Sequence record: OR670491 | DNA: 64,000 nucleotides | From: Escherichia phage vB_EcoM_JNE01 | Reading direction: 5' to 3' (one strand) | In this document: positions 1-64,000 of the stretch, one piece after another | How the letters are laid out: every line of letters starts with the position of its first letter | Position numbering within the stretch: the first letter of the stretch is position 1 | The notes under the pieces: generated by a model | Seen by the model: only the letters and a program-made list of their open reading frames with translations | What the model was told of the DNA's origin: nothing | Database searches by the model: none | Made by a program: the position numbers and the translations under genes

Positions 1-20
1 AACATGGTAGTGTTGAGAAT

Positions 21-398
21 TTGGCTACAAAGATCATTGAAAGCCTTAAATTTGATGAATACCATAAGAGACTTGCACACAATGTTATTGGTGTTTCAAA
101 AAGAGCCACCATTCTATATTTTCCTCGTTTACAAGAATATAACTTAGAATCAAACACAGATGGAACATTCTTTCAGGTGTACCGAAAAGAAGGTGAAGAC
201 CGTGTAAGAATGTCATTACAACTTCCCGCCTCTTACACATACAGAGTTAATGATATTGAAGAGTCATGCAAGACTGAAGAAGAATTCTTTCAGGTTAGTT
301 TGTTTCATGACTTGATCTTTTCTTATGAGTTCTTTAAAGAAGTCGAGTACTTGTTTAACTTGGCTGCCGAAAAACTGAAAAAAGATATGGAAAATTGA
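21..398 (+). CDS. hypothetical protein (5' end uncertain)
   Basis: 125-aa track ORF starting at TTG; the frame stays open back to position 3, so the gene may begin upstream of the window. Confidence 0.35.
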   Translation: MATKIIESLKFDEYHKRLAHNVIGVSKRATILYFPRLQEYNLESNTDGTFFQVYRKEGEDRVRMSLQLPASYTYRVNDIEESCKTEEEFFQVSLFHDLIFSYEFFKEVEYLFNLAAEKLKKDMEN

Positions 399-399
399 G

Positions 400-807
400 A
401 TGTTTTGTCTAACTGATGATATAATTAAAGAAGTTGTAGATATACTGAATAACCCTGGTACATTCACTAAATCCACTGAGTTGATTACTGAATTTCGTGA
501 TGGGTGCTCTTATTACACAAACAATAACAGTACATGCGTGAGTCTTAACCTATCGGATGGGACTGGGGCGTTAATGCACCGTTACAGTACTCCGTTAGAT
601 GGTGTACAATTTTCTTTTTCATTGATTGATAAAGAGTACAGTCTATTCTGTGATGATTATGAGAGTCTCAATGACCTGTATCTTGATTCTAAAATGTACT
701 TCTCCGAAGAAGAACACTTCATGGATAGTACAGTTGAAAATCTAACAATTCCTTACACTATTATGGAAGAATTCAATACATTTTGCAGGAACTACGCAAA
801 TGCATGA
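400..807 (+). CDS. hypothetical protein
   Basis: 135-aa ORF; ATG overlaps the upstream stop (TGAGATG), suggesting translational coupling. Confidence 0.45.
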   Translation: MFCLTDDIIKEVVDILNNPGTFTKSTELITEFRDGCSYYTNNNSTCVSLNLSDGTGALMHRYSTPLDGVQFSFSLIDKEYSLFCDDYESLNDLYLDSKMYFSEEEHFMDSTVENLTIPYTIMEEFNTFCRNYANA

Positions 808-1267
808 CTTATATGAAGATATTAATGATGTTATTGATGTAGCATTATGGACTGTTTTCGAATACAGAACAGAAAACAAACACTGGTCTAATTGGTATAC
901 TAATGATAACCAAAAACTACTGCTAGGTCATGGTAATACCGTTGAGTGTCTTGCATTCACTCGTCATGGGGCAAGTGATGATATAAGGGATTGTTTTAAT
1001 ATACAAATATCACTACTTGGACAAGGTGTGTTGTATAAGATTGATGTTTATCATGATCGTTTATTTGTAGTGTCTGGTAGTGCTACCCGCATTGTATTAG
1101 GTTATGACATGAACCCAAGTGAAGCGGATTTGTTTATTGGTGATTTCGATAAAGACATTGATTGTGCAAGATACTTTCAATTAAGTACTTTGTATAGTTT
1201 ATGTAATATTAGTCATCGTGGATTAAAGAAGTTACAAAGTATTGCACGAAATTTAAATTCTGAATAA
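800..1267 (+). CDS. hypothetical protein
   Basis: 155-aa ORF, start overlaps the upstream gene end. Confidence 0.45.
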   Translation: MHDLYEDINDVIDVALWTVFEYRTENKHWSNWYTNDNQKLLLGHGNTVECLAFTRHGASDDIRDCFNIQISLLGQGVLYKIDVYHDRLFVVSGSATRIVLGYDMNPSEADLFIGDFDKDIDCARYFQLSTLYSLCNISHRGLKKLQSIARNLNSE

Positions 1268-1279
1268 CAGGAGAATATT

Positions 1280-1726
1280 ATGAGTTTTAATGGTAACATT
1301 GCAAAAGTACTTATTGTGTTTGAAAACTGTGAGTCCTTTTATGTTGAACAAAAAGACATTCTATGGATGCACATTGGTGATATTAAAACTAAAGTGTTTC
1401 GCTATTCTAATGTACTTAGTATCGAAAATGTAGCTGGACAGTTTGGAATTGCACTACGCAAAGAAATTGAAACCGAATTTTGGGGAAATCAAACATTACT
1501 TAATCGTTTGGATATGCGTGATGTTACGAACATTACTCTATATGACGTTAACAATGAGAGCGTCTCTTATGTTGTTGAGTGGGCTGATTATAGCGATCAA
1601 CAAACGTCAATCAATCAACGTACTTTCGTGACACCCGATGGCAATGTTGTATTCGTCAGTACTACATCTGCTTTAGTGGATGTTGATGTTGAACGTATTG
1701 ATTTCAACGCTCAGTACATGTCTTGA
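1280..1726 (+). CDS. hypothetical protein
   Basis: 148-aa ORF with AGGAG about 7 nt upstream of ATG. Confidence 0.5.
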   Translation: MSFNGNIAKVLIVFENCESFYVEQKDILWMHIGDIKTKVFRYSNVLSIENVAGQFGIALRKEIETEFWGNQTLLNRLDMRDVTNITLYDVNNESVSYVVEWADYSDQQTSINQRTFVTPDGNVVFVSTTSALVDVDVERIDFNAQYMS

Positions 1727-1759
1727 CAACAGTATGTGCACGCTGTATAATGTGCACAT
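1723..1759 (+). promoter_or_regulatory. sigma70-type promoter with a palindrome bracketing the -10
   Basis: TTGACA (1723-1728), 17-nt spacer, TATAAT (1746-1751); perfect inverted repeat ATGTGCAC (1734-1741) / GTGCACAT (1752-1759) flanks the -10. Confidence 0.5.
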
Positions 1760-1782
1760 ATTAACTTAATGGGTATTTAAAA

Positions 1783-2211
1783 ATGAGTACAGTAAAAATC
1801 AATGTACACTTTCTTGATTCATGGAAAGATGTTTGTACTGGTGTTAGTGAAGTAGAATACAGTACTGAAACTATCCACGCGGAAGATAAATGGCAAGCTG
1901 AATCACAGTTAGAAAAACTAAAAGAAACAGTAGGAACATCAGTTTCTGCTGGAACTGAGCATACACGTAAAATCATTGGTATTGATGAAATTGCACAGGT
2001 TCAGGTATTCTTGACGAACGAACAAATGATGAAGTTCATTCTTGACAACAATGTGGAACTTGCATTGGATGGTTCAGTATGGCAGAAAACTGACGGTACA
2101 AAAGTACGAGTGAAGTACCGTGTTACCATCAATGGAACTGCTATGTGTGGCATGGATTTGGAAGATGCAATCAATTACTACGTAAACAACATAAGAGGAA
2201 AAAAATGCTAA
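1783..2211 (+). CDS. hypothetical protein
   Basis: 142-aa ORF about 30 nt downstream of the promoter -10. Confidence 0.5.
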   Translation: MSTVKINVHFLDSWKDVCTGVSEVEYSTETIHAEDKWQAESQLEKLKETVGTSVSAGTEHTRKIIGIDEIAQVQVFLTNEQMMKFILDNNVELALDGSVWQKTDGTKVRVKYRVTINGTAMCGMDLEDAINYYVNNIRGKKC

Positions 2212-2567
2212 CAGTTATATTGTGTACCTTGATGTGTTGTGTTACAATTATCATATGCCGATTGATCAATAACGCCTCTTTGGAAAAAGCATTTGAGCAT
2301 GAGAGAAATCTTAAAGAGTTGGAGAACCCATCACCAATTAAGAAACAAAAGTCTCCATATTCATTACGTAGGGTGTTGCATTCCAAATCAAAAAAATGGG
2401 GATATTGTCTTTTGGAGGGTGGTGGCATCTACACATCAGTTGATGGATACTACGAAGTGAATTATGATATCAAAGAAGCAATTGAGCTTTTGTGGACTAT
2501 GGAGGATTTAGGTAATTATGAGCGTACTAAGTTTGAATTCTTACAAGATGATCCAGGAACTTCATGA
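2205..2567 (+). CDS. hypothetical membrane-anchored protein
   Basis: Internal ATG of track ORF 2145 (frame +60) preceded by AGAGGA; hydrophobic N-terminus MLTVILCTLMCCVTIIIC. Confidence 0.45.
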   Translation: MLTVILCTLMCCVTIIICRLINNASLEKAFEHERNLKELENPSPIKKQKSPYSLRRVLHSKSKKWGYCLLEGGGIYTSVDGYYEVNYDIKEAIELLWTMEDLGNYERTKFEFLQDDPGTS

Positions 2568-2718
2568 AAAACATGCTATAATTGTAGATGTAGAAAAGCA
2601 GGAAGTTGTGATGAAGAAGAAAGCCTATCAGATTCTGGATAACTTCCGCTCTAAAGCATTCATCATGAAGTTGTGTGCTGACGAGCATTTAGTAGGAAGA
2701 TTTTTATACAAGGAGTAA
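2548..2718 (+). CDS. hypothetical small protein
   Basis: Internal ATG of track ORF 2518; start choice uncertain. Confidence 0.3.
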   Translation: MIQELHEKHAIIVDVEKQEVVMKKKAYQILDNFRSKAFIMKLCADEHLVGRFLYKE

Positions 2719-2724
2719 CACAAC

Positions 2725-3066
2725 ATGAACATGAGTAAAACTATTCAGTACTTGAGTTCAAATTTCAGCAAAATTATCACCAGAGGTGGAATGATTGTCC
2801 ACCCTGAAACTGATGAAATGTATATTGTCCGTTTCGATGCAAGTTCTTATGATCAAGTACTTGTGGTTTCTAAGATGGTAGGGTATAATGAAGTTATTCA
2901 ATTCTGTTGTACAGAATTTGGAATCTACATTAAAGATTCGGATACTAACACAATTTCACATTATTTTTATCACACGTTGATGGGTACTAAAGACTTTGGT
3001 CTTAAATTCGATGATTTAGTACAATGTCACTATATGTTCAAAACCTACCCAGCATCTGGGAACTAA
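2725..3066 (+). CDS. hypothetical protein
   Basis: 113-aa ORF with AGGAG upstream. Confidence 0.5.
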   Translation: MNMSKTIQYLSSNFSKIITRGGMIVHPETDEMYIVRFDASSYDQVLVVSKMVGYNEVIQFCCTEFGIYIKDSDTNTISHYFYHTLMGTKDFGLKFDDLVQCHYMFKTYPASGN

Positions 3067-3078
3067 GGAGTTACAAAT

Positions 3079-3927
3079 ATGTCTAACATTTTCTTCAAAT
3101 CCGTTTCTTTCAATAAAGCTGCTTACTCTTACTCTTATGTAGAAGGACGAGTACTGAACATTGTTGTTGATGGTGTACCACTATCTGTCCATTTTCAATC
3201 AAACGCTGAAGCCATTGACGGACTAAAAGAACTTACTGACCTTTTGAATGGCGAACGTGCGACCAATCAAGACACAGTGAAAACAAATCCACTTGACGAC
3301 CTCGTTAACAAAATGAAAAGTGGTAAAGTACTGAATATCTTGAACGAATGTAATGAAAAACTAAGCGGTGTTCTGGAACGTACAAAAGACACTGTAAGTG
3401 ATAAAGTAAGTGACGCAGCTTACCGTCACATTACCAGTGCAATTGAAGAACGTGCACGTCAACTATTCACTGACGTTGAAGACCGTCTTAAAGATTTAAA
3501 AGATAATCTACCTGATATTGAAGACGTTCTTAACCAGGCATTTAGCACTGAAGAACAACCAAAACAAGAACAAGAACAACCTAAACCAAAACCAACTGTT
3601 AAGACTAAACGTAGCTTCGGTACAGTTGAAGATGTATTTGGTTTTGAAGTAACTTCAACTAAAGAAGTTAAGAAAGAAGCAGTGGATACTTCTGAAGTTC
3701 TAATTGGTGATATGCGTCCATCTGAACTACGTGCAGCAATCGATGTATTTGTAAATGATATTACCAGTACTGAACGTGCACAATCCATGTTCAATAGTAT
3801 CATTTCTAACTTCGATAAAGAAACTGCCGATGAAGCGATGCAAGCATTCAAAGAACTAATCTACAATGTTGCAATCCAACATGAAGATAAAACACTAGAA
3901 CAAGTTCTACGTGAAAACTTCCAATAA
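3079..3927 (+). CDS. hypothetical acidic protein
   Basis: 282-aa ORF with AGGAG upstream, followed by a terminator. Confidence 0.5.
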   Translation: MSNIFFKSVSFNKAAYSYSYVEGRVLNIVVDGVPLSVHFQSNAEAIDGLKELTDLLNGERATNQDTVKTNPLDDLVNKMKSGKVLNILNECNEKLSGVLERTKDTVSDKVSDAAYRHITSAIEERARQLFTDVEDRLKDLKDNLPDIEDVLNQAFSTEEQPKQEQEQPKPKPTVKTKRSFGTVEDVFGFEVTSTKEVKKEAVDTSEVLIGDMRPSELRAAIDVFVNDITSTERAQSMFNSIISNFDKETADEAMQAFKELIYNVAIQHEDKTLEQVLRENFQ

Positions 3928-3935
3928 TTGAAAAA

Positions 3936-3964
3936 GAAAAAGCCTCCATATGGAGGCTTTTTTA
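3936..3964. terminator. bidirectional rho-independent terminator
   Basis: Perfect palindrome AGCCTCCATATGGAGGCT (3941-3958) flanked by an A-run and a T-run, between convergent genes. Confidence 0.65.
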
Positions 3965-5122
3965 TTATGCAGTATAACCAACAATGACGATGGATGAATC
4001 AAACGGCTCTACAGATCGTACTGTAACGTTGTCATCAGCATCTAGTTCAATCTCACATAGTACTGTATGATTCATATCATCATATACTTGTACTTGTGGA
4101 TATAACTTACCATGTGTTGCTTTAGGTATACTTAGTGTATACATCATTTCAGAATCAACTACCCAATCACTTGAAAGTATTTCATCGAAGTAAGGTGTAG
4201 TCTGGATTGTTTTACCAATTACGCTCAAAGAGATTGGTTCATTATCACTTTGATATACAGTGATATTACCACTTGCATCTACATTGATATCAACACCAAT
4301 GAGAAAATCATTTGCGTTGTAAGCTTGTAGTACTAGATGATCGCCACGGTCATGCACGACTTCAGGTAGGACCGCTTTATATAGCCCATCACTTACGAAA
4401 TCAAACTGTGCCAGTGCGATGTTCGTCACAAATCCAATATCCTCACCTGATTCCAACACGTCAAACTCAACTGTTTTAGTATTGTATATATCGGAAGTAA
4501 GTATTACAGTTCCCTTACCTTGTTGTGTAATAGCATCAACAGGAATGCTAAACACGTCATCGATAATTTCAGTAGTAAAGTATTCAGTACCGTCAGGTAG
4601 GATTACTGTGATTTTCATACCAGTAGTATCAATCACTTCACCTGCGTTAAACAAGCGACCACCAACCAAATCGTCACCAACAAACACTGGGAACATAATG
4701 ATGTTATCAATGTCATGGTCTACAATCCCACATTCAGGGACGTACATATCATATAGAGTGGTTGAGCTACCTAGAATTGTTTTATGTAAGAGGAACTTAT
4801 AAACGAACCCGTTTGGATCAGTACTAAGATTTTGTTCAGTATGGCCTCGAATGAAGAAAGAGTTTTTCTTAATTTCACTGAGTAGTTGATCATTGGTTTT
4901 ATTGTAGTTAAGCTGATACCCATTCGTATCAGTTGTTGTTAGTTGTACTTTGCGATAGATAACGTTAGTTTTTGGATCTAGAATATCGTATAGTCTGTGG
5001 CTTCGTTGACGATAGATTCTCATGTTCTTGAGCTTCGTACCATCTTGTAAATACACACCATCAACAATATACCCACATTCACCAAACTTATAACGTCCAG
5101 CAGCAGCAATTGACCTTGACAT
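3965..5122 (-). CDS. hypothetical protein
   Basis: Long minus-strand ORF; start placed at the Met preceded by GGAGGGAG (residue 21 of track ORF 3965..5182). Confidence 0.5.
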   Translation of the reverse strand: MSRSIAAAGRYKFGECGYIVDGVYLQDGTKLKNMRIYRQRSHRLYDILDPKTNVIYRKVQLTTTDTNGYQLNYNKTNDQLLSEIKKNSFFIRGHTEQNLSTDPNGFVYKFLLHKTILGSSTTLYDMYVPECGIVDHDIDNIIMFPVFVGDDLVGGRLFNAGEVIDTTGMKITVILPDGTEYFTTEIIDDVFSIPVDAITQQGKGTVILTSDIYNTKTVEFDVLESGEDIGFVTNIALAQFDFVSDGLYKAVLPEVVHDRGDHLVLQAYNANDFLIGVDINVDASGNITVYQSDNEPISLSVIGKTIQTTPYFDEILSSDWVVDSEMMYTLSIPKATHGKLYPQVQVYDDMNHTVLCEIELDADDNVTVRSVEPFDSSIVIVGYTA

Positions 5123-5238
5123 TACTCCCTCCATTGGTATAATAATTATAACGTATTTATTCCAGTTCATAAAAAATAGCACTTGACCACTAGTGATATT
5201 TGTTGTATTATTACGTGGAATATTGATAAGGGGATACC

Positions 5239-5823
5239 ATGAGTGTTTTAGAAAAACGTCTAGTAATCAGAGACAACAAAATGATTGTTAAGCTAAACAA
5301 AGATGAGGCTGATTCTTTTCTGGCTAAGGCCATTGAGAAATCAGAGAGATACAAAGTACTAGCACCGGATAACAAATCTCCATATGGTTTTAACCACATA
5401 CATGGTCACTTTGTTGGTATGGTATGTGAGCACGCGTCATTCGTTCTTTTTAATGAAATCGAAAATTCAACGGGTATTAAACTCAACATTGACCCTGCAT
5501 TCCAAAGTGATGGTCGTGATGGTGAATGTGATATTCTTGTTAACAACCTACGTATTGAAGTAAAAGGTATTAAGTACAAATCATGGAAAGACTTCGGTCC
5601 ATGTGTTAGTACTCGACAATTGAAAAATATTCAGAAAAAAGCTGACGTGGTTCTATGGGTATTGTATAATGAGAAAAAGCAGGAGTTCTCATTTGAAGGA
5701 TTCAACTACGTCAAGGACATTAGTTCAGTACCAGTAGTATTGACAGGTGTACCAGGCCGTGTTATGATTGAGAACCATCCAGTACTAAGTATCATTAAAC
5801 CATTACAGGAGCTACCACTATGA
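5239..5823 (+). CDS. hypothetical protein
   Basis: 194-aa ORF with purine-rich RBS. Confidence 0.5.
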   Translation: MSVLEKRLVIRDNKMIVKLNKDEADSFLAKAIEKSERYKVLAPDNKSPYGFNHIHGHFVGMVCEHASFVLFNEIENSTGIKLNIDPAFQSDGRDGECDILVNNLRIEVKGIKYKSWKDFGPCVSTRQLKNIQKKADVVLWVLYNEKKQEFSFEGFNYVKDISSVPVVLTGVPGRVMIENHPVLSIIKPLQELPL

Positions 5824-6050
5824 TTTGTGCAAACGTTTTTCAGGATACTGGTGACGAGTACAATACTAAACTTGGGTTTTTATCTTTCCCTGTTCTACCA
5901 CCCATCGGTGCAACATTAAATCTCACGATTAACGGACATGAAACTTATTTTAAAGTCATTGATATTGAGTACTGTGCTAAGTTGTACGAACGTATTCACG
6001 AATTGGCAATTCCAGTAGATATTGATATCATCGTTAAAGAGGATATTTAA
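5820..6050 (+). CDS. hypothetical protein
   Basis: 76-aa ORF, ATGA overlap with the upstream stop. Confidence 0.4.
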   Translation: MICANVFQDTGDEYNTKLGFLSFPVLPPIGATLNLTINGHETYFKVIDIEYCAKLYERIHELAIPVDIDIIVKEDI

Positions 6051-6560
6051 ATGTTTAAAAACTTTCTAGCTATTGCAGCAGTTGTTTTTCTGGTGAGTGC
6101 AGTTAGCAATCCTGTTTATGCTTCAGTTACTGAAGACACTACACCTACGCAGAAGATTAAAACTATCGGCACTGGAAAACAGCCACCTAAACGCAGTGCT
6201 GACGAGTATATCCCTGAGATGAGGGAGAACGCCAGACAGACTCGTGCTTTGCGTCAGAGCCGTGAAGATGCGTTATTCAGCCCTGAACAGCAACGTCTTC
6301 GTAAAAGCAAAGGTCATAAGTGGGATGTAGTGAAATCCCCATCATTCTGTGCTGGATATGCAAAAGTGAAGATGGAACAACACAACAACCAGTACTACCA
6401 GGATATGATTACATTCTATGATGCACGTATCTCGGATACAGATATGATGTCGGGAACTGTAGATCGTGAAAAGTTCCTTGCTGGCTATGACATGATTGAT
6501 GATAACAAAATCATGGAATGTGTTGAAGTATATGAGAAGTACAGAGGATTTGACGAATGA
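6051..6560 (+). CDS. hypothetical secreted protein
   Basis: N-terminal signal-peptide-like segment MFKNFLAIAAVVFLVSAVSNPVYA. Confidence 0.5.
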   Translation: MFKNFLAIAAVVFLVSAVSNPVYASVTEDTTPTQKIKTIGTGKQPPKRSADEYIPEMRENARQTRALRQSREDALFSPEQQRLRKSKGHKWDVVKSPSFCAGYAKVKMEQHNNQYYQDMITFYDARISDTDMMSGTVDREKFLAGYDMIDDNKIMECVEVYEKYRGFDE

Positions 6561-7021
6561 TTTATCTCGTATTACTTTTTTCACCTTTAATATTCTTTGT
6601 TGTGTACAATATTATTATTGACACACGAAACTTCAAGTACACAGTAATTATCTGTAAGAACGAGGGATGGTCTAACTTCCTTAGAGTTCTCTGGGAATCT
6701 TACTTCATTGATAAAAGATTCGTGAGGTGTCCTGAATTTGATAAGTGGGAGTATAGTAACGCTAAACTATCATCTATTGAGTACATACTTAGACATTACT
6801 TGAGTTCAACTAAAGGTGTTACATTCGAGAAAGCATACCCTTATGATAGGTCGTATGTAAAATATCGTTTGGAATATCAAGATAAACTTGTTAAACTAGA
6901 GATGTACCACAAGGGTGTGTTTTGCTATGTATTTGACTATCTGGTGATCCCACCTTACCATGCACGATTGATTGAAGCAGCAATTAAAAAGAATGATAAA
7001 AATATTCTTGACATACTTTAA
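6557..7021 (+). CDS. hypothetical protein
   Basis: 154-aa ORF, ATGA overlap. Confidence 0.45.
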   Translation: MIYLVLLFSPLIFFVVYNIIIDTRNFKYTVIICKNEGWSNFLRVLWESYFIDKRFVRCPEFDKWEYSNAKLSSIEYILRHYLSSTKGVTFEKAYPYDRSYVKYRLEYQDKLVKLEMYHKGVFCYVFDYLVIPPYHARLIEAAIKKNDKNILDIL

Positions 7022-7069
7022 ATAACCCAGTATACTAATCTCATAACGTAATCACTAGAGGATATAAAG

Positions 7070-7558
7070 ATGGACGTATTAGCTACCCAATTCAAACGTA
7101 ATGCAGAACTTCGTGAAGGTTACATGAGTATTAGTGAAGTTGTTGAGAACAATTTTAAACAATACATCTTTAACTCGGCTATCAAGATTAAGCCTACTAA
7201 AGAATCACCAGACCGTAGCTTTACCAAATGGATCGCTTACTGGGAAGAATCCCCGATTGCAATCGAGATGACTGTAATTACTACAGTACTGGAAACTGGT
7301 TACGTTAAGGCAACCATCGTTGATAAGAAAGTGCGTACCTTAGAAGAAGTGGGTGAGTATCCTGCACGTAACTCTAAAGTATTTGGCTATCTGGTTGATT
7401 CTAAGTTTAAACTAGAAAAAGATGTCCGTGCATATGTGATGGATAAAGTACAGCAACTTTCTGACACACAACAACAATCACCTGCACCTGTTTCAAAAAG
7501 CGAAGCTGTGGACCAAGCAGCGATTGAACAAATCAAAAAGGCATGGGGTCTGAAATAA
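7070..7558 (+). CDS. hypothetical protein
   Basis: 162-aa ORF, AGAGGA upstream. Confidence 0.5.
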   Translation: MDVLATQFKRNAELREGYMSISEVVENNFKQYIFNSAIKIKPTKESPDRSFTKWIAYWEESPIAIEMTVITTVLETGYVKATIVDKKVRTLEEVGEYPARNSKVFGYLVDSKFKLEKDVRAYVMDKVQQLSDTQQQSPAPVSKSEAVDQAAIEQIKKAWGLK

Positions 7559-7968
7559 TGTTCAGTTCACAAAACATTAAGTACATCTTCTTGTTTGGTA
7601 TTCTGTCATGGGTTATTCTTCCAGTACTAGATGTACTGGGAGTACCATCCGATAATAAAATTAATGAAATTTTCGGTTTATCATCTGCGTTTTTTGCTTT
7701 CGGTGTATTAGGTCTTGGTATATATATGGTTTTTGAGGGTTATGGTGATAAAGATGACCGACGCAGATTTTTCATGTTCATGTTTGGTAAGATGCATTAT
7801 AATTTCATCTTTACATTTAGTCTGATTCCGTGTATCATATATGCAGTGTGTTATGAATACTACGACTACGCAGGTTGGGGTCTTGAAGTGTTCTTGATTT
7901 TAGAATACATCAGGACTAAACAAAATGAATATGCATATTTGTATGCTATGATGAAAGTGAAGGAATGA
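7558..7968 (+). CDS. hypothetical membrane protein
   Basis: ATG overlapping the upstream stop; several hydrophobic segments. Confidence 0.45.
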   Translation: MFSSQNIKYIFLFGILSWVILPVLDVLGVPSDNKINEIFGLSSAFFAFGVLGLGIYMVFEGYGDKDDRRRFFMFMFGKMHYNFIFTFSLIPCIIYAVCYEYYDYAGWGLEVFLILEYIRTKQNEYAYLYAMMKVKE

Positions 7969-7972
7969 TAAA

Positions 7973-8416
7973 ATGTATTCAAAAAATAAAACATTGTTTA
8001 TTGTTTATATTATTATTATCATTGATGCAATTAGTAATTACCTCACACTCAATAACATTGAAACATTTATCAATCCGATATGGTTCTGTATAAATCTTGG
8101 AGCACTTGCAGTATTCTCAGCGATTGCATTACTGGGATTGATTGCAGTGTATCTGATTGGTTTGAACGAAAATGACAGAGTTGATTTTGTTAAGGAATAC
8201 GGAACGAAATCATTATCAAAATTCGTTTGGGTTCTTCCATTATGTTTGCTTATAGTGTATGATGTTCAAATGCATTTATATGAATCAGCCGTAATTTTAA
8301 CACCTATCATGCTTATATATAACGCTTTCGTTAATGAGCACAGGTTAGCCATTAAAGAACACTTCATACGAATGGCTAAGATGGGAACCACTCAATTGAA
8401 TGAACAAGAGGATTGA
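7973..8416 (+). CDS. hypothetical membrane protein
   Basis: 147-aa ORF with hydrophobic segments, AAGGAA upstream. Confidence 0.45.
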   Translation: MYSKNKTLFIVYIIIIIDAISNYLTLNNIETFINPIWFCINLGALAVFSAIALLGLIAVYLIGLNENDRVDFVKEYGTKSLSKFVWVLPLCLLIVYDVQMHLYESAVILTPIMLIYNAFVNEHRLAIKEHFIRMAKMGTTQLNEQED

Positions 8417-8420
8417 ACTA

Positions 8421-8672
8421 ATGAACGTTGAACGTGTCCAAGAATTAGCAGCAGCATTACAGGCGAACGAAAACCAATGTCAAGAACTGCGTGATACTAT
8501 TAAAGTCGAGTACGCACGCTTACAGGGTCTTCTCCAGGAATCTAACTGGGTAGTAACCAAAGGTATCGAAGCAATCTATAAAGATATTGAATCCCTTTTC
8601 AACAAGAAGTCTAAGTTTGAATCCGATTCTTACAACAAACGTAAAGAACTAAATTCAGTACTGGGTGTCTAA
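8421..8672 (+). CDS. hypothetical protein
   Basis: Internal ATG (frame +21) of track ORF 8400. Confidence 0.4.
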   Translation: MNVERVQELAAALQANENQCQELRDTIKVEYARLQGLLQESNWVVTKGIEAIYKDIESLFNKKSKFESDSYNKRKELNSVLGV

Positions 8673-8750
8673 AAAAAAAAGTACTTGACCAATTGAATAT
8701 CATGGAGTACATTGTGCTCCTACTTTAATGAAAAGCCAAAAGGAAATAAA

Positions 8751-9011
8751 ATGAAATCTATTCTCGTTGCAGTTAACCTGGTTGCTTCCCCATCTTTCAA
8801 CTTCAAAAAAGTTGTTGCTGACAATCTGAAGAACATCTGCCCTAATGCTGAATTGACTTTCTGTGTATTCGATTCCGAGAAACTAACAACTGTTGATCTA
8901 AACTATCTCTTGAACGATGTACAAAGTATTTCTGGTGAAAGTAACTTCAATGTAGTTCAGGAAGTTGCAGACGAGTATGATGATACTTTGGTTATTTCGG
9001 AGAATTTCTAA
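8751..9011 (+). CDS. hypothetical protein
   Basis: Internal ATG (frame +39) of track ORF 8712, AAAGGA upstream. Confidence 0.45.
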   Translation: MKSILVAVNLVASPSFNFKKVVADNLKNICPNAELTFCVFDSEKLTTVDLNYLLNDVQSISGESNFNVVQEVADEYDDTLVISENF

Positions 9012-9016
9012 ATCCA

Positions 9017-9436
9017 ATGCGAAGAATCATACAGTACTTAATCAGGAAATTATTTCGTTATGAAACGATAGAATATAAAGCTAATCTTGCATACCAAATT
9101 TACATAGCATTGTGTACTGGTGATTACGCTGTGTTGAATAAGTACTGTGCTTCTAAAGCAACTATTGATATAATGGCACTTCGTCTGTACGAGTGCCAGT
9201 TCTTTAGATACAATCATTATCAGTACAGATATGATGAAAAAGATTTCAATAGCATTGATATGCTAACGAAATTATGTAATAATAAAAAGAATATTCACAT
9301 ATCAGAATTCACCGCATTGTATTTTTATCTCAAGAGTTCATTATATATTAACTCTATGAAGAGATTCGATACTCGTGTTAATGCATTTGAAGGTAAAGAA
9401 TATGAGATATATGATAAATTTTTAGATAAGGTGTAA
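9017..9436 (+). CDS. hypothetical protein
   Basis: 139-aa ORF. Confidence 0.4.
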   Translation: MRRIIQYLIRKLFRYETIEYKANLAYQIYIALCTGDYAVLNKYCASKATIDIMALRLYECQFFRYNHYQYRYDEKDFNSIDMLTKLCNNKKNIHISEFTALYFYLKSSLYINSMKRFDTRVNAFEGKEYEIYDKFLDKV

Positions 9437-9437
9437 T

Positions 9438-9935
9438 ATGACTACTGTTTATATTGATAAGCGTTTAGGCGTATTAATGACTGATTCAAGGGTGACAAGT
9501 ACTCGCCCACGAATTTTTTTGGGTATCTTCCCATTAAAAGAAAAAAACCACTACGGTGTTGTTTCACAGAAAACCTTGTATGTTCATGACCGTCTCTTCA
9601 GTGCAGCAGGATCAGTTTCTGAAATTGACAAAGTACTGAATTATTTAATTACTGGTGAAAAGGTAATTCCTTCCAAAAAGCTATCGTGCCATTGTGTGTT
9701 GTTATCTAAGGACTATTGTATTCATTTTGTCCTAGTAGACGGTAAGTTCGTTAAGAAGTTAGTTTTTCTACACAAGGACTACACGTTTTTTATGGGTAGT
9801 GGTGGTGAATATATGATTGACGCAGCTTGTCATGAGGACTATAGTACTCTCCAAGCTAAAGTACTGGATACTTTTATGAAAGTAAAAAATCATGATTGTT
9901 TCAGTGATGATAATATTAATGTATATCGTTTTTGA
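9438..9935 (+). CDS. hypothetical protein
   Basis: 165-aa ORF. Confidence 0.45.
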   Translation: MTTVYIDKRLGVLMTDSRVTSTRPRIFLGIFPLKEKNHYGVVSQKTLYVHDRLFSAAGSVSEIDKVLNYLITGEKVIPSKKLSCHCVLLSKDYCIHFVLVDGKFVKKLVFLHKDYTFFMGSGGEYMIDAACHEDYSTLQAKVLDTFMKVKNHDCFSDDNINVYRF

Positions 9936-9957
9936 TTTTTTTCATTAGGAGCCGTAA

Positions 9958-10920
9958 TTGAAAAAGCTAGATCTAAATGCAATTGCTGATGAAGTACTGG
10001 ATGAATGTTTTGCTAGTGAAGAAGTCAACGTATTAGAGGCAATTGATGCCGTTGAAGAAGAACATGATGACCACAAGTTCGAGAAGCCTAACACTGGTAT
10101 CAGTTTGACTCGTCCTAAAGGTGTAACGAATGAAATGCTCATCCAGGAAGTACGTGATGGCATTAACGTTGAAAAGAACATTGATCTTCTGGTACGTTAC
10201 AACTACCCAATGATTGTTAGTACTGCTCGTAAATGTACATGTTTCATCCCATTTGAAGATAAGATTTCATATGGTGTTGAAGGTTTAATGCGAGCGATTC
10301 ATACATTCGATCCTACCAAGAACGTTAAGTTCATTACCTATGCAACAACAACAGTGTATATGACAATCTATAACGAAAGTGCAGACGCTAACTACCTAGT
10401 GCACTTCCCACGTTATATGAGTGTTAACAACATTTATGTGAAACGTTGTGTAGAAGCGTACCAAAAGAAATATGGTAGGTTCCCAACTCCAGAGATGGTC
10501 GCTGAAGAGACTGGTATTGAGATTCAACACGTTAAGAATTGTCTAACCTACACCAATACTTATATGGCATTGGATATGAAATTGAGTACTGATTCAGAAA
10601 GTACCTTGTCTGACATTGTTACTACAGTTGATCCTGATTACAACTTAGGTGCAGAAACTATCAGTATCCCACTGGTACAAAGTATTGCAGATATGATGCA
10701 TAATCTATCTGAAAAAGACCGTGAGTTGATTGAACGTGTACATGGTATTGGTTCAGCACAAGAACCAGAAACGCTACGAGAAATCATTGAGAGCGGTTTT
10801 GAAGATGAGAAGGGTAAAGTCATTACTGCTCGTTCTTCCTTGCACCGTAAGTACTCTGACGCAATGGAACGCCTACGTAAGATGGTGAAGTCCAGAGGTT
10901 ATGAGTTCGAAGATTTTTAA
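9958..10920 (+). CDS. phage-encoded sigma-70 family RNA polymerase sigma factor
   Basis: Region-2-like segment GVEGLMRAIHTFDPTKNVKFITYATTTVYMTI...HFPRYM and a C-terminal region-4-like helix-turn-helix (SEKDRELIERVHGIG...TARSSLHRKYSDAMERLRK); putative TTG start 6 nt after AGGAG, alternative ATG at 10135. Confidence 0.7.
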   Translation: MKKLDLNAIADEVLDECFASEEVNVLEAIDAVEEEHDDHKFEKPNTGISLTRPKGVTNEMLIQEVRDGINVEKNIDLLVRYNYPMIVSTARKCTCFIPFEDKISYGVEGLMRAIHTFDPTKNVKFITYATTTVYMTIYNESADANYLVHFPRYMSVNNIYVKRCVEAYQKKYGRFPTPEMVAEETGIEIQHVKNCLTYTNTYMALDMKLSTDSESTLSDIVTTVDPDYNLGAETISIPLVQSIADMMHNLSEKDRELIERVHGIGSAQEPETLREIIESGFEDEKGKVITARSSLHRKYSDAMERLRKMVKSRGYEFEDF

Positions 10921-10927
10921 GATTAAA

Positions 10928-10956
10928 GGGTTGACTTCGGTCAACCCTTTTTTTAT
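10928..10956 (+). terminator. rho-independent terminator with UUCG loop
   Basis: GGGTTGAC-TTCG-GTCAACCC followed by T7. Confidence 0.7.
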
Positions 10957-11582
10957 GGGACAAATTCGTAAATGGTGATACAATGATCTATGCACAACCA
11001 CAATGACAGTACTTGTACTGATAATCTTCCCTAATTCACTTGAAAACGTAAAGGATAGATGAGCTTTTCATTGTAGCGAACAGCAAAAGAAACCCGTTAG
11101 ATGTGGGCATAGTTTGAACCCCTCACGGCAATGCGGCTGTATAAAGAACCACGTTAGGATGGCTGGTGGTTCCTCGATAGACATATAAGGATAACACCTT
11201 ACGAATTATCTAAGGGAGAGTTATCAGATTTTGTACAATATAGTTGCGTCCAAAATTTGAGTACTCACATTAAGTATTTGATTGCATAGATACTTAATGA
11301 AGATACACTATGTTTAAAAGTGTAGACCGTCATATGAAACTGAAGTAGAGAGAAACAGGATGATCCGCTTTCGTGCTCTTTAAGAGTAATCTTCAATGCA
11401 ATAGCTCTGATACCATCAGCGTCAAATTCCCCTCTGTGTGGGGGGGGAAGAAAAATCCCTTTCTCAAATCCCGTCAATATTATAAAGTCCTTGACAGTTA
11501 TTATACATTCGCGTAAGATACGTAGTATCAGAAGCGAACAGACATCTCGAAGAGATGGATGATTAACATTAAGGAACATCTA

Positions 11583-11792
11583 ATGAATTCAACAATCTTC
11601 TTAGTAGCAGCTCTTTCAATGCAAAGCGGTGTACAAATCACTCCAATGAATTCCATGAATCAATGTATTTCTGTTCGTGATAGTACCTACGAACAGGTCA
11701 ATAAAAATATCTGGATGTCTATTGACAAAGAACAGATGTGGTGTTATAACAGTAATACAAAAGTTAAACTGTTTGTTGGTGAGAAAGAATAA
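11583..11792 (+). CDS. hypothetical small protein
   Basis: ATG 7 nt after AAGGA; internal start of track ORF 11559. Confidence 0.35.
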   Translation: MNSTIFLVAALSMQSGVQITPMNSMNQCISVRDSTYEQVNKNIWMSIDKEQMWCYNSNTKVKLFVGEKE

Positions 11793-11874
11793 TAGTTGAC
11801 ACGTAAGAAGTTCTAGAGTATAATTTCTACATTGAGTACTGAACTAAATCATTAATTAATCAAGAGGGTTTATC

Positions 11875-12060
11875 ATGCAAGTTATCGTTCTTATCGTTGG
11901 TATCGTACTGGGTGTTTATGGTCATTCCTGGATGCAGGAGAAGTTTCCTAATACTCGTCCAGACTTCTGTAGCACTACGGTGAGTTCTGAACTATCTAAA
12001 GATAGCAAAGATAGCATTGGTACTAAACTGGATAAAGTACTGAACGTAATTAACGAGTGA
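11875..12060 (+). CDS. hypothetical small membrane protein
   Basis: 61-aa ORF with hydrophobic N-terminus. Confidence 0.4.
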   Translation: MQVIVLIVGIVLGVYGHSWMQEKFPNTRPDFCSTTVSSELSKDSKDSIGTKLDKVLNVINE

Positions 12061-12071
12061 GGTAAGTTGTA

Positions 12072-12359
12072 ATGTTTATTCCTAATAATTCTAAAATTGG
12101 AACACAAGTACAACTTCTAGAAGATGTAAGTACTTGCAGTGGTACTTTCACTAAAGGTCACATCTTAACTATCACAGGTGAAACCGAGCGTGGTTATGAT
12201 TTGGAAGATGCTGATGGTAATCGTATCTTAGAAGCAGGGTTTAGTCGTTTTGTTGAAGTGGATAGTACTGACCAGAAAGAAACAGAAGGTCATTGTTTTG
12301 ATTACCAAGAAGTCAACTCAAAATGTATCTGTGGTGAAATTTATAGTAAATGGGATTGA
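12072..12359 (+). CDS. hypothetical protein
   Basis: 95-aa ORF. Confidence 0.45.
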   Translation: MFIPNNSKIGTQVQLLEDVSTCSGTFTKGHILTITGETERGYDLEDADGNRILEAGFSRFVEVDSTDQKETEGHCFDYQEVNSKCICGEIYSKWD

Positions 12360-12383
12360 CATAGTATAGAAATACTATATAAT
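12356..12383 (+). promoter_or_regulatory. sigma70-type promoter
   Basis: TTGACA, 16-nt spacer, TATAAT, 74 nt upstream of the 12430 ATG. Confidence 0.55.
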
Positions 12384-12429
12384 GTTTATATCAAATGAAA
12401 TTCACTTTAACCAACGATAGGAAAATATT

Positions 12430-12708
12430 ATGTCTTTAACCAAAGAAGAACGTGACCTTATTGAAAAAGCAATCTGGTTTTATGCAAATGAAAGCCAGTG
12501 CAGTGATGAAGAAGCACGTGAACTGTGCAACCACCTTAGACAGAAACAAGAACTGAAAGTGTATCGTATACGTGCTGTGGATGATGGGGATCGTATTGTT
12601 CTAGCGGAAACAAAAGAAGAAGCAGAACAAATCTTCACTGATAATAACGAAAATCCACATTACATGGAAGAAGTCTGTGAAGTGAAAAAAGGTACTTATA
12701 TCGATTGA
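12430..12708 (+). CDS. hypothetical protein
   Basis: 92-aa ORF downstream of promoter. Confidence 0.45.
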   Translation: MSLTKEERDLIEKAIWFYANESQCSDEEARELCNHLRQKQELKVYRIRAVDDGDRIVLAETKEEAEQIFTDNNENPHYMEEVCEVKKGTYID

Positions 12709-12733
12709 CAGTACTGAATAATAGCAGTATAAT
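12705..12733 (+). promoter_or_regulatory. sigma70-type promoter
   Basis: TTGACA, 17-nt spacer (gtactgaataatagcag), TATAAT; about 90-nt leader containing an inverted repeat. Confidence 0.55.
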
Positions 12734-12826
12734 GTTTATATCAAAGGGAATGCAGTGAAAGGAAAGACAGCATAATCGTACTCGTCACTGCGTTTCCACC
12801 CTTTTAAATTAAATGAGGAATTAATT

Positions 12827-13135
12827 ATGTTTCAAACTAACACTCAAGGTTTTGTAATCATCGATCTGAATAAAAACAGCGGTCATTGGATGAAACCTAC
12901 TGACGCATGTATGCAGTTTGATTTCTTAGGTTATAAAATCAGTGTAAGCACTGGTGGTTCAGTACTGCGTGGTGGTTGTATCGTTGAACATCTCGTCACT
13001 GATCCTGAAGGCCGCGAATACGAAATCGCAGGTTCAGTACAAGATGCTATCATGTTCGTGTGTCAGCGTGAAATGAATGGCAGTAACAGCAACGCACTGA
13101 CAAACGCATTATCACAAGAAGTGGAGGTTCGTTAA
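12827..13135 (+). CDS. hypothetical protein
   Basis: 102-aa ORF. Confidence 0.45.
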   Translation: MFQTNTQGFVIIDLNKNSGHWMKPTDACMQFDFLGYKISVSTGGSVLRGGCIVEHLVTDPEGREYEIAGSVQDAIMFVCQREMNGSNSNALTNALSQEVEVR

Positions 13136-13380
13136 TGAAATATATTGTTTTAGTAGTAATGGCGTTTTTACTGAGTGCTTGTGATGCAAGTACGAAAGAC
13201 CGAACCAGTGAATTCCTTCTCCCTACTGAGTTAAAGGATGCTGGGTGTAAGATTTACCGTATGCGTCAGGAAGGTGATGGTGCAACTTTGTACACAGTTT
13301 ACTGCCCTAATGCTAATACCAGTACATCTTTCCGTACAGGAAAGACAACCGTACATGCATCTGTCATCAATGGTGAATAA
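13135..13380 (+). CDS. putative lipoprotein
   Basis: N-terminus MKYIVLVVMAFLLSAC has a lipobox-like L-S-A-C. Confidence 0.45.
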   Translation: MKYIVLVVMAFLLSACDASTKDRTSEFLLPTELKDAGCKIYRMRQEGDGATLYTVYCPNANTSTSFRTGKTTVHASVINGE

Positions 13381-13381
13381 C

Positions 13382-13747
13382 ATGGGATTGGACACAACTA
13401 AAGCCCAAGAACTACATAAGCGAGCAATGGATGAAGAGTTTTTAGCAAACATTCGCTATAAGATGGAGAAGCTATATCGTAGTGCTGAAATCTTAGAAGA
13501 CAAAAAACCTTCCATGACTACAAAATATTTCAATATCACTAACGACATTTGTTATAGTCCAGGTGAAATTTGGATTGAGTGGGAGTCTTGGACAGGGGAT
13601 ATTCTTCGTGTGCAAGGTTATTGTGTTCAATACGCTTTCGACGGTAATTCTAAATCACTGAAGGTACTATGTACTAATACGAATGATGTAGTGGATGTCA
13701 ACTTACATTGTATTAAATGGGTTGACTTTGGAGATGTAGATGAATAA
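13382..13747 (+). CDS. hypothetical protein
   Basis: Internal ATG (frame +144) of track ORF 13238; start uncertain. Confidence 0.35.
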   Translation: MGLDTTKAQELHKRAMDEEFLANIRYKMEKLYRSAEILEDKKPSMTTKYFNITNDICYSPGEIWIEWESWTGDILRVQGYCVQYAFDGNSKSLKVLCTNTNDVVDVNLHCIKWVDFGDVDE

Positions 13748-14000
13748 AATTAAATTCATTGTACTTATGGTTCTCATGTGTGTTTCACTCACTGGGTGTG
13801 ATGAAGACCTTTCAGCTAAAACATTAGCTCGCTGGAACTGTAAGATGACTGGTGAGAAGTTCAAAACAGTCGAAAGTGTTTGTGTTGGTGAAGGTAGAAG
13901 CCGCTGCGACAAAATGGTTGACCATGAAGTGGAATTGTTTGTATATGATTGTCCAACAAAGGGTCGAGTACTGAGTAAAAGTGAGTTAATTTATAATTGA
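13740..14000 (+). CDS. putative lipoprotein
   Basis: N-terminus MNKIKFIVLMVLMCVSLTGC has a lipobox-like L-T-G-C. Confidence 0.45.
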   Translation: MNKIKFIVLMVLMCVSLTGCDEDLSAKTLARWNCKMTGEKFKTVESVCVGEGRSRCDKMVDHEVELFVYDCPTKGRVLSKSELIYN

Positions 14001-14032
14001 CAGTACACCACAAAAGGGATACAATGTATCCC
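13997..14032 (+). promoter_or_regulatory. sigma70-type promoter with palindrome over the -10
   Basis: TTGACA, 17-nt spacer, TACAAT (14020-14025); inverted repeat GGGATAC (14016-14022) / GTATCCC (14026-14032). Confidence 0.5.
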
Positions 14033-14056
14033 TACTTTAATCGAAGAGGCTAACAA

Positions 14057-14266
14057 ATGACTACTAATGAAATGCTGAAAGCAATCTGGGATAAAGGTTA
14101 TGAACTGAAAGTAACCAGTACTGAGATTCGCGTATTCAAGACTGAGTACTGTGAATATCTGGATTTAGATACTTATAACAGTATTGTCGTTGAGCAACAC
14201 AAAGGCAATGTTACTGAAAGTATTGATTCAGTACTTAAACGTTCTTTAGCTATCGTTGGTGCTTAA
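14057..14266 (+). CDS. hypothetical protein
   Basis: 69-aa ORF, AGAGG upstream. Confidence 0.45.
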   Translation: MTTNEMLKAIWDKGYELKVTSTEIRVFKTEYCEYLDLDTYNSIVVEQHKGNVTESIDSVLKRSLAIVGA

Positions 14267-14373
14267 AATGAATTCAGATTTACAGAAGATGATTGGATTT
14301 GGTATTTCTGTGTTTTTTGTTATGATTTCTTTTGCAATTTTCATCCCTAAACTATTTCATTAAGAGGTGTATT

Positions 14374-14568
14374 ATGATTTCTTTATATGTTGCTGTTATG
14401 CTCACTCATGGACAAATCGACCGCACCGTAGGTAAAGGTGTTTACACTACAGCAGATGAATGTTACACTGCTACTGCTTGGCCTCAAGATGAAGGTTCAA
14501 GTAATGAATTCAAATGTCTCAAAGTTAAAGGTGACTTTGTTAATCTTAAGGTTGTTGAGGCCAAATAA
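14374..14568 (+). CDS. hypothetical small protein
   Basis: Internal ATG (frame +42) of track ORF 14332, AGAGG upstream. Confidence 0.35.
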   Translation: MISLYVAVMLTHGQIDRTVGKGVYTTADECYTATAWPQDEGSSNEFKCLKVKGDFVNLKVVEAK

Positions 14569-15068
14569 TGGATATAAACGATTTACTATCGATAGTTTCA
14601 AGACCATGTAAACACTCTTTTGATAGTCATTCCTTTAATTACACAGACAAGATTCAAGTAGTCACCGAGGAATGTTATGGAGTAACAACTATACAGATTT
14701 TGGATAACTATAGTAATAGTTTATGTTATATATACTTGACAAACCGCAGTGATGAACTTAAAAAAACCGAAATTGTATTATTTGGCAAACAGTGTTCAGA
14801 CACGCGTGATATTGAGATACTTTATTATCCTGGAAAATCTACACGCGAAATTGTTTATGACATGTACGCACTAGATGATAACTTTGTTATTGATTACAGT
14901 ACTGAAGAAAAGGTTTTTCAACAAAGTTTAGTACACAACTTTGTGTTGGGTGATCCTGGTATTCCAAAGATTTTTAAAATTCTCGATTCAATTACAGTGG
15001 ATTTTGAATTTCATATGTGCATACGTTCTGAATACTTGGATGATTTTGTGGAGATTTTCGGTTTATGA
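14568..15068 (+). CDS. hypothetical protein
   Basis: 166-aa ORF. Confidence 0.45.
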   Translation: MDINDLLSIVSRPCKHSFDSHSFNYTDKIQVVTEECYGVTTIQILDNYSNSLCYIYLTNRSDELKKTEIVLFGKQCSDTRDIEILYYPGKSTREIVYDMYALDDNFVIDYSTEEKVFQQSLVHNFVLGDPGIPKIFKILDSITVDFEFHMCIRSEYLDDFVEIFGL

Positions 15069-15286
15069 AACGATTTTACATCAACTATCTGTGTGTATCC
15101 GAATTCAATAACGTAAGAGGTCACACAATCGAAAAGCAATCTATGGATGTATATGTTCGTGCTGAAAGTCCTACACATGCATTGTTTAAACTTATCAGTG
15201 AAGTCACCAAGTACAATACTCCCAAAACCCAACGCTACATTGGTGCTTTGTATGATATCAATGAAGTTCCAGGGTGTGATATATAA
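15065..15286 (+). CDS. hypothetical protein
   Basis: 73-aa ORF, ATGA overlap. Confidence 0.4.
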   Translation: MKRFYINYLCVSEFNNVRGHTIEKQSMDVYVRAESPTHALFKLISEVTKYNTPKTQRYIGALYDINEVPGCDI

Positions 15287-15293
15287 AAAGTAC

Positions 15294-15322
15294 TTGACTT
15301 GGATTAGAAATCTATATATAAT
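15294..15322 (+). promoter_or_regulatory. sigma70-type promoter
   Basis: TTGACT, 17-nt spacer, TATAAT. Confidence 0.55.
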
Positions 15323-15354
15323 ATATACATATTAATCGAAATGGAAAATAAATC

Positions 15355-16029
15355 ATGTTGGCTAATCTTCAGTACTTTGTAACTTCTCCGTGGGATGAAC
15401 GTGGTGTTGAACTGAACCACAAAGAAACAAGTTTTGATGACATTGGTGTAGGTACATACATCTCTGCAAATTACGACCGTAACCATCCATTTTGGGAAAA
15501 GTTTAAAGATAATGAAAGTAATCGTGTTATGTCATTATTTCAACTTAAACAACCAGGGATTGTAGCTGGTTATAATGAAGAAGACATGATCAATGTATTC
15601 ACTAACTATAAGGTAGTTGAAGAATTCCCGTGGATTAATAAACACAACGGCAATGCTTATAGTTCAGATGATTATCGTGAAATGGTCACAAATGATGATG
15701 CAATTACGTTACCAAGTGGACGTCCAGTTCCATCATCAACAAATTGTATGTCTTCTTATGGTACGGCTGATAATCTTCAGCAAATCCTGAAGAAGTATAA
15801 GCGTGTTCTGGATTCAGAAGACGAGTTAGTACTGTGTATTCATCCTGTGTACAAATCCGAACAACCAGAAAGTGGTGGCTGGCGTTGGCATAAGAATGGT
15901 ACATATATTGGTAACAAAAGAAGTAAACGTGGATATGAATACCTGGCTGATGAACCTGATATTGAAGTAGTAATCGGCTTTAAATTTCTTAAAGTACAGA
16001 GGAAAGACAATGCTTTATCTAATTCTTAG
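15355..16029 (+). CDS. hypothetical protein
   Basis: 224-aa ORF downstream of promoter. Confidence 0.5.
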   Translation: MLANLQYFVTSPWDERGVELNHKETSFDDIGVGTYISANYDRNHPFWEKFKDNESNRVMSLFQLKQPGIVAGYNEEDMINVFTNYKVVEEFPWINKHNGNAYSSDDYREMVTNDDAITLPSGRPVPSSTNCMSSYGTADNLQQILKKYKRVLDSEDELVLCIHPVYKSEQPESGGWRWHKNGTYIGNKRSKRGYEYLADEPDIEVVIGFKFLKVQRKDNALSNS

Positions 16030-16252
16030 TTTTGTGGTTGCAATCGTTTTTATGTTTTACCCAACCTTCGTAGCACTGGTTGTACAGAAAAGCTACCGTA
16101 CTATTGGCATCATCATGGTACTGAATATTGCACTTGCTCTAGTGTCTATGCTTGTAGTAGTATCATCGCTGGCGTGGGTTGATATCATTACATTTTGGTT
16201 ATTTGTGTTTTCTTATTTGATGATTGTTGAAGTCAAACCTATTGACTTATAA
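16010..16252 (+). CDS. hypothetical membrane protein
   Basis: 80-aa ORF with two hydrophobic segments. Confidence 0.4.
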   Translation: MLYLILSFVVAIVFMFYPTFVALVVQKSYRTIGIIMVLNIALALVSMLVVVSSLAWVDIITFWLFVFSYLMIVEVKPIDL

Positions 16253-16300
16253 GTTACTTCTGATATAATAACTTTACATTAACTGATATGAGGTATTAAA

Positions 16301-16633
16301 ATGTTAGCACTTATTTCTTCTATTCCGGCTATGGTACTCGTTTGGATTATTGTTTTTTATATGTTTTCATCTGCTAAAACGAAAGAAAAGATGGAAGACT
16401 TGTTCTTGTTGGATACAACTGTAGTTGAAGTATTCTTCTGGGTAGTAGTCATCGGAACTGTTGTAATGATTCTGAACTTTGTATTACCACTTGGAATCGC
16501 TCACAACATTCTGTCCCTTGTTGAATATTTTATTGCAATCATTTGGTTCATGCAATGTCTGTTTGCTGGTAAGGTTGGAATCTGGTTTACGTTGGTGAAA
16601 GAAAAGATTAGTACGCTTACTAAAACTAAGTAA
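16301..16633 (+). CDS. hypothetical membrane protein
   Basis: 110-aa ORF with hydrophobic segments. Confidence 0.4.
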   Translation: MLALISSIPAMVLVWIIVFYMFSSAKTKEKMEDLFLLDTTVVEVFFWVVVIGTVVMILNFVLPLGIAHNILSLVEYFIAIIWFMQCLFAGKVGIWFTLVKEKISTLTKTK

Positions 16634-16705
16634 TATTCTCAAAAATGTTAAATACTTCTGTACAAAGTAATGTTCAGAAGTATTTTTACTTTTATTGAGG
16701 GTATC

Positions 16706-17068
16706 ATGAAATATGTAATAATAACTATAACTTTTTTAATTGGATTGATTTCTAGTTCAGCCAATGCAGTAGTTGGTGAAGAACTAGATTGTATGGGGAA
16801 TGATGGGATATGGCATGTACTTACAAATGACCCACAAAATGGAACTAATATTGTAGTTGACGGTGATGTTTATAGGTTCAGAAACGAAAGTACAATAGGT
16901 AACAAAAAAGTCTCGACATATAAAAATGATGCTGATATAATAGCTAACGTAATCTTGATTGTAGATCCAAAGACAAGGGATGGAGATATCTATATTGTAA
17001 TATATAGAGATTCTTCGAATAAACGCGATGAGGATATAGATAAGCTTAATCTACATTGCGAATTTTAA
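16706..17068 (+). CDS. hypothetical secreted protein
   Basis: Internal ATG (frame +36) of track ORF 16670; signal-peptide-like MKYVIITITFLIGLISSSANA. Confidence 0.45.
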   Translation: MKYVIITITFLIGLISSSANAVVGEELDCMGNDGIWHVLTNDPQNGTNIVVDGDVYRFRNESTIGNKKVSTYKNDADIIANVILIVDPKTRDGDIYIVIYRDSSNKRDEDIDKLNLHCEF

Positions 17069-17079
17069 ACGAGGTTCTT

Positions 17080-17448
17080 ATGTTAAACACGGTTCTTCAG
17101 TACATCTTAAGCATTCCATTTATTCTTAGCAGTCTTGTATCTGTAGCATCAATACTTTTTAGTATCTTTTCAGTAATGTACTGTGTATATACTAAAAAAT
17201 ATACATTCATCAATAAGGTAAACTCCTTATTTGAAACTGATAGTGTACCGTATTGTGTGTGGTCTTTTAGTGCAGCGGGAATTTTTGCAACATTCCTTCT
17301 TTACTGCCTGGATATTATTGACAGAAGTTATGTTCTAATTAGCATTGGGGTAGGATTATATTCATCGTGTTGGTACTTGATTTATGTTGTAGACTCGTGG
17401 TATACTGCATATCAGCAGTACACGATTAATAAACAATATTCCAAGTGA
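17080..17448 (+). CDS. hypothetical membrane protein
   Basis: Internal ATG (frame +24) of track ORF 17056; hydrophobic segments. Confidence 0.4.
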   Translation: MLNTVLQYILSIPFILSSLVSVASILFSIFSVMYCVYTKKYTFINKVNSLFETDSVPYCVWSFSAAGIFATFLLYCLDIIDRSYVLISIGVGLYSSCWYLIYVVDSWYTAYQQYTINKQYSK

Positions 17449-17458
17449 GGATATGACC

Positions 17459-17812
17459 ATGAAAGTATTTTTATTCTTTATCTGTATGATTTTTTGTGCT
17501 GTACAAGCTCATGCGGAACCACTGGCAAAGATGTTTTGTTCAGAGGGTGAAGTACAGCACATCTATCAAGGTGATTCTGATGACCACGATATCATTTACA
17601 TTGATGGATCGATTTATAACTTTGTAAAAGAACATACAGTTGGTGATGTAAGTTTTACCGAGTACGCATCGAATGTAGATAAGAATGAGTTAGCGTTTAT
17701 CCAGGTTAACTTAGAAGAAGATGCTGATGAAGTACAAGATGTTAAATTGGTTCTAATGCGTAAAGGTGCAGGTACTACAGAGTTTGGTGGCTCCTGTGTG
17801 TTTGATGCATAG
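17459..17812 (+). CDS. hypothetical secreted protein
   Basis: Signal-peptide-like MKVFLFFICMIFCAVQAHA. Confidence 0.45.
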   Translation: MKVFLFFICMIFCAVQAHAEPLAKMFCSEGEVQHIYQGDSDDHDIIYIDGSIYNFVKEHTVGDVSFTEYASNVDKNELAFIQVNLEEDADEVQDVKLVLMRKGAGTTEFGGSCVFDA

Positions 17813-17826
17813 TCGGGAGATAAAAT

Positions 17827-18018
17827 ATGTTGATTTATCAAGGTGATGGTATTCGTGTATTGCAGCATCCATTCCTTCAAGTCTTCGATGTACAGAAGTT
17901 TCAAGAAGGTGATGATCCAAGAACATATGGACGTAAACATGATTACTTCACAGTAAAGCAATGTACAAGTATTGAAGAAGTTCGTTCATTAGTGAAAGAA
18001 CTAGAAAATAATGGTTGA
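17827..18018 (+). CDS. hypothetical small protein
   Basis: 63-aa ORF; its stop lies inside the terminator hairpin. Confidence 0.35.
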   Translation: MLIYQGDGIRVLQHPFLQVFDVQKFQEGDDPRTYGRKHDYFTVKQCTSIEEVRSLVKELENNG

Positions 18019-18043
18019 CTTCGGTCAACCTTTTTTGTATACT
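18013..18043 (+). terminator. composite terminator-promoter element
   Basis: GGTTGAC-TTCG-GTCAACC-T6; the -35 TTGACT (18015-18020) sits in the hairpin, 17-nt spacer, TATACT (18038-18043). Confidence 0.6.
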
Positions 18044-18073
18044 TAATTCATATTAATTGATGAGGGTATTGCG

Positions 18074-18520
18074 ATGCTGGTATATCGTTTTGAATTAGGC
18101 TTTAGTTATGTAGAAGAAAACTTATATCCAGTGAGATCAATTGGACCGTTCGCACGTTACTATTCACAATACAGTACTGACAACGGGTTTGACCGTTTGC
18201 GTTTAGGAACACCACACGAATTGCAACCTGAACCAGAAAAGGATGGCATTCATTGCATCAAGCACGGTTGGGCTTTTGGCTGTGCATCAATTAAAGACCT
18301 TATTCGTTTCTTCGCTAATGACTTAGGTCGTTTGCATCGTTCCGGCTTTCAGGTTTTTGTATATGAAGTTCCTGATAATCATGTTGATGTTGGTGGTCAC
18401 CAGGTTCAGTACTACGTAGGTAGTGCTAATTTAGTACGCATCATGGGTGTACGTGAAATGAAGCAAGAATACCGCCAGATGAAAGAGGTTGAAGATGCAA
18501 AAAACGCTGTACACGTTTAA
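18074..18520 (+). CDS. hypothetical protein
   Basis: 148-aa ORF. Confidence 0.45.
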   Translation: MLVYRFELGFSYVEENLYPVRSIGPFARYYSQYSTDNGFDRLRLGTPHELQPEPEKDGIHCIKHGWAFGCASIKDLIRFFANDLGRLHRSGFQVFVYEVPDNHVDVGGHQVQYYVGSANLVRIMGVREMKQEYRQMKEVEDAKNAVHV

Positions 18521-18854
18521 GAAGTGGTACACATTCACTTTACCTGGTGACAAATACTTTGACCAACAGGATGATGAATATTACAAAAAAGAAACTCTCA
18601 AATTACTGAAGATGGCTAAACAAGCCCTTTCTGTATACAACAGTTCTTTAAACGTAGCCTATGAGCATTACCGAATCACGGCAAAGATTGATGAAGAAGA
18701 TGGTGAACTTTCATTCTTTGAATACGATATTGTATACTTTGGTTACACCGATGATGAAGACCCAATCAACGTTGATAAGATACGACTTGACCTCACCGCT
18801 ATATCTGTTATACTTAAACAACTGGCTGAGATGTGTGGCTTAATTGAAACATAA
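18495..18854 (+). CDS. hypothetical protein
   Basis: ATG 6 nt after AGAGG; internal start of track ORF 18489. Confidence 0.45.
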   Translation: MQKTLYTFKKWYTFTLPGDKYFDQQDDEYYKKETLKLLKMAKQALSVYNSSLNVAYEHYRITAKIDEEDGELSFFEYDIVYFGYTDDEDPINVDKIRLDLTAISVILKQLAEMCGLIET

Positions 18855-18866
18855 TAGAGGAACACT

Positions 18867-19133
18867 ATGAAACTTAAAATTGAATACAGTGGTTTCTGTA
18901 TGCGTAAAAATACTGAATTTGTAAACCGCACTAAAGGTTCAGAACTCTTTTTTAAAGAGATGCAAATTCCTTATGTAATTGAGACAGTTGGAGATCGTGA
19001 AGTACTGTCCTATGAAGAATACACTAAAGTAGATGTACCGTGGTATTCTGAGCACATGTATATGGACATGGCAGAACGTTACAATTGCGAATTTATTATT
19101 AAACCAAAAACTATCACAATCAAATTTAACTAA
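18867..19133 (+). CDS. hypothetical protein
   Basis: 88-aa ORF. Confidence 0.4.
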   Translation: MKLKIEYSGFCMRKNTEFVNRTKGSELFFKEMQIPYVIETVGDREVLSYEEYTKVDVPWYSEHMYMDMAERYNCEFIIKPKTITIKFN

Positions 19134-19144
19134 GGTAAAATAAA

Positions 19145-19438
19145 ATGATCAGTGCTTCAGTGAATGCCAATATTGTTTCAGATGTAAATTTAATTAAAGA
19201 ATGCACAGATAATGATACTCGTGATCTTTATATTAACAACGTCATTGAGCAATATGGAAACATGGGTGTTATGGAGTTCGTCCGCTTAAACGGTGAACTA
19301 ATCAAGAATAAGATTCGTCTTAAACTTGCGGTTCATCCAAAGGCGTGGGCATTCACAATGAAGTACGCAGAAGATATGTTAGAGCTACGCCGCAGTACTG
19401 TTTACGAACGTTTACATAATGGCACATTAGAGGGTTAA
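19145..19438 (+). CDS. hypothetical protein
   Basis: 97-aa ORF. Confidence 0.4.
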   Translation: MISASVNANIVSDVNLIKECTDNDTRDLYINNVIEQYGNMGVMEFVRLNGELIKNKIRLKLAVHPKAWAFTMKYAEDMLELRRSTVYERLHNGTLEG

Positions 19439-19439
19439 T

Positions 19440-19685
19440 ATGAAAAAGATTGCATTGGGATTGGCTTTTCTTGCATTGAGTGCTTCTTCGTTTGCAGGGC
19501 AAGCAGAATATGATCAACCACGTTCTGTGAAGTGTGTAGATTTGCGTGGGGGAATTATATCTTATGATGAACATGAAGTACGACGTGCTAAAATTGATAG
19601 TGATGGAACAACGGTAATACTGAAGGATGGAAAATTCATTCAATTCAGTCCAGCAGTTCAATGTATCACGGTTTTGCAAGAATAA
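19440..19685 (+). CDS. hypothetical secreted protein
   Basis: Signal-peptide-like MKKIALGLAFLALSASSFAGQ. Confidence 0.45.
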   Translation: MKKIALGLAFLALSASSFAGQAEYDQPRSVKCVDLRGGIISYDEHEVRRAKIDSDGTTVILKDGKFIQFSPAVQCITVLQE

Positions 19686-19764
19686 AAGCTTTATTGATCT
19701 ATATCAATTTTCATTACCAAAATGTAAATATTAATGAGTAAAATATATTTTCATGGAGGTTTAT

Positions 19765-20001
19765 ATGGAAGTTGTTATTATAATATGTGCATTTATTTCT
19801 TTGATAGTAATGTTATCTCCAACTTTTATTGCACACAAATTGAAGAACAATAATGCTGAAGCAATAACATACGTTAACATTTGTTGTGTAATGACATATG
19901 GAATACTGTTGTTCTTTACTGAATTTACTTTTATTCCTATAGTTGTATGTTCATCAATGTTCATATGGTTATTCTTACTGTATGAATCTATTAAAAAATA
20001 A
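19765..20001 (+). CDS. hypothetical membrane protein
   Basis: Internal ATG of track ORF 19753 after GGAGG; hydrophobic. Confidence 0.35.
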   Translation: MEVVIIICAFISLIVMLSPTFIAHKLKNNNAEAITYVNICCVMTYGILLFFTEFTFIPIVVCSSMFIWLFLLYESIKK

Positions 20002-20010
20002 TCAATAACT

Positions 20011-20043
20011 GGGTTGACCGAAGTCAACCCTTTGTTGTATAGT
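20011..20043 (+). terminator. composite terminator-promoter element
   Basis: GGGTTGAC-CGAA-GTCAACCC, T-rich tail, TATAGT. Confidence 0.55.
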
Positions 20044-20052
20044 GAGGTTCTT

Positions 20053-20625
20053 ATGAATCGTAAAGGCCGCTTCAAAGTATCAAAGAAAAATAAGAGTTCC
20101 AAATTTAAGCCCATTGTTATATCCGTGAAAAGTAAGCCTGAATTAACTGCTCTTAGTCATAAGATTGTTTCACCTAAGATTAAAGTATCTTACATTAATT
20201 CGTTAAAATTCCAAAAGGTAAAACCACAAGACCAACTCATTTCACTTATATTTGAACGTAATGATTTTGAGATATCAGTCGATGATTATAGAGGCTATAA
20301 TGCTGGCTTCATTAATGTAACTTGTAATAAAGAACTAACTGCGTTAGAAAATTTGACATGTATAATAAATCTTGATAAAGGGGTGGTGACGTACCAATTT
20401 GTACATTTAACCAATATCAATAATGGTATGGGTGTGCAATCCAGAATAATAGTACCTACATGTGATGAGACTAGTTTAGCGAAGCTCAATGAAGAAGAAT
20501 ATTTTCAAGAAAGTATTGTAACTGAGCATTTGGATGTTATAATAGAAACCTACAAAGAATGCGTATGGGTTTTGAACGCAATCAAACCTAAATTATGTTT
20601 AATGAATATAGTTCGTGATTTGTAA
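20053..20625 (+). CDS. hypothetical protein
   Basis: Internal ATG (frame +39) of track ORF 20014, GAGG upstream. Confidence 0.45.
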   Translation: MNRKGRFKVSKKNKSSKFKPIVISVKSKPELTALSHKIVSPKIKVSYINSLKFQKVKPQDQLISLIFERNDFEISVDDYRGYNAGFINVTCNKELTALENLTCIINLDKGVVTYQFVHLTNINNGMGVQSRIIVPTCDETSLAKLNEEEYFQESIVTEHLDVIIETYKECVWVLNAIKPKLCLMNIVRDL

Positions 20626-20637
20626 ATTGGAGAGAAA

Positions 20638-21081
20638 ATGAGTTGGATACATGTTAATCATTCAGTACTGAACGAAATTGATATCTTTGCTTTCGTCAAC
20701 CTTAAGGATGATACTGTCCTTCGTGGACGTTTGTTCACTACACACGAAGGAGTTAAAGGTATTGCACTGATGGATACAAATGGTGCAGTATATGCTTCAC
20801 AGGAGCTACCTGCGTGGACGTATAGCAGTACTGAAGAGAATGTATTCGCAGAAGTAATGAAAGGCTTAGAGGCTCTGCCTGGTGGCGATATCCAGAACAT
20901 CGTATTCAATATTGAACGCGGTAATTACTCACCAGAACATCTAAGTGCATTAGCTATGAGAGCATTGAAGTCAGCTATAGTCACACCTAAGTGTGTGATT
21001 CTGAAGTATGTTCCTGACTTATCGTTAAGTGCACAAGATATGGAATCATTCATTTTTACATCTGAACTGAAACAATATTGA
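20638..21081 (+). CDS. hypothetical protein
   Basis: 147-aa ORF. Confidence 0.45.
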   Translation: MSWIHVNHSVLNEIDIFAFVNLKDDTVLRGRLFTTHEGVKGIALMDTNGAVYASQELPAWTYSSTEENVFAEVMKGLEALPGGDIQNIVFNIERGNYSPEHLSALAMRALKSAIVTPKCVILKYVPDLSLSAQDMESFIFTSELKQY

Positions 21082-21180
21082 ACAAATTTCAGTTAAGTGA
21101 TATAATTACAATGAGTTAATAAGAACAGAACTCATTTGTTATAAATACAAATGTAATTTATCTCTTTAAGGAGTATTGAA

Positions 21181-21564
21181 ATGGTTGATAAATGGAACAA
21201 GAAAGATCCATCACACGATGTGGATATTTCAGGTCTTGACAATGAGCACAAGCATAAGTATCTAGATTCACTAGGTCTACTAAAGCCTGACCAAAGTCTA
21301 TCTCATGACCGCCCTTCACGTGAAAAGGCATTCAGCCTTGAATCCTTGGGTCATGAATTGAATCGTGTATTTGAAGATCACCCAATCTATGTTCGTGATA
21401 TTATTGAAAAGCTTAAAGTAACTCCTAAAGAGCACTTTAAAGCAACAGTACATGCGGCGTTCCGCTCTTTGCACGAAGCACTAAAGAAAACTCATAACCT
21501 ACGTAAGATTCATGATGATATCGTGAAAGCTATCGAAGGTGAGAAACATAAGTTCAAGAAATAA
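21181..21564 (+). CDS. hypothetical charged protein
   Basis: 127-aa ORF; shares a YLDSLGLLKPDQ-type motif with the 22128 ORF. Confidence 0.45.
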   Translation: MVDKWNKKDPSHDVDISGLDNEHKHKYLDSLGLLKPDQSLSHDRPSREKAFSLESLGHELNRVFEDHPIYVRDIIEKLKVTPKEHFKATVHAAFRSLHEALKKTHNLRKIHDDIVKAIEGEKHKFKK

Positions 21565-21571
21565 ACACTAA

Positions 21572-21636
21572 GGTTGACTTCGGTCAGCATTTTTTATTGA
21601 TTTAGTATTGACACTATTAAAAGAAATGAATATAAT
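21572..21636 (+). terminator. terminator hairpin followed by a sigma70-type promoter
   Basis: GGTTGAC-TTCG-GTCAGC-T6 (21572-21595); TTGACA (21608-21613), 17-nt spacer, TATAAT (21631-21636). Confidence 0.55.
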
Positions 21637-21678
21637 ATCAATCAAGACGTAGATAAACCTAACTTAATGAGGATGTGT

Positions 21679-21972
21679 ATGAAAATTATTATTGCGTTGT
21701 TAGTATGTATATCATTTCAAGTATTATCTGCCCCACAATTAGTATGTACAATTACCCGAACTGATGGACAGACTATGACATTCAATACGAATGAATTGTT
21801 TGGAAGATCAAGTACTGAAACGGAAACCACATATCAATATCACCGACTTGATGTTGGTAATAATGTATCTACGCAAACAGACATGACCATCGATAAAATC
21901 ACACTTAAGGGTCGAATTATTGCTGAGAGAAGTGGTGTTCCAGCTTTATCGGCAACAGTAGACTGCAACTAA
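21679..21972 (+). CDS. hypothetical secreted protein
   Basis: Internal ATG (frame +12) of track ORF 21667; signal-peptide-like MKIIIALLVCISFQVLSAPQ. Confidence 0.45.
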   Translation: MKIIIALLVCISFQVLSAPQLVCTITRTDGQTMTFNTNELFGRSSTETETTYQYHRLDVGNNVSTQTDMTIDKITLKGRIIAERSGVPALSATVDCN

Positions 21973-21981
21973 GGAACAGGT

Positions 21982-22068
21982 ATGTATTTATATATCGCAA
22001 TTTCAAGTATTGTCTTTGTTGTTATCGTTACTGGATGGTTTGGGTATCTAATGTTAAGTACAAAATAG
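21982..22068 (+). CDS. possible 28-aa hydrophobic micro-protein
   Basis: MYLYIAISSIVFVVIVTGWFGYLMLSTK preceded by AAGGAACAGG; not in track (under 60 aa). Confidence 0.25.
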   Translation: MYLYIAISSIVFVVIVTGWFGYLMLSTK

Positions 22069-22098
22069 GTTGACTTCGGTCAGCCTTTTCTTTATACT
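22068..22098 (+). terminator. composite terminator-promoter element
   Basis: GGTTGAC-TTCG-GTCAGCC-TTTTCTTT; -35 TTGACT, 17-nt spacer, TATACT. Confidence 0.55.
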
Positions 22099-22127
22099 AT
22101 AAATATAGTCATAGAGAATAAACCAAT

Positions 22128-23972
22128 ATGAAATCTATGGAGAGAAATCAAATGCCAGGTCAATTTACTGATAAAAATGGTGGTAATATGGCTGGTCACT
22201 CTGACCGTTGGAGTGATGCTAACCGCCGTAAGAATAGTTATCAAGCAGGACAAGGTTCACGTGGTTCACGTAATCAAGGGACAGGTTTAGCTGGTAAGGC
22301 AAACGCAGAAGCAGGTGAAGTTAAGAGTACTGAGAACATGACTGAGCTAGAAAAGCTACGTTATGTTAACTCATTAGGTCTTCTTAACGCAACACAGAAA
22401 CAACGCCTTGCTGATATGGAACGTGCTGAGAAAGAACAAGCAGTTCCTAAAGAAGAACCAAAACCAGAAGCTCCTAAAGCAGCTAACCCTGTTAAAGAGT
22501 TATCTGATAACTTAGGTAAGATCTTTGCTAACAAACCACAGTTGATTCAGGGTATTGTCAAAGCACTACAGGCAGTTCCTAAAGAAGAACTCAAAGGTAA
22601 AGCACAAGCTGTACTTGATGCAATGAAAGGTAATAAGAGCACTGAACCTACTGAAGTATTCAGTACTATCATGCGTGCACTGGAAGGTAAACAGAAATCC
22701 TTACCACAAAAGACCGATCAAAAACCAAGCAAACCTAGTGGAAGAATGTCTGAAGACGAATTCCGTGAAGTAAATGATTACTTAGGTGCTAAGTTTGTGA
22801 ACGATATTATCAATCAAGCTAAACAATATACAGACTTAGAGAAAGCACTGTACATTATTGATATGGCAATTGAAAATGTAGATGATGTAAATGATTCTCG
22901 TGCAGTTCGTATGTCAATGTCAAGTGCTGCTGATGACCTCACATCAATGGGATTAACGCTCAAGGATGAAGACGAAAATAATGATATTGAGTTTGATGAA
23001 CACTCACACGATGATGTTAATCTGGAAAGTATTCTTAAAACTTTTGATAGTATTGGCAAAGCAGACCGTGCTAATGCACAGCAAGTCAAGAATGTACTAG
23101 CTAAACTTGAAAACCGTTTAGAAGGTAAAGACGATAAGATTCAATTAGTACATGATGCTATCAAATCAGCATTAGATTCTTATGCACCTGGTGAGAAGTC
23201 TCGATTCATCACTGCTATGAATGCTGCATTCAATACTATGAAAAAGTATGAAGCTGAACATGGTGAGAAAGTATCAAAAGATGGTTACTTAGTTCGTGAT
23301 GATGAAGAAGGGGCAGTTGACCAGAAAGATGCTGAAACATCTCATGATGATTTACCTGATACTGTTGATATGGATGGTTACATTCATCGTCCTGAAATGG
23401 GAGAGTTTGGTTCTGACAAAGAAGGATTTGAACATGCAATGGCAGTGTACAAAGCTCTCGTGAACAATCCAGATTATGCCAACCGATTTGTAGATGAGTT
23501 TGATAGTGCATGGAACAACTACAAAGACAAAGGTTATGACTTCCCTGCTGAGGCAGCATTCTTTGAACTTGGTAAACTTTTAGCTAAACATGGAATTGAT
23601 GTAGGTTCTAAAGATGGTACTGATACTGATGGCATGGAAGCAGAATTGGCTAAAGATCGTGAAATGAACGACAACTCCATTCATGAACTCCAGAAGCTAA
23701 TGATGTGGATATCCGATATTGGTAAAAAAGCTGGTGCTGATAATAAGAGTATCAACAAAAACATTAGTTGGATTAAAAGTAATGTTGGTAAAAATGCTCG
23801 TAAACTACAAAAAGCATGGACTGATTTAGTAAATGGTGCTGATGATGTTGACATTGAATCACCAGAAGCATACGAATATGCATTAACTACTCTTGATAAT
23901 TCCTTTAAAGATTACGATAACGGTAACGTAACTCATTGGGAAAAGGATATCATGAACAAATACGGTAAATGA
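22128..23972 (+). CDS. large charged (Lys/Glu/Asp-rich) hypothetical protein
   Basis: 614-aa ORF; low-complexity charged N-terminus, no recognisable catalytic motif. Confidence 0.5.
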   Translation: MKSMERNQMPGQFTDKNGGNMAGHSDRWSDANRRKNSYQAGQGSRGSRNQGTGLAGKANAEAGEVKSTENMTELEKLRYVNSLGLLNATQKQRLADMERAEKEQAVPKEEPKPEAPKAANPVKELSDNLGKIFANKPQLIQGIVKALQAVPKEELKGKAQAVLDAMKGNKSTEPTEVFSTIMRALEGKQKSLPQKTDQKPSKPSGRMSEDEFREVNDYLGAKFVNDIINQAKQYTDLEKALYIIDMAIENVDDVNDSRAVRMSMSSAADDLTSMGLTLKDEDENNDIEFDEHSHDDVNLESILKTFDSIGKADRANAQQVKNVLAKLENRLEGKDDKIQLVHDAIKSALDSYAPGEKSRFITAMNAAFNTMKKYEAEHGEKVSKDGYLVRDDEEGAVDQKDAETSHDDLPDTVDMDGYIHRPEMGEFGSDKEGFEHAMAVYKALVNNPDYANRFVDEFDSAWNNYKDKGYDFPAEAAFFELGKLLAKHGIDVGSKDGTDTDGMEAELAKDREMNDNSIHELQKLMMWISDIGKKAGADNKSINKNISWIKSNVGKNARKLQKAWTDLVNGADDVDIESPEAYEYALTTLDNSFKDYDNGNVTHWEKDIMNKYGK

Positions 23973-23981
23973 TAAAGAAAA

Positions 23982-24014
23982 GGGTTGACTTCGGTCAGCC
24001 CTTTTTGCTATAAT
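23982..24014 (+). terminator. composite terminator-promoter element
   Basis: GGGTTGAC-TTCG-GTCAGCCC-T5-gc-TATAAT (24009-24014). Confidence 0.65.
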
Positions 24015-24042
24015 CATTTCATCAACTCAAGAGGAAACAAAA

Positions 24043-24450
24043 ATGAAAAAGACTATTTTAAGCGTAATCGGTGCAGTACTGTTCATGGTAACTTCAGTTG
24101 CTTCTGCTGCAACAGTAGAAGAGATCTTTAATAACAACCTACCTACTCAAGAAGAGATGGGTATTAAGAAGTGTGACCTTTCCCGTTACATCATTTTGGG
24201 ATCACAACTGGTTCCTGATGGTAAGGTTAAAAATCGTGTTAATCTGGTTGAAGATGGTAACACCTTCAGTTTTGAATATGGCGTAGCACCAACCTCCGGT
24301 TCTATGGATAACGTTGATGAAAACACTGGTTCCACCTGGAGTACTAACAAAGGTGATGTGTTCCATCGTATGCGTGAAGGTGGTAAACTGAAATATGTTT
24401 ACGAAAGCCCATTCATCAAACGCGTGTATATTATGACCAACTGCCATTGA
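24043..24450 (+). CDS. hypothetical secreted protein
   Basis: Signal-peptide-like MKKTILSVIGAVLFMVTSVASA; AGAGGAAA upstream. Confidence 0.5.
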   Translation: MKKTILSVIGAVLFMVTSVASAATVEEIFNNNLPTQEEMGIKKCDLSRYIILGSQLVPDGKVKNRVNLVEDGNTFSFEYGVAPTSGSMDNVDENTGSTWSTNKGDVFHRMREGGKLKYVYESPFIKRVYIMTNCH

Positions 24451-24475
24451 CAGATACATTTCAGTACTGTATAAT
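24447..24475 (+). promoter_or_regulatory. sigma70-type promoter
   Basis: TTGACA, 17-nt spacer ending cagtactg, TATAAT. Confidence 0.55.
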
Positions 24476-24501
24476 ACCTACATCAACCAGAGGATATGAC
24501 A

Positions 24502-24786
24502 ATGAATGTATTAGCCAATCTTGTAGGACAGATGCGTTATAACGAAATCATCACTGATGTTTCTGAACTCACTGAATCAAAAAGCTACATCCACTTAGAT
24601 GAACTAATCATCAAGTACGGAGAGATTGGTGTCAATGAGCTTATTGTTTTTATGATTGAAACTCACAAGTTGAAGTACTTTAAGCTGAACTCTGAACCGT
24701 ATGCAGAACCTAATCTTTATTACAGTTATTACTTGAAGTACAAAGATGAATTCAATAGTATTTTTAGTAAACTATTACTTGCATAG
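24502..24786 (+). CDS. hypothetical protein
   Basis: ATG 7 nt after AGAGGA. Confidence 0.4.
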   Translation: MNVLANLVGQMRYNEIITDVSELTESKSYIHLDELIIKYGEIGVNELIVFMIETHKLKYFKLNSEPYAEPNLYYSYYLKYKDEFNSIFSKLLLA

Positions 24787-24795
24787 GATAACAAT

Positions 24796-25128
24796 ATGAA
24801 TTTTGAATTGATTAATAAAATATCATTCTGTTTCATGTGTTTAATACAATTGTATTTGACACTTGGATATATACTTAGATTTTTTAAGTACAAAAGTATA
24901 TATAAACGCTTTTATGATGATGCACCTATCTTCGATTTACTGTTCATCGGTAATGCGTTTTCTATAGGAGAAATTCTGGTTGATGGCATTGACCCTGCTC
25001 AACCACAGTTAGTTAGTATCTTACTTGGACTAATTGTATCATGTGTTGGTATATTCCCATTGGTGTGGTCATTCTTTCACTTCGTTGGGTGGCTTGATAA
25101 AATACGTAATAATTTACCGGAGCGATAA
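24796..25128 (+). CDS. small membrane protein, family A
   Basis: About 110 aa, 2-3 hydrophobic segments, basic C-terminal tail ...KIRNNLPER. Confidence 0.45.
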   Translation: MNFELINKISFCFMCLIQLYLTLGYILRFFKYKSIYKRFYDDAPIFDLLFIGNAFSIGEILVDGIDPAQPQLVSILLGLIVSCVGIFPLVWSFFHFVGWLDKIRNNLPER

Positions 25129-25463
25129 TGCAAACAGTAAACACATTAAGTTTTATCATTTGTACTGTGTCTGTATTTTATATGGTACTGTGTTATGTTT
25201 TGTGGTTTTTCAAATTTGAAAGCATTTTAGAACGTGTTTATAGGCTGGACTTAGAAGATGAGATTGGTATAACAGTACTCACTGTTCTAGGTTTTGTCTG
25301 TGGTGCGTCTATCCTGTTGGATATGTACATGAAACTACCCATTGATGCCCCACATCCTCCAGTAATCACCAGTTCAATTGTAATTGGTATTGTAGGTTTC
25401 CAGGGATTGATTAGTCTGTTTTCCTCAATAGCTACATATAGAGATAAGCTACCAAAGAGGTAA
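25128..25463 (+). CDS. small membrane protein, family A
   Basis: Paralog; C-terminus ...YRDKLPKR; start overlaps upstream stop. Confidence 0.45.
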   Translation: MQTVNTLSFIICTVSVFYMVLCYVLWFFKFESILERVYRLDLEDEIGITVLTVLGFVCGASILLDMYMKLPIDAPHPPVITSSIVIGIVGFQGLISLFSSIATYRDKLPKR

Positions 25464-25465
25464 AA

Positions 25466-25819
25466 ATGTCGGATAAGTACTACTTTACGGGTAAGAAATG
25501 TGAACCATACGTTTTGGATTACAAGGAGCAGGAACAACCTAAACCGAAAAAGAAAGCGAAGAAGGAAGTAGTGAAGAAACAAAAACCACTGGTTAAAGGA
25601 TTGAAACTTAAACCTTTCCAAAAACTGGACTTTGACACTTACAGAAAGATTTATTTGGATTTGACGTGTAACATTAGCTTTGATGTTAATGCGATGAACA
25701 GGAAGTATAACCTGAAGGGTAGTTTCAATTTTTATTATGACTTAAAGAATGATGATCTTGAATCTTACCATGAGTGGTATAACGTTATGAATAACCACGT
25801 CGATGACAATAACCCATAG
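25466..25819 (+). CDS. hypothetical lysine-rich protein
   Basis: 117-aa ORF. Confidence 0.4.
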   Translation: MSDKYYFTGKKCEPYVLDYKEQEQPKPKKKAKKEVVKKQKPLVKGLKLKPFQKLDFDTYRKIYLDLTCNISFDVNAMNRKYNLKGSFNFYYDLKNDDLESYHEWYNVMNNHVDDNNP

Positions 25820-25827
25820 GTGAATAT

Positions 25828-26178
25828 ATGATTGAAATTATCGGAACGATCAGTTTTGTGTCATGTGTATTGTTCTGCACTTACATGATAATTGGACACA
25901 TTTTGTATTTCTTCAATTACATTACTGTGTTTAAAAAATTCTACTTCGAAAAGAGTGGATTTTTGTTTTACATTTGTGATTTTTTCACATGGGTGTCAAT
26001 GGGTGCAGTTATAATGGATATTATGTTTAGTGAAGATGTTTCTAAGGTAGGGTTCGGAATGACGCTTCTACCATTTGCACTATTCGTTACCCTTGTAGCT
26101 TTGTTCTTGATAGTGTTATCAAGTAATTTTATATCAGAGAAATTAAACAAGGCTAGAGAAAACTTCCCAATGCGATAA
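25828..26178 (+). CDS. small membrane protein, family A
   Basis: Paralog; C-terminus ...KARENFPMR. Confidence 0.45.
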   Translation: MIEIIGTISFVSCVLFCTYMIIGHILYFFNYITVFKKFYFEKSGFLFYICDFFTWVSMGAVIMDIMFSEDVSKVGFGMTLLPFALFVTLVALFLIVLSSNFISEKLNKARENFPMR

Positions 26179-26189
26179 AGGAGTATACT

Positions 26190-26468
26190 ATGTTCGCACT
26201 ACGTAATAAAAAGACTCACCAAATCGTGGATTATGAATGGGTTTGCTATTACAATACTGGCAGCACTGATATGATTCTGTGCCATGATGGTGAAGAACCA
26301 TTTGTAACCAAACGTCGTGAAACACTCGAAGAGATCATCGAAGAATACAATACCAATGTAAATGCTGAAAATGGTCCTTATGGCGATGGCCTACGTGTAG
26401 AGTTACCAGATGCGTATGAAACTGGTAACATGGATTCTTACGAGATTGTAGAACTGGTGGTTAAGTAA
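26190..26468 (+). CDS. hypothetical protein
   Basis: 92-aa ORF; C-terminus YEIVELVVK resembles that of the 28327 ORF. Confidence 0.4.
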   Translation: MFALRNKKTHQIVDYEWVCYYNTGSTDMILCHDGEEPFVTKRRETLEEIIEEYNTNVNAENGPYGDGLRVELPDAYETGNMDSYEIVELVVK

Positions 26469-26845
26469 TGCGTGTAATGTATAAAGTAACTGAGCTAAAC
26501 AAGCGTCTGCTTAAGATTTCTATGTTTGAGGATAAAGAATCTCTCTATAACTTTAAACGTGCTGTAGAGGCTGCTACGCATCTACAGAAGCTTAAGGATA
26601 AAGGATGTATCATTCTTGAAAACAATTCAGTACTGGAAGGTAACTTCAGTGTAGCCTTTGATGAAGCAGAAGATGGAACACTTTCTATGCCACGTTTGGG
26701 TACTGGTGACATGACAGTGTGGATTGGCTTTACTATGGGAAACAAGAAAGGAACTGTATACGTTGATGAAGAAGAGTTGAAAGATAGCTTCAAAAACTTA
26801 TCGTACATCGAACCACAATACTCTCATAAACTAAGTTTATTTTGA
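26468..26845 (+). CDS. hypothetical protein
   Basis: 125-aa ORF. Confidence 0.4.
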   Translation: MRVMYKVTELNKRLLKISMFEDKESLYNFKRAVEAATHLQKLKDKGCIILENNSVLEGNFSVAFDEAEDGTLSMPRLGTGDMTVWIGFTMGNKKGTVYVDEEELKDSFKNLSYIEPQYSHKLSLF

Positions 26846-26846
26846 G

Positions 26847-26904
26847 TTGACAATAAAGTTCAGTACTGTATAATGTTTATCAAGGGGATGAACTTCTCAT
26901 CCCC
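26847..26904 (+). promoter_or_regulatory. promoter plus 5' stem-loop cassette
   Basis: TTGACA, 16-nt spacer, TATAAT (26869-26874), then hairpin GGGGATGA...TCATCCCC (26884-26904) ahead of RBS and ATG at 26922. Confidence 0.55.
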
Positions 26905-26921
26905 ACAATCGAGGAATTGTC

Positions 26922-27476
26922 ATGATTACTTTTAAGAAAACTGCTAACCACATCCATGAGATCTACATTAACGGTCACAAAGCTGGCCTTCTTCGTTTAC
27001 TCGCCCATCATCCGAATATTACCGTATCTGATAATGAACCTAAAGATTGGCGTGTATTTTTCTTTGGAAAGTACAGTGATTTTCAAGTATCAAACCTGAA
27101 GAACATTCGTTCAGTATGCACGTTAACTGAAATTAAAGAAAAGTTAACCAAAGCATTGAAAACTAATCCAGATAGTGTTCTTCCACCTGATAACTTTGTA
27201 GAGAAAGGATATGCCTTAGCTCATTTCAAAGATGGTACTATTCAATCTATCAGTACTGAATATGAATATCAATGGACTGAGTACTTCACTTATGGATCGC
27301 GTAATACATTGATGGCTTCACGTAGTAAATTGGAAGAAGTACTGACTCGTATGAATGAACGCGAGCGTCAATTTTATGACAAACCAGAAATGTGGAGTTC
27401 AACTTACATTGACCGTATTGACTATGTTATTATGACTCCAATATTTGACACTGCTTACTATGATTCTTTGAAATAA
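26922..27476 (+). CDS. hypothetical protein
   Basis: 184-aa ORF. Confidence 0.45.
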   Translation: MITFKKTANHIHEIYINGHKAGLLRLLAHHPNITVSDNEPKDWRVFFFGKYSDFQVSNLKNIRSVCTLTEIKEKLTKALKTNPDSVLPPDNFVEKGYALAHFKDGTIQSISTEYEYQWTEYFTYGSRNTLMASRSKLEEVLTRMNERERQFYDKPEMWSSTYIDRIDYVIMTPIFDTAYYDSLK

Positions 27477-27487
27477 GGATAACTTAT

Positions 27488-27664
27488 ATGAAACTACGTA
27501 CTCGTAATCGACTGATGGATGCACTGTACCATGAACAGCTTTCACTGAATGAAGTGAAGCGTCAGTTAATGTACACATATCTGTTACCCGCTCGCATTGC
27601 AAAACAACGTGCTAAAGAATTGCTGAAAGAAGCAATCGAGTACTGGGAATCTGATTCGTACTAA
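27488..27664 (+). CDS. hypothetical small basic protein
   Basis: 58-aa ORF MKLRTRNRLMDALYHEQ...; not in track. Confidence 0.3.
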   Translation: MKLRTRNRLMDALYHEQLSLNEVKRQLMYTYLLPARIAKQRAKELLKEAIEYWESDSY

Positions 27665-27692
27665 TTGTCACGTTAATTAAGTGAGGCGATAA

Positions 27693-27944
27693 ATGAAAAT
27701 TTTATTAGTTCTAATACTACTAATTGTTTTACCATTTACGTTAGTATCCCCTGAACTTGCATGGAATGTGTTTGTGTACTTACTATGTACTATTGTAGTA
27801 AATGGTATCTTGTTCTTAGTTCTATTCATAAATGGAATAGGACACGGTGGAGGATGGACCAGAACTGCTGATATTGTACATAAAACCACTATGTCTTTAT
27901 TTGTAGTGTGGAATTTATTCTGGACTTGGTTTGTGTTCTTCTAA
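27693..27944 (+). CDS. hypothetical membrane protein
   Basis: 83-aa hydrophobic ORF. Confidence 0.4.
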   Translation: MKILLVLILLIVLPFTLVSPELAWNVFVYLLCTIVVNGILFLVLFINGIGHGGGWTRTADIVHKTTMSLFVVWNLFWTWFVFF

Positions 27945-27953
27945 TTAAAAAAT

Positions 27954-28325
27954 ATGAATATAGATTTGAAAGGTGCAACCCGAACTGTCATACTCATTGG
28001 GGAATATGCTATCAAGATTCCAACCTTTAAAAGTTGGAAGCTATTCTTAACAGGGATGATAGCTAACCTCAATGAACGTTCTTGGATGCAGTACTCCAAA
28101 CGTAGTGACAGTGGTATATGTCCTACTTTGTGGTCATCTATGACTGGTCTGATAACAGTACAGAAGCGATGTAAACCAGTACATCACCGAGGATTGTTTT
28201 GGGTGGAGTTGTGTGCGTTAGCATCGAAATCAGAGTTGAGTACTGACTTCTTTTATTCAGATGCGAAGCCAGAAAACTTTGGGTATCTGAATGGTAAGTT
28301 AGTTAAACTTGATTACGGAGATTAA
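27954..28325 (+). CDS. hypothetical protein
   Basis: 123-aa ORF. Confidence 0.4.
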   Translation: MNIDLKGATRTVILIGEYAIKIPTFKSWKLFLTGMIANLNERSWMQYSKRSDSGICPTLWSSMTGLITVQKRCKPVHHRGLFWVELCALASKSELSTDFFYSDAKPENFGYLNGKLVKLDYGD

Positions 28326-28326
28326 T

Positions 28327-28596
28327 ATGTACGCATTATATAATAAAGAAAAGAAACGATTCGCTAAGGTTGAAATTTTTATTGATACATTTGATATGTT
28401 AGAGTATTGTATCATCACTGATACTTATGAAGCATTGTATTACGTTCTTGATGACGTATCAGTACTGCAACGATTACTTGAGCGTTCAAAAAGTACATGC
28501 CAGGGTATCCATGATGGTTCATCTTATGAAACACCTGATTGTCCACACGGTCAACTCGATGGGTATGAGATTGTTAAGTTGGGAATTATTGAGTAA
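28327..28596 (+). CDS. hypothetical protein
   Basis: Internal ATG of track ORF 28309; C-terminal similarity to the 26190 ORF. Confidence 0.4.
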   Translation: MYALYNKEKKRFAKVEIFIDTFDMLEYCIITDTYEALYYVLDDVSVLQRLLERSKSTCQGIHDGSSYETPDCPHGQLDGYEIVKLGIIE

Positions 28597-28602
28597 AAGG
28601 TA

Positions 28603-28631
28603 TTGACACAGTTCCCATTTAACAGTATTAT
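28603..28631 (+). promoter_or_regulatory. sigma70-type promoter
   Basis: TTGACA, 17-nt spacer, TATTAT. Confidence 0.45.
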
Positions 28632-28661
28632 GTATGTACACCAACTAATGAGGAATCTGAA

Positions 28662-29021
28662 ATGGCATCTTTAACTGAAATCACTGAACTTAATCCACTG
28701 GCAATTAGTACTGTTCAACGCACCAAGACGTTTTACTTCCGTCCAGCAGAAGGTTGGAAGCGTGGCGTGAATGGTGATTATCGTGAACTGGAAGATAATC
28801 TCGTGGGACGTGTTAATTCAGAACTTAATGTTTATGAAGGTGTTAAGGTTGTACGTTCACATTCTCGTTATTTTGAATACTACATTGAGTCTTCATCAGT
28901 GAATGAAAACAGTTCATTTTCTGTTGACAATACTGATACACTGCGTAATGCAGTATCTATTCTATGTAACATTGCAGAAGAGATGGGATTAACTATCGTA
29001 ACGATTGGTGAGTTAGCATGA
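28662..29021 (+). CDS. hypothetical protein
   Basis: 119-aa ORF, GAGGAA upstream. Confidence 0.45.
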   Translation: MASLTEITELNPLAISTVQRTKTFYFRPAEGWKRGVNGDYRELEDNLVGRVNSELNVYEGVKVVRSHSRYFEYYIESSSVNENSSFSVDNTDTLRNAVSILCNIAEEMGLTIVTIGELA

Positions 29022-29098
29022 TTAAAACTTTTATTCTTACAATGGTATTTGGTTCTTATGGTGCTGGTGTGCACCAGTAACTAAGAAATAAAAAAAGG

Positions 29099-29127
29099 TT
29101 GACAGTAGTCATCCCTTTCTATATAAT
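29099..29127 (+). promoter_or_regulatory. sigma70-type promoter
   Basis: TTGACA, 17-nt spacer, TATAAT; preceded by an A-run. Confidence 0.5.
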
Positions 29128-29158
29128 TAATACATCTTAAGCGAACGAGGATTTACAA

Positions 29159-29575
29159 ATGAATGCAACTCTGAATGGTAAAAATATCAACGTAGCTACT
29201 ATTGCTGCAATTCTGCTAAACAATCGTGAAGTAACTATTGACTTACCACTTACAACTAAAACTGGTATTCTCATTACACGAAATGAATCACACTTCGTTG
29301 GTTACAAAAAGCAAGATGTTATTTCCGTTTGTTTTTATGAATCAGACGGCATCGACGACGAAGTAACTAGTACTGAATACTTCAATACCGACATGATTGA
29401 ATCAGCATCTAAAGCTGCACTTGAGCGTCATGCAAGTGAAGATCCAACTGAAGCATCCAACTTCAGTGTTTCATTTGAAAACACTTTCATCAAAATTGAT
29501 GAAAATGTTATTGATTTTGAAATGGCTGATATCAGTCCGATGGATCTCAATGGCCTTCCAACTGTTAAAGGATAA
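29159..29575 (+). CDS. hypothetical protein
   Basis: 138-aa ORF. Confidence 0.45.
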   Translation: MNATLNGKNINVATIAAILLNNREVTIDLPLTTKTGILITRNESHFVGYKKQDVISVCFYESDGIDDEVTSTEYFNTDMIESASKAALERHASEDPTEASNFSVSFENTFIKIDENVIDFEMADISPMDLNGLPTVKG

Positions 29576-29580
29576 TACAA

Positions 29581-30000
29581 ATGAAATGTCCAATCTGTGA
29601 AAAACAATTGAATGTTGGATCAATTCCTTTCCTTTGGATGGATCGCTACGGTGATAAATGCGTTGCCAGGACTGAATGCTGTGGTCATGCAGTAACAATG
29701 CGTAAGGTTTCAACCTATACAGCAGACCCGTATGTTGGTGAGCGAAGCGAAGATGATTGGGGTACAGAGTTTACTCCTTTGAAGTCTAAAATCCAAGCAC
29801 AAGTAAACGATGAACTTTATGATTCAGTACTGATGCACTTGAAGAACAACGAACTGAGAGAAGCACTTGATGTTATTCGTTCTATTAAGAACCCTTTAAC
29901 AGCAGCTTGGGTGACTCATCAAGTACTGGAATATTTGGATACACCTAGCCAAAAACAAACGCGTAACTGGCTCATTAACGCATTGTATAGTGGAGTATAA
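29581..30000 (+). CDS. hypothetical protein with Cys-rich N-terminus
   Basis: CPIC...C...CC-H arrangement in the first 45 residues. Confidence 0.45.
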   Translation: MKCPICEKQLNVGSIPFLWMDRYGDKCVARTECCGHAVTMRKVSTYTADPYVGERSEDDWGTEFTPLKSKIQAQVNDELYDSVLMHLKNNELREALDVIRSIKNPLTAAWVTHQVLEYLDTPSQKQTRNWLINALYSGV

Positions 30001-30046
30001 GAGTAGTTGTAATCGAAGCTGTAATTTATATGTTGAGGTAGTTCAA

Positions 30047-30139
30047 ATGAAAGTTATGTTTGTATACAACGAATTTGAAGAATGCAAAGGTTGTGGTTTG
30101 CCGAACTATCTTTGTTCCTGTCATGGTGAGTATTTCTGA
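30047..30139 (+). CDS. possible 30-aa Cys-rich micro-protein
   Basis: MKVMFVYNEFEECKGCGLPNYLCSCHGEYF after GAGG; not in track. Confidence 0.25.
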   Translation: MKVMFVYNEFEECKGCGLPNYLCSCHGEYF

Positions 30140-30145
30140 AATAAA

Positions 30146-30177
30146 GGGTTGACTTCGGTCAGCCCTTTTTGCTATAA
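30146..30177 (+). terminator. composite terminator-promoter element
   Basis: GGGTTGAC-TTCG-GTCAGCCC-T5-gc-TATAAT (30172-30177); 30 nt upstream of the denV ATG. Confidence 0.65.
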
Positions 30178-30206
30178 TACTTTCATCAAGACGAGAGGAT
30201 GAAAAC

Positions 30207-30722
30207 ATGACACGCATTAACTTAGTACACGTTAAAGAACTTGCTGACCAACATCTGATGGCTGAATACCGTGAACTCCCACGCGTGTTTGGTGCTGTAC
30301 AAAAACATGTTCAAGCACGTAAACGTGTCCGTGATTTCAAAATTAACAGTACTTACCTGTTAGGTTCAGGTCATGTAACATTCTTCTACGACAAGTTACT
30401 TTACTTACAGAAGCGACATATTGATATTGTCAACGAATGTTTGCGTCGTGGTATGAAGATTCAAAACACTGAAGTAAACGATATCAGTGGGTTCCCTGCT
30501 GAGTTTTGTAATGATTACGTACCATCGGAGTCAGAGATTAAAACATCGCGTGAGCGTTTGATTGAGAAGCTCCAGATGAAGCCTAAGTGGTATAAATTTA
30601 CTGATGTTGAATGTCCACAGTACGTTAAAGATATGCAGAACGTAAGTAGTAAGATCGAATCTAGTACTGATATGTTCGACGAAATTGAAGAACAAATCAA
30701 AGATGAAATGAATAATTATTAA
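30207..30722 (+). CDS. denV: pyrimidine-dimer DNA glycosylase / AP lyase (T4 endonuclease V homologue)
   Basis: N-terminal ~100 aa closely match my recollection of T4 endonuclease V ([45 protein letters not shown]); catalytic Thr2 and Glu23 are present; acidic C-terminal extension. Confidence 0.85.
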
Positions 30723-30760
30723 AGGAAAGGATTGACTTCGGTCACACAAAGGAACATAAC

Positions 30761-30955
30761 ATGTTATTACTATATTCAAAGCGTTTCTGGATTTCTTTCA
30801 TTGTACTTTCGCTAATCGGCTTCGGTGTGAGTATAATCTTTTCGTGGGATGAATTGGGTACATGGTATTATGAAGTTCCGTGGTACATGAAGATAGCTCC
30901 TTGTTACGCGGCATTGTTCGTGTCCTTCCTTATTGTTGTCTTCAGTGAGGATTAG
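30761..30955 (+). CDS. hypothetical small membrane protein
   Basis: 64-aa hydrophobic ORF. Confidence 0.4.
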   Translation: MLLLYSKRFWISFIVLSLIGFGVSIIFSWDELGTWYYEVPWYMKIAPCYAALFVSFLIVVFSED

Positions 30956-31036
30956 TTGATGTAGTGGCTGATAAATCACATGAATTACTAAGGGTACGTT
31001 GGCCTCATCTTAATGAGAAGAAATAAACATTTTAAA

Positions 31037-31068
31037 GGGTTGACTTCTGTCAGCCCTTTTTGCTATAA
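31037..31068 (+). terminator. composite terminator-promoter element
   Basis: GGGTTGAC-TTCT-GTCAGCCC-T5-gc-TATAAT. Confidence 0.6.
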
Positions 31069-31095
31069 TTATTTCATTAACTAAAGAGGTAATAC

Positions 31096-31329
31096 ATGAA
31101 ACTATCTTTTATACGTTTAGCAGAATTCTTCGGTACTGATATCATTACTTTACAACAAATTGCAGACAATACTTCATTAAGTACACAAGAAGTACTTGAC
31201 TTGGATGTAATTAAGTGCGATAATACTTCCATCGATTACAAAGAAGGTCTTGTCGAAAAAGATAAGATTCAGGCTAAGATTAATGGTGCTGGACGGGTTC
31301 AGTACTGGAAAGGAGTTTTAAGTAAATGA
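31096..31329 (+). CDS. hypothetical protein
   Basis: 77-aa ORF, AGAGG upstream. Confidence 0.4.
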   Translation: MKLSFIRLAEFFGTDIITLQQIADNTSLSTQEVLDLDVIKCDNTSIDYKEGLVEKDKIQAKINGAGRVQYWKGVLSK

Positions 31330-32750
31330 AAATTTATATTGATAAATTTGGAACGACTTATGAATATTATGATTATACACATTATAATTCATATATACAA
31401 AAAAATCATAACCAAATGTCACCTTATTTGCATTATGAAGATTTAATGGAACTATTCTCTAAAAATGTAAATTCTATTAAATTTATTGGTTTTAAAGATG
31501 CAACATGGAAAAGTTCACATACGCATGTGTATTTTGAATATGATAATATGGTATATGAACATTCAATATCAAATATCAAAACAAAATTCGCTGATCATAG
31601 ACATAAACCAGGTAGAATATGTAGAACCTTGGAACAAATTATAAATGAGTCCATTTATATATTTAAAAAATATGATAAATTTAATTTTCATAGCAGTGCA
31701 TCATTTAATGGAGCACGAACTATAATCAATTATACAATTGAAGGACGTGAAAGAATATTTTCTATATCATTCAATTCATTAATAAAAGATTTTAAAGGGG
31801 GAAGCCCATGTTATTCATATGAAGAAGTAGAAAATATATCTATAAAAAAATTAAATGAACATAATTTGAGATTTATCTCAATTAGTAAATTTAATGGTGT
31901 GTTTAGTTGTATTGAATATGAACAACCAACACAGAAAGGAAAAAAATATGTTGATTTTAATATATTAATCTATAATGAATGGAAAGGTAATCTACCGAAT
32001 ATAACTAATGAAGAGGTGAATAATCGAATTTCAGAAAAAATGAAAAAACTAAATATCAATGAATATGAAATTGTAGAATATAACAGTACTAGGAGCATGG
32101 TTGAATATACAGTTGATGATATTTCATATACAACTAGTTACGATAAGATTATGCATCCAACTTGGAAAGGTAATCCAAGATATACAAAAGAAAGAATAAT
32201 AAAATTGTCGAAAAAATATTGCAAGGGTAAAAAATTTCAATTTAATAAAATAATTGGTAATGTTAAAGGAATTAATACTATCATTGAATTAGAACTTGAA
32301 AATGGTATGTTTATATATCCAAAATTTATACAATTAAAAGGAGGTTCTGACTTTAATACATCCACTGATGGTAAGATTTTAACAGAAATAATTTATCCTT
32401 TGTTCGACAATTATATCACACAAAAACGTTTTGAAAATTGTAGAAATCCTGAAACTGGATACTTGTTGCCATATGATTTGTATGTTCCAGAATTTAATTT
32501 ATTATTAGAAAAAGATGGAGTGCAACATTACAATCCAACAGCATATTTTAATAAAACATATGAATCATATTTGAAATTGAGAGAGAGAGATGAATTTAAA
32601 AACAAATATGCCATATCAAATGGTTATAATTTCATGCGAATAGCAGATTATGAAGATCATGAAAAAATATTGAAATCTTTCCTTAAACTCATTGAAGAGA
32701 ATCCAGGAAAGCAAATCGTGCAGATCTATGGTGAAGTACAAATTATCTAA
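31326..32750 (+). CDS. AT-rich ORF with C-terminal Vsr/DUF559-like PD-(D/E)xK nuclease motif; candidate homing-type endonuclease
   Basis: 474 aa, rich in Asn/Lys/Ile/Tyr, visibly lower G+C than its neighbours; C-terminal ...PETGYLLPYDLYVPEFNLLLEKDGVQHY fits the D...(I/L)E-x-DG-xx-H pattern of Vsr-like nucleases. Confidence 0.45.
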   Translation: MKIYIDKFGTTYEYYDYTHYNSYIQKNHNQMSPYLHYEDLMELFSKNVNSIKFIGFKDATWKSSHTHVYFEYDNMVYEHSISNIKTKFADHRHKPGRICRTLEQIINESIYIFKKYDKFNFHSSASFNGARTIINYTIEGRERIFSISFNSLIKDFKGGSPCYSYEEVENISIKKLNEHNLRFISISKFNGVFSCIEYEQPTQKGKKYVDFNILIYNEWKGNLPNITNEEVNNRISEKMKKLNINEYEIVEYNSTRSMVEYTVDDISYTTSYDKIMHPTWKGNPRYTKERIIKLSKKYCKGKKFQFNKIIGNVKGINTIIELELENGMFIYPKFIQLKGGSDFNTSTDGKILTEIIYPLFDNYITQKRFENCRNPETGYLLPYDLYVPEFNLLLEKDGVQHYNPTAYFNKTYESYLKLRERDEFKNKYAISNGYNFMRIADYEDHEKILKSFLKLIEENPGKQIVQIYGEVQII

Positions 32751-32757
32751 AACAAAA

Positions 32758-32789
32758 GGGTTGACACTAGTCAGCCCTTTTTGCTATAA
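32758..32789 (+). terminator. composite terminator-promoter element
   Basis: GGGTTGAC-ACTA-GTCAGCCC-T5-gc-TATAAT. Confidence 0.6.
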
Positions 32790-32818
32790 TCATTTCATCA
32801 ACTCAAGAGGATAAAGAC

Positions 32819-33592
32819 ATGACCCGTACAGAGAAAGCAATCCAAATCGAAAAGAACTTCAACAGCATGATGGCAGCTTTGGAATGTTTACTTGATACCC
32901 AAGCTAATTCAATCAATTCCCTGATTGTATCTGGTAAAGGTGGTGTTGGTAAAACTTACAACGTTGACCAGCGTTTACAGAAAGCTGATGATAACTTTGA
33001 AATCGACTACAAAAAGATCAGCGGTAAAGTAACCACTATGGGTTTGTACGAAGCACTGTATCGTTCACGTCATGCCGCTTCAGTACTGTTACTTGATGAC
33101 GTTGATATCTTCAGTGATGAAACTAACATTGACTTGCTCAAAGCAGTGTTGGACACGTCGGAGAAGCGGGTTGTATCTTATGCAACTTCTGGTAAGTACC
33201 TGGAGCAGCAGGGTATTCCTAAGCAGTTTGAATTCCGTGGGAAGGTAATCTTCCTGACGAACAAAAACCTGTCACAGATTGCTAAAGGTAAAAGCAGTTT
33301 AGCACCACACATTGATGCACTGATTACTCGTAGTATCTTTGTTGACCTACAACTGTTCACCAACGAAGAAGTCATGATTCACATTGAGAACATCATGAAC
33401 AAGACTAACATTCTTGAGAACAATGGTGTTAATAAAAATGGTTGTAAAGCAATCCTGAACTGGATGCTGAACAACGAAGAAAACCTGCGTTCACCTTCAC
33501 TGCGTATGCCGTGCCTGATTGCTGGTTTGTACAACAAATTCCCGTATGATTGGGAATCAATGGCAGAAAACATGTTCCTGGAAAAGAACTAA
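32819..33592 (+). CDS. P-loop NTPase
   Basis: Walker A SGKGGVGKT and Walker B-like VLLLDDVD. Confidence 0.55.
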   Translation: MTRTEKAIQIEKNFNSMMAALECLLDTQANSINSLIVSGKGGVGKTYNVDQRLQKADDNFEIDYKKISGKVTTMGLYEALYRSRHAASVLLLDDVDIFSDETNIDLLKAVLDTSEKRVVSYATSGKYLEQQGIPKQFEFRGKVIFLTNKNLSQIAKGKSSLAPHIDALITRSIFVDLQLFTNEEVMIHIENIMNKTNILENNGVNKNGCKAILNWMLNNEENLRSPSLRMPCLIAGLYNKFPYDWESMAENMFLEKN

Positions 33593-33595
33593 TAC

Positions 33596-33624
33596 TTGAC
33601 AGTACTACCAATGTACAGTACAAT
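33596..33624 (+). promoter_or_regulatory. sigma70-type promoter
   Basis: TTGACA, 17-nt spacer, TACAAT. Confidence 0.5.
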
Positions 33625-33651
33625 ACCTGTATTGAAAAGCGAGGAAACGAT

Positions 33652-33981
33652 ATGCAAGAATTTATAACACAAGATTGGGTACGAAGTTTGACATTCTTCT
33701 ATATGTTGGGGTTCGTATATTATCATGTACTGGTTGGTATACTATGGTACTTTAAGAAGCGAGCGTGTTTAACTCTGTATCCAGAATGGATGATTTTATT
33801 TTCTGTCGTACAAGGCGTTGGTGTGTTATTTGGGGCAATAACACATTGGGTGTATGTGACTGACCCTAGATTAATTTATATTGCACCTTACTTTGTATTT
33901 GGATTTGGTATCATATTTTTGTGCATGAGTGCAATATATGGTTTGGTAGTTTATCGTAGAAAAATTGTTGGCGATTTATAA
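33652..33981 (+). CDS. small membrane protein, family B
   Basis: Internal ATG (frame +102) of track ORF 33550; hydrophobic. Confidence 0.45.
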   Translation: MQEFITQDWVRSLTFFYMLGFVYYHVLVGILWYFKKRACLTLYPEWMILFSVVQGVGVLFGAITHWVYVTDPRLIYIAPYFVFGFGIIFLCMSAIYGLVVYRRKIVGDL

Positions 33982-33993
33982 GGGGATACAAAG

Positions 33994-34344
33994 ATGGGTT
34001 CTGATTACATTGAGTTTATTTTGAATAGCGGCATTGTACAAACTATTTCTATGTGTATCTTTTATCTTTATATTTTTGTTTGTGCATTTTTCTTTATTGG
34101 ATGGTACTTTAAACGTCCTTACTACGAAGTATATGCATACAGTGAAGAACTAAGTATTGCTAATAATATCTTAGCGTACTGTAGTGTAGGAGCATTAATT
34201 ATTGCAGTTGCAAGTGATAAAGGCTTAAATGTTGCATTTGCATTCTCTTATGGTGTCTGTGCATTGCCAGCATTCATTTTCTTTGGTATTATATTAGTAC
34301 TGAAATACCTTAACAAACTACGTAACCACATTCCAGAGGCATAA
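33994..34344 (+). CDS. small membrane protein, family B
   Basis: Hydrophobic; C-terminus ...LKYLNKLRNHIPEA. Confidence 0.45.
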   Translation: MGSDYIEFILNSGIVQTISMCIFYLYIFVCAFFFIGWYFKRPYYEVYAYSEELSIANNILAYCSVGALIIAVASDKGLNVAFAFSYGVCALPAFIFFGIILVLKYLNKLRNHIPEA

Positions 34345-34345
34345 T

Positions 34346-34684
34346 ATGGAGTACTTTCTGAGTTTATTACCAATGCACATTCTAATCGCTACAGGTTATT
34401 ATGTATTCTTTGCAGTATTCTTTTTCCTGATGTGGTTCTTCAAACGACCCATTTCAGTCGTGATTGACCGTAACTACTGGCCTCCTATGTTACACGTTTG
34501 GTACTGGTTTTCGTGCTTTATGTCTATTATTCACTACGCTTTGATTAGTACTGGTCAACGTTCAAATGGGGAAGGTATTTGTACTGTGTTTTTTATATTA
34601 GGAACAGCGGTATATATATTTCTTCTAGTAACACCACTGATTCAGAAGTTACGTTCTAAGATTCCTGACGTGAGAGGTCACTAA
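34346..34684 (+). CDS. small membrane protein, family B
   Basis: Hydrophobic; C-terminus ...QKLRSKIPDVRGH. Confidence 0.45.
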   Translation: MEYFLSLLPMHILIATGYYVFFAVFFFLMWFFKRPISVVIDRNYWPPMLHVWYWFSCFMSIIHYALISTGQRSNGEGICTVFFILGTAVYIFLLVTPLIQKLRSKIPDVRGH

Positions 34685-34686
34685 CA

Positions 34687-34995
34687 ATGTTTGAATTTGT
34701 AATGTTTACAGTAATTTCATTTTACTTTTGTATTTGCTGGGTTGGATTTCTCTTTGCACTGAAATCTTTTATCTTCTTTGAGAAGCAAGCAAAAGAGTTT
34801 TGGTTCCCAATCGCAGTAGTGACAGTAACATCACTGATTTGGGTATGGAAATTGTCATATGGTACATATGATGACATTCAGGTAGCACAATTTCTTCTTG
34901 GCCCTTGTGTAGTTGTATTTGTAGTAAGTTCAATTCCACCATTGTGTCGTGCAGTGAAGTCGTTTCATATGAAACAAAAAGCTAAACGCAGATAA
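34687..34995 (+). CDS. small membrane protein, family B
   Basis: Hydrophobic, basic C-terminus. Confidence 0.45.
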   Translation: MFEFVMFTVISFYFCICWVGFLFALKSFIFFEKQAKEFWFPIAVVTVTSLIWVWKLSYGTYDDIQVAQFLLGPCVVVFVVSSIPPLCRAVKSFHMKQKAKRR

Positions 34996-35006
34996 AGGAT
35001 AATAAC

Positions 35007-35324
35007 ATGCAAATTGAATTGATTCTATTCATCATCTGTGCTGTGTACATGTTATCGTGTTGGGTTGGATACCTGTTCGCAATCCCTGTATTTGACTTTT
35101 TTGAGAAACAATGCAAGAATGGTTTTATATGGGCGTGGGGTGCAACATTCAACAGTGTAATATGGACAGTACTACTTATATTCCATCCTCCTGAAGATAT
35201 GTACGGTGTGAGGATAGTACTGGTTATGACGCTTATATTAGTTGGATTATCAGCCTGTGAAGCACTATACAAAGTATTCACTTCCGTTCGTTTGAAGTAC
35301 TTGAATAAGAGGAAAGATGTATGA
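35007..35324 (+). CDS. small membrane protein, family B
   Basis: Hydrophobic; C-terminus ...LKYLNKRKDV. Confidence 0.45.
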   Translation: MQIELILFIICAVYMLSCWVGYLFAIPVFDFFEKQCKNGFIWAWGATFNSVIWTVLLIFHPPEDMYGVRIVLVMTLILVGLSACEALYKVFTSVRLKYLNKRKDV

Positions 35325-35698
35325 TTACATTTACATTAAATGCATTGACAGTAATTCTATGCTATAGTACACTAGTCTACATTGGTAAATTCTTTTGTGT
35401 AAGATTCTTTGAAGCACAATACGATGCAGCGGCTGAAGACGATATTGATAATGTTGCTATCAGTGCTATGTGTTATTGTTTTGGTTTATTCTTCACTGTA
35501 TGTGCATGGTTAACGTACTATTATGATTTTGGATACCTAGAGGGTGACAGATTCTTACTAGTGTTGTTATTGGTATTCGGTTCATTTTGTGTCGTGATAC
35601 ACTTTTTTATTCTTGTGTGTACTAGTGTAGTATATAAGTTAGTTCCGTTCTTTAAAGATTTGCACAGTAAAATCCGTGCTAAGAAGAGAGGTGAGTGA
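35321..35698 (+). CDS. small membrane protein, family B
   Basis: Hydrophobic; overlaps upstream stop; C-terminus ...SKIRAKKRGE. Confidence 0.45.
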   Translation: MITFTLNALTVILCYSTLVYIGKFFCVRFFEAQYDAAAEDDIDNVAISAMCYCFGLFFTVCAWLTYYYDFGYLEGDRFLLVLLLVFGSFCVVIHFFILVCTSVVYKLVPFFKDLHSKIRAKKRGE

Positions 35699-36051
35699 TG
35701 TTATCATTTGCGGGTCAGATTATCGTCATGGGTATTACATTATTATTCACGGTGAATAGTATTATTTTACTCGGTAAGTACTTTAATATTCGTCCAATGA
35801 ATAAGTTGTACGATAAATTAAAAGAAGATAATCCATTCTATGTATTTTTATCTGTAGCAATTGGCATAGGTTTCGTTTTAGAAGTTATTGGTTTAATTGC
35901 ATCTGCACCAGTTGTGATTGTTTTTGGAATCTTTTCTGCTACATGTGGGTTATTATTATTTTCTTTAGGTTTAATACTCGACCTATCGATTAACATTGGT
36001 ATTAAACTTAAGAAGTTTCATGAAAAGCAACTTCAGAGGGACGTAAAATGA
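35695..36051 (+). CDS. small membrane protein, family B
   Basis: Hydrophobic; overlapping start. Confidence 0.45.
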   Translation: MMLSFAGQIIVMGITLLFTVNSIILLGKYFNIRPMNKLYDKLKEDNPFYVFLSVAIGIGFVLEVIGLIASAPVVIVFGIFSATCGLLLFSLGLILDLSINIGIKLKKFHEKQLQRDVK

Positions 36052-36419
36052 CATACCGTGAGTACTTCCTAATTGTTCATATCTTATTTTTTACCGTATT
36101 TTCTGTTGTAGGGTTGATGTATTATTTTTGTATTCAACCAGTGTACAATTACTTCCAGAAGACTACTGACACAAAGGTTGTTGGTACAATTGCTGCAATC
36201 CTATTATATATGTTGAGTATCCTTCTTATAATTGGTGAAGTATTTTTTGATGGTATGCCAAATTCAGACGGTTTGCTTATTCATGAGTTTATAACTGGTT
36301 TATATTGTTTAGTTGGGTTTATTGCATTTGTGATTTTTACAGTGTACAGGATCTATAAATTTTTCATGTATCTTGGTGGACTACACGATTCTATTCGTCA
36401 GAAACGTATGGGGGAATAA
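36048..36419 (+). CDS. small membrane protein, family B
   Basis: Hydrophobic; C-terminus ...HDSIRQKRMGE. Confidence 0.45.
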   Translation: MTYREYFLIVHILFFTVFSVVGLMYYFCIQPVYNYFQKTTDTKVVGTIAAILLYMLSILLIIGEVFFDGMPNSDGLLIHEFITGLYCLVGFIAFVIFTVYRIYKFFMYLGGLHDSIRQKRMGE

Positions 36420-36465
36420 AAAAATACCCAGTACTGAAATATTGTACTGGGTATTTTAATATATT

Positions 36466-36819
36466 ATGAGATTCATTAAAGCGAGCTTGCAATCACAAAA
36501 GAAATGTCAAATTATAATTGAACACGATGGTTTGAAGATATCAGCATTTGATTTTGGAAGTACTAAACATTCTATTTGCTTTAATGATCCTGACAACGCA
36601 GTGTATTGTCTTATGATTAAAGTAAACTACTTACATAAACTTATAACAGAACCTGAATATTTTGTTCGTTTCAAAAACTTTAGTACAGAGAAACTACATG
36701 AGATATATAGAATTTCAATGATTGCATATACATTTTTGGGAATACCTGATGATGAACTTGATGTGACATTCCCTGGTGAAGCTAAAATACCTAAAGAATC
36801 ATTTTGGAAGGATTTATGA
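36466..36819 (+). CDS. hypothetical protein
   Basis: 117-aa ORF. Confidence 0.4.
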   Translation: MRFIKASLQSQKKCQIIIEHDGLKISAFDFGSTKHSICFNDPDNAVYCLMIKVNYLHKLITEPEYFVRFKNFSTEKLHEIYRISMIAYTFLGIPDDELDVTFPGEAKIPKESFWKDL

Positions 36820-37457
36820 AACACAGACTTAATAAGTTTTACACTGACTATTTCAAAGATGTAAATGCATTCTTTAAAAAATACAAGATGCATACTAAAA
36901 ATGCACAGAACAGACGAAACCCAGCATTTGCCAGACCAAGTAGAAATATTACTTCATGTACACCTACGTGCTCAACGAAAAAGATGTTAAGTGCCAAAGG
37001 TATAAAGATAGCTTATATTGAAGCATATAAAGATAATGCACGTTTGAATAGTACTGATGATATTAAATTCAGTTCTGTTAAAATGAAAATTGGTGATATT
37101 CAGTGTGAAATGGCTGTTGATTTGGAATACAATCTGGAAATCAGAATGTATGTAGCTCACGATAGTTCACGAAAAGTGGAATTAATGGGAATAACATCTT
37201 ATATTTGTAAAGATACAGATGGATTTGCATTGAAAACTTCAACGTTCAACGTTGATTCGGTAGATGATCTCGATGGTGCATTAAATCATCTGATGAGTTC
37301 TGAATGTACAGACGAACTAATGTTCCAGTACTCACTGTTGTATAAAGATATTGACCAGTACATTGAAATGTGCAAAGTACTACAACGTGTATATGATATG
37401 TACATGAAGACTGGAAAACTAACTGCATTTATTTTATATAACGCAGTAGAGGTATGA
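36816..37457 (+). CDS. hypothetical protein
   Basis: Internal ATG of track ORF 36804 after GGAAGGA; ATGA overlap. Confidence 0.45.
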   Translation: MKHRLNKFYTDYFKDVNAFFKKYKMHTKNAQNRRNPAFARPSRNITSCTPTCSTKKMLSAKGIKIAYIEAYKDNARLNSTDDIKFSSVKMKIGDIQCEMAVDLEYNLEIRMYVAHDSSRKVELMGITSYICKDTDGFALKTSTFNVDSVDDLDGALNHLMSSECTDELMFQYSLLYKDIDQYIEMCKVLQRVYDMYMKTGKLTAFILYNAVEV

Positions 37458-37458
37458 T

Positions 37459-37668
37459 ATGGAAAAGTTTTATAGTTCACTACTTCTATCTACTGAACTT
37501 GTATCATTTATGGTGTGCAAGACTAAGAAAGATTATTACATTAATAATCCAAATCCTTTAAATGATATAGAGCTATCACTTAAATTTGTAAATTGTACTG
37601 AAAATATATTAAAGTACAACAATAAAGTTTATTTTAATGTATTGAAATTGATATTTGTATATAACTAA
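37459..37668 (+). CDS. hypothetical small protein
   Basis: 69-aa ORF. Confidence 0.35.
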   Translation: MEKFYSSLLLSTELVSFMVCKTKKDYYINNPNPLNDIELSLKFVNCTENILKYNNKVYFNVLKLIFVYN

Positions 37669-37696
37669 AAAGCCAGTACAAAGTACTGGCTTTATT
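37669..37696. terminator. bidirectional rho-independent terminator
   Basis: GCCAGTAC-AAA-GTACTGGC flanked by an A-run and a T-run, between convergent genes. Confidence 0.65.
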
Positions 37697-38902
37697 TTAT
37701 ATACCACGACTGGGTATTTGATATAATTGGAATTTAGTGTAGTAATCAGAAACTGTTGTCCCGGCTGCTTGTGGGATATAGCCACTCAAATACACATCCC
37801 CTTGATTATCCATATACACTGTTGTACATTCACTTGAACAGAATAACTCGGTGTTAGATACTTTAGGAGCATCAACTGGTGTTACAAATGTAGTACTTGA
37901 TGTTGTATTACCGCGACCGAGCTTACCATACGTGTTTATACCACACATATAAAGTGAATCGGCAGTTTTAACCGTAAGCCCACCATATGTTAATGAATTT
38001 GATTTCATTTCCATATCATCTGATATTGGTAGAGTGGAGATAGTGGATAATACTGTCCAAGAATTAGCGGATGAACCATTACCCAAGTTACCATCGGACT
38101 GAATCCCACTTGCACGAACTGTATATGTATTATTCGTGTTGTGTTTATATACAACCCATGATGCACTCCCACCGAGTTCATAATGTATAACAGTATTGTT
38201 GGCGAATGCACCCATTTGTGTCCATACTCTAATGTTAGTTGCATTATTACTTATACCAAGCGAACCCCATGTGTTTTGACCAGTGACCCAAAGTGTTTTA
38301 TCAATTTTCTGCACAATCACTGCACTTGAACCTGTTTTAACACTATCAACATTCGTATTAATTGACGTAAAAGTTGATAATCTAGTGGTTGTGTTATTAC
38401 CAAAATATCCCTGTGTATTCGTCCCCATTCCATATAGCGTACCATTTTCAAGTAAAACAAAAATACCCTCACCTACAAGTTGAATGTCCTTAATTTGGGA
38501 CAATTGTGTAGCATTGAATACTGATGTAAAATATGAAGTACAATCAGTATAAGTACTGGCAGTACTTAAACCTGCACCAATAGCTTTACCAACCCCACTG
38601 TAATAAAATTTATTATCTTCAGTTTGGATTAAATTAAAAGTACCTTGGGCTGTTCTGAAACGTTTTACATTTTGGTATATTAAAGTCCATTCTTTTACTT
38701 TCGCATTATGTACACCATTCCCGAATCCATAGTTTTGTGAAGTAGTTCCACCTATACCCATTAAGTCTCCATTTTTATATAATAGTAAGAGTGCTGTTGC
38801 TGGAATTACTGACGCACTATAACCATTGTACATAAAGATTTCTTTCACTTCAGGAACTTTCATTTTATTAGCGTATTTAACCATTCTTGCAAAAGGTAAC
38901 AT
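37697..38902 (-). CDS. RCC1-like beta-propeller repeat protein, paralog 1
   Basis: 401 aa; N-terminus MLPFARMVKYANK; Gly/Asn/Thr/Ser-rich repeats typical of RCC1-like blades. Confidence 0.6.
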   Translation of the reverse strand: MLPFARMVKYANKMKVPEVKEIFMYNGYSASVIPATALLLLYKNGDLMGIGGTTSQNYGFGNGVHNAKVKEWTLIYQNVKRFRTAQGTFNLIQTEDNKFYYSGVGKAIGAGLSTASTYTDCTSYFTSVFNATQLSQIKDIQLVGEGIFVLLENGTLYGMGTNTQGYFGNNTTTRLSTFTSINTNVDSVKTGSSAVIVQKIDKTLWVTGQNTWGSLGISNNATNIRVWTQMGAFANNTVIHYELGGSASWVVYKHNTNNTYTVRASGIQSDGNLGNGSSANSWTVLSTISTLPISDDMEMKSNSLTYGGLTVKTADSLYMCGINTYGKLGRGNTTSSTTFVTPVDAPKVSNTELFCSSECTTVYMDNQGDVYLSGYIPQAAGTTVSDYYTKFQLYQIPSRGI

Positions 38903-49312: not shown

Positions 49313-49518
49313 CTCAAGAACAAATTATGCAGTACTACCTATGTGCTATATCAAAAGAACATCTGAATAGCATAGGGCATCAACAAATTATACTTGCAAA
49401 TGCGAAACGTTCGGCACTTCTGCTTAACTCCATCAGAAATAACCTCATAAGGAATTTTCTGGAAGGTAACGAATCTATGCAGTACTATTTCATCTTAACA
49501 CTACTAATCGAGTACTAA
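49309..49518 (+). CDS. small-ORF array member 2
   Basis: 69 aa; N-terminal ...QYY, C-terminal ...YYFILTLLIEY. Confidence 0.45.
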   Translation: MTQEQIMQYYLCAISKEHLNSIGHQQIILANAKRSALLLNSIRNNLIRNFLEGNESMQYYFILTLLIEY

Positions 49519-49722
49519 ATGAATAAAGAACAATTATTTCAGTACTATAAAAGTACTCTGTCCAAAGGTCTACAGGAAAGTATAGCAGTTGAGTCTGCAA
49601 TACTACAGAACCTTAATGCAGTAGAATTCACAAACAGAATCACCAGGCACGCACAAAATGCTTTACAAGGACATGAAACCTTGAGATACTATCACATCAT
49701 CGTGCTTTGTATGGAGGTATAA
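49519..49722 (+). CDS. small-ORF array member 3
   Basis: 67 aa; ...FQYYKSTLSK ... YYHIIVLCMEV. Confidence 0.45.
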   Translation: MNKEQLFQYYKSTLSKGLQESIAVESAILQNLNAVEFTNRITRHAQNALQGHETLRYYHIIVLCMEV

Positions 49723-49730
49723 CAGAACAA

Positions 49731-49922
49731 ATGAATCCAGAACATCTAGAGTACTACAAGACATTCATGAACCACAAGGATCAGTACAGTTACAATACTG
49801 CTATGGGGCATTTTCGATACCATACCAAAAAAATGCAAAAGCACACACTAACACTATGGACTGTACAAGCACAACGAGACGAACTAAGATTGTGTGCTAT
49901 AATTAAAATCCTGAACATCTAA
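49731..49922 (+). CDS. small-ORF array member 4
   Basis: Internal ATG of track ORF 49707; MNPEHLEYYKT... Confidence 0.4.
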   Translation: MNPEHLEYYKTFMNHKDQYSYNTAMGHFRYHTKKMQKHTLTLWTVQAQRDELRLCAIIKILNI

Positions 49923-49930
49923 GGAATACT

Positions 49931-50122
49931 ATGTACGAGCACAAAGAACAGTACTTAAACACTCTACCTAAAGATATACAAAGAGCATTCCCTTGTGCTC
50001 CGTGGGATTTAAACAGTAAATGGGGTTTTATTGAGTTCTATAACGATGTATGTATTGTACTGGAAAGTAAGTCCCTCTCAATGCAGTACTGTTCAATCTT
50101 GAACCTAATTTTTAAGTACTAA
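49931..50122 (+). CDS. small-ORF array member 5
   Basis: MYEHKEQYLNTLP ... LNLIFKY. Confidence 0.45.
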   Translation: MYEHKEQYLNTLPKDIQRAFPCAPWDLNSKWGFIEFYNDVCIVLESKSLSMQYCSILNLIFKY

Positions 50123-50126
50123 AACT

Positions 50127-50306
50127 ATGCAAACATTCTATACAGATAGACTAAGCCTTAGAGATACTTTTATGTACGAAACCTTTGTTAAGTACTATAA
50201 CTTAGGTACTCCAATTACAAAGAATATTAATCTACAGCACTGCACACACTCAGCAGTACATGACCACGATCCGTACAGATACATCTTAGCCCTTTTAAGT
50301 ATATAA
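50127..50306 (+). CDS. small-ORF array member 6
   Basis: 59 aa (not in track): MQTFYTDRLS ... YRYILALLSI. Confidence 0.35.
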   Translation: MQTFYTDRLSLRDTFMYETFVKYYNLGTPITKNINLQHCTHSAVHDHDPYRYILALLSI

Positions 50307-50315
50307 GGAACACTA

Positions 50316-50990
50316 ATGAAACTCAATAATTACAGTAAACAATACCTAAAGCATTTTAAGTACCTCAAAAGCATTAAGGCTGAATCTATCACCAGCAGCT
50401 ACGTTTACAGCCCTAATGTACTAAAACAATTAAAGTACAAGAAAGAAAAAGTATCAAAGAACCTCAAAAAGTTTCTTAAGCACAAAGACGCAAAGATTCA
50501 GTACTTGAACATTAAAAACGATCATCCAGTACTAAGCCTCAATACAAGTCTAAAGAATCTGGATAACTCTTCATTTATGCTTGAGTTCAATATAAATGAA
50601 AATACTCCAGCGGTTTTTACAATTGCGTATAATAAAGCACAAATCTTTTTAGGTGCAAAAACCGCACTTAAACTCAGTAAAGCACAATTCTGTTTAGGTG
50701 ACCAGTACTACGTAGGTAGTGTACATATTGAACTCGAAAAAGATATGTACTTCGGTAGTACCCACGATAATCCAGAACATAAAGATACTATTGACTTCTT
50801 CAGGAATCTCCCTAAAGAGTATTCAGAAGATGAAATGTTCCAGTGGAGTACTATTATTAAAGACCCACATCTTTGCTACGAAGTGTATAAGAAAGTACAA
50901 GGGATTAAACAAATGATTAAAGAAAATAAAAAAATGTACCAACTCTTGCAGTTCTTAACCGGAGAAAATCTAATTGTTCAAAGACCATAA
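50316..50990 (+). CDS. hypothetical protein inserted in the small-ORF array
   Basis: 224-aa ORF with repeated KxxYLK-like segments. Confidence 0.45.
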   Translation: MKLNNYSKQYLKHFKYLKSIKAESITSSYVYSPNVLKQLKYKKEKVSKNLKKFLKHKDAKIQYLNIKNDHPVLSLNTSLKNLDNSSFMLEFNINENTPAVFTIAYNKAQIFLGAKTALKLSKAQFCLGDQYYVGSVHIELEKDMYFGSTHDNPEHKDTIDFFRNLPKEYSEDEMFQWSTIIKDPHLCYEVYKKVQGIKQMIKENKKMYQLLQFLTGENLIVQRP

Positions 50991-51168
50991 AGAGTACTAC
51001 AGAAATCAACTCCCAAAGGAATGGCAAATAACATTAGAAACTAACCTAGCACAGATATATACCCAGAAGTTTCTTGCTATGACATGGGAGCACTGCATTG
51101 AGTCAGTACTGAATTCTTCAAATGAATCACAATATCTCAATACTCTTTTACTTGTATATAAATTCTAA
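50974..51168 (+). CDS. small-ORF array member 7
   Basis: (M)FKDHKEYYRNQLP ... LLLVYKF; apparent TTG start overlapping the upstream gene. Confidence 0.35.
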   Translation: MFKDHKEYYRNQLPKEWQITLETNLAQIYTQKFLAMTWEHCIESVLNSSNESQYLNTLLLVYKF

Positions 51169-51181
51169 AAAGGAATAACAA

Positions 51182-51388
51182 ATGCAATTCCATGAACATA
51201 TGGAGTACTACAGAAAACAACTACCAGAACCTTTATCGATGATAATCGGTTCCAGAAGTTTAATAAGTAATCCCAATTTTCATATGCGTAGTCACTATAA
51301 ATGTACTGCTTCAATTTGTAATGGAACTGCTCACAATGAACCGCACCAGCATCTATACCAAATCCTTAAACTAATATATCAGTACTAA
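51182..51388 (+). CDS. small-ORF array member 8
   Basis: MQFHEHMEYYRKQLP ... LKLIYQY. Confidence 0.45.
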   Translation: MQFHEHMEYYRKQLPEPLSMIIGSRSLISNPNFHMRSHYKCTASICNGTAHNEPHQHLYQILKLIYQY

Positions 51389-51391
51389 ATT

Positions 51392-51583
51392 ATGCACGAA
51401 TATAAAGAGTACTACAAAGATAAAATCCCAAAGTTTCTACAATACCAAATACCAGATGCTGCACTAGGAATAAATGATGTGCACACCTGTACAAGATTCT
51501 ATCAATGCACTGAAAGTTTTCTGGTAGATGATTATGACCAATGCAAGGTGTACTATGTTATTTCACTAATATATAGGTACTAA
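51392..51583 (+). CDS. small-ORF array member 9
   Basis: MHEYKEYYKDKIP ... ISLIYRY. Confidence 0.45.
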   Translation: MHEYKEYYKDKIPKFLQYQIPDAALGINDVHTCTRFYQCTESFLVDDYDQCKVYYVISLIYRY

Positions 51584-51586
51584 ATC

Positions 51587-51766
51587 ATGCACAACGATTT
51601 CTATATACAAAAACTTATCGACGCTGGCCTGGAAAGCTTCCCGATAAATCCTGTACAAACAAAAGGATTGCACTGGTACTTCATCCCCTGTACTAAAGCA
51701 TGTATAAACCCCAGCAATTACAAGGATCTATACCACAATATATTAATACTCGCATTGAGGTACTAA
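51587..51766 (+). CDS. small-ORF array member 10
   Basis: 59 aa (not in track): MHNDFYIQKL ... ILILALRY. Confidence 0.35.
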   Translation: MHNDFYIQKLIDAGLESFPINPVQTKGLHWYFIPCTKACINPSNYKDLYHNILILALRY

Positions 51767-51769
51767 ATT

Positions 51770-51952
51770 ATGCAAGAACACTTGGAGTACTACAGAAGCC
51801 ATCTCCCAAAGAAGGCACAAAGAAACTTCGACCAACAATATATAAACCAAAAGAATCAGTTCTATAATGCATTCTATTCGTCTATGAAAACTATTGCTAT
51901 ACAAGGCAAAGACCCGTACTATAGCATCCTGAACATCATCTTCAAGTACTAA
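51770..51952 (+). CDS. small-ORF array member 11
   Basis: MQEHLEYYRSHLP ... LNIIFKY. Confidence 0.45.
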   Translation: MQEHLEYYRSHLPKKAQRNFDQQYINQKNQFYNAFYSSMKTIAIQGKDPYYSILNIIFKY

Positions 51953-51955
51953 AGC

Positions 51956-52141
51956 ATGTACAGAGACTTCTATATAAGTAAACTTAATCCTGTACTACAA
52001 ACTCGTATTCCTCCAGCGAAATTTATCCTCAAAACAAAAGCACAAAGGTATGAGTTCAAAAAGTGTACAAAAGAAATACTCAGTACTAAAAGTAATAAGA
52101 ACATATACTATCAAGTACTCGTCCTTATATTCAAGTACTAA
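51956..52141 (+). CDS. small-ORF array member 12
   Basis: MYRDFYISKLNP ... VLVLIFKY. Confidence 0.45.
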   Translation: MYRDFYISKLNPVLQTRIPPAKFILKTKAQRYEFKKCTKEILSTKSNKNIYYQVLVLIFKY

Positions 52142-52161
52142 AGTACTAAAGGAATAAACAT

Positions 52162-52356
52162 ATGCAACACCAGCACAAATTGTACTACACGCAATTTCTT
52201 AATCAGCAACTACAACAATTTATACCTAATGAACCATTACCATATGATCATCCCCTGGGTGCACGCGTTTTCAAAAGAACTATTAATGAACTATTGAGTA
52301 CTACCGACGACGATTCCCTGTACTACTGCTTAATTAAACTTATATATAGGCACTAA
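52162..52356 (+). CDS. small-ORF array member 13
   Basis: MQHQHKLYYTQFL ... LIKLIYRH. Confidence 0.45.
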   Translation: MQHQHKLYYTQFLNQQLQQFIPNEPLPYDHPLGARVFKRTINELLSTTDDDSLYYCLIKLIYRH

Positions 52357-52357
52357 T

Positions 52358-52552
52358 ATGCAACTCCTGCACAGAGAATACTACACACAATTCCTTAAAG
52401 AGAACTACAGAGATTCAGTCCCCGTAACTCCTTTTGACCCAAATAACCCAAGTTCAATCTTCCTCTTTAACGACGCAACACGTACTGCACTCTGTACTAC
52501 CAATAAACATTGGCACTACGCATTTGTACTTATACTTATATACAGACACTAA
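52358..52552 (+). CDS. small-ORF array member 14
   Basis: MQLLHREYYTQFL ... LILIYRH. Confidence 0.45.
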   Translation: MQLLHREYYTQFLKENYRDSVPVTPFDPNNPSSIFLFNDATRTALCTTNKHWHYAFVLILIYRH

Positions 52553-52561
52553 GGCACTAAC

Positions 52562-52747
52562 ATGAATGAGCACAGAGAGTACTACATAAAGAGACTTCAC
52601 CCCGACCTACGAGATACTATACCATTCGTTCCACATAATATACATGAACCCGTAGTGCAGTACTACTTTAATATAACAGTACAAGCCGCATTAAGTGAAT
52701 ATAGACTTGAGTACTTCACTGTACTAAAACTTATATATAAGTACTAA
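52562..52747 (+). CDS. small-ORF array member 15
   Basis: MNEHREYYIKRLHP ... LKLIYKY. Confidence 0.45.
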   Translation: MNEHREYYIKRLHPDLRDTIPFVPHNIHEPVVQYYFNITVQAALSEYRLEYFTVLKLIYKY

Positions 52748-52812
52748 CCCCTTGACATATACTCCAAGAATGATATACTACTTTCTATATAGAAACAATA
52801 CAGAGATAACAT

Positions 52813-53022
52813 ATGCACGAACATAAAGATTTCTATGTAAGCCAACTCCCCGTAATAGACCAATTCTGGTTAGCTGATGCAGCACCGTGTAATACAGATA
52901 CTAAGTACGGACAATTGTGCTTTGTTGAATCTATAAAGAAAGTACTACAACAAGATAAAACTAAGTACCGTAAAGAAAAAGACTTGTACTTTAATATAGT
53001 AGAACTTACCTTTATGTTCTAG
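52813..53022 (+). CDS. small-ORF array member 16
   Basis: MHEHKDFYVSQLP ... VELTFMF. Confidence 0.45.
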   Translation: MHEHKDFYVSQLPVIDQFWLADAAPCNTDTKYGQLCFVESIKKVLQQDKTKYRKEKDLYFNIVELTFMF

Positions 53023-53343
53023 TATAGAGAATAGTACAGGATACTAAGGTCTAGATGTGTTCCTAGGGAAGCATTATAACAGGCTTTAACATCTCGTAAA
53101 GATGTTAAAATTCAGCCTGCTCGACGTCTGAATTGTTAAAATTCAGCCTGGACAAATGCGATCACTAGGATTCTATCTAGGCTGAATCCCGTAATCACAA
53201 GTACGCATATGTAATCATATATAAACATTTCCGTGAGAAGTTTTGAGTACTGTATAGTATTAAGAATCACCGTAGGAGCACAGAATGATTAAGAATGCAC
53301 GGGAATGATTCAGAATGATTCAGTACTGATATGTCACTAAGTA

Positions 53344-53369
53344 GGCAGAGGAAGTCTGCCGTACTTTTT
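53344..53369 (+). terminator. rho-independent terminator (approximate coordinates)
   Basis: GGCAGA-ggaag-TCTGCC followed by GTACTTTTT. Confidence 0.45.
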
Positions 53370-53707
53370 AGTTTCCAAGCTCCTTTTCCATTTTTCAAAT
53401 TACATCAAATGCAATCAAAAGTAATCACGCAATGATTAGTACTGAATTATTACTTTCACCTTAATTTCAAATACCCGTTGACCCTTCGGGGTAAAATTCC
53501 ATTACCCCTTGAGGCTCCAGCAAAAAGTTGGTTAGTACTCCATCCTAAATCTCGATCCTAAAAATTTTGGAGTACCTATGAAATAAAAGTTGGATCTTCG
53601 AAAGTTGAAATTTACGTTGGGATGATTAGGATTTGTGAACTATAATGTAGTTCAAGTTGGAGTACAGAGTGAGAACAATCTAGAGTACTGAAAGATGAAA
53701 TAACATC

Positions 53708-53735
53708 TTGACAATACAATTCAGTACTGTATAAT
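53708..53735 (+). promoter_or_regulatory. orphan sigma70-type promoter in non-coding region
   Basis: TTGACA, 16-nt spacer ending cagtactg, TATAAT; no ORF within 1.3 kb downstream. Confidence 0.45.
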
Positions 53736-54202
53736 GTTGTACATAGGGTGAGGGAACGGCGGCAACTGTTCCTTAATCTCAGTATCATGTCGTGAGACAT
53801 TACGCAAGTTATATCCTCCTGTGCATAGTGCTGGTGGTTATCTCTTGAACCTCATTTTTTCTCGTGAACTAAACAGTACTGATATTAACAGAATGGTAGC
53901 AGTACTGATATTAATCTAATGCATTATGCCACCAGCTTGTGCTGGTGGATTCCCTCTAACAGTATTCAGTACTACATGATGGTCTTCATCCTCCTGGGGT
54001 AACATAGTGAAGGTTATGATGGCAGTACTGAATACTCCAAACTCAAGATGGATTAAGGGTGTAGTACTGACGGATTTTGGGTGTAGTTACCCTGGATGGA
54101 TTTTGGACGTAGATATGTCTAGCCCTCCAGAAGTCTGGAAGTAAAGATGGCTATCCATCTAGACGGCTAAACGGCTAGATTTCTGGATGGCTGGACGTTT
54201 GG

Positions 54203-54234
54203 ACGGCTAAACGGCTAAACGGCTAAACGGCTAA
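54203..54234. repeat. iteron-like tandem repeat (ACGGCTAA x4)
   Basis: Four perfect 8-bp units with degenerate copies and GGATGG/GGACG motifs on both sides. Confidence 0.6.
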
Positions 54235-54878
54235 ACGTCTGGATGTATGGATGGCTAAATCAAAATTTTATTTTGTTTTTTCCAATAGTTCCCCTACCGC
54301 GTGGGGATAGTTTCCCCGCAGTATCTGGTGTTAGATTTTTCTGAATCTGGAATCATTATCTTATAAACTGGGGGCAATGTCAACGGCCTGGACGGATATT
54401 TTTAAAAATTTTTTCAGTACTGAATTTTGGGCGTAACTATGCACCCGGTGGGCTTGAGTCTTTCTCGACTTGATGGAACTATTATACAGTACTGAAAAAA
54501 TAAAGCAATACCCTGGAAGCAAAAAAGTTTTAATTAATTTGCTTGCTATCCTGGGCCGGACTATGGTACTATATTTCAGTACTGAGAAAGTGCGTTTACC
54601 TGCTAGGGTGCGGGAGTGTATCCTTTTTTTATATCTTGAATTTTGGACGGATCTTCCCACCCCCTGGGGTATCCGCTTTCTCGCGTCTATGTAGTAATTA
54701 TACGCTTTTTCAGGATCAAGTCAATACCTAAAAACAAAATAATTGAAAATAATTTAACGCGTTTAAACGGCCCGTAACGCCCTGGAATGATTAGAATGGT
54801 GCAAATGTATAGCTTAGGTGTATTAATGCGTTAGAATGCGTCTGAGGCCGTTTTATGGGGTGTAGTAGTGATTTGGTT

Positions 54879-55046
54879 GATTCAGTACTGAATAATAGTA
54901 CTCCTATATAGAAAGATAGTTCCCCTGGATTGATTCAGTACTGAATGATAGTACTGAATAATAGTACTCCTATATAGAAAGATAGTTCCCCTGGATTGAT
55001 TCAGTACTGAATGATAGTACTGAATAATAGTTCCCCTATATAGAAA
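54879..55046. repeat. tandem direct repeats (unit 53-66 bp, about 2.5 copies)
   Basis: Unit GATTCAGTACTGAATGATAGTACTGAATAATAGTACTCCTATATAGAAAGATAGTTCCCCTGGATT, each copy carrying 2-3 AGTACT palindromes. Confidence 0.65.
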
Positions 55047-55079
55047 GAAAACTATTTTAAAAGTATTTGTAGAAAGTAC

Positions 55080-55139
55080 TTGCACAGTACTGATAAAAGC
55101 GTATAATGTTTTACATCGAGAGCGGGAACTCTTCCCGCT
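55080..55139 (+). promoter_or_regulatory. promoter / 5' stem-loop cassette
   Basis: TTGCAC, 16-nt spacer, TATAAT (55102-55107), gttttacatc, hairpin AGCGGGAA-ctc-TTCCCGCT (55121-55139). Confidence 0.6.
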
Positions 55140-55162
55140 ACACTTTAAGAGAGATTAATACG

Positions 55163-55525
55163 ATGGCGACTCAAATCACTAAAATCATTGCTAACCTGGT
55201 TAACTTCCGCGACGATATGAAAGATCTTCCGGCGGCAACGGTTAAAACTCACATTGACGCATACCGCGAACTGATTAAAATGCTGCCGCTTAAGCGTGAA
55301 CAATACGCCGCCACCGTGATGCTTGATGCGATGATCCATAAGATGATCGCCAGTGATTTAACGATGGCTTATCAGTATATGGGTGAATTGTTCGCGGTGT
55401 ATAGTAAACCAGTACCAGGAATGGAAAGTACAGAAGTATTACACGGTTTAAATTTAAAACAAGATGCATGGGATAATATGCCTCGTTTCCTGGTATGGGC
55501 TGACAGTGGCAAAATTTACGAATAA
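55163..55525 (+). CDS. hypothetical protein
   Basis: Internal ATG (frame +57) of track ORF 55106, downstream of the cassette hairpin. Confidence 0.5.
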   Translation: MATQITKIIANLVNFRDDMKDLPAATVKTHIDAYRELIKMLPLKREQYAATVMLDAMIHKMIASDLTMAYQYMGELFAVYSKPVPGMESTEVLHGLNLKQDAWDNMPRFLVWADSGKIYE

Positions 55526-55538
55526 GTTAAAAATTAGT

Positions 55539-55597
55539 TTGACAGTACTGAATAAAAGCGTATAATGTTTTACATCAGGTGGGGAATAGTTCCCCAC
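55539..55597 (+). promoter_or_regulatory. promoter / 5' stem-loop cassette
   Basis: TTGACA-N16-TATAAT; hairpin GTGGGGAA-tag-TTCCCCAC. Confidence 0.6.
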
Positions 55598-55617
55598 TAT
55601 ATAAGAGGATTAAAAAA

Positions 55618-55857
55618 ATGGCTAAATCAAAAATGTTCTTAGGTCACAAAAATAAAACTCATTGGAATGTAAGCCTTTGGATTAATAACGATGAGGGATT
55701 GTATCGGTTGGCCCAGGACTTTATTAACGATAGCACTAATCGCAATGATGCGGCCCGTCATATGATGTTATTTTTAGAACAGACTGGACAAGATAAAACA
55801 CCGGACGGATTCAAATATAGCACTACTGCGATCCGTGCGGCAATGGTAGGAATGTAA
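55618..55857 (+). CDS. hypothetical protein (paralog of 57659..57898)
   Basis: 79 aa; shared GHKNKTHWNVSLWINN ... TPDGFKYSTTAIRAAMVGM. Confidence 0.5.
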   Translation: MAKSKMFLGHKNKTHWNVSLWINNDEGLYRLAQDFINDSTNRNDAARHMMLFLEQTGQDKTPDGFKYSTTAIRAAMVGM

Positions 55858-55943
55858 TAGAATATATTTAAAGTACTATCATTTTTTTGCGATAGTACTT
55901 TATAATAGTGTTTTATTCATACACCAACGATAAGGGCAACAGC

Positions 55944-56210
55944 ATGAATATTAAGTATTTTGCGACGCGTGAACAAGCTCGGATCGCCGCTCGCCAGGAC
56001 GGGGCAACGTTTAAAGATATGGGCGTACAATCGGAACGTGGTAAACGTTGGGCCATTGTAAAGCGTAGTACCGCCAGATCATTACAGTACTGGTTAGCGG
56101 CCTTAAAAAGTCCCGATAGTGTATCGCGTCGAGTGGTAGAAATAAAGCTCGACCGAAAGGGCAACCGCGTGACCGTGTACCGTACTAAAAAGATAGCAGT
56201 ACTTGAATAA
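55944..56210 (+). CDS. hypothetical basic protein
   Basis: Internal ATG (frame +36) of track ORF 55908. Confidence 0.45.
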   Translation: MNIKYFATREQARIAARQDGATFKDMGVQSERGKRWAIVKRSTARSLQYWLAALKSPDSVSRRVVEIKLDRKGNRVTVYRTKKIAVLE

Positions 56211-56217
56211 AAAGTAC

Positions 56218-56276
56218 TTGCAAACTATGTTTAATGGCGTATAATGTTTTACATCGAGAGCGGGAACTCTTCCCGC
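56218..56276 (+). promoter_or_regulatory. promoter / 5' stem-loop cassette
   Basis: TTGCAA-N16-TATAAT; hairpin GCGGGAA-ctc-TTCCCGC. Confidence 0.6.
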
Positions 56277-56297
56277 CTATAACCTGGAGTAATAAAA

Positions 56298-56528
56298 ATG
56301 ACTAATATGTATATGACTGAAGTTAAAACCGTAAAAGATACTACCACGAATAAAACTACTTACTTACAGCGGATCTGCGGTGTATGGCAACGTATCAGCA
56401 AATCAAAGTACTTTAAATTAACATCATATGCAAATCGTTCGGATTCATTCAGTACTGAAATAAAAGGTAATAAAGTACACCAATACGGCACTTATTATTA
56501 TTACAGCCTGGACGCGATTGCAGTATAA
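56298..56528 (+). CDS. hypothetical protein
   Basis: 76-aa ORF with GGAG RBS. Confidence 0.45.
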   Translation: MTNMYMTEVKTVKDTTTNKTTYLQRICGVWQRISKSKYFKLTSYANRSDSFSTEIKGNKVHQYGTYYYYSLDAIAV

Positions 56529-56778
56529 GCAGTTTACAAATCTTTACAATTGCCGGTATTGACTTATTTTGTCAGTACTGGCATAATGTATTCATTGGCA
56601 GATAAGCCGTAGCCCATAGGGTGCGGGAGTGTATCTATAGAAAAATTAGTTTAGTATAGTTACAATTGTGCACCCGGTGGGTTAGCTGTTGTCATGGGGT
56701 ATATTATGCCAGTACTTGATAATTCTGTCAATACTTTTTTTTTACTATTCAGTACTGAAAACTATTTTTAAAAAGTAC

Positions 56779-56896
56779 TTGCAAACTATGTTTAAAGGCG
56801 TATAATGTTTTACATCAGGACGGGGAACGAAATAAGTAACTTCCCGTTAAGTAGCCCAGGAGTAAGGCACACGAAAAACTCCCCTGATAAAATAGT
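56779..56896 (+). promoter_or_regulatory. orphan promoter with ~90-nt structured leader (candidate small RNA)
   Basis: TTGCAA-N16-TATAAT (to 56806), then tacatcaggacggggaac...acgaaaaactcccctga with no ORF; a second promoter follows. Confidence 0.45.
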
Positions 56897-56924
56897 TTGA
56901 CAAATGTTTTTAAAAGCGTATAAT
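56897..56924 (+). promoter_or_regulatory. sigma70-type promoter
   Basis: TTGACA-N16-TATAAT, 32 nt upstream of the 56957 ATG. Confidence 0.55.
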
Positions 56925-56956
56925 ACTTACATCAACTACTGAATGAGGGTTACAAA

Positions 56957-57568
56957 ATGAAAACTATCACTACTACTACTTTCGTTATGGATTTTTCTGA
57001 ATTGAACGCAGAACAACAAACGTCAGCTATCGAACTGGTTCGGGATCGTGAGCGTTCATGTGAGGATAATTTCTTTGCTGAGGGCGTTATCGAGTACTAT
57101 AAAGAAACAGTACTACCAGAATACGGCATAGATGAAGCTGAATTGCAATACAGTGGTTTTTGGTCGCAAGGTGACGGTGCATCAATCAGTACTGACAGCG
57201 TGGACGCAGTGAAGTTTTTACGCAAGATTAAAGCGTTAACGAAATATCGTTCTATCCGTCACTTGTTGAATGAAGATGATTTGGCAATGAGTGTAGAACG
57301 TTCACACTCTCGCTACGCACACGAAAACACGGTAAGCGGGTACATTGAATCGGCTTACACTGATTTAACCGCAAAACAAGAAACGTTAGTTAATGAGCTT
57401 GAGGAACTACTCACTGATACTATTCGTGAATTGTCCCGCAAGTTGTACCGTGATTTAGAGAATGCATATGAGGATCAATTCACTACTGAAAACATTACGG
57501 CACTGATTGAGGGTAACGAATATCAATTCAATGTTATTGATGGCGTAGTGGAATCAATCGAATATTAA
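56957..57568 (+). CDS. hypothetical acidic protein
   Basis: 203-aa ORF with GAGGGT RBS. Confidence 0.5.
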   Translation: MKTITTTTFVMDFSELNAEQQTSAIELVRDRERSCEDNFFAEGVIEYYKETVLPEYGIDEAELQYSGFWSQGDGASISTDSVDAVKFLRKIKALTKYRSIRHLLNEDDLAMSVERSHSRYAHENTVSGYIESAYTDLTAKQETLVNELEELLTDTIRELSRKLYRDLENAYEDQFTTENITALIEGNEYQFNVIDGVVESIEY

Positions 57569-57580
57569 TTTAAAAAGTAC

Positions 57581-57640
57581 TTGCAAACTAAGTTTAAAAG
57601 CGTATAATACTTTATATCGAGGCGGGGAGTGGTTCCCCGC
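57581..57640 (+). promoter_or_regulatory. promoter / 5' stem-loop cassette
   Basis: TTGCAA-N16-TATAAT; hairpin GCGGGGA-gtggt-TCCCCGC. Confidence 0.6.
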
Positions 57641-57658
57641 TCAAACGAGGATTTAAAA

Positions 57659-57898
57659 ATGGCTAGTACTAAAACTTACAACGGACACAAAAACAAAACT
57701 CATTGGAATGTAAGCCTTTGGATTAATAACGGTGAGTCATTGTATCGGCTTGCTCAAAGTTGCATCGCACAAAGTAGAACTAAAGATATTGCTGCGGAAT
57801 GTATGTACCGCAGATTAAAAGCCAACGGTACTACTACAACGCCGGACGGCTTTAAGTATAGCACTACTGCGATCCGTGCTGCAATGGTTGGAATGTAA
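57659..57898 (+). CDS. hypothetical protein (paralog of 55618..55857)
   Basis: 79 aa sharing the GHKNKTHWNVSLWINN motif. Confidence 0.5.
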   Translation: MASTKTYNGHKNKTHWNVSLWINNGESLYRLAQSCIAQSRTKDIAAECMYRRLKANGTTTTPDGFKYSTTAIRAAMVGM

Positions 57899-57955
57899 TA
57901 TTCAGTACTGAGATAATGGCGGGTAATAGTTCCCGCCTTTACTGAGGGTTATCTA

Positions 57956-58216
57956 ATGAGTAAAGTAATTAGCTATACAGCACTAAGCAAGACATTATCT
58001 ATTAGCCAGTGCACCGATGGTTATTGGCTATTTGATGAAACGCGTGGCATGAATTTAGCGATGCGTGCAAAAACTGCTGAGGCGGCGTATATTCAAGCAC
58101 TGGAATACTACCAGGAACGTTTAAAGGAAGTAGAAGAAGATTATAAAAGCCTCAAAGCGAAAGTAGATCATTTCGTCGGTCAATTCAACGAGGAAGACGA
58201 CGACAAACAATATTGA
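57956..58216 (+). CDS. hypothetical protein
   Basis: 86-aa ORF preceded by hairpin GGCGGG...CCCGCC and GAGGGT. Confidence 0.45.
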   Translation: MSKVISYTALSKTLSISQCTDGYWLFDETRGMNLAMRAKTAEAAYIQALEYYQERLKEVEEDYKSLKAKVDHFVGQFNEEDDDKQY

Positions 58217-58224
58217 AAAAGTAC

Positions 58225-58283
58225 TTGCAATTAGTTTTCAGTACTGTATAATGGTTTACATCAAAGGGAGAAATGGTTCTCCC
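58225..58283 (+). promoter_or_regulatory. promoter / 5' stem-loop cassette
   Basis: TTGCAA-N16-TATAAT; hairpin GGGAGAA-atgg-TTCTCCC. Confidence 0.6.
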
Positions 58284-58302
58284 TGGTAATGAGGAAAATA
58301 AA

Positions 58303-58524
58303 ATGGCTAATATCACTACTCTTTCCCAACTGGAAGCACTGGTGAAATCTATGCGGGAACATGCCGACAAAATCGGCGTACAAGATCCAGCCGTTTGCTT
58401 CTGCGACGAATTGAATGATGATACCCTGGTAATAGCAGAAGTCCAGGACGTTTCTAACTATTCCTCGCGTTACACTGGCGGCGTAGCAAATAAAGGCGAC
58501 TTCTGTTTATACCTTACAAAATAA
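58303..58524 (+). CDS. hypothetical protein
   Basis: Internal ATG (frame +30) of track ORF 58273. Confidence 0.45.
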   Translation: MANITTLSQLEALVKSMREHADKIGVQDPAVCFCDELNDDTLVIAEVQDVSNYSSRYTGGVANKGDFCLYLTK

Positions 58525-58529
58525 CAACG

Positions 58530-58559
58530 CGGGGAGATAATAACTCCCCGTTACTTTTT
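58530..58559 (+). terminator. rho-independent terminator
   Basis: CGGGGAG-ataataa-CTCCCCG followed by TTACTTTTT. Confidence 0.6.
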
Positions 58560-58692
58560 CAGTACTGAATCATTTAATAGACGGATCTCGGCACCCGGTG
58601 GGTTAGTGACTGTTTCGTCTTGATGTAGTAATTATGCCAGTACTGGATGCACTTGTCAACAACTATTTTTCAAATACTTTTTATTAAAATAC

Positions 58693-58740
58693 TTGCAATT
58701 AGTTTTTAAACGCGTATAATGTTTTGCATAGGGGGAGCGG
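58693..58740 (+). promoter_or_regulatory. promoter / 5' stem-loop cassette
   Basis: TTGCAA-N16-TATAAT; short hairpin GGGGA-gcggt-TCCCC. Confidence 0.55.
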
Positions 58741-58767
58741 TTCCCCTGGTAACTAAGGAATAATAAA

Positions 58768-59004
58768 ATGCTTGAACAAATCAAATCAACGTCTGCGAAT
58801 GTAACGGGAACGGTATCACACTTTACTAGTGATGAATCGCGTGGTGTTCCTTATTGTGCTGTACATGTAAACACTGATGGCAACTACTGGTTTACGGTTT
58901 ACGGATCATATTCATTTGGACGGCCAGGGCATCAAAAAATTCTGGATAAAGTACAACCAACGGGTAAAAATATCACTGCCGAAATGTTTTATAAAAAATC
59001 ATAA
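58768..59004 (+). CDS. hypothetical protein
   Basis: 78-aa ORF. Confidence 0.45.
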   Translation: MLEQIKSTSANVTGTVSHFTSDESRGVPYCAVHVNTDGNYWFTVYGSYSFGRPGHQKILDKVQPTGKNITAEMFYKKS

Positions 59005-59009
59005 AGTAC

Positions 59010-59069
59010 TTGCAATTAGTTTTTAGTACTGTATAATATTTTACATCGCAAGGGGAAACGGTTTCCCCT
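59010..59069 (+). promoter_or_regulatory. promoter / 5' stem-loop cassette
   Basis: TTGCAA-N16-TATAAT; hairpin AGGGGAAA-cgg-TTTCCCCT. Confidence 0.6.
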
Positions 59070-59088
59070 GGTAACTAAGGATAATCAA

Positions 59089-59388
59089 ATGAAAGTTGCA
59101 ATCATCGCCCTGGCTTTATCTGTATCGTCTTTCGCTGTTAACGCTTCCGTTGATGTACCGCGTGAAAAATTCATTCAGTGCACTGTTGCAATGACTAACG
59201 AGGAAACGGCTGAGATTGTTACCAAATCCCTGGAACTGGCCCCTGCAATGTTTGCTAATGGCCCGTACCATGAAGAAGATGATCAGGGTAGCACGACCAT
59301 CTATTACGATGCAAAAAGTAAACGCGGTTCAGTTACTGTAATGGATACTGAGAAAGTTACATTCACGGGAGTAATTAATTGTTTTTAA
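59089..59388 (+). CDS. hypothetical secreted protein
   Basis: Signal-peptide-like MKVAIIALALSVSSFAVNA. Confidence 0.5.
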   Translation: MKVAIIALALSVSSFAVNASVDVPREKFIQCTVAMTNEETAEIVTKSLELAPAMFANGPYHEEDDQGSTTIYYDAKSKRGSVTVMDTEKVTFTGVINCF

Positions 59389-59405
59389 TGAAGTACTGAA
59401 TCATA

Positions 59406-59433
59406 AGCCCACTATAAGAAGTGGGCTTTTTTT
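59406..59433 (+). terminator. rho-independent terminator
   Basis: AGCCCAC-tataagaa-GTGGGCT + T7. Confidence 0.6.
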
Positions 59434-59475
59434 ATTGTAGTACTGAATACTTTAAAAATAGTTTTGAAATAGTAG

Positions 59476-59618
59476 TTGACATTACCAGGGAAAGGCGTAG
59501 AATGTATTACATCAGGACGGGGAACACTAAGTAGACCGCCAGTAAGTCGAACGAAAAACTGGACACGACCTGGAAACTTTGATAAACTAACTTACACTTT
59601 AATTGAGGAATTAAAAAA
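59476..59618 (+). promoter_or_regulatory. promoter with long structured leader (second copy of the 56807 leader motif)
   Basis: TTGACA-N16-TAGAAT, then tacatcaggacggggaac ... cgaacgaaaaactgg, 115-nt leader before ATG. Confidence 0.45.
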
Positions 59619-60098
59619 ATGGCAAATGTAAAATCATTCTTTAAAGCACTGGTATCTTCTGACGTATCTATCGCCGCTGAATTGCTGGCTGACCTGGATA
59701 ATGATACCATGAAAGCAGTACGCAATAATTTTAATATGGCGTACAGTGCAGCAAAAGAACTGCAAGCCAAAAAGGTAGCAGAACTGGAAGCGGCAAAGGC
59801 AGAACGTGAAGCAGAACTGCAAGCAACAATCGAAAGCATCCAGGCGGCGGTAAGTGGATTGGATATCGAGATCGTAACCGATATGGCACATAAAGCCCTA
59901 GCTGCAAAATACGGTGAAGTAAAAGCGGTTAAAGAAAAGAAATGGATTCAGGACCGCGTTAACGTAGTACTTGACAACGGGGAAGAATATCTTATTCCTG
60001 TACGCGGTAACTGCATTGCCGTAGTACTGGACGCGATTAACTCCAGTGGTATGACACGCGAGGAATGGATCGAAGCTCATCGCAAAGTTGAAGCATAA
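59619..60098 (+). CDS. hypothetical protein
   Basis: 159-aa ORF, Ala/Glu/Lys-rich central segment. Confidence 0.5.
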   Translation: MANVKSFFKALVSSDVSIAAELLADLDNDTMKAVRNNFNMAYSAAKELQAKKVAELEAAKAEREAELQATIESIQAAVSGLDIEIVTDMAHKALAAKYGEVKAVKEKKWIQDRVNVVLDNGEEYLIPVRGNCIAVVLDAINSSGMTREEWIEAHRKVEA

Positions 60099-60119
60099 CA
60101 ATAAAAGTACTGAATCACT

Positions 60120-60146
60120 AGCCCACCTTAAACGGTGGGCTTTTTT
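60120..60146 (+). terminator. rho-independent terminator
   Basis: AGCCCACC-ttaaac-GGTGGGCT + T6. Confidence 0.6.
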
Positions 60147-60300
60147 GTGTTTATCGTTTACCAGGCCACCAGCACCGCCTAGAAACGATTCTAACGCATT
60201 AAACTGATTATCTGATGCATTGCCCTAGCTGGTGGCGTTAAGGCTGTAAGAACGCGATTGAGAGCGTTTAAAGTATTTTGCAAAAAGTAATAAAAAGTAC

Positions 60301-60328
60301 TTGCACGATTAAGAGATTAGCGTATAAT
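60301..60328 (+). promoter_or_regulatory. sigma70-type promoter
   Basis: TTGCAC-N16-TATAAT with A-rich upstream tract. Confidence 0.5.
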
Positions 60329-60373
60329 TAATTACATCAAGGCAAGACACCTTAACTAACTGAGGATATAAAG

Positions 60374-60526
60374 ATGAATACTTATGACCTGGATTGTTTT
60401 ACTTTACAAGTAATGTCAGTATGCAGTAAGAAAGATTGGTCATCAAAGGAATTTAAAGCAGTTATCGCGTGTGCAAAACACGGCAAGACTATCAATGAAA
60501 CGGCATCAATCATTGATAAACTTTAA
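60374..60526 (+). CDS. hypothetical 50-aa protein
   Basis: MNTYDLDCFTLQVMSVCSKKDW... after GAGGA; not in track. Confidence 0.35.
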   Translation: MNTYDLDCFTLQVMSVCSKKDWSSKEFKAVIACAKHGKTINETASIIDKL

Positions 60527-60534
60527 AAAATAGT

Positions 60535-60563
60535 TTGACAATAGTTTTAAGTACTGGCATAAT
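60535..60563 (+). promoter_or_regulatory. sigma70-type promoter (class B, CATAAT -10)
   Basis: TTGACA, 17-nt spacer ending agtactgg, CATAAT. Confidence 0.5.
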
Positions 60564-60595
60564 ACATACATCAACTACTGAATAGGAATTAAAAA

Positions 60596-60823
60596 ATGGC
60601 TATTATCATTACTCGCGTATCTGGTACTACTGGCAACGAACAAGTAGTTGCAGTCATTACCAACAAGGAAGGTGCGGAATTGCAAAATGCAATGAATACC
60701 TGGGCCGTTAATGAGTTCGGTCAGTGGGCAAGTGTAGCATACATTGAAACCTATCAAGTGCCGTCGATTAGTTTAACTGATTTGGGCGTTGAGCGTATCC
60801 TTTGCCTGGATGAATTAAATTAA
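60596..60823 (+). CDS. hypothetical protein
   Basis: 75-aa ORF. Confidence 0.45.
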   Translation: MAIIITRVSGTTGNEQVVAVITNKEGAELQNAMNTWAVNEFGQWASVAYIETYQVPSISLTDLGVERILCLDELN

Positions 60824-60831
60824 AAAAGTAC

Positions 60832-60891
60832 TTGCAAAGTAAATCGAATAAAGTATAATACATTACATCAAGGGGAGAAATGGTTCTCCCC
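60832..60891 (+). promoter_or_regulatory. promoter / 5' stem-loop cassette
   Basis: TTGCAA-N16-TATAAT; hairpin GGGGAGAA-atgg-TTCTCCCC. Confidence 0.6.
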
Positions 60892-60908
60892 ACTACAAGG
60901 AAACTAAA

Positions 60909-61052
60909 ATGAAAACTTGTCAATGTGGTCATAAATCTATTACGGGTTTTAAGCGGGGCGTTGCTCTTTGCCAGTACCATTATAATTTACAAGTATGGGG
61001 TAAAGAATGGGCCGACCAGGTGGAAGCAGCAAAGAAAGCAAAAAGTAAGTAA
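60909..61052 (+). CDS. hypothetical 47-aa Cys-rich protein
   Basis: MKTCQCGHKSITGFKRGVALCQYHY...; not in track. Confidence 0.35.
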   Translation: MKTCQCGHKSITGFKRGVALCQYHYNLQVWGKEWADQVEAAKKAKSK

Positions 61053-61070
61053 AATATTATCACAGTACTA

Positions 61071-61099
61071 TTGACATAGTTTGATAGTACTGGCATAAT
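61071..61099 (+). promoter_or_regulatory. sigma70-type promoter (class B)
   Basis: TTGACA-N17-CATAAT. Confidence 0.5.
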
Positions 61100-61140
61100 A
61101 GATTTTATCAAGACAACATATTAATTTAAGGAATACAAAA

Positions 61141-61464
61141 ATGGCTAAAACTATCATTAACACCGTTTCCCTGGCTGCAATCCGTGCAATCAATGTTGAC
61201 GGTAAACGTTGGACTGATACATATGGCAATACTTATCATTCTTGTCATGTAAGCGTTGAACTGGATAACGGTTTGAATGATCTGGCGGTTGAATCATTTA
61301 CTTATGGCTATGAAGATGCATATCAACAAACGGCGTTAGATCTATTAAAGGAATCAGTAGACGGGCTTAATACTGATGAAACCTCCCTTACTCGTTTGTG
61401 CAATGATCTTAATATCCCGTTGCATTGTACTGTACAGAATGTTAAACGCAAAAAAGATCTTTAA
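61141..61464 (+). CDS. hypothetical protein
   Basis: 107-aa ORF, AAGGAA RBS. Confidence 0.5.
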   Translation: MAKTIINTVSLAAIRAINVDGKRWTDTYGNTYHSCHVSVELDNGLNDLAVESFTYGYEDAYQQTALDLLKESVDGLNTDETSLTRLCNDLNIPLHCTVQNVKRKKDL

Positions 61465-61544
61465 TTAGCTTTACTTTATGCAGATACTTTGATATAGTGT
61501 CTGCATAGGGGAAAGAAATTAAATTAACTTAAGAGGATCGTATA

Positions 61545-61814
61545 ATGAAAAATATCAGTACTTTAATCGATACAGGTACTCATGTTCGTCGGTCTATGGT
61601 TGCAACCAGTACTACAAAACAAGTACCAAGCGGTTATCTTGTATTTGTGCACGATGGTAAACTCCTGGAACGTTCAATCAATTTTGATGTTAAAAACAAT
61701 TGCCGTTTTATTATCTTTAAGCGTGAGCAATATAAAATTGATTTACCAGCAAAGCCCATAAGCGGGGCGTACAACGTGCAATCATTGTTTGAACGTCAAC
61801 CATACACCTATTAA
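61545..61814 (+). CDS. hypothetical protein
   Basis: 89-aa ORF, AGAGGA RBS; near-palindrome ATGCAGATACT...AGTGTCTGCAT upstream. Confidence 0.45.
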   Translation: MKNISTLIDTGTHVRRSMVATSTTKQVPSGYLVFVHDGKLLERSINFDVKNNCRFIIFKREQYKIDLPAKPISGAYNVQSLFERQPYTY

Positions 61815-61865
61815 TCAAAACATCGTTAGCGGTCGATTTAGGCCGCGTATATTGGGGATTATACC

Positions 61866-62138
61866 ATGAACGTTAATCAAGTACTGAATGAGATCGAAAG
61901 CATCATTAAACCAATGAAACGCATTGATGCTATGTTAACACCGGAAGAATGCCGCCTTTATGAGCGTTACAGCGTCGAACAAGTCCAGGCAATGGCTATG
62001 GCTACCCCAGCCGTTAAACCGCCTGAGAATGCGTTACAGGACGTTACAGGGGATTATATCATCAATCCAGTACTAGGGAAGATGGCTGCAATCACCGAAG
62101 ATCAACAAGATTACTTAAGTCAGTACTTAAAAGGTTAA
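61866..62138 (+). CDS. hypothetical protein
   Basis: 90-aa ORF. Confidence 0.45.
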   Translation: MNVNQVLNEIESIIKPMKRIDAMLTPEECRLYERYSVEQVQAMAMATPAVKPPENALQDVTGDYIINPVLGKMAAITEDQQDYLSQYLKG

Positions 62139-62143
62139 TTAAT

Positions 62144-62353
62144 ATGCTTACTGTACAGGATAAGATCGACATCTTAAAGGTTAATATGTATGTGATTGAT
62201 GCAGTACCTGGTAAAGTATTTGCATACGATGACAGTACTGTAAGCGATTTCTACTATAGCCAGGACGTGGGGGATCTTTCTGTACAGTCGGTTATTGAAA
62301 ACGTAGTTAATGCAGCGTATGAGCATTTACTTTCAAATAGTACTTGCAATTAG
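62144..62353 (+). CDS. hypothetical protein
   Basis: 69-aa ORF; its last codons and stop lie inside the downstream promoter -35 (AGTACTTGCAATTAG). Confidence 0.45.
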   Translation: MLTVQDKIDILKVNMYVIDAVPGKVFAYDDSTVSDFYYSQDVGDLSVQSVIENVVNAAYEHLLSNSTCN

Positions 62354-62403
62354 TTTTTAAACGCGTATAATGTTTTACATGAAGGGGAGAAATGATTCTC
62401 CCC
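62344..62403 (+). promoter_or_regulatory. promoter / 5' stem-loop cassette
   Basis: TTGCAA-N16-TATAAT; hairpin GGGGAGAA-atga-TTCTCCCC. Confidence 0.6.
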
Positions 62404-62422
62404 ACTAATTAAGGAATATGAA

Positions 62423-62569
62423 ATGAAAGCATCAAAAAAGAGTAATACTAAGAAAGCACGTTCAACCTTAGATGGGGTATTCCCTTTACGTTTCGTTGAT
62501 GAAGTGGTGTCCTACCCGCCGGGCCTTACTCCTGAGATGGTAGAAAGTTTGCGTAAATCTAAAAAATAG
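62423..62569 (+). CDS. hypothetical 48-aa basic protein
   Basis: MKASKKSNTKKARSTLDGVFPLRF...; not in track. Confidence 0.35.
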   Translation: MKASKKSNTKKARSTLDGVFPLRFVDEVVSYPPGLTPEMVESLRKSKK

Positions 62570-62572
62570 TAC

Positions 62573-62632
62573 TTGCAATTAGTTTTTAGTACTGTATAAT
62601 AGTTTACATGAAGGGGAGAAATGATTCTCCCC
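62573..62632 (+). promoter_or_regulatory. promoter / 5' stem-loop cassette
   Basis: TTGCAA-N16-TATAAT; hairpin GGGGAGAA-atga-TTCTCCCC. Confidence 0.6.
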
Positions 62633-62650
62633 AATAACAGGAGAATCAAA

Positions 62651-62803
62651 ATGAAACAATACAACGCTCGGTTTGATGTTACTATCGGTAACGGCAAAGG
62701 TCAATTCTCTTTCAGTACTCGCAAAAGTTATACAGAAAACTTCCTGCGTAATTGTGCACTGACCGCCGCTCAAATTAAACATTACTTTCAGGCTAAAAAA
62801 TGA
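62651..62803 (+). CDS. hypothetical 50-aa protein
   Basis: Internal ATG (frame +30) of track ORF 62621, after AGGAG. Confidence 0.4.
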   Translation: MKQYNARFDVTIGNGKGQFSFSTRKSYTENFLRNCALTAAQIKHYFQAKK

Positions 62804-62889
62804 AAACATTAGCTTACTATAGTTCGGCCCTGGTCGGTGCATTGATCGCGGCGTTGTTAGTAACCTATCTATTCTTTATGGTGATTTAA
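62800..62889 (+). CDS. possible 29-aa hydrophobic micro-protein
   Basis: MKTLAYYSSALVGALIAALLVTYLFFMVI; ATGA overlap with the upstream stop. Confidence 0.25.
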   Translation: MKTLAYYSSALVGALIAALLVTYLFFMVI

Positions 62890-63033
62890 ATGAATCCAAC
62901 AGGTTTAAACTATAAAAGTTGTTCGGCGTTTACGAAAGCAAATAAAGCGAATGCACGTAAAGCGAAAGTACAAGAATACATCAAGCAAGGCATGACGCGA
63001 AAGGCGGCGATTCTAAAAGCTAAAAATAAATGA
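62890..63033 (+). CDS. hypothetical 47-aa basic protein
   Basis: MNPTGLNYKSCSAFTKANKANARKAKVQEY...; start directly after the upstream stop. Confidence 0.3.
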   Translation: MNPTGLNYKSCSAFTKANKANARKAKVQEYIKQGMTRKAAILKAKNK

Positions 63034-63040
63034 AAAAAGT

Positions 63041-63071
63041 GGTTGACTCCGGTCAGCCATTTTGCTATTAT
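63041..63071 (+). terminator. composite terminator-promoter element
   Basis: GGTTGAC-TCCG-GTCAGCC-ATTTTGC-TATTAT. Confidence 0.5.
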
Positions 63072-63175
63072 ATATTCATTGAGAGATAGCTCACTAGCCC
63101 ACAGGGTGCATAAGTGTATCTATTATATGAGTATTGAGTACTGAAAACTATTTTAAAAGTATTTGTAGAAAGTAC

Positions 63176-63234
63176 TTGCAAACTATCTCAATAAGCGTAT
63201 AATGTTTTACATCGAAAGGGGAAACGGTTTCCCC
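63176..63234 (+). promoter_or_regulatory. promoter / 5' stem-loop cassette
   Basis: TTGCAA-N16-TATAAT (63198-63203); hairpin GGGGAAAC / GTTTCCCC (63218-63234). Confidence 0.6.
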
Positions 63235-63254
63235 TGATAATAAGGAAACAAATC

Positions 63255-63596
63255 ATGACTATCTCAATTGCTCAATCTAACTTTGAAAACGAAATCATCG
63301 CCCAGGCACTGCGTTTAAATGATGGTCGGGCCGAAATTAATTACGGTTTCAATTCAGGCGGTTGTGAAAAATATCAGTACTTTGTAACGGCTGATGGCGG
63401 TGTCCTGGGTATCAATACAGTTATTGTAAACATCCAAAAAATTAATTTCAATGATCCAGACGATAGCCAGTTTTACATCACTGGCGTAGACGTGAACTAT
63501 GAGGATGACTCACTAACTGATGATCACACTGGTGAGAAGTTAGAGAGTGCATACGGTGAAGATGATTATCAGTCAGTACCGGAAGATTTTGAATAA
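63255..63596 (+). CDS. hypothetical acidic protein
   Basis: 113-aa ORF, AAGGAAA RBS. Confidence 0.5.
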   Translation: MTISIAQSNFENEIIAQALRLNDGRAEINYGFNSGGCEKYQYFVTADGGVLGINTVIVNIQKINFNDPDDSQFYITGVDVNYEDDSLTDDHTGEKLESAYGEDDYQSVPEDFE

Positions 63597-63611
63597 TATT
63601 AAAAAAATAGT

Positions 63612-63671
63612 TTGACAATAGATTATAGTACTGTATAATAGTTTACATCAAGGGGAGAAAAACTTCTCCCC
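63612..63671 (+). promoter_or_regulatory. promoter / 5' stem-loop cassette
   Basis: TTGACA-N16-TATAAT; hairpin GGGGAGAA-aaac-TTCTCCCC. Confidence 0.6.
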
Positions 63672-63693
63672 ACTAACAGAGAGAGAAAACAAA

Positions 63694-63906
63694 ATGGCTA
63701 ATATCTGCACTGTACTGAAAAATGCAAAACAAGTTTTATTTTCTGATCACGATCATTTAAACAAGGATATTACTGGCGTTCGGAATATCAAAGATGTAAA
63801 AAGTGTTATGGGTATCTATTGCAATATGAAACGTGTTGGAACGTTCGGCGACAAAGTACTATACCAGGCAGGGGATTACAATTTTACACTGACTATCATT
63901 AACTAA
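63694..63906 (+). CDS. hypothetical protein
   Basis: 70-aa ORF. Confidence 0.45.
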   Translation: MANICTVLKNAKQVLFSDHDHLNKDITGVRNIKDVKSVMGIYCNMKRVGTFGDKVLYQAGDYNFTLTIIN

Positions 63907-63934
63907 AAATATATTACCAGTACTATTAAATCTA

Positions 63935-63963
63935 TTGACAACGTTTGATAGTACTGACATAAT
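63935..63963 (+). promoter_or_regulatory. sigma70-type promoter (class B); gene continues beyond window
   Basis: TTGACA-N17-CATAAT, then acatcaactacactactaaggaattaaaaaat at the window edge. Confidence 0.45.
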
Positions 63964-64000
63964 AACTTTTATCAACTACACTACTAAGGAATTAAAAAAT

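What the first reader, a model, noticed from the sequence alone, without database searches (positions are those of the whole stretch)
55080..63963. Block of promoter / 5' stem-loop / RBS / small-ORF cassettes with covarying stems
At least 13 units share the same architecture: A-rich tract, AAAGTACTTGCAA -35, 16-nt spacer, TATAAT, gttttacatc, a G-rich/C-rich perfect hairpin, then RBS and ATG of a small ORF. Stem sequences differ between copies but stay complementary (GCGGGAA/TTCCCGC, GTGGGGAA/TTCCCCAC, GGGAGAA/TTCTCCC, GGGGAAAC/GTTTCCCC, GGGGAGAA/TTCTCCCC), so the structure itself is selected. The block looks higher in G+C than the rest of the window, and some ORFs end inside the next promoter (62144-62353). 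From memory, unverified here, this resembles the promoter-early-stem-loop (PeSL) cassettes reported for some T4-type phages, but this set of stems and small genes is not one I can match.
Basis: partly seen in the sequence, partly recalled or inferred. Interest (0 to 1): 0.75.

Follow-up and report, generated by a model that had tools for sequence, protein, structure and literature searches.

The report
Early promoter–5′ hairpin gene cassettes
The block is a real array of strong host-type promoters, each followed by a conserved RNA hairpin, a ribosome site and a tiny gene of unknown function, in the terminal repeat of a 121Q-like jumbo coliphage; it is a relocated-hairpin variant of the "PeSL" shuffling cassettes known from T4-like phages, not a new kind of system.

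Summary
The window is an Asteriusvirus (121Q/PBECO4-like jumbo coliphage). The block lies in the first 10.7 kb of its ~21-kb direct terminal repeat, which starts at about 53340.

Twelve canonical cassettes share one layout: A-tract, AGTAC-TTGCAA/TTGACA, 16-nt spacer, TATAAT, a conserved ACAT, a 7-9-bp G-run/C-run hairpin starting 8-14 nt (mostly 12-14) after the -10, then SD and ATG. There are also three variants.

- **Structure is selected.** Of 116 promoters defined without reference to a hairpin, 88 carry one, against 2.8% background. All 8 stem pairs show double (compensatory) changes.
- **Selection acts on the sense-strand RNA.** Non-Watson-Crick stem pairs are G·U, never A·C.
- **Cassettes are recombination sites.** Indel and replacement breakpoints against seven relatives concentrate in them (10 of 24, p=6e-4), often with duplicated flanking homology. 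The same cassettes and genes occur in shuffled order in Vequintavirinae phages.

The best reading is early sigma-70 promoter / 5'-UTR hairpin modules that also act as homology patches for gene shuffling. They are PeSL-like. However, RB49 PeSLs place the hairpin inside the promoter, whereas here it is transcribed. What the hairpin RNA does (5'-end protection or insulation versus attenuation) is inferred, not shown.

Verdict: new variant of a known kind, moderate interest.

The parts
53340..64000 (+). Part of the ~21-kb direct terminal repeat (DTR) held in the window; contains the whole block.
   Evidence: Position 1 of fEgEco12 aligns to window 53340; its termini were set by PhageTerm and restriction mapping (PMC13070987). 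The annotated 21,525-bp DTR of vB_Ec-M-J maps to about 53341. Cassette BLAST hits lie under 'Direct Terminal Repeats' features.
55066..55162 (+). Cassette 1 and first of the array. -35 TTGCAC 55080-55085, -10 55102-55107, hairpin AGCGGGAA-ctc-TTCCCGCT 55121-55139, ATG 55163.
   Evidence: 5' UTR MFE -14.7 kcal/mol, z -3.6
55525..55617 (+). Cassette 2. -35 TTGACA 55539, -10 55561-55566, hairpin GGTGGGGAA-tag-TTCCCCACT 55578-55598, ATG 55618.
   Evidence: vB_Ec-M-J has an extra gene here, flanked by two copies of this cassette.
56204..56297 (+). Cassette 3. -35 56218, -10 56240-56245, hairpin GCGGGAA-ctc-TTCCCGC 56260-56276, ATG 56298.
57567..57658 (+). Cassette 4. -35 57581, -10 57603-57608, hairpin GGCGGGGAG-tgg-TTCCCCGCT 57621-57641 (two G·U pairs), ATG 57659.
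   Evidence: Its gene is a paralogue of the cassette-2 gene, and the two stems differ by a compensated U-A to C-G change.
58211..58302 (+). Cassette 5. -35 58225, -10 58247-58252, hairpin AGGGAGAA-atgg-TTCTCCCT 58265-58284, ATG 58303.
   Evidence: Breakpoint cluster at 58212 in five relatives.
58679..58767 (+). Cassette 6. -35 58693, -10 58715-58720, hairpin TAGGGGGA-gcgg-TTCCCCTG 58729-58748 (two G·U pairs), ATG 58768.
58996..59088 (+). Cassette 7. -35 59010, -10 59032-59037, hairpin AGGGGAAA-cgg-TTTCCCCT 59051-59069, ATG 59089.
   Evidence: Orthologues in four relatives carry AGGGGGAG-cgg-TTCCCCCT, an A-U to G-C compensated change plus a G·U pair.
60818..60908 (+). Cassette 8. -35 60832, -10 60854-60859, hairpin GGGGAGAA-atgg-TTCTCCCC 60872-60891, ATG 60909.
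   Evidence: Cassette plus gene are also present in Vequintavirinae phages A7_1 and LTH01.
62330..62422 (+). Cassette 9. -35 62344, -10 62366-62371, hairpin GGGGAGAA-atga-TTCTCCCC 62384-62403, ATG 62423. The upstream ORF 62144-62353 ends inside it.
62559..62650 (+). Cassette 10. -35 62573, -10 62595-62600, hairpin GGGGAGAA-atga-TTCTCCCC 62613-62632, ATG 62651.
   Evidence: 121Q has one chimeric cassette in place of cassettes 9 and 10 and lacks gene 62423-62569.
63162..63254 (+). Cassette 11. -35 63176, -10 63198-63203, hairpin AGGGGAAA-cgg-TTTCCCCT 63217-63235, ATG 63255.
   Evidence: WPEC3 and CMSTMSU have an extra 468-nt gene flanked by duplicates of 63171-63258.
63598..63693 (+). Cassette 12. 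-35 TTGACA 63612, -10 63634-63639, hairpin GGGGAGAA-aaac-TTCTCCCC 63652-63671, ATG 63694.
   Evidence: z -4.1
56765..56895 (+). Variant unit: class-A promoter (-35 56779), long-loop hairpin ACGGGGAAC...CTTCCCGT, about 85-nt leader, no ORF. Probably a small RNA.
   Evidence: Conserved in all Asteriusvirus loci and at 88.6% identity in Vequintavirinae A7_1.
59462..59618 (+). Variant unit: TTGACA-N16-TAGAAT promoter (59476) with a related 'CAGGACGGGGAAC' leader of about 110 nt before ATG 59619.
   Evidence: (homologue in LTH01)
57919..57938 (+). Hairpin GGCGGG-taatagtt-CCCGCC upstream of ATG 57956, without a class-A promoter (degraded cassette).
   Evidence: L001 422, L005 8429. In G17 and 121Q the same site carries a full promoter plus hairpin.
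53708..53790 (+).
26847..26925 (+). The only hairpin cassette found outside the DTR: TTGACA-N16-TATAAT with GGGGATGA-acttc-TCATCCCC.
   Evidence: Resembles the Klebsiella phage Muenster cassettes.
56897..56956 (+). Hairpin-less promoter TTGACA-N16-TATAAT with the leader ACATCAACTACTGAA; drives the 203-aa ORF.
   Evidence: MFE -1.1
60300..60373 (+). TTGCAC-N17-TATAAT promoter without a GC hairpin; drives the 50-aa ORF 60374-60526. That ORF is absent from vB_Ec-M-J, WPEC3 and SP27.
60535..60595 (+). Class-B promoter TTGACA-N17-(TG)GCATAAT, leader ACATCAACTACTGAA, no hairpin.
   Evidence: class B: 0 of 35 carry a hairpin
61071..61140 (+). Class-B promoter, no hairpin. It is duplicated around an extra gene in vB_Ec-M-J, 121Q and WPEC3.
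63935..63963 (+).
58529..58561 (+). Canonical intrinsic terminator (GC hairpin followed by a U run).
59405..59436 (+). Canonical intrinsic terminator.
   Evidence: D17
60120..60147 (+). Canonical intrinsic terminator.
   Evidence: D17

Best explanation
The block is the promoter-proximal half of the early (probably first-entering) gene region of an Asteriusvirus jumbo coliphage, carried in its direct terminal repeat. Each canonical unit is a self-contained expression module with four parts:
- an A-rich UP-like tract that overlaps the end of the upstream gene;
- a host sigma-70 promoter (AGTAC-TTGCAA/TTGACA, 16-nt spacer, TATAAT);
- a predicted start at the invariant A, the 8th nt after the -10;
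- a 7-9-bp G-run/C-run hairpin beginning 8-14 nt (mostly 12-14) after the -10, i.e. about 1-7 nt (mostly 4-7) into the transcript, then an unstructured SD and AUG of a 29-203-aa protein of unknown function.

**Shown by sequence analysis.**
- The modules exist and are far beyond chance.
- The hairpin is tied to one promoter class.
- The hairpin is maintained by compensatory change.
- Its mismatches are those tolerated in sense-strand RNA.
- The roughly 90-nt modules are where related phages differ by insertion, deletion and replacement of genes.

**Inferred.**
- The promoters fire early from host RNA polymerase.
- The hairpin acts on the module's own mRNA. It would serve as a 5'-proximal structure that protects the message from 5'-end-dependent decay and/or insulates the ribosome-binding site from upstream RNA context. 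That would let each small gene be expressed the same way wherever the module lands.
- The conserved module sequence serves as the homology patch for recombinational shuffling, as proposed for PeSLs.
For: **Promoters.** There are 10 exact TTGCAA-N16-TATAAT sites against 0.15 expected. Full 12-of-12 or 10-of-12 consensus matches are clustered on the + strand. An A-tract lies upstream.

**Location.** The block lies in the DTR. Thirteen of the 14 hairpin cassettes sit in the 10.7 kb of DTR, against 1 in the other 53 kb. BLAST finds about 19-23 cassette places per genome record with one DTR copy, and 38-40+ when both copies are in the record.

**Hairpin tied to promoter class.** 88 of 116 class-A promoters carry a hairpin against 2.8% background; 0 of 35 class-B promoters do.

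**Fold.** All 12 UTRs give one dominant hairpin of -10.9 to -15.6 kcal/mol, with SD and AUG unpaired.

**Covariation.** All 8 pairs have double changes, in 41 cells. No shuffle of 500 reaches this, and slid controls give 0-8 cells. There are 38 distinct hairpins but only 23 distinct arm pairs, so loops vary faster than stems.

**Sense-strand RNA signature.**
- Among unique arm pairs there are 8 internal G·T pairs, 0 A·C and 1 T·T.
- The inner six pairs hold 14 G·U cells and 0 non-pairs.
- Most of these arise as A-to-G in the 5' arm. The mirror change, T-to-C in the 3' arm, is never seen.

**Structure kept, sequence replaced.** Another genus shows the same position with different stems: Klebsiella Muenster has GGGAATGAA/TTCATTCCC, GGAGATTCCA/TGGAATCTCC and others.

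**Against a mainly terminating role.**
- The hairpins lack U tracts, while three canonical terminators occur in the same block.
- The hairpin lies downstream of its own start site, so an efficient terminator would kill its own gene.
- It is present on cassette 1 (nothing upstream to terminate) and on cassette 6 (after terminator 58529). Class-B promoters that directly abut genes have none.

**Shuffling.**
- 10 of 24 breakpoint clusters fall in hairpin cassettes, which cover 13.4% of the block (p=6e-4).
- Duplicated homology flanks indels at 55553-55613, 61042-61117 and 63171-63258.
- 121Q carries one chimeric cassette where the window has two plus a gene.
- Homologous genes and cassettes occur in a different order in Vequintavirinae A7_1 and LTH01. 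The cassette alone occurs in Phapecoctavirus nepoznato.
Against: - No transcript data exist for this phage group in the searchable literature. Start sites, timing and read-through are all predicted.
- The predicted unpaired 5' leader is mostly 4-7 nt. To my knowledge of the Belasco-lab ompA work, 5' hairpins protect best when no more than about 2-4 nt precede them, so stabilisation is plausible but not assured.
- The RB49 PeSL211/210 stem-loop also lacks a U tract, yet was reported to reduce downstream lacZ as strongly as rrnB T1 (PMC2839356). Absence of a U tract therefore does not exclude attenuation.
- Eneladusvirus relatives keep the promoter but mostly lack the hairpin, so the hairpin is dispensable for expression as such.
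- Hairpins used for the covariation count were picked by a hairpin finder, and their loops were replaced by a constant spacer. Copies are paralogues and orthologues, not independent samples.
- The invariant purine-first polarity of the stems is not explained by this model.
Confidence: 0.55

Rival explanations
1. PeSL-type attenuator. The hairpins mainly stop or dampen read-through transcription coming from the upstream module. Each gene then depends on its own promoter, and the 5'-UTR position is incidental.
For: - This is the published function of the closest known family. An RB49 PeSL stem-loop cut lacZ expression like rrnB T1 (PMC2839356).
- That stem-loop has no U tract either.
- Most modules here follow the upstream stop codon with no other terminator.
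Against: - The hairpin lies after its own predicted start site in 88 of 116 class-A promoters, so an efficient terminator would also abort its own mRNA.
- RB49 avoids this by placing the hairpin inside the promoter.
- Canonical U-tract terminators are used elsewhere in the same block.
- Hairpins occur on the first cassette of the array and after a true terminator, while class-B promoters that abut genes have none.
Confidence: 0.25
2. DNA-level element. The inverted repeats are binding sites for a dimeric regulator (an operator shutting off early promoters at about +15), or targets or cruciforms for a recombination protein.
For: - They sit where an operator would block elongation.
- The PeSL authors speculated about a GGGG...CCCC-binding recombination protein.
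- Breakpoints do cluster in the cassettes.
Against: - Half-site sequences differ between copies and are wholly different in Muenster.
- Loop length (and so half-site spacing) varies from 3 to 6 nt.
- Mismatches are G·T only, never A·C. This asymmetry is expected for one strand (RNA), not for duplex recognition or a two-sided cruciform.
- Recombination is equally explained by about 90 nt of plain homology; class-B promoters without hairpins also flank indels (61042-61117).
Confidence: 0.08
3. Translational switch. The C/U-rich 3' arm is an anti-SD that sequesters the ribosome-binding site once the 5' arm is removed or opened, for example by a RegB-like cut at GGAG. This would switch early genes off.
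For: - The 5' arms are SD-like (GGGGAGAA) and the 3' arms anti-SD-like.
- For cassette 10, the truncated UTR folds 3' arm to SD at -11.6 kcal/mol.
Against: The other eleven cassettes give only -0.6 to -5.6 kcal/mol after removal of the 5' arm. The alternative pairing is therefore not a general property.
Confidence: 0.05
4. No selection on the hairpin. It is merely a passenger within a promoter repeat that spreads by duplication.
For: The modules are a repeat family, and many hairpins are identical (GGGGAGAA/TTCTCCCC accounts for 33 of the copies).
Against: - All 8 stem pairs show compensated changes.
- Orthologous and duplicated cassettes differ by paired substitutions.
- Stems stay intact while loops and flanks diverge.
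- A different genus keeps the position and the pairing with different sequences.
Confidence: 0.03

Closest known systems
PeSLs (promoter-early stem-loops) of T4-like phages RB49/phi1, T4/PST and KVP40/nt-1 (Arbiol et al. 2010, PMC2839356; Comeau et al. 2014, PMC4122927)
   Same: - Near-consensus sigma-70 early promoter.
- AT-rich tract that contains the upstream stop codon.
- G-run/C-run stem-loop with the purine arm first. RB49 has AGGGGAG...CTCCCCT; here GGGGAGAA...TTCTCCCC.
- SD and ATG at the 3' end.
- About 90-100 nt of conserved sequence.
- Clustering in a plastic region of small ORFans.
- Indels and replacements between relatives with breakpoints in the cassettes.
   Different: - In RB49 the stem-loop fills the -35/-10 spacer or overlaps the -10. 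Here it is at a near-fixed site 8-14 nt (mostly 12-14) after the -10, inside the module's own transcript, and shows an RNA-strand mismatch signature.
- The spacer is 16 nt with TTGCAA, not TTGACA-N17.
- AGTACT boxes flank the -35.
- The array sits in a direct terminal repeat.
- The host genomes are Asteriusvirus-like jumbo phages, plus Vequintavirinae and Phapecoctavirus, not Straboviridae.
- Terminator activity and mini-circles were not tested here.
RpoD-like promoters with UP-like element in the early region and terminal repeat of the related jumbo phage CBB (Buttimer et al. 2017, PMC5259590)
   Same: Same broad phage group. Sigma-70-type promoters preceded by an UP-like element and concentrated in front of short hypothetical genes, including in the terminal repeat; interpreted there as early host-takeover genes.
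   Different: That paper describes no hairpin, covariation or shuffling. None of the Asteriusvirus or RaK2 papers I read (phAPEC6, Sharanji, fEgEco12, RaK2) mentions promoters or hairpins at all.
5'-terminal stabilising stem-loops of E. coli mRNAs (ompA 5' UTR type; own knowledge of the Emory/Bouvet/Belasco work, not re-read here)
   Same: A stable hairpin close to the 5' end of the message, sequence-independent but pairing-dependent, upstream of a free RBS.
   Different: The predicted single-stranded leader here is mostly 4-7 nt, at or beyond the length reported to allow protection. No half-life data exist.
Pre-early (first-step-transfer) genes in the terminal repeat of phage T5 (own knowledge)
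   Same: Strong host-type promoters driving small host-takeover genes located in a long direct terminal repeat that enters the cell first.
   Different: There is no sequence relationship. T5 two-step injection has not been shown for these phages, and the hairpin module is not a described T5 feature.
Morons (Hendrix/Juhala concept) and integron gene cassettes, as analogies used by the PeSL authors
   Same: Single small genes that travel with their own expression signals.
   Different: Morons carry their own terminator and lack conserved flanking homology. Integron cassettes are promoterless and need attC sites plus an integrase. Neither fits here.

Membership tests
PeSL (promoter-early stem-loop cassette) | Strong sigma-70-like early promoter (-35/-10). 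| tested here: met
   10 exact TTGCAA-N16-TATAAT against 0.15 expected. Consensus scan gives 10-12 of 12 matches. Activity itself was not tested.
PeSL (promoter-early stem-loop cassette) | AT-rich tract upstream of the -35 that contains the stop codon of the upstream gene. | tested here: met
   Stops lie 3-15 nt before the -35, or inside the promoter (62351-62353).
PeSL (promoter-early stem-loop cassette) | Stable stem-loop, typically G-run ... C-run. | tested here: met
   7-9-bp stems, -10.9 to -15.6 kcal/mol. Same purine-first polarity as RB49.
PeSL (promoter-early stem-loop cassette) | Stem-loop placed within or over the promoter or just before the start site (five subclasses; commonest are between -35 and -10 or over the -10). 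| tested here: not met
   Here the hairpin starts 8-14 nt (mostly 12-14) after the -10, downstream of the predicted start. RB49 examples read directly have it in the spacer or over the -10.
PeSL (promoter-early stem-loop cassette) | SD and start codon at the 3' end of the cassette. | tested here: met
PeSL (promoter-early stem-loop cassette) | Preferential location in hyperplastic regions, next to ORFans. | tested here: met
   13 of 14 hairpin cassettes are in the DTR. The ten proteins tested fall only in families of unknown function. Relatives cover 45-96% of the block in 5-12 pieces.
PeSL (promoter-early stem-loop cassette) | Differences between close relatives (indels, replacements) have their junctions in the cassettes. 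| tested here: met
   10 of 24 breakpoint clusters fall in 13.4% of the sequence, p=6e-4. Duplicated flanking homology. Chimeric single cassette in 121Q.
PeSL (promoter-early stem-loop cassette) | Stem-loop acts as a transcription terminator or attenuator. | not testable with these tools
   No U tract, but the RB49 stem-loop reported as a terminator has none either.
PeSL (promoter-early stem-loop cassette) | Recombination between neighbouring cassettes yields mini-circles. | not testable with these tools
   Needs inverse PCR on infected cells. Gene 62423-62569 between two near-identical cassettes is the obvious target.
PeSL (promoter-early stem-loop cassette) | Described host genomes are T4-like myoviruses (Straboviridae). 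| tested here: not met
   The window is an Asteriusvirus. The same cassettes occur in Alcyoneusvirus, Vequintavirinae and Phapecoctavirus.
Intrinsic (Rho-independent) terminator | GC-rich hairpin immediately followed by a U run. | tested here: not met
   None of the 12 cassette hairpins passes the scan. Sites 58529, 59405 and 60120 in the same block do.
5'-terminal mRNA-stabilising stem-loop | Hairpin within a few (about 2-4 or fewer) unpaired nt of the 5' end. | tested here: inconclusive
   The predicted start at the invariant A (8th nt after the -10) leaves 4-6 unpaired nt in 10 of 12 cassettes, 3 in one and none in cassette 6. The start site is not mapped.
Operator / protein-binding palindrome | Conserved half-site sequence at fixed spacing. 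| tested here: not met
   23 different arm pairs, loops of 3-6 nt, and only G·T mismatches.
Known RNA family (Rfam) | Match to a curated covariance model. | tested here: not met
   No hit at gathering score on the whole window, and none at E up to 1 on 53000-64000.

The most novel reading that the evidence does not exclude
The (A)GGGRA...UYCCC(U) hairpin, always purine arm first, may be a specifically recognised signal rather than a generic structure. Promoter-plus-hairpin modules would then form an integrase-less gene-cassette exchange system. That system would move small early or anti-host genes between otherwise unrelated virulent coliphages: Krischvirus PeSLs, Asteriusvirus and Alcyoneusvirus terminal repeats, Vequintavirinae and Phapecoctavirus. 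A host or phage factor would read the hairpin as RNA or as single-stranded DNA.
Probability: 0.15. Interest if true: 0.7.

Novelty: new variant of a known kind. Interest (0 to 1): 0.5.

Why it matters
- **Scope of PeSLs.** The result extends the PeSL idea (expression modules that double as recombination linkers) beyond T4-like phages. It now reaches the terminal repeats of 350-kb jumbo phages and rV5-like phages, and the same modules and small genes are seen circulating between these lineages.
- **An RNA role.** It supplies what the T4 work lacked: sequence evidence that the stem-loop is selected as sense-strand RNA. In this variant the hairpin is part of the gene's own 5' UTR, which points to a role in mRNA fate rather than only termination.
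- **Practical uses.** The cassettes mark the early host-takeover genes of a phage group in which more than 80% of genes have no function. They define about 20 compact natural promoter/UTR parts per genome. They also explain why this region is the most mosaic part of Asteriusvirus genomes.

Tried and rejected
- **Rfam and tRNA scans.** Nothing found.
- **Terminator reading.** Cassette hairpins fail the U-tract test. This is not decisive, because the RB49 stem-loop reported as a terminator also has no U tract.
- **3'-arm/SD translational switch.** Only cassette 10 gives a strong alternative fold, so it is rejected as a general mechanism.
- **Operator or cruciform reading.** Rejected on variable half-sites and spacing and on the G·T-only asymmetry.
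- **G+C excess caused by the hairpins.** No. The block's intergenic DNA is 34.4%, and the coding sequence (40.5%) carries the excess.
- **MAFFT alignment of whole cassettes (A1).** It did not keep the stems in structural register. Covariation was therefore counted on a loop-anchored, arms-only alignment with a constant artificial GAAA loop. The paired percentage there is inflated by construction; the double-change counts and slid controls are the informative part.
- **Broken hairpins in phage CMSTMSU.** Only 2 of 13 are intact. The record is 'UNVERIFIED', has about half the usual ORF density, and the breaks are single-base losses in G/C runs. I treated these as probable sequencing errors, not evidence of hairpin loss.
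- **Function of the small proteins.** Pfam and PHROGs give only families of unknown function, plus sub-threshold noise.
- **Literature.** Eight papers were read, seven literature searches run. PeSLs are described only for T4-likes. There is no promoter or hairpin description for Asteriusvirus or RaK2-like phages, and no transcript maps.
- **Not done.** Scans of IMG/VR or metagenomes, whole-genome cassette maps, and protein or structure searches were judged unnecessary for the verdict.

Full report
**1. What the window is**

The block 55000-64000 matches Asteriusvirus jumbo coliphages. The best hit is vB_Ec-M-J (93% identity over 96%). Others include fEgEco12, WPEC3, G17, SP27, 121Q and PBECO4. 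The matches come in 5-12 pieces covering 45-96% of the query, so this region is strongly mosaic among close relatives.

Position 1 of fEgEco12 aligns to window 53340. The termini and 20,993-bp direct terminal repeat (DTR) of that phage were set by PhageTerm and restriction digests (PMC13070987). The annotated 21,525-bp DTR of vB_Ec-M-J maps to the same point.

**2. The observation**

- TTGCAA-N16-TATAAT occurs 10 times, all on the + strand between 56218 and 63203, against 0.15 expected.
- The repeat finder independently reports a 90-nt family (9 copies) and a 51-nt family (14 copies).
- Reading the sequence and a promoter-anchored hairpin scan give twelve canonical cassettes. Each has a 16-nt spacer and a 7-9-bp G-run/C-run hairpin starting 8-14 nt (mostly 12-14) after the -10, followed by SD and ATG.
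- There are three variants at 56779, 59476 and 57919.
- The quoted stems are all present.
- ORF 62144-62353 ends inside the next promoter. The other upstream ORFs stop 3-15 nt before the -35. The A-rich UP-like tract is therefore coding and yields Lys-rich C-termini.
- G+C is 38.6% against 35.3%, higher than any other 8.9-kb window. The excess is in the coding sequence, not the hairpins.

**3. Two promoter classes**

Class A is (AAAGTAC)TTGCAA/TTGACA-N16-TATAAT followed by a conserved ACAT. Class B is TTGACA-N17-(TG)nCATAAT followed by ACATCAACTACTGAA.

Promoters were defined without reference to any hairpin, over the window and seven Asteriusvirus loci.
- 88 of 116 class-A promoters carry a hairpin of at least 6 bp. 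It is 86 of 103 without the error-ridden CMSTMSU record.
- Random 36-nt windows carry one 2.8% of the time.
- None of 35 class-B promoters carries one.

The hairpin is thus a module attached to one promoter class. It is not a general feature of intergenic DNA here.

**4. Is the structure selected, and on which molecule?**

*Folding.* As RNA, each of the 12 5' UTRs gives a single dominant hairpin (-10.9 to -15.6 kcal/mol). The SD and AUG are unpaired. Hairpin-less promoters give 0 to -3.9 kcal/mol.

*Loops versus stems.* Across the window and seven relatives there are 38 distinct hairpins but only 23 distinct arm pairs. Loops therefore change faster than stems.

*Covariation.* I used a loop-anchored alignment of 34 distinct arm pairs, with the natural loops replaced by a constant spacer.
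- All 8 pairs show changes on both sides, in 41 cells.
- None of 500 shuffles reaches this.
- Sliding the partner by 1-3 columns gives 0-8 cells.

*Concrete cases.*
- The duplicated genes at 55618 and 57659 carry GUGGGGAA/UUCCCCAC and GCGGGGAG/UUCCCCGC.
- Cassette 59010 has AGGGGAAA/TTTCCCCT where four relatives have AGGGGGAG/TTCCCCCT.
- The Vequintavirinae phages A7_1 and LTH01 differ by GCGGGAA/TTCCCGC against GCGGCA/TGCCGC.

*Another genus.* In Klebsiella phage Muenster the DTR holds the same promoter and the same hairpin position with quite different stems, such as GGGAATGAA/TTCATTCCC, GGAGATTCCA/TGGAATCTCC and GGGGATAC/GTATCCCT.

*Strand test.* In a palindrome, an A-to-G change in the top-strand 5' arm (giving G·T) and a T-to-C change in the 3' arm (giving A·C) are the same mutation on opposite strands.
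- Internal non-Watson-Crick pairs among unique arm pairs number 8 G·T, 0 A·C and 1 T·T.
- The inner six pairs hold 14 G·U cells and no non-pair.
- Phapecoctavirus nepoznato adds another G·U.

This is the pattern expected if the + strand transcript, not duplex DNA or a two-sided cruciform, is what must pair.

*Caveats.* The copies are related, not independent. The hairpins in the count were chosen by a hairpin finder.

**5. Position relative to the transcript**

The -10 is a perfect TATAAT. The A and T of ACAT, the 8th and 9th nt after it, are invariant in the 14-cassette alignment. Sigma-70 promoters normally start about 7 (6-9) nt after the -10 and prefer a purine (established knowledge). With a start at that A, most cassettes have a 4-7-nt unpaired leader before the stem. 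The hairpin is therefore in the module's own mRNA. This is inference; no start-site data exist.

**6. Recombination**

Megablast of 50001-64000 against the seven relatives gives 24 breakpoint clusters inside the block.
- Ten fall in hairpin cassettes, which cover 13.4% of the block (p=6e-4).
- Thirteen fall in intergenic DNA, which is 30.9% of the block (p=0.015).
- Several 'coding' breakpoints are within 10 nt of a stop or start codon.

The junctions have the signature of homologous exchange between repeated modules.
- vB_Ec-M-J has an extra gene flanked by two copies of 55553-55613.
- vB_Ec-M-J, 121Q and WPEC3 have one flanked by copies of 61042-61117, a class-B promoter.
- WPEC3 and CMSTMSU have a 468-nt gene flanked by copies of 63171-63258.
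- fEgEco12 replaces the two genes between 57651 and 58205 by one.
- vB_Ec-M-J, WPEC3 and SP27 lack 60338-60584.
- 121Q lacks gene 62423-62569. It carries a single cassette whose upstream flank matches cassette 9 and whose spacer and RBS match cassette 10.

**7. Spread beyond the genus**

A 95-nt consensus cassette finds 71 phage records.
- Asteriusvirus genome records give about 19-23 places with one DTR copy and 38-40+ when both copies are in the record. This implies that nearly all copies lie in the DTR.
- Weaker matches occur in RaK2/K64-1/Muenster, the Munch group and Eneladusvirus, each near the genome end or in an annotated terminal repeat.
- One or two copies occur in roughly 141-151-kb coliphages of Vequintavirinae and Phapecoctavirus.

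In A7_1, a 5-kb stretch holds homologues (70-90% nt identity) of seven window genes in a different order, with three hairpin cassettes. In nepoznato only the cassette is shared, not the flanking genes.

Eneladusvirus keeps the AGTAC-TTGCAA-N16-TATAAT promoter but mostly lacks the hairpin. In the Erwinia phage locus scanned (pEa_SNUABM_49), only two such promoters are followed by a GC-rich hairpin. The hairpin is therefore an optional add-on.

**8. Comparison with PeSLs**

I read the primary papers and the RB49 sequence itself.

*Shared.* A sigma-70 early promoter, an AT-rich tract with the upstream stop codon, a purine-first G-run/C-run stem (RB49 AGGGGAG...CTCCCCT), SD plus ATG, a hyperplastic ORFan region, and junctions of indels in the cassettes.

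*Different.*
- RB49 places the stem-loop between -35 and -10 (TTGACA-GGGGATCggtGATCCCC-TATAAT) or over the -10, upstream of its own start. Here it is transcribed.
- Here the array is in a terminal repeat.
- The phages are not T4-like.

No paper I could find describes these elements in this phage group. The CBB paper reports RpoD-like promoters with UP-like elements in the early region and terminal repeat but no hairpin. The phAPEC6, Sharanji, fEgEco12 and RaK2 papers do not mention promoters.

**9. Mechanism**

*Shown.* The modules exist, the hairpin is selected, it carries an RNA-strand signature, and the modules are recombination junctions.

*Inferred.* Transcription is early and uses host RNA polymerase. 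The hairpin acts as a 5'-proximal structure of the module's own mRNA, for protection from 5'-end-dependent decay and/or insulation of the RBS.

*Arguments against a mainly terminating role.*
- The hairpins have no U tract, while three canonical terminators sit in the same block.
- A strong terminator just after its own start site would be self-defeating.
- Hairpins are present on the first cassette of the array and after a true terminator, while gene-abutting class-B promoters have none.

*Arguments the other way.*
- The RB49 stem-loop reported as a strong terminator also lacks a U tract.
- The predicted 5' leader is rather long for classical 5' protection.

*Rejected alternatives.* An anti-SD switch is not general. 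An operator reading does not fit the variable half-sites and spacing.

*Unexplained.* The strict purine-first polarity of all stems in four phage lineages.

**10. Verdict**

It is a new variant of a known kind: PeSL-like cassettes with a relocated, transcribed hairpin, in jumbo-phage terminal repeats, shared across phage families. Interest is moderate (0.5). The RNA function and the attenuator rival can only be separated by transcript mapping and mutant reporters.

Noticed in passing
window 54566-54625 (+), 56588-56640 (+), 63072-63130 (+); 58630-58580 (-), 56702-56660 (-), 54696-54646 (-), 54480-54430 (-): A family of about 50-nt non-coding units. Each has its own TTGAC(A/T)-N17-(TG)nCATAAT promoter, and they are often arranged as convergent pairs. 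All share the core CCCAnnGGGTGC and a predicted G·U-rich 3' hairpin; one copy is followed by a U run. Homologues exist in Klebsiella phage Muenster and Erwinia phage pEa_SNUABM_49. No Rfam match. They look like abundant early small RNAs of unknown role.
   Followed up: partly
window 56807-56895 and 59504-59618: A second ncRNA-like element follows a class-A-type promoter: a leader 'CAGGACGGGGAAC...AAGTAG...CGAAAAAC' with no ORF (first copy) or about 110 nt ahead of the ORF (second copy). It is conserved at 88.6% identity in the unrelated Vequintavirinae phage A7_1, and is also present in LTH01 and Muenster.
   Followed up: partly
whole window; densest from 48000 on: AGTACT occurs 243 times against about 22 expected from base composition; CAGTACTG is the commonest form. 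It lies on both strands, in genes and in promoters, directly before the -35 and before the -10. It also flanks the promoters of Alcyoneusvirus and Eneladusvirus. This could be a binding or modification signal; it is unexplained.
   Followed up: partly
window 53340-55065: The left end of the terminal repeat is non-coding and repeat-rich. It holds 8-bp tandem units (ACGGCTAA/GGCTAAAC) at 54130-54256 and a 66-bp tandem repeat at 54884-55015 (with a partial third copy) built from AGTACTGAAT boxes. These are candidates for packaging, replication or injection signals.
   Followed up: no
whole window: Many 6-bp palindromes are absent or depleted, for example CCATGG 0 against 6.4 expected and CAGCTG 0 against 3.3. 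This is consistent with restriction-site avoidance. CCWGG is about twofold over composition expectation.
   Followed up: no
window 55618-55857 and 57659-57898: Tandemly duplicated 79-aa genes (DUF7249, phrog_871), each with its own hairpin cassette. They are 82-89% identical over their ends. A Vequintavirinae homologue is 89.6% identical to the second copy.
   Followed up: partly
L005 (MH494197.1, phage CMSTMSU): This 'UNVERIFIED' record has single-base losses in the G/C runs of most hairpins and about half the usual ORF density. These are probably homopolymer sequencing errors, so the record should not be used for covariation or gene-content claims.
   Followed up: partly
window 38000-53300: GC skew flips sign (negative) over about 38-54 kb. 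Genes there run on the minus strand towards the terminal repeat, and transcription is divergent from the DTR boundary region.
   Followed up: no

What the first reader, a model, noticed from the sequence alone, without database searches (positions are those of the whole stretch)
56807..56896. Conserved structured leader in two copies, one without a downstream ORF
The motif tacatcaggacggggaac ... acgaaaaact follows promoters at 56779 and 59476. The first copy has no ORF and is followed directly by another promoter; the second is a 115-nt 5' UTR of the 59619 gene. This may be a riboregulatory leader or an sRNA.
Basis: seen in the sequence. Interest (0 to 1): 0.45.

Follow-up and report, generated by a model that had tools for sequence, protein, structure and literature searches.

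The report
Conserved pseudoknot RNA in phage early leaders
The two repeated "leaders" are copies of an apparently undescribed, compactly folded RNA element that sits just after host-type early promoters in this jumbo coliphage, in phage T7 (between promoters A1 and A2) and in hundreds of other enterobacterial phages; its function is not known.

Summary
Two promoter-proximal leaders (56814-56888 and 59511-59583) share an exact 18-mer and a 35-nt core, UAAGUAG..UAAG..ACGAAAAAC. The window is an Asteriusvirus-like jumbo coliphage; in a related phage both copies lie in the terminal repeat. The core is not private to this phage. It recurs after sigma70-type early promoters in Justusliebigvirus, Vequintavirinae, Munch-like and Erwinia jumbo phages, and in 486 phage records matched by the T7 version, including T7 itself between A1 and A2. 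Across 22 distinct sequences the core fits an H-type pseudoknot: 96.6% of cells paired, 5 of 8 pairs with compensatory changes, 13-37% paired when partners are slid. In T7-like phages an upstream hairpin loop also pairs with the tail after the knot, giving a nested double pseudoknot (11 of 18 pairs compensatory). G-U pairs place the fold on the sense RNA. There is no Rfam match, no match in E. coli genomes, only one weak partial match in plasmids, and no description in the searchable literature. Copy 1 is not a stand-alone sRNA gene: it has no terminator, and promoter-motif-promoter is a recurring arrangement. Function is untested. My best guess is a cis-acting 5' protective or host-factor-binding domain; a put-like antiterminator looks unlikely.

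The parts
56779..56806 (+). Promoter P1 of copy 1 (TTGCAA-16-TATAAT); transcription start inferred at 56812-56814
   Evidence: same promoter family as about 15 others between 55 and 64 kb
56814..56819 (+). Copy 1, helix P0 5' arm (AUCAGG); pairs with 56883-56888
   Evidence: MFE fold; the same helix is predicted in muut; invariant among type-1 homologues, so there is no covariation evidence
56820..56847 (+). Copy 1, hairpin P1 (ACGGGGAA / UUCCCGU, 13-nt loop), ending directly 5' of UAAGUAG
   Evidence: homologues keep a hairpin here with different lengths and sequences (121Q uses a G-U pair; Munch has GGGAUG/CAUUCC; T7 has CCGG/CCGG)
56848..56882 (+). Copy 1 pseudoknot core. UAAGUA joiner 56848-56853; S1 GCC 56854-56856 pairs with GGC 56866-56868; S2 GGAG 56859-56862 pairs with CUCC 56879-56882; loop UAA 56863-56865; A-rich loop ACACGAAAAA 56869-56878
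   Evidence: alignment A2 and pair counts; covariance model hit of 53.4 bits
56883..56888 (+). Copy 1, helix P0 3' arm (CCUGAU), contiguous with the S2 3' arm
56897..56924 (+). Promoter P2 (TTGACA-16-TATAAT, 12 of 12 matches) directly after the motif; drives ORF 56957-57568
56957..57568 (+). 203-aa ORF downstream of copy 1 and P2 (phrog_5162, unknown function)
59476..59503 (+). Promoter of copy 2 (TTGACA-16-TAGAAT); start inferred at 59509-59511; preceded by terminator-like site 59405-59428
59511..59527 (+). Copy 2 5' segment AUCAGGACGGGGAACAC. It is the same as the copy 1 5' segment, but the hairpin loop and 3' arm are missing ('type 2'). CAGG 59513-59516 can pair with CCUG 59569-59572, or AUCAGG 59511-59516 with UUUGAU 59578-59583
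   Evidence: type-2 relatives (121Q, G17, EJP2, Hallingskeid, UPEC06) pair GACG(G) with (C)CGUC after the knot (read from the sequences)
59528..59562 (+). Copy 2 pseudoknot core. UAAGUA 59528-59533; S1 GAC 59534-59536 pairs with GUC 59546-59548; S2 CCAG 59539-59542 pairs with CUGG 59559-59562; loop UAA 59543-59545; A-rich loop GAACGAAAAA 59549-59558
   Evidence: covariance model hit of 58.5 bits
59563..59618 (+). Rest of the copy 2 5' UTR, with the ribosome-binding site GAGGA at 59605-59609; no convincing second promoter
   Evidence: only a 9-of-12 promoter match at 59560-59588
59619..60098 (+). 159-aa ORF downstream of copy 2 (phrog_27871, unknown function), followed by terminator-like site 60120-60141

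Best explanation
Both sites are copies of one family of structured sense-strand RNA, transcribed within the first ~100 nt from host-RNA-polymerase (sigma70) early promoters.

Shown:
- The core is a compact H-type pseudoknot: a 3-bp S1, a 4-5-bp S2, an A-rich third loop ACGAAAA(A), and invariant single-stranded UAAGUA and UAA.
- An upstream hairpin precedes the core.
- The knot is closed by a further helix between an upstream segment and the tail directly 3' of S2.
- The family is shared with T7-group phages (A1 leader) and several other enterobacterial phage lineages.
- Copy 1 is the upstream half of a recurring tandem-promoter module (P1-motif-P2-gene), not a separate sRNA gene. Copy 2 is the same motif, lacking the 3' half of the hairpin, used as the 5' UTR of a unit bracketed by terminator-like sites, apparently monocistronic.

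Inferred: the RNA folds co-transcriptionally into a rigid 5'-proximal domain. This domain buries the 5' end and presents conserved unpaired bases, and it acts in cis on early transcripts. It would do so either as a barrier to 5'-end-dependent attack or scanning (RppH, RNase E) or Rho loading, or as a docking site for a host factor common to Enterobacterales. The mechanism is a guess. The existence, fold and distribution of the RNA are the supported parts.
For: Occurrence:
- The motif is present twice and only twice in the window.
- The same core lies after sigma70-type promoters in muut, Munch, T7/phiA1122 and about 30 IMG/VR T7-like contigs, and in Hallingskeid, UPEC06, A7_1, CMSTMSU and G17.
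- It is also in 121Q, EJP2, 7t3, outra, A73 and UE-S1, and in Kayfunavirus and Cronosvirus.
- The T7 version matches 486 phage records, one place per record; most of the rows listed show no annotated feature under the match.

Fold:
- Pseudoknot core: 96.6% of cells paired against 77.6% in shuffles (0 of 500 reach the observed value). 5 of 8 pairs have compensatory changes. The S1 middle pair is A-U 16, C-G 3, U-A 3, with none unpaired. Slid controls give 13-37% paired.
- T7-like four-helix model: 93.1% paired and 11 of 18 pairs compensatory (0 of 500). The loop-tail sets are GUCAA/UUGAC, GAUUAG/CUAAUC, GUCGGU/ACCGAC and GUCAUC/GAUGAC.
- G-U pairs occur only if the + strand folds.
- Pseudoknot-free MFE folds independently recover P0, P1 and S2 in copy 1, muut and Munch. 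They leave only 1-3 unpaired nucleotides at the folded 5' end in T7, Munch, copy 1 and muut.
- Of roughly 250 chance matches to a loose sequence pattern, only 1 could form both S1 and S2; all 42 phage-leader matches could.

Selection on the motif: it is about 90% identical between this phage and Justusliebigvirus or Vequintavirinae phages, while the flanking 60 nt are 56-80% identical.

Context: no terminator-like site follows copy 1. Copy 2's unit is bracketed by terminator-like sites.
Against: - No function was tested.
- In T7 the motif lies upstream of A2 and A3, so transcripts from those promoters lack it.
- From memory of the T7 literature, RNase III cuts the leader off at R0.3. A simple mRNA-stabiliser role therefore cannot hold for T7.
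- The strong conservation of unpaired bases across distant phages suggests a specific partner or ligand rather than a passive barrier.
- Copy 2 lacks the hairpin and folds weakly on its own (z = -0.8).
- P0 in type-1 copies is invariant, so no covariation supports it.
- S1 is only 3 bp, with one covarying pair.
- Alignments A2 and A3 were partly selected through a sequence pattern that fixes the unpaired motifs. The paired columns, however, were free.
Confidence: 0.55

Rival explanations
1. Trans-acting leader RNA (decoy, sponge or aptamer). The motif would be made in bulk from the first strong early promoters. It would be released by processing (RNase III at R0.3 in T7, or RNase E elsewhere) and would bind and neutralise a host protein, RNA or small molecule before any phage protein exists. 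Candidate targets are a nuclease, an RNA chaperone, a toxin or a defence signal.
For: - The motif sits upstream of P2 in T7 and phiA1122, muut, Munch, Hallingskeid, UPEC06, A7_1 and copy 1, so its function seems independent of the mRNA body.
- About 17 unpaired nucleotides are nearly invariant across unrelated phages that share only their host order.
- It lies near the left genome end in T7-likes (about 550 nt in), and 3.7-6.7 kb from the left end, within the terminal repeat, in Asteriusvirus.
Against: - No terminator or defined 3' end.
- No similarity found in E. coli genomes, and only one weak partial match in plasmids, that would suggest mimicry of a host or antitoxin RNA.
- Copy 2 and L027 use the motif as an ordinary 5' UTR.
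Confidence: 0.2
2. RNA element acting on the transcribing polymerase, either a put-like processive antiterminator or part of a nut/rrn-type Nus site. The nascent pseudoknot would bind RNA polymerase or Nus factors and make P1-initiated complexes resistant to pausing, Rho or terminators.
For: - It is promoter-proximal, ORF-less, sense-strand RNA in early leaders, as put and nut are (from knowledge of HK022 and lambda).
- In contig L027 and in Kosakonia phage Kc318 an rrn-type boxA (CGCTCTTTAACAA) lies roughly 25-70 nt downstream. In phiA1122 and T7 it lies about 230 nt downstream.
Against: - No boxA in the window above chance (12 loose matches against 8.3 expected).
- Copy 2's gene is followed immediately by a strong terminator-like site, and another precedes its promoter (also annotated in G17). 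That is an odd design for an antiterminator.
- The motif lies upstream of A2 and A3 rather than downstream of all promoters.
- The fold is a pseudoknot, not put's two stem-loops.
Confidence: 0.1
3. Ligand-sensing aptamer or self-cleaving ribozyme of a new class. It is a small pseudoknotted fold with an A-rich loop and conserved unpaired bases, as in preQ1, SAM-II, fluoride, twister or pistol RNAs.
For: Its size (35-60 nt), nested pseudoknots and pattern of invariant joining nucleotides are typical of aptamers and small ribozymes.
Against: - No Rfam 15 family matches it, even at E up to 10, on copy 1 or on T7.
- No conserved expression platform: the downstream sequence is a promoter, a spacer or a boxA, depending on the phage.
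- No conserved candidate cleavage dinucleotide was identified.
Confidence: 0.1
4. DNA-level signal or plain shared ancestry. The conserved bases would be an UP element or protein-binding site for the next promoter, or simply recently exchanged promoter-cassette DNA (PeSL-like shuffling) with no RNA function.
For: - In T7-likes the A-tract and the tail overlap the upstream region and the -35 hexamer of A2.
- The surrounding region is a mosaic of promoter cassettes that differ by indels between relatives.
- 121Q has 95-100% identical flanks but a variant motif, which suggests recombination.
Against: - The distance from the A-tract to the next -35 varies from 6 to more than 40 nt, and copy 2 and L027 have no second promoter.
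- Compensatory changes in four helices and strand-specific G-U pairs are not expected for a duplex DNA site.
- The motif is better conserved than the flanking promoters across families.
Confidence: 0.05

Closest known systems
The A1-A2 inter-promoter segment of phage T7 and its relatives (T7 nt ~534-595)
   Same: It is the same motif: hairpin, UAAGUAG, S1, S2 and ACGAAAAAC, all after the first E. coli-RNAP promoter and before the next one. Copy 2 positions 25-59 are 91% identical to phiA1122 553-587.
   Different: In T7-likes the hairpin loop pairs with the tail (which is the -35 hexamer of A2 in T7). In the window's copy 1 the 5' flank of the hairpin (AUCAGG) pairs with the tail instead, and copy 2 has no hairpin. 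I found no description of this T7 segment as an RNA element: the sequence appears in papers only inside promoter fragments.
HK022 put RNAs (cis-acting processive antiterminators)
   Same: Both are ORF-less, promoter-proximal, sense-strand structured RNAs in phage early leaders transcribed by host polymerase.
   Different: From knowledge of the literature, put is two stem-loops without a pseudoknot and shows no sequence similarity to this motif. Here terminators bracket the copy 2 unit, and the motif sits upstream of further promoters.
PeSL cassettes of T4-type phages (PMC2839356, PMC4122927)
   Same: The neighbourhood (55-64 kb) is an array of near-identical early promoters. Most are followed by a short GC hairpin and a small ORF, and gene content differs between relatives. 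The P1-motif-P2 module precedes different genes in different phages.
   Different: The motif is much more than a stem-loop. It is conserved in phages that lack such cassette arrays (the T7 group), and its helices covary.
Compact H-type pseudoknots with an A-rich third loop (luteovirus frameshift knots; preQ1 and SAM-II aptamers)
   Same: Two short stems, a 1-nt first loop, and an A-rich loop positioned to lie in the minor groove of S1 (the geometry is inferred from the secondary structure).
   Different: There is no ORF to frameshift, no Rfam match and no expression platform. The extra enclosing helix makes it a nested double pseudoknot.
Type III antitoxin RNAs (ToxI-like pseudoknots) and phage pseudo-ToxI mimics
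   Same: Both are short pseudoknotted RNAs, and a phage could use such an RNA against a host system.
   Different: This motif is not tandemly repeated and has no adjacent toxin gene. A search of 72,556 plasmids found only one weak partial match, and a search of E. coli genomes found none. No sequence resemblance was established.

Membership tests
T7-group A1-leader pseudoknot motif (unnamed; defined here) | Lies within ~20-60 nt downstream of a sigma70-type early promoter, on the sense strand | tested here: met
   UAAGUAG starts about 35 nt (copy 1) and about 18 nt (copy 2) after the inferred start; 53 nt in T7
T7-group A1-leader pseudoknot motif (unnamed; defined here) | Conserved unpaired segments (U/C)AAGUA, UAA and A(C/A)GAA(A/C)A in fixed order | tested here: met
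   both copies carry all three
T7-group A1-leader pseudoknot motif (unnamed; defined here) | S1 (3 bp) and S2 (4-5 bp) crossing to form an H-type pseudoknot, with covariation | tested here: met
   both copies pair fully, copy 1 with GCC/GGC and GGAG/CUCC, copy 2 with GAC/GUC and CCAG/CUGG
T7-group A1-leader pseudoknot motif (unnamed; defined here) | Hairpin ending directly 5' of UAAGUAG | tested here: inconclusive
   Present in copy 1. Absent in copy 2 and other 'type 2' members (121Q, G17, CMSTMSU, EJP2, Hallingskeid, UPEC06)
T7-group A1-leader pseudoknot motif (unnamed; defined here) | Helix between an upstream segment and the tail directly 3' of S2 | tested here: inconclusive
   The loop-tail helix covaries in T7-likes. 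In the window the partner is the 5' flank (P0), predicted by MFE but without covariation
Stand-alone sRNA gene | Own promoter and own terminator giving a discrete short transcript | tested here: not met
   The promoter is present. No terminator-like site lies between 56889 and 56957, and none in homologues read. Whether a discrete transcript exists cannot be tested here
HK022 put-type antiterminator RNA | Two adjacent stem-loops (no pseudoknot) downstream of an early promoter | tested here: not met
   The fold is hairpin plus pseudoknot. The put architecture is recalled from the literature, not compared with a model
HK022 put-type antiterminator RNA | Terminator read-through in cis | not testable with these tools
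   Context argues against it: terminator-like sites at 59405-59428 and 60120-60141 bracket the copy 2 unit
lambda nut / rrn antitermination site | boxA consensus (G/C)GCTCTTTAACAA near the element | tested here: not met
   no match in the window with fewer than 2 mismatches, and loose matches are at chance level. boxA is present downstream in T7, phiA1122, L027 and Kc318 only
Any curated Rfam 15 family (riboswitches, ribozymes, sRNAs, leaders) | Covariance-model score at or near the family's gathering threshold | tested here: not met
   (whole window, gathering threshold): 0 hits. (E up to 10) on copy 1 and on T7 480-940: only chance-level hits (at most 17.5 bits against thresholds of 36-167)
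PeSL promoter/stem-loop cassettes | Repeated early promoter plus stem-loop between small ORFs in a variable region | tested here: met
   Met for the neighbourhood. The two motif-bearing units use the same promoter family but carry the pseudoknot domain instead of the simple GGGGA..UCCCC hairpin
Small protein-coding gene (the 31-aa ORF annotated in some GenBank records) | Start codon inside the transcript and reading frame conserved among homologues | tested here: not met
   the ATG at 56805 lies in the -10 hexamer. Homologues differ by 1-3-nt indels

The most novel reading that the evidence does not exclude
This is a previously unrecognised class of phage RNA. It is a nested-pseudoknot domain made in the first seconds of infection by host polymerase, and it is shared by T7-like phages, several jumbo phage groups and ~145-kb coliphages. 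It would bind a specific host factor or small molecule, or self-cleave, and so act as an RNA-only immediate-early takeover or counter-defence device. It could be studied directly in T7.
Probability: 0.3. Interest if true: 0.85.

Novelty: new variant of a known kind. Interest (0 to 1): 0.68.

Why it matters
T7 is among the best-studied phages, yet the stretch between its A1 and A2 promoters is treated as spacer or as part of an 'internalisation signal' fragment. This work shows that it encodes a covarying, nested-pseudoknot RNA, and that the same RNA has spread into unrelated jumbo and mid-size coliphages. That points to a selected function for an early non-coding RNA of lytic phages. Candidates are transcript protection, control of host polymerase or Rho, and neutralising a host factor. 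The element is small (about 60-75 nt), and T7 genetics is easy, so the question could be tested directly. The result also corrects annotations that call a 31-aa 'hypothetical protein' over the motif, and it explains the recurring promoter-gap-promoter layout.

Tried and rejected
- Rfam at gathering threshold (whole window) and at E up to 10 (copy 1 region; T7 480-940): nothing relevant.
- tRNA/tmRNA scan of the window: none.
- BLAST of copy 1 against 5,426 E. coli genomes: no match. Against 72,556 plasmids: only one weak 24-nt partial match at E = 9. So it is not a prophage or host element, and not an obvious antitoxin mimic.
- boxA search in the window: chance level.
The hits served only as a null set for the pairing test.
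- Pfam and PHROGs on the downstream and neighbouring ORFs: only families of unknown function, so no functional clue.
- Nine literature searches were run (one further call was rejected for a format error and not counted), using keywords and the exact DNA/RNA sequence. No paper describes the element.
- A loop-tail helix like T7's was looked for by eye in copy 1 and its relatives: only a mismatched, non-covarying candidate (CGAAAUA/UAGUUUG). Rejected in favour of P0.
- A resemblance to the E. coli rrn leader, the 23S GTPase-centre sequence, pistol linkers and ToxI was considered from memory. None was testable or convincing, and none is claimed.

Full report
**What the window is.** The 3.7 kb around the finding is 86-95% identical to Asteriusvirus jumbo coliphages (Turkey5, PBECO4, 121Q and others). 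In vB_Ec-M-J the homologous sites lie 3.7 and 6.7 kb from the left end, inside a 21.5-kb direct terminal repeat. From about 55 to 64 kb the + strand is an array of near-identical sigma70-type promoters (AAAAAGTACTTGCAA..GCGTATAAT..TTTTACATC). Most are followed by a short GGGGA..UCCCC hairpin, a ribosome-binding site and a small ORF. Relatives differ by cassette-sized indels. This resembles the PeSL cassettes of T4-type phages (PMC2839356, PMC4122927).

**The observation.**
- The 18-mer TACATCAGGACGGGGAAC occurs exactly twice, at 56811 and 59508, against 0 expected. Each copy follows a strong promoter.
- In the pairwise alignment, copy 2 lacks 17 nt present in copy 1. The two then share TAAGTAG.CC...AGTAAG.C..ACGAAAAACT.
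- Copy 1 is followed at 56897 by a perfect TTGACA-16-TATAAT promoter, with no terminator-like site before the ORF at 56957.
- Of the small ORFs overlapping the copy 1 leader, the only + strand one lying over the motif is 31 aa. Its ATG lies inside the -10 hexamer, and its homologues differ by 1-3-nt indels. It is not coding, although some GenBank records annotate a hypothetical protein over the match.
- Copy 2 is a 5' UTR of about 108-110 nt for the 59619 gene.

**The motif is not private to this phage.**
- BLAST of the 90-nt copy 1 leader finds it at 89-91% identity in ~145-kb phages of other lineages: Justusliebigvirus muut, outra and EmilieFrey, and Vequintavirinae A73, W70 and A7_1.
- The middle of copy 2 is 91% identical to positions 553-587 of the T7-like Yersinia phage phiA1122. 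It is 82-89% identical to sites in the jumbo phages Munch, 7t3, fENko-Kae01 and Hallingskeid and in UPEC06.
- Reading these loci gives the same layout each time: a sigma70-type promoter; 18-55 nt; usually a hairpin; UAAGUAG; about 30 nt ending in ACGAAAA(A)C plus four pairing bases. A second promoter very often follows.
- A pattern scan of IMG/VR recovered T7 itself (nt 551, between A1 and A2), T3-like contigs and many other 38-45-kb contigs.
- The 67-nt T7 version matches 486 phage records, one place per record. They include Escherichia 225, Klebsiella 83, Salmonella 37 and Yersinia 20, plus Enterobacter, Citrobacter, Shigella, Serratia and Kosakonia. Most of the rows listed show no annotated feature under the match.
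- Cross-family identity is higher in the motif (about 90%) than in the flanking 60 nt (56-80%).

**Structure of the core.**
- I aligned 22 distinct cores (A2) and counted pairs for an H-type pseudoknot. S1 joins the G of UAAGUAG plus two bases to the G of the second UAAG plus two bases. S2 is 5 bp and encloses UAAG..ACGAAAAA.
- 96.6% of cells are paired, against 77.6 ± 2.1% in shuffles (0 of 500 reach the observed value). Five of 8 pairs have compensatory changes. Sliding the partners gives 13-37% paired.
- The S1 middle pair is A-U in 16 sequences, C-G in 3 and U-A in 3, and is never unpaired.
- S2 occurs as CCUG/CAGG, CUUG/CAAG, CCAG/CUGG, GGAG/CUCC and, in EJP2 (which was not in alignment A2), AUCCUG/CAGGAU (read from the sequence).
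- As a null set I used roughly 250 chance matches to a loose sequence pattern. Only 1 could form both stems, against 42 of 42 phage-leader matches.

**The outer helix.**
- In 16 T7-like sequences (A3) the 6-nt loop of the upstream hairpin pairs with the six bases that follow S2.
- The pairs are GUCAA/UUGAC in T7 (where UUGAC is the -35 hexamer of A2), GAUUAG/CUAAUC, GUCGGU/ACCGAC and GUCAUC/GAUGAC. Kosakonia phage Kc318, which was not in A3, has GUCAAG/CUUGAC (read).
- The four-helix model gives 93.1% paired, and 11 of 18 pairs are compensatory (0 of 500; slid controls 12-35%). This makes a nested double pseudoknot.
- G-U pairs appear only on the + strand, so the folding molecule is the sense RNA.
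- Pseudoknot-free MFE folding independently returns the hairpin and S2. For copy 1, muut and Munch it also returns a closing helix P0 between the 5' flank (AUCAGG, transcript positions about +3 to +8) and CCUGAU directly after S2.
- P0 does not vary among type-1 copies, so covariation does not support it.
- 'Type 2' copies (copy 2, 121Q, G17, CMSTMSU, EJP2, Hallingskeid, UPEC06) lack the hairpin's 3' arm. They appear instead to pair the same 5' bases, GACG(G), with (C)CGUC after the knot. The window's copy 2 has a mismatch there and an alternative CAGG/CCUG pairing.
- A covariance model of the core finds only the two copies in the window.

**What it is not.**
- It matches no Rfam 15 family, even at E up to 10, and it is not a tRNA or tmRNA.
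- It has no match in E. coli genomes, and only one weak 24-nt partial match at E = 9 in plasmids.
- It is not a stand-alone sRNA gene, because it has no terminator.
- It is not a nut site. The window has no boxA above chance, although T7, phiA1122, L027 and Kc318 carry an rrn-type boxA further downstream.
- It is not explained as an UP element for P2. The spacing to the next -35 ranges from 6 to more than 40 nt, and copy 2 and L027 have no P2.
- Nine literature searches, including exact-sequence searches, found the sequence only inside promoter fragments. I found no description of an RNA element. The library lacks much of the older subscription literature, so prior mention cannot be excluded.

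**Mechanism (inferred).** All contexts share one thing: the motif lies in the first ~100 nt of a transcript made by host polymerase from a strong early promoter, and in most cases the 5' end is base-paired. I therefore favour a cis-acting, co-transcriptionally folded 5' domain. It would either block 5'-end-dependent decay or scanning, or Rho loading, or dock a host factor.

Two points argue against a passive stabiliser. T7's A2 and A3 transcripts lack the motif. And from memory of the T7 literature, RNase III removes the leader at R0.3. These facts, together with the roughly 17 invariant unpaired bases, keep a trans-acting decoy or aptamer role alive.

A put-like antiterminator is disfavoured. 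Terminator-like sites bracket the copy 2 unit (also annotated in G17), and the motif sits upstream of further promoters.

**Verdict.** This is a real, well-supported and apparently unannotated structured RNA family.

Noticed in passing
window 58520-58659 (-), 56590-56731 (-), 54590-54724 (-), 54375-54508 (-); also Munch L003 ~1150-1275 (-): Four minus-strand sigma70-type promoters each drive a short ORF-less transcript with a conserved ..CCCACCGGGUG.. core flanked by complementary arms. At 58.6 kb the transcript runs into a bidirectional terminator (58529-58551), giving a candidate sRNA of about 95 nt. At 56.6 kb it converges with a + strand promoter (56559-56587). The same module sits just upstream of the P1-motif unit in Munch. 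No Rfam hit.
   Followed up: partly
window 55070-63700 (+), e.g. 57581-57661, 58225-58305, 59010-59090, 62344-62424: About 15 near-identical promoter cassettes (AAAAAGTACTTGCAA..TATAAT..TTTTACATC). Most are followed by a GGGGA..UCCCC hairpin and a ribosome-binding site, and each precedes a small ORF. They resemble the PeSL shuffling cassettes of T4-type phages. Relatives differ by cassette-sized indels.
   Followed up: partly
window, e.g. 56449-56460, 56750-56761, 57901-57912, 58559-58570, 54880-55030: The 12-bp palindrome TTCAGTACTGAA, or its core AGTACT, recurs in intergenic regions, often just after stop codons. It also occurs inside promoter spacers (CAGTACTGTATAAT, AGTACTGGCATAAT). It may be a protein-binding site or a recombination signal.
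   Followed up: no
window 23985-24014, 30149-30178, 31040-31069, 32761-32790: Four copies of a combined terminator-promoter module, AAAGGGTTGACTTCGGTCAGCCCTTTTTGCTATAAT. The -35 hexamer lies inside a GC hairpin that is followed by a T-run, and the -10 lies just after it.
   Followed up: no
window 54130-54260 and 54884-55015: An array of 8-bp tandem units (GGACGGCT / AAACGGCT / GGATGGCT) and a perfect 66-bp tandem duplication lie just upstream of the promoter array. By comparison with vB_Ec-M-J they are near the expected left genome end, so they may be related to the terminus or to packaging.
   Followed up: no
window 56805-56900 (+): Some GenBank records of related phages annotate a 'hypothetical protein' over the copy 1 motif, most likely this 31-aa ORF. 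It starts within the -10 hexamer and is broken by indels in homologues, so it is almost certainly a mis-annotation of the RNA motif.
   Followed up: yes
window 55614-55859 and 57655-57900: Two paralogous small genes (82-89% DNA identity over about 250 nt; the second matches Pfam DUF7249) lie in separate promoter cassettes. This indicates duplication within the array.
   Followed up: no
L027 (IMG/VR contig, 4113-4200) and L303 (Kosakonia phage Kc318): In these phages the motif is followed within roughly 25-70 nt by a perfect rrn-type boxA (CGCTCTTTAACAA). In T7 and phiA1122 boxA lies after A3. This may indicate a functional link between the motif and Nus-factor loading in some lineages.
   Followed up: partly
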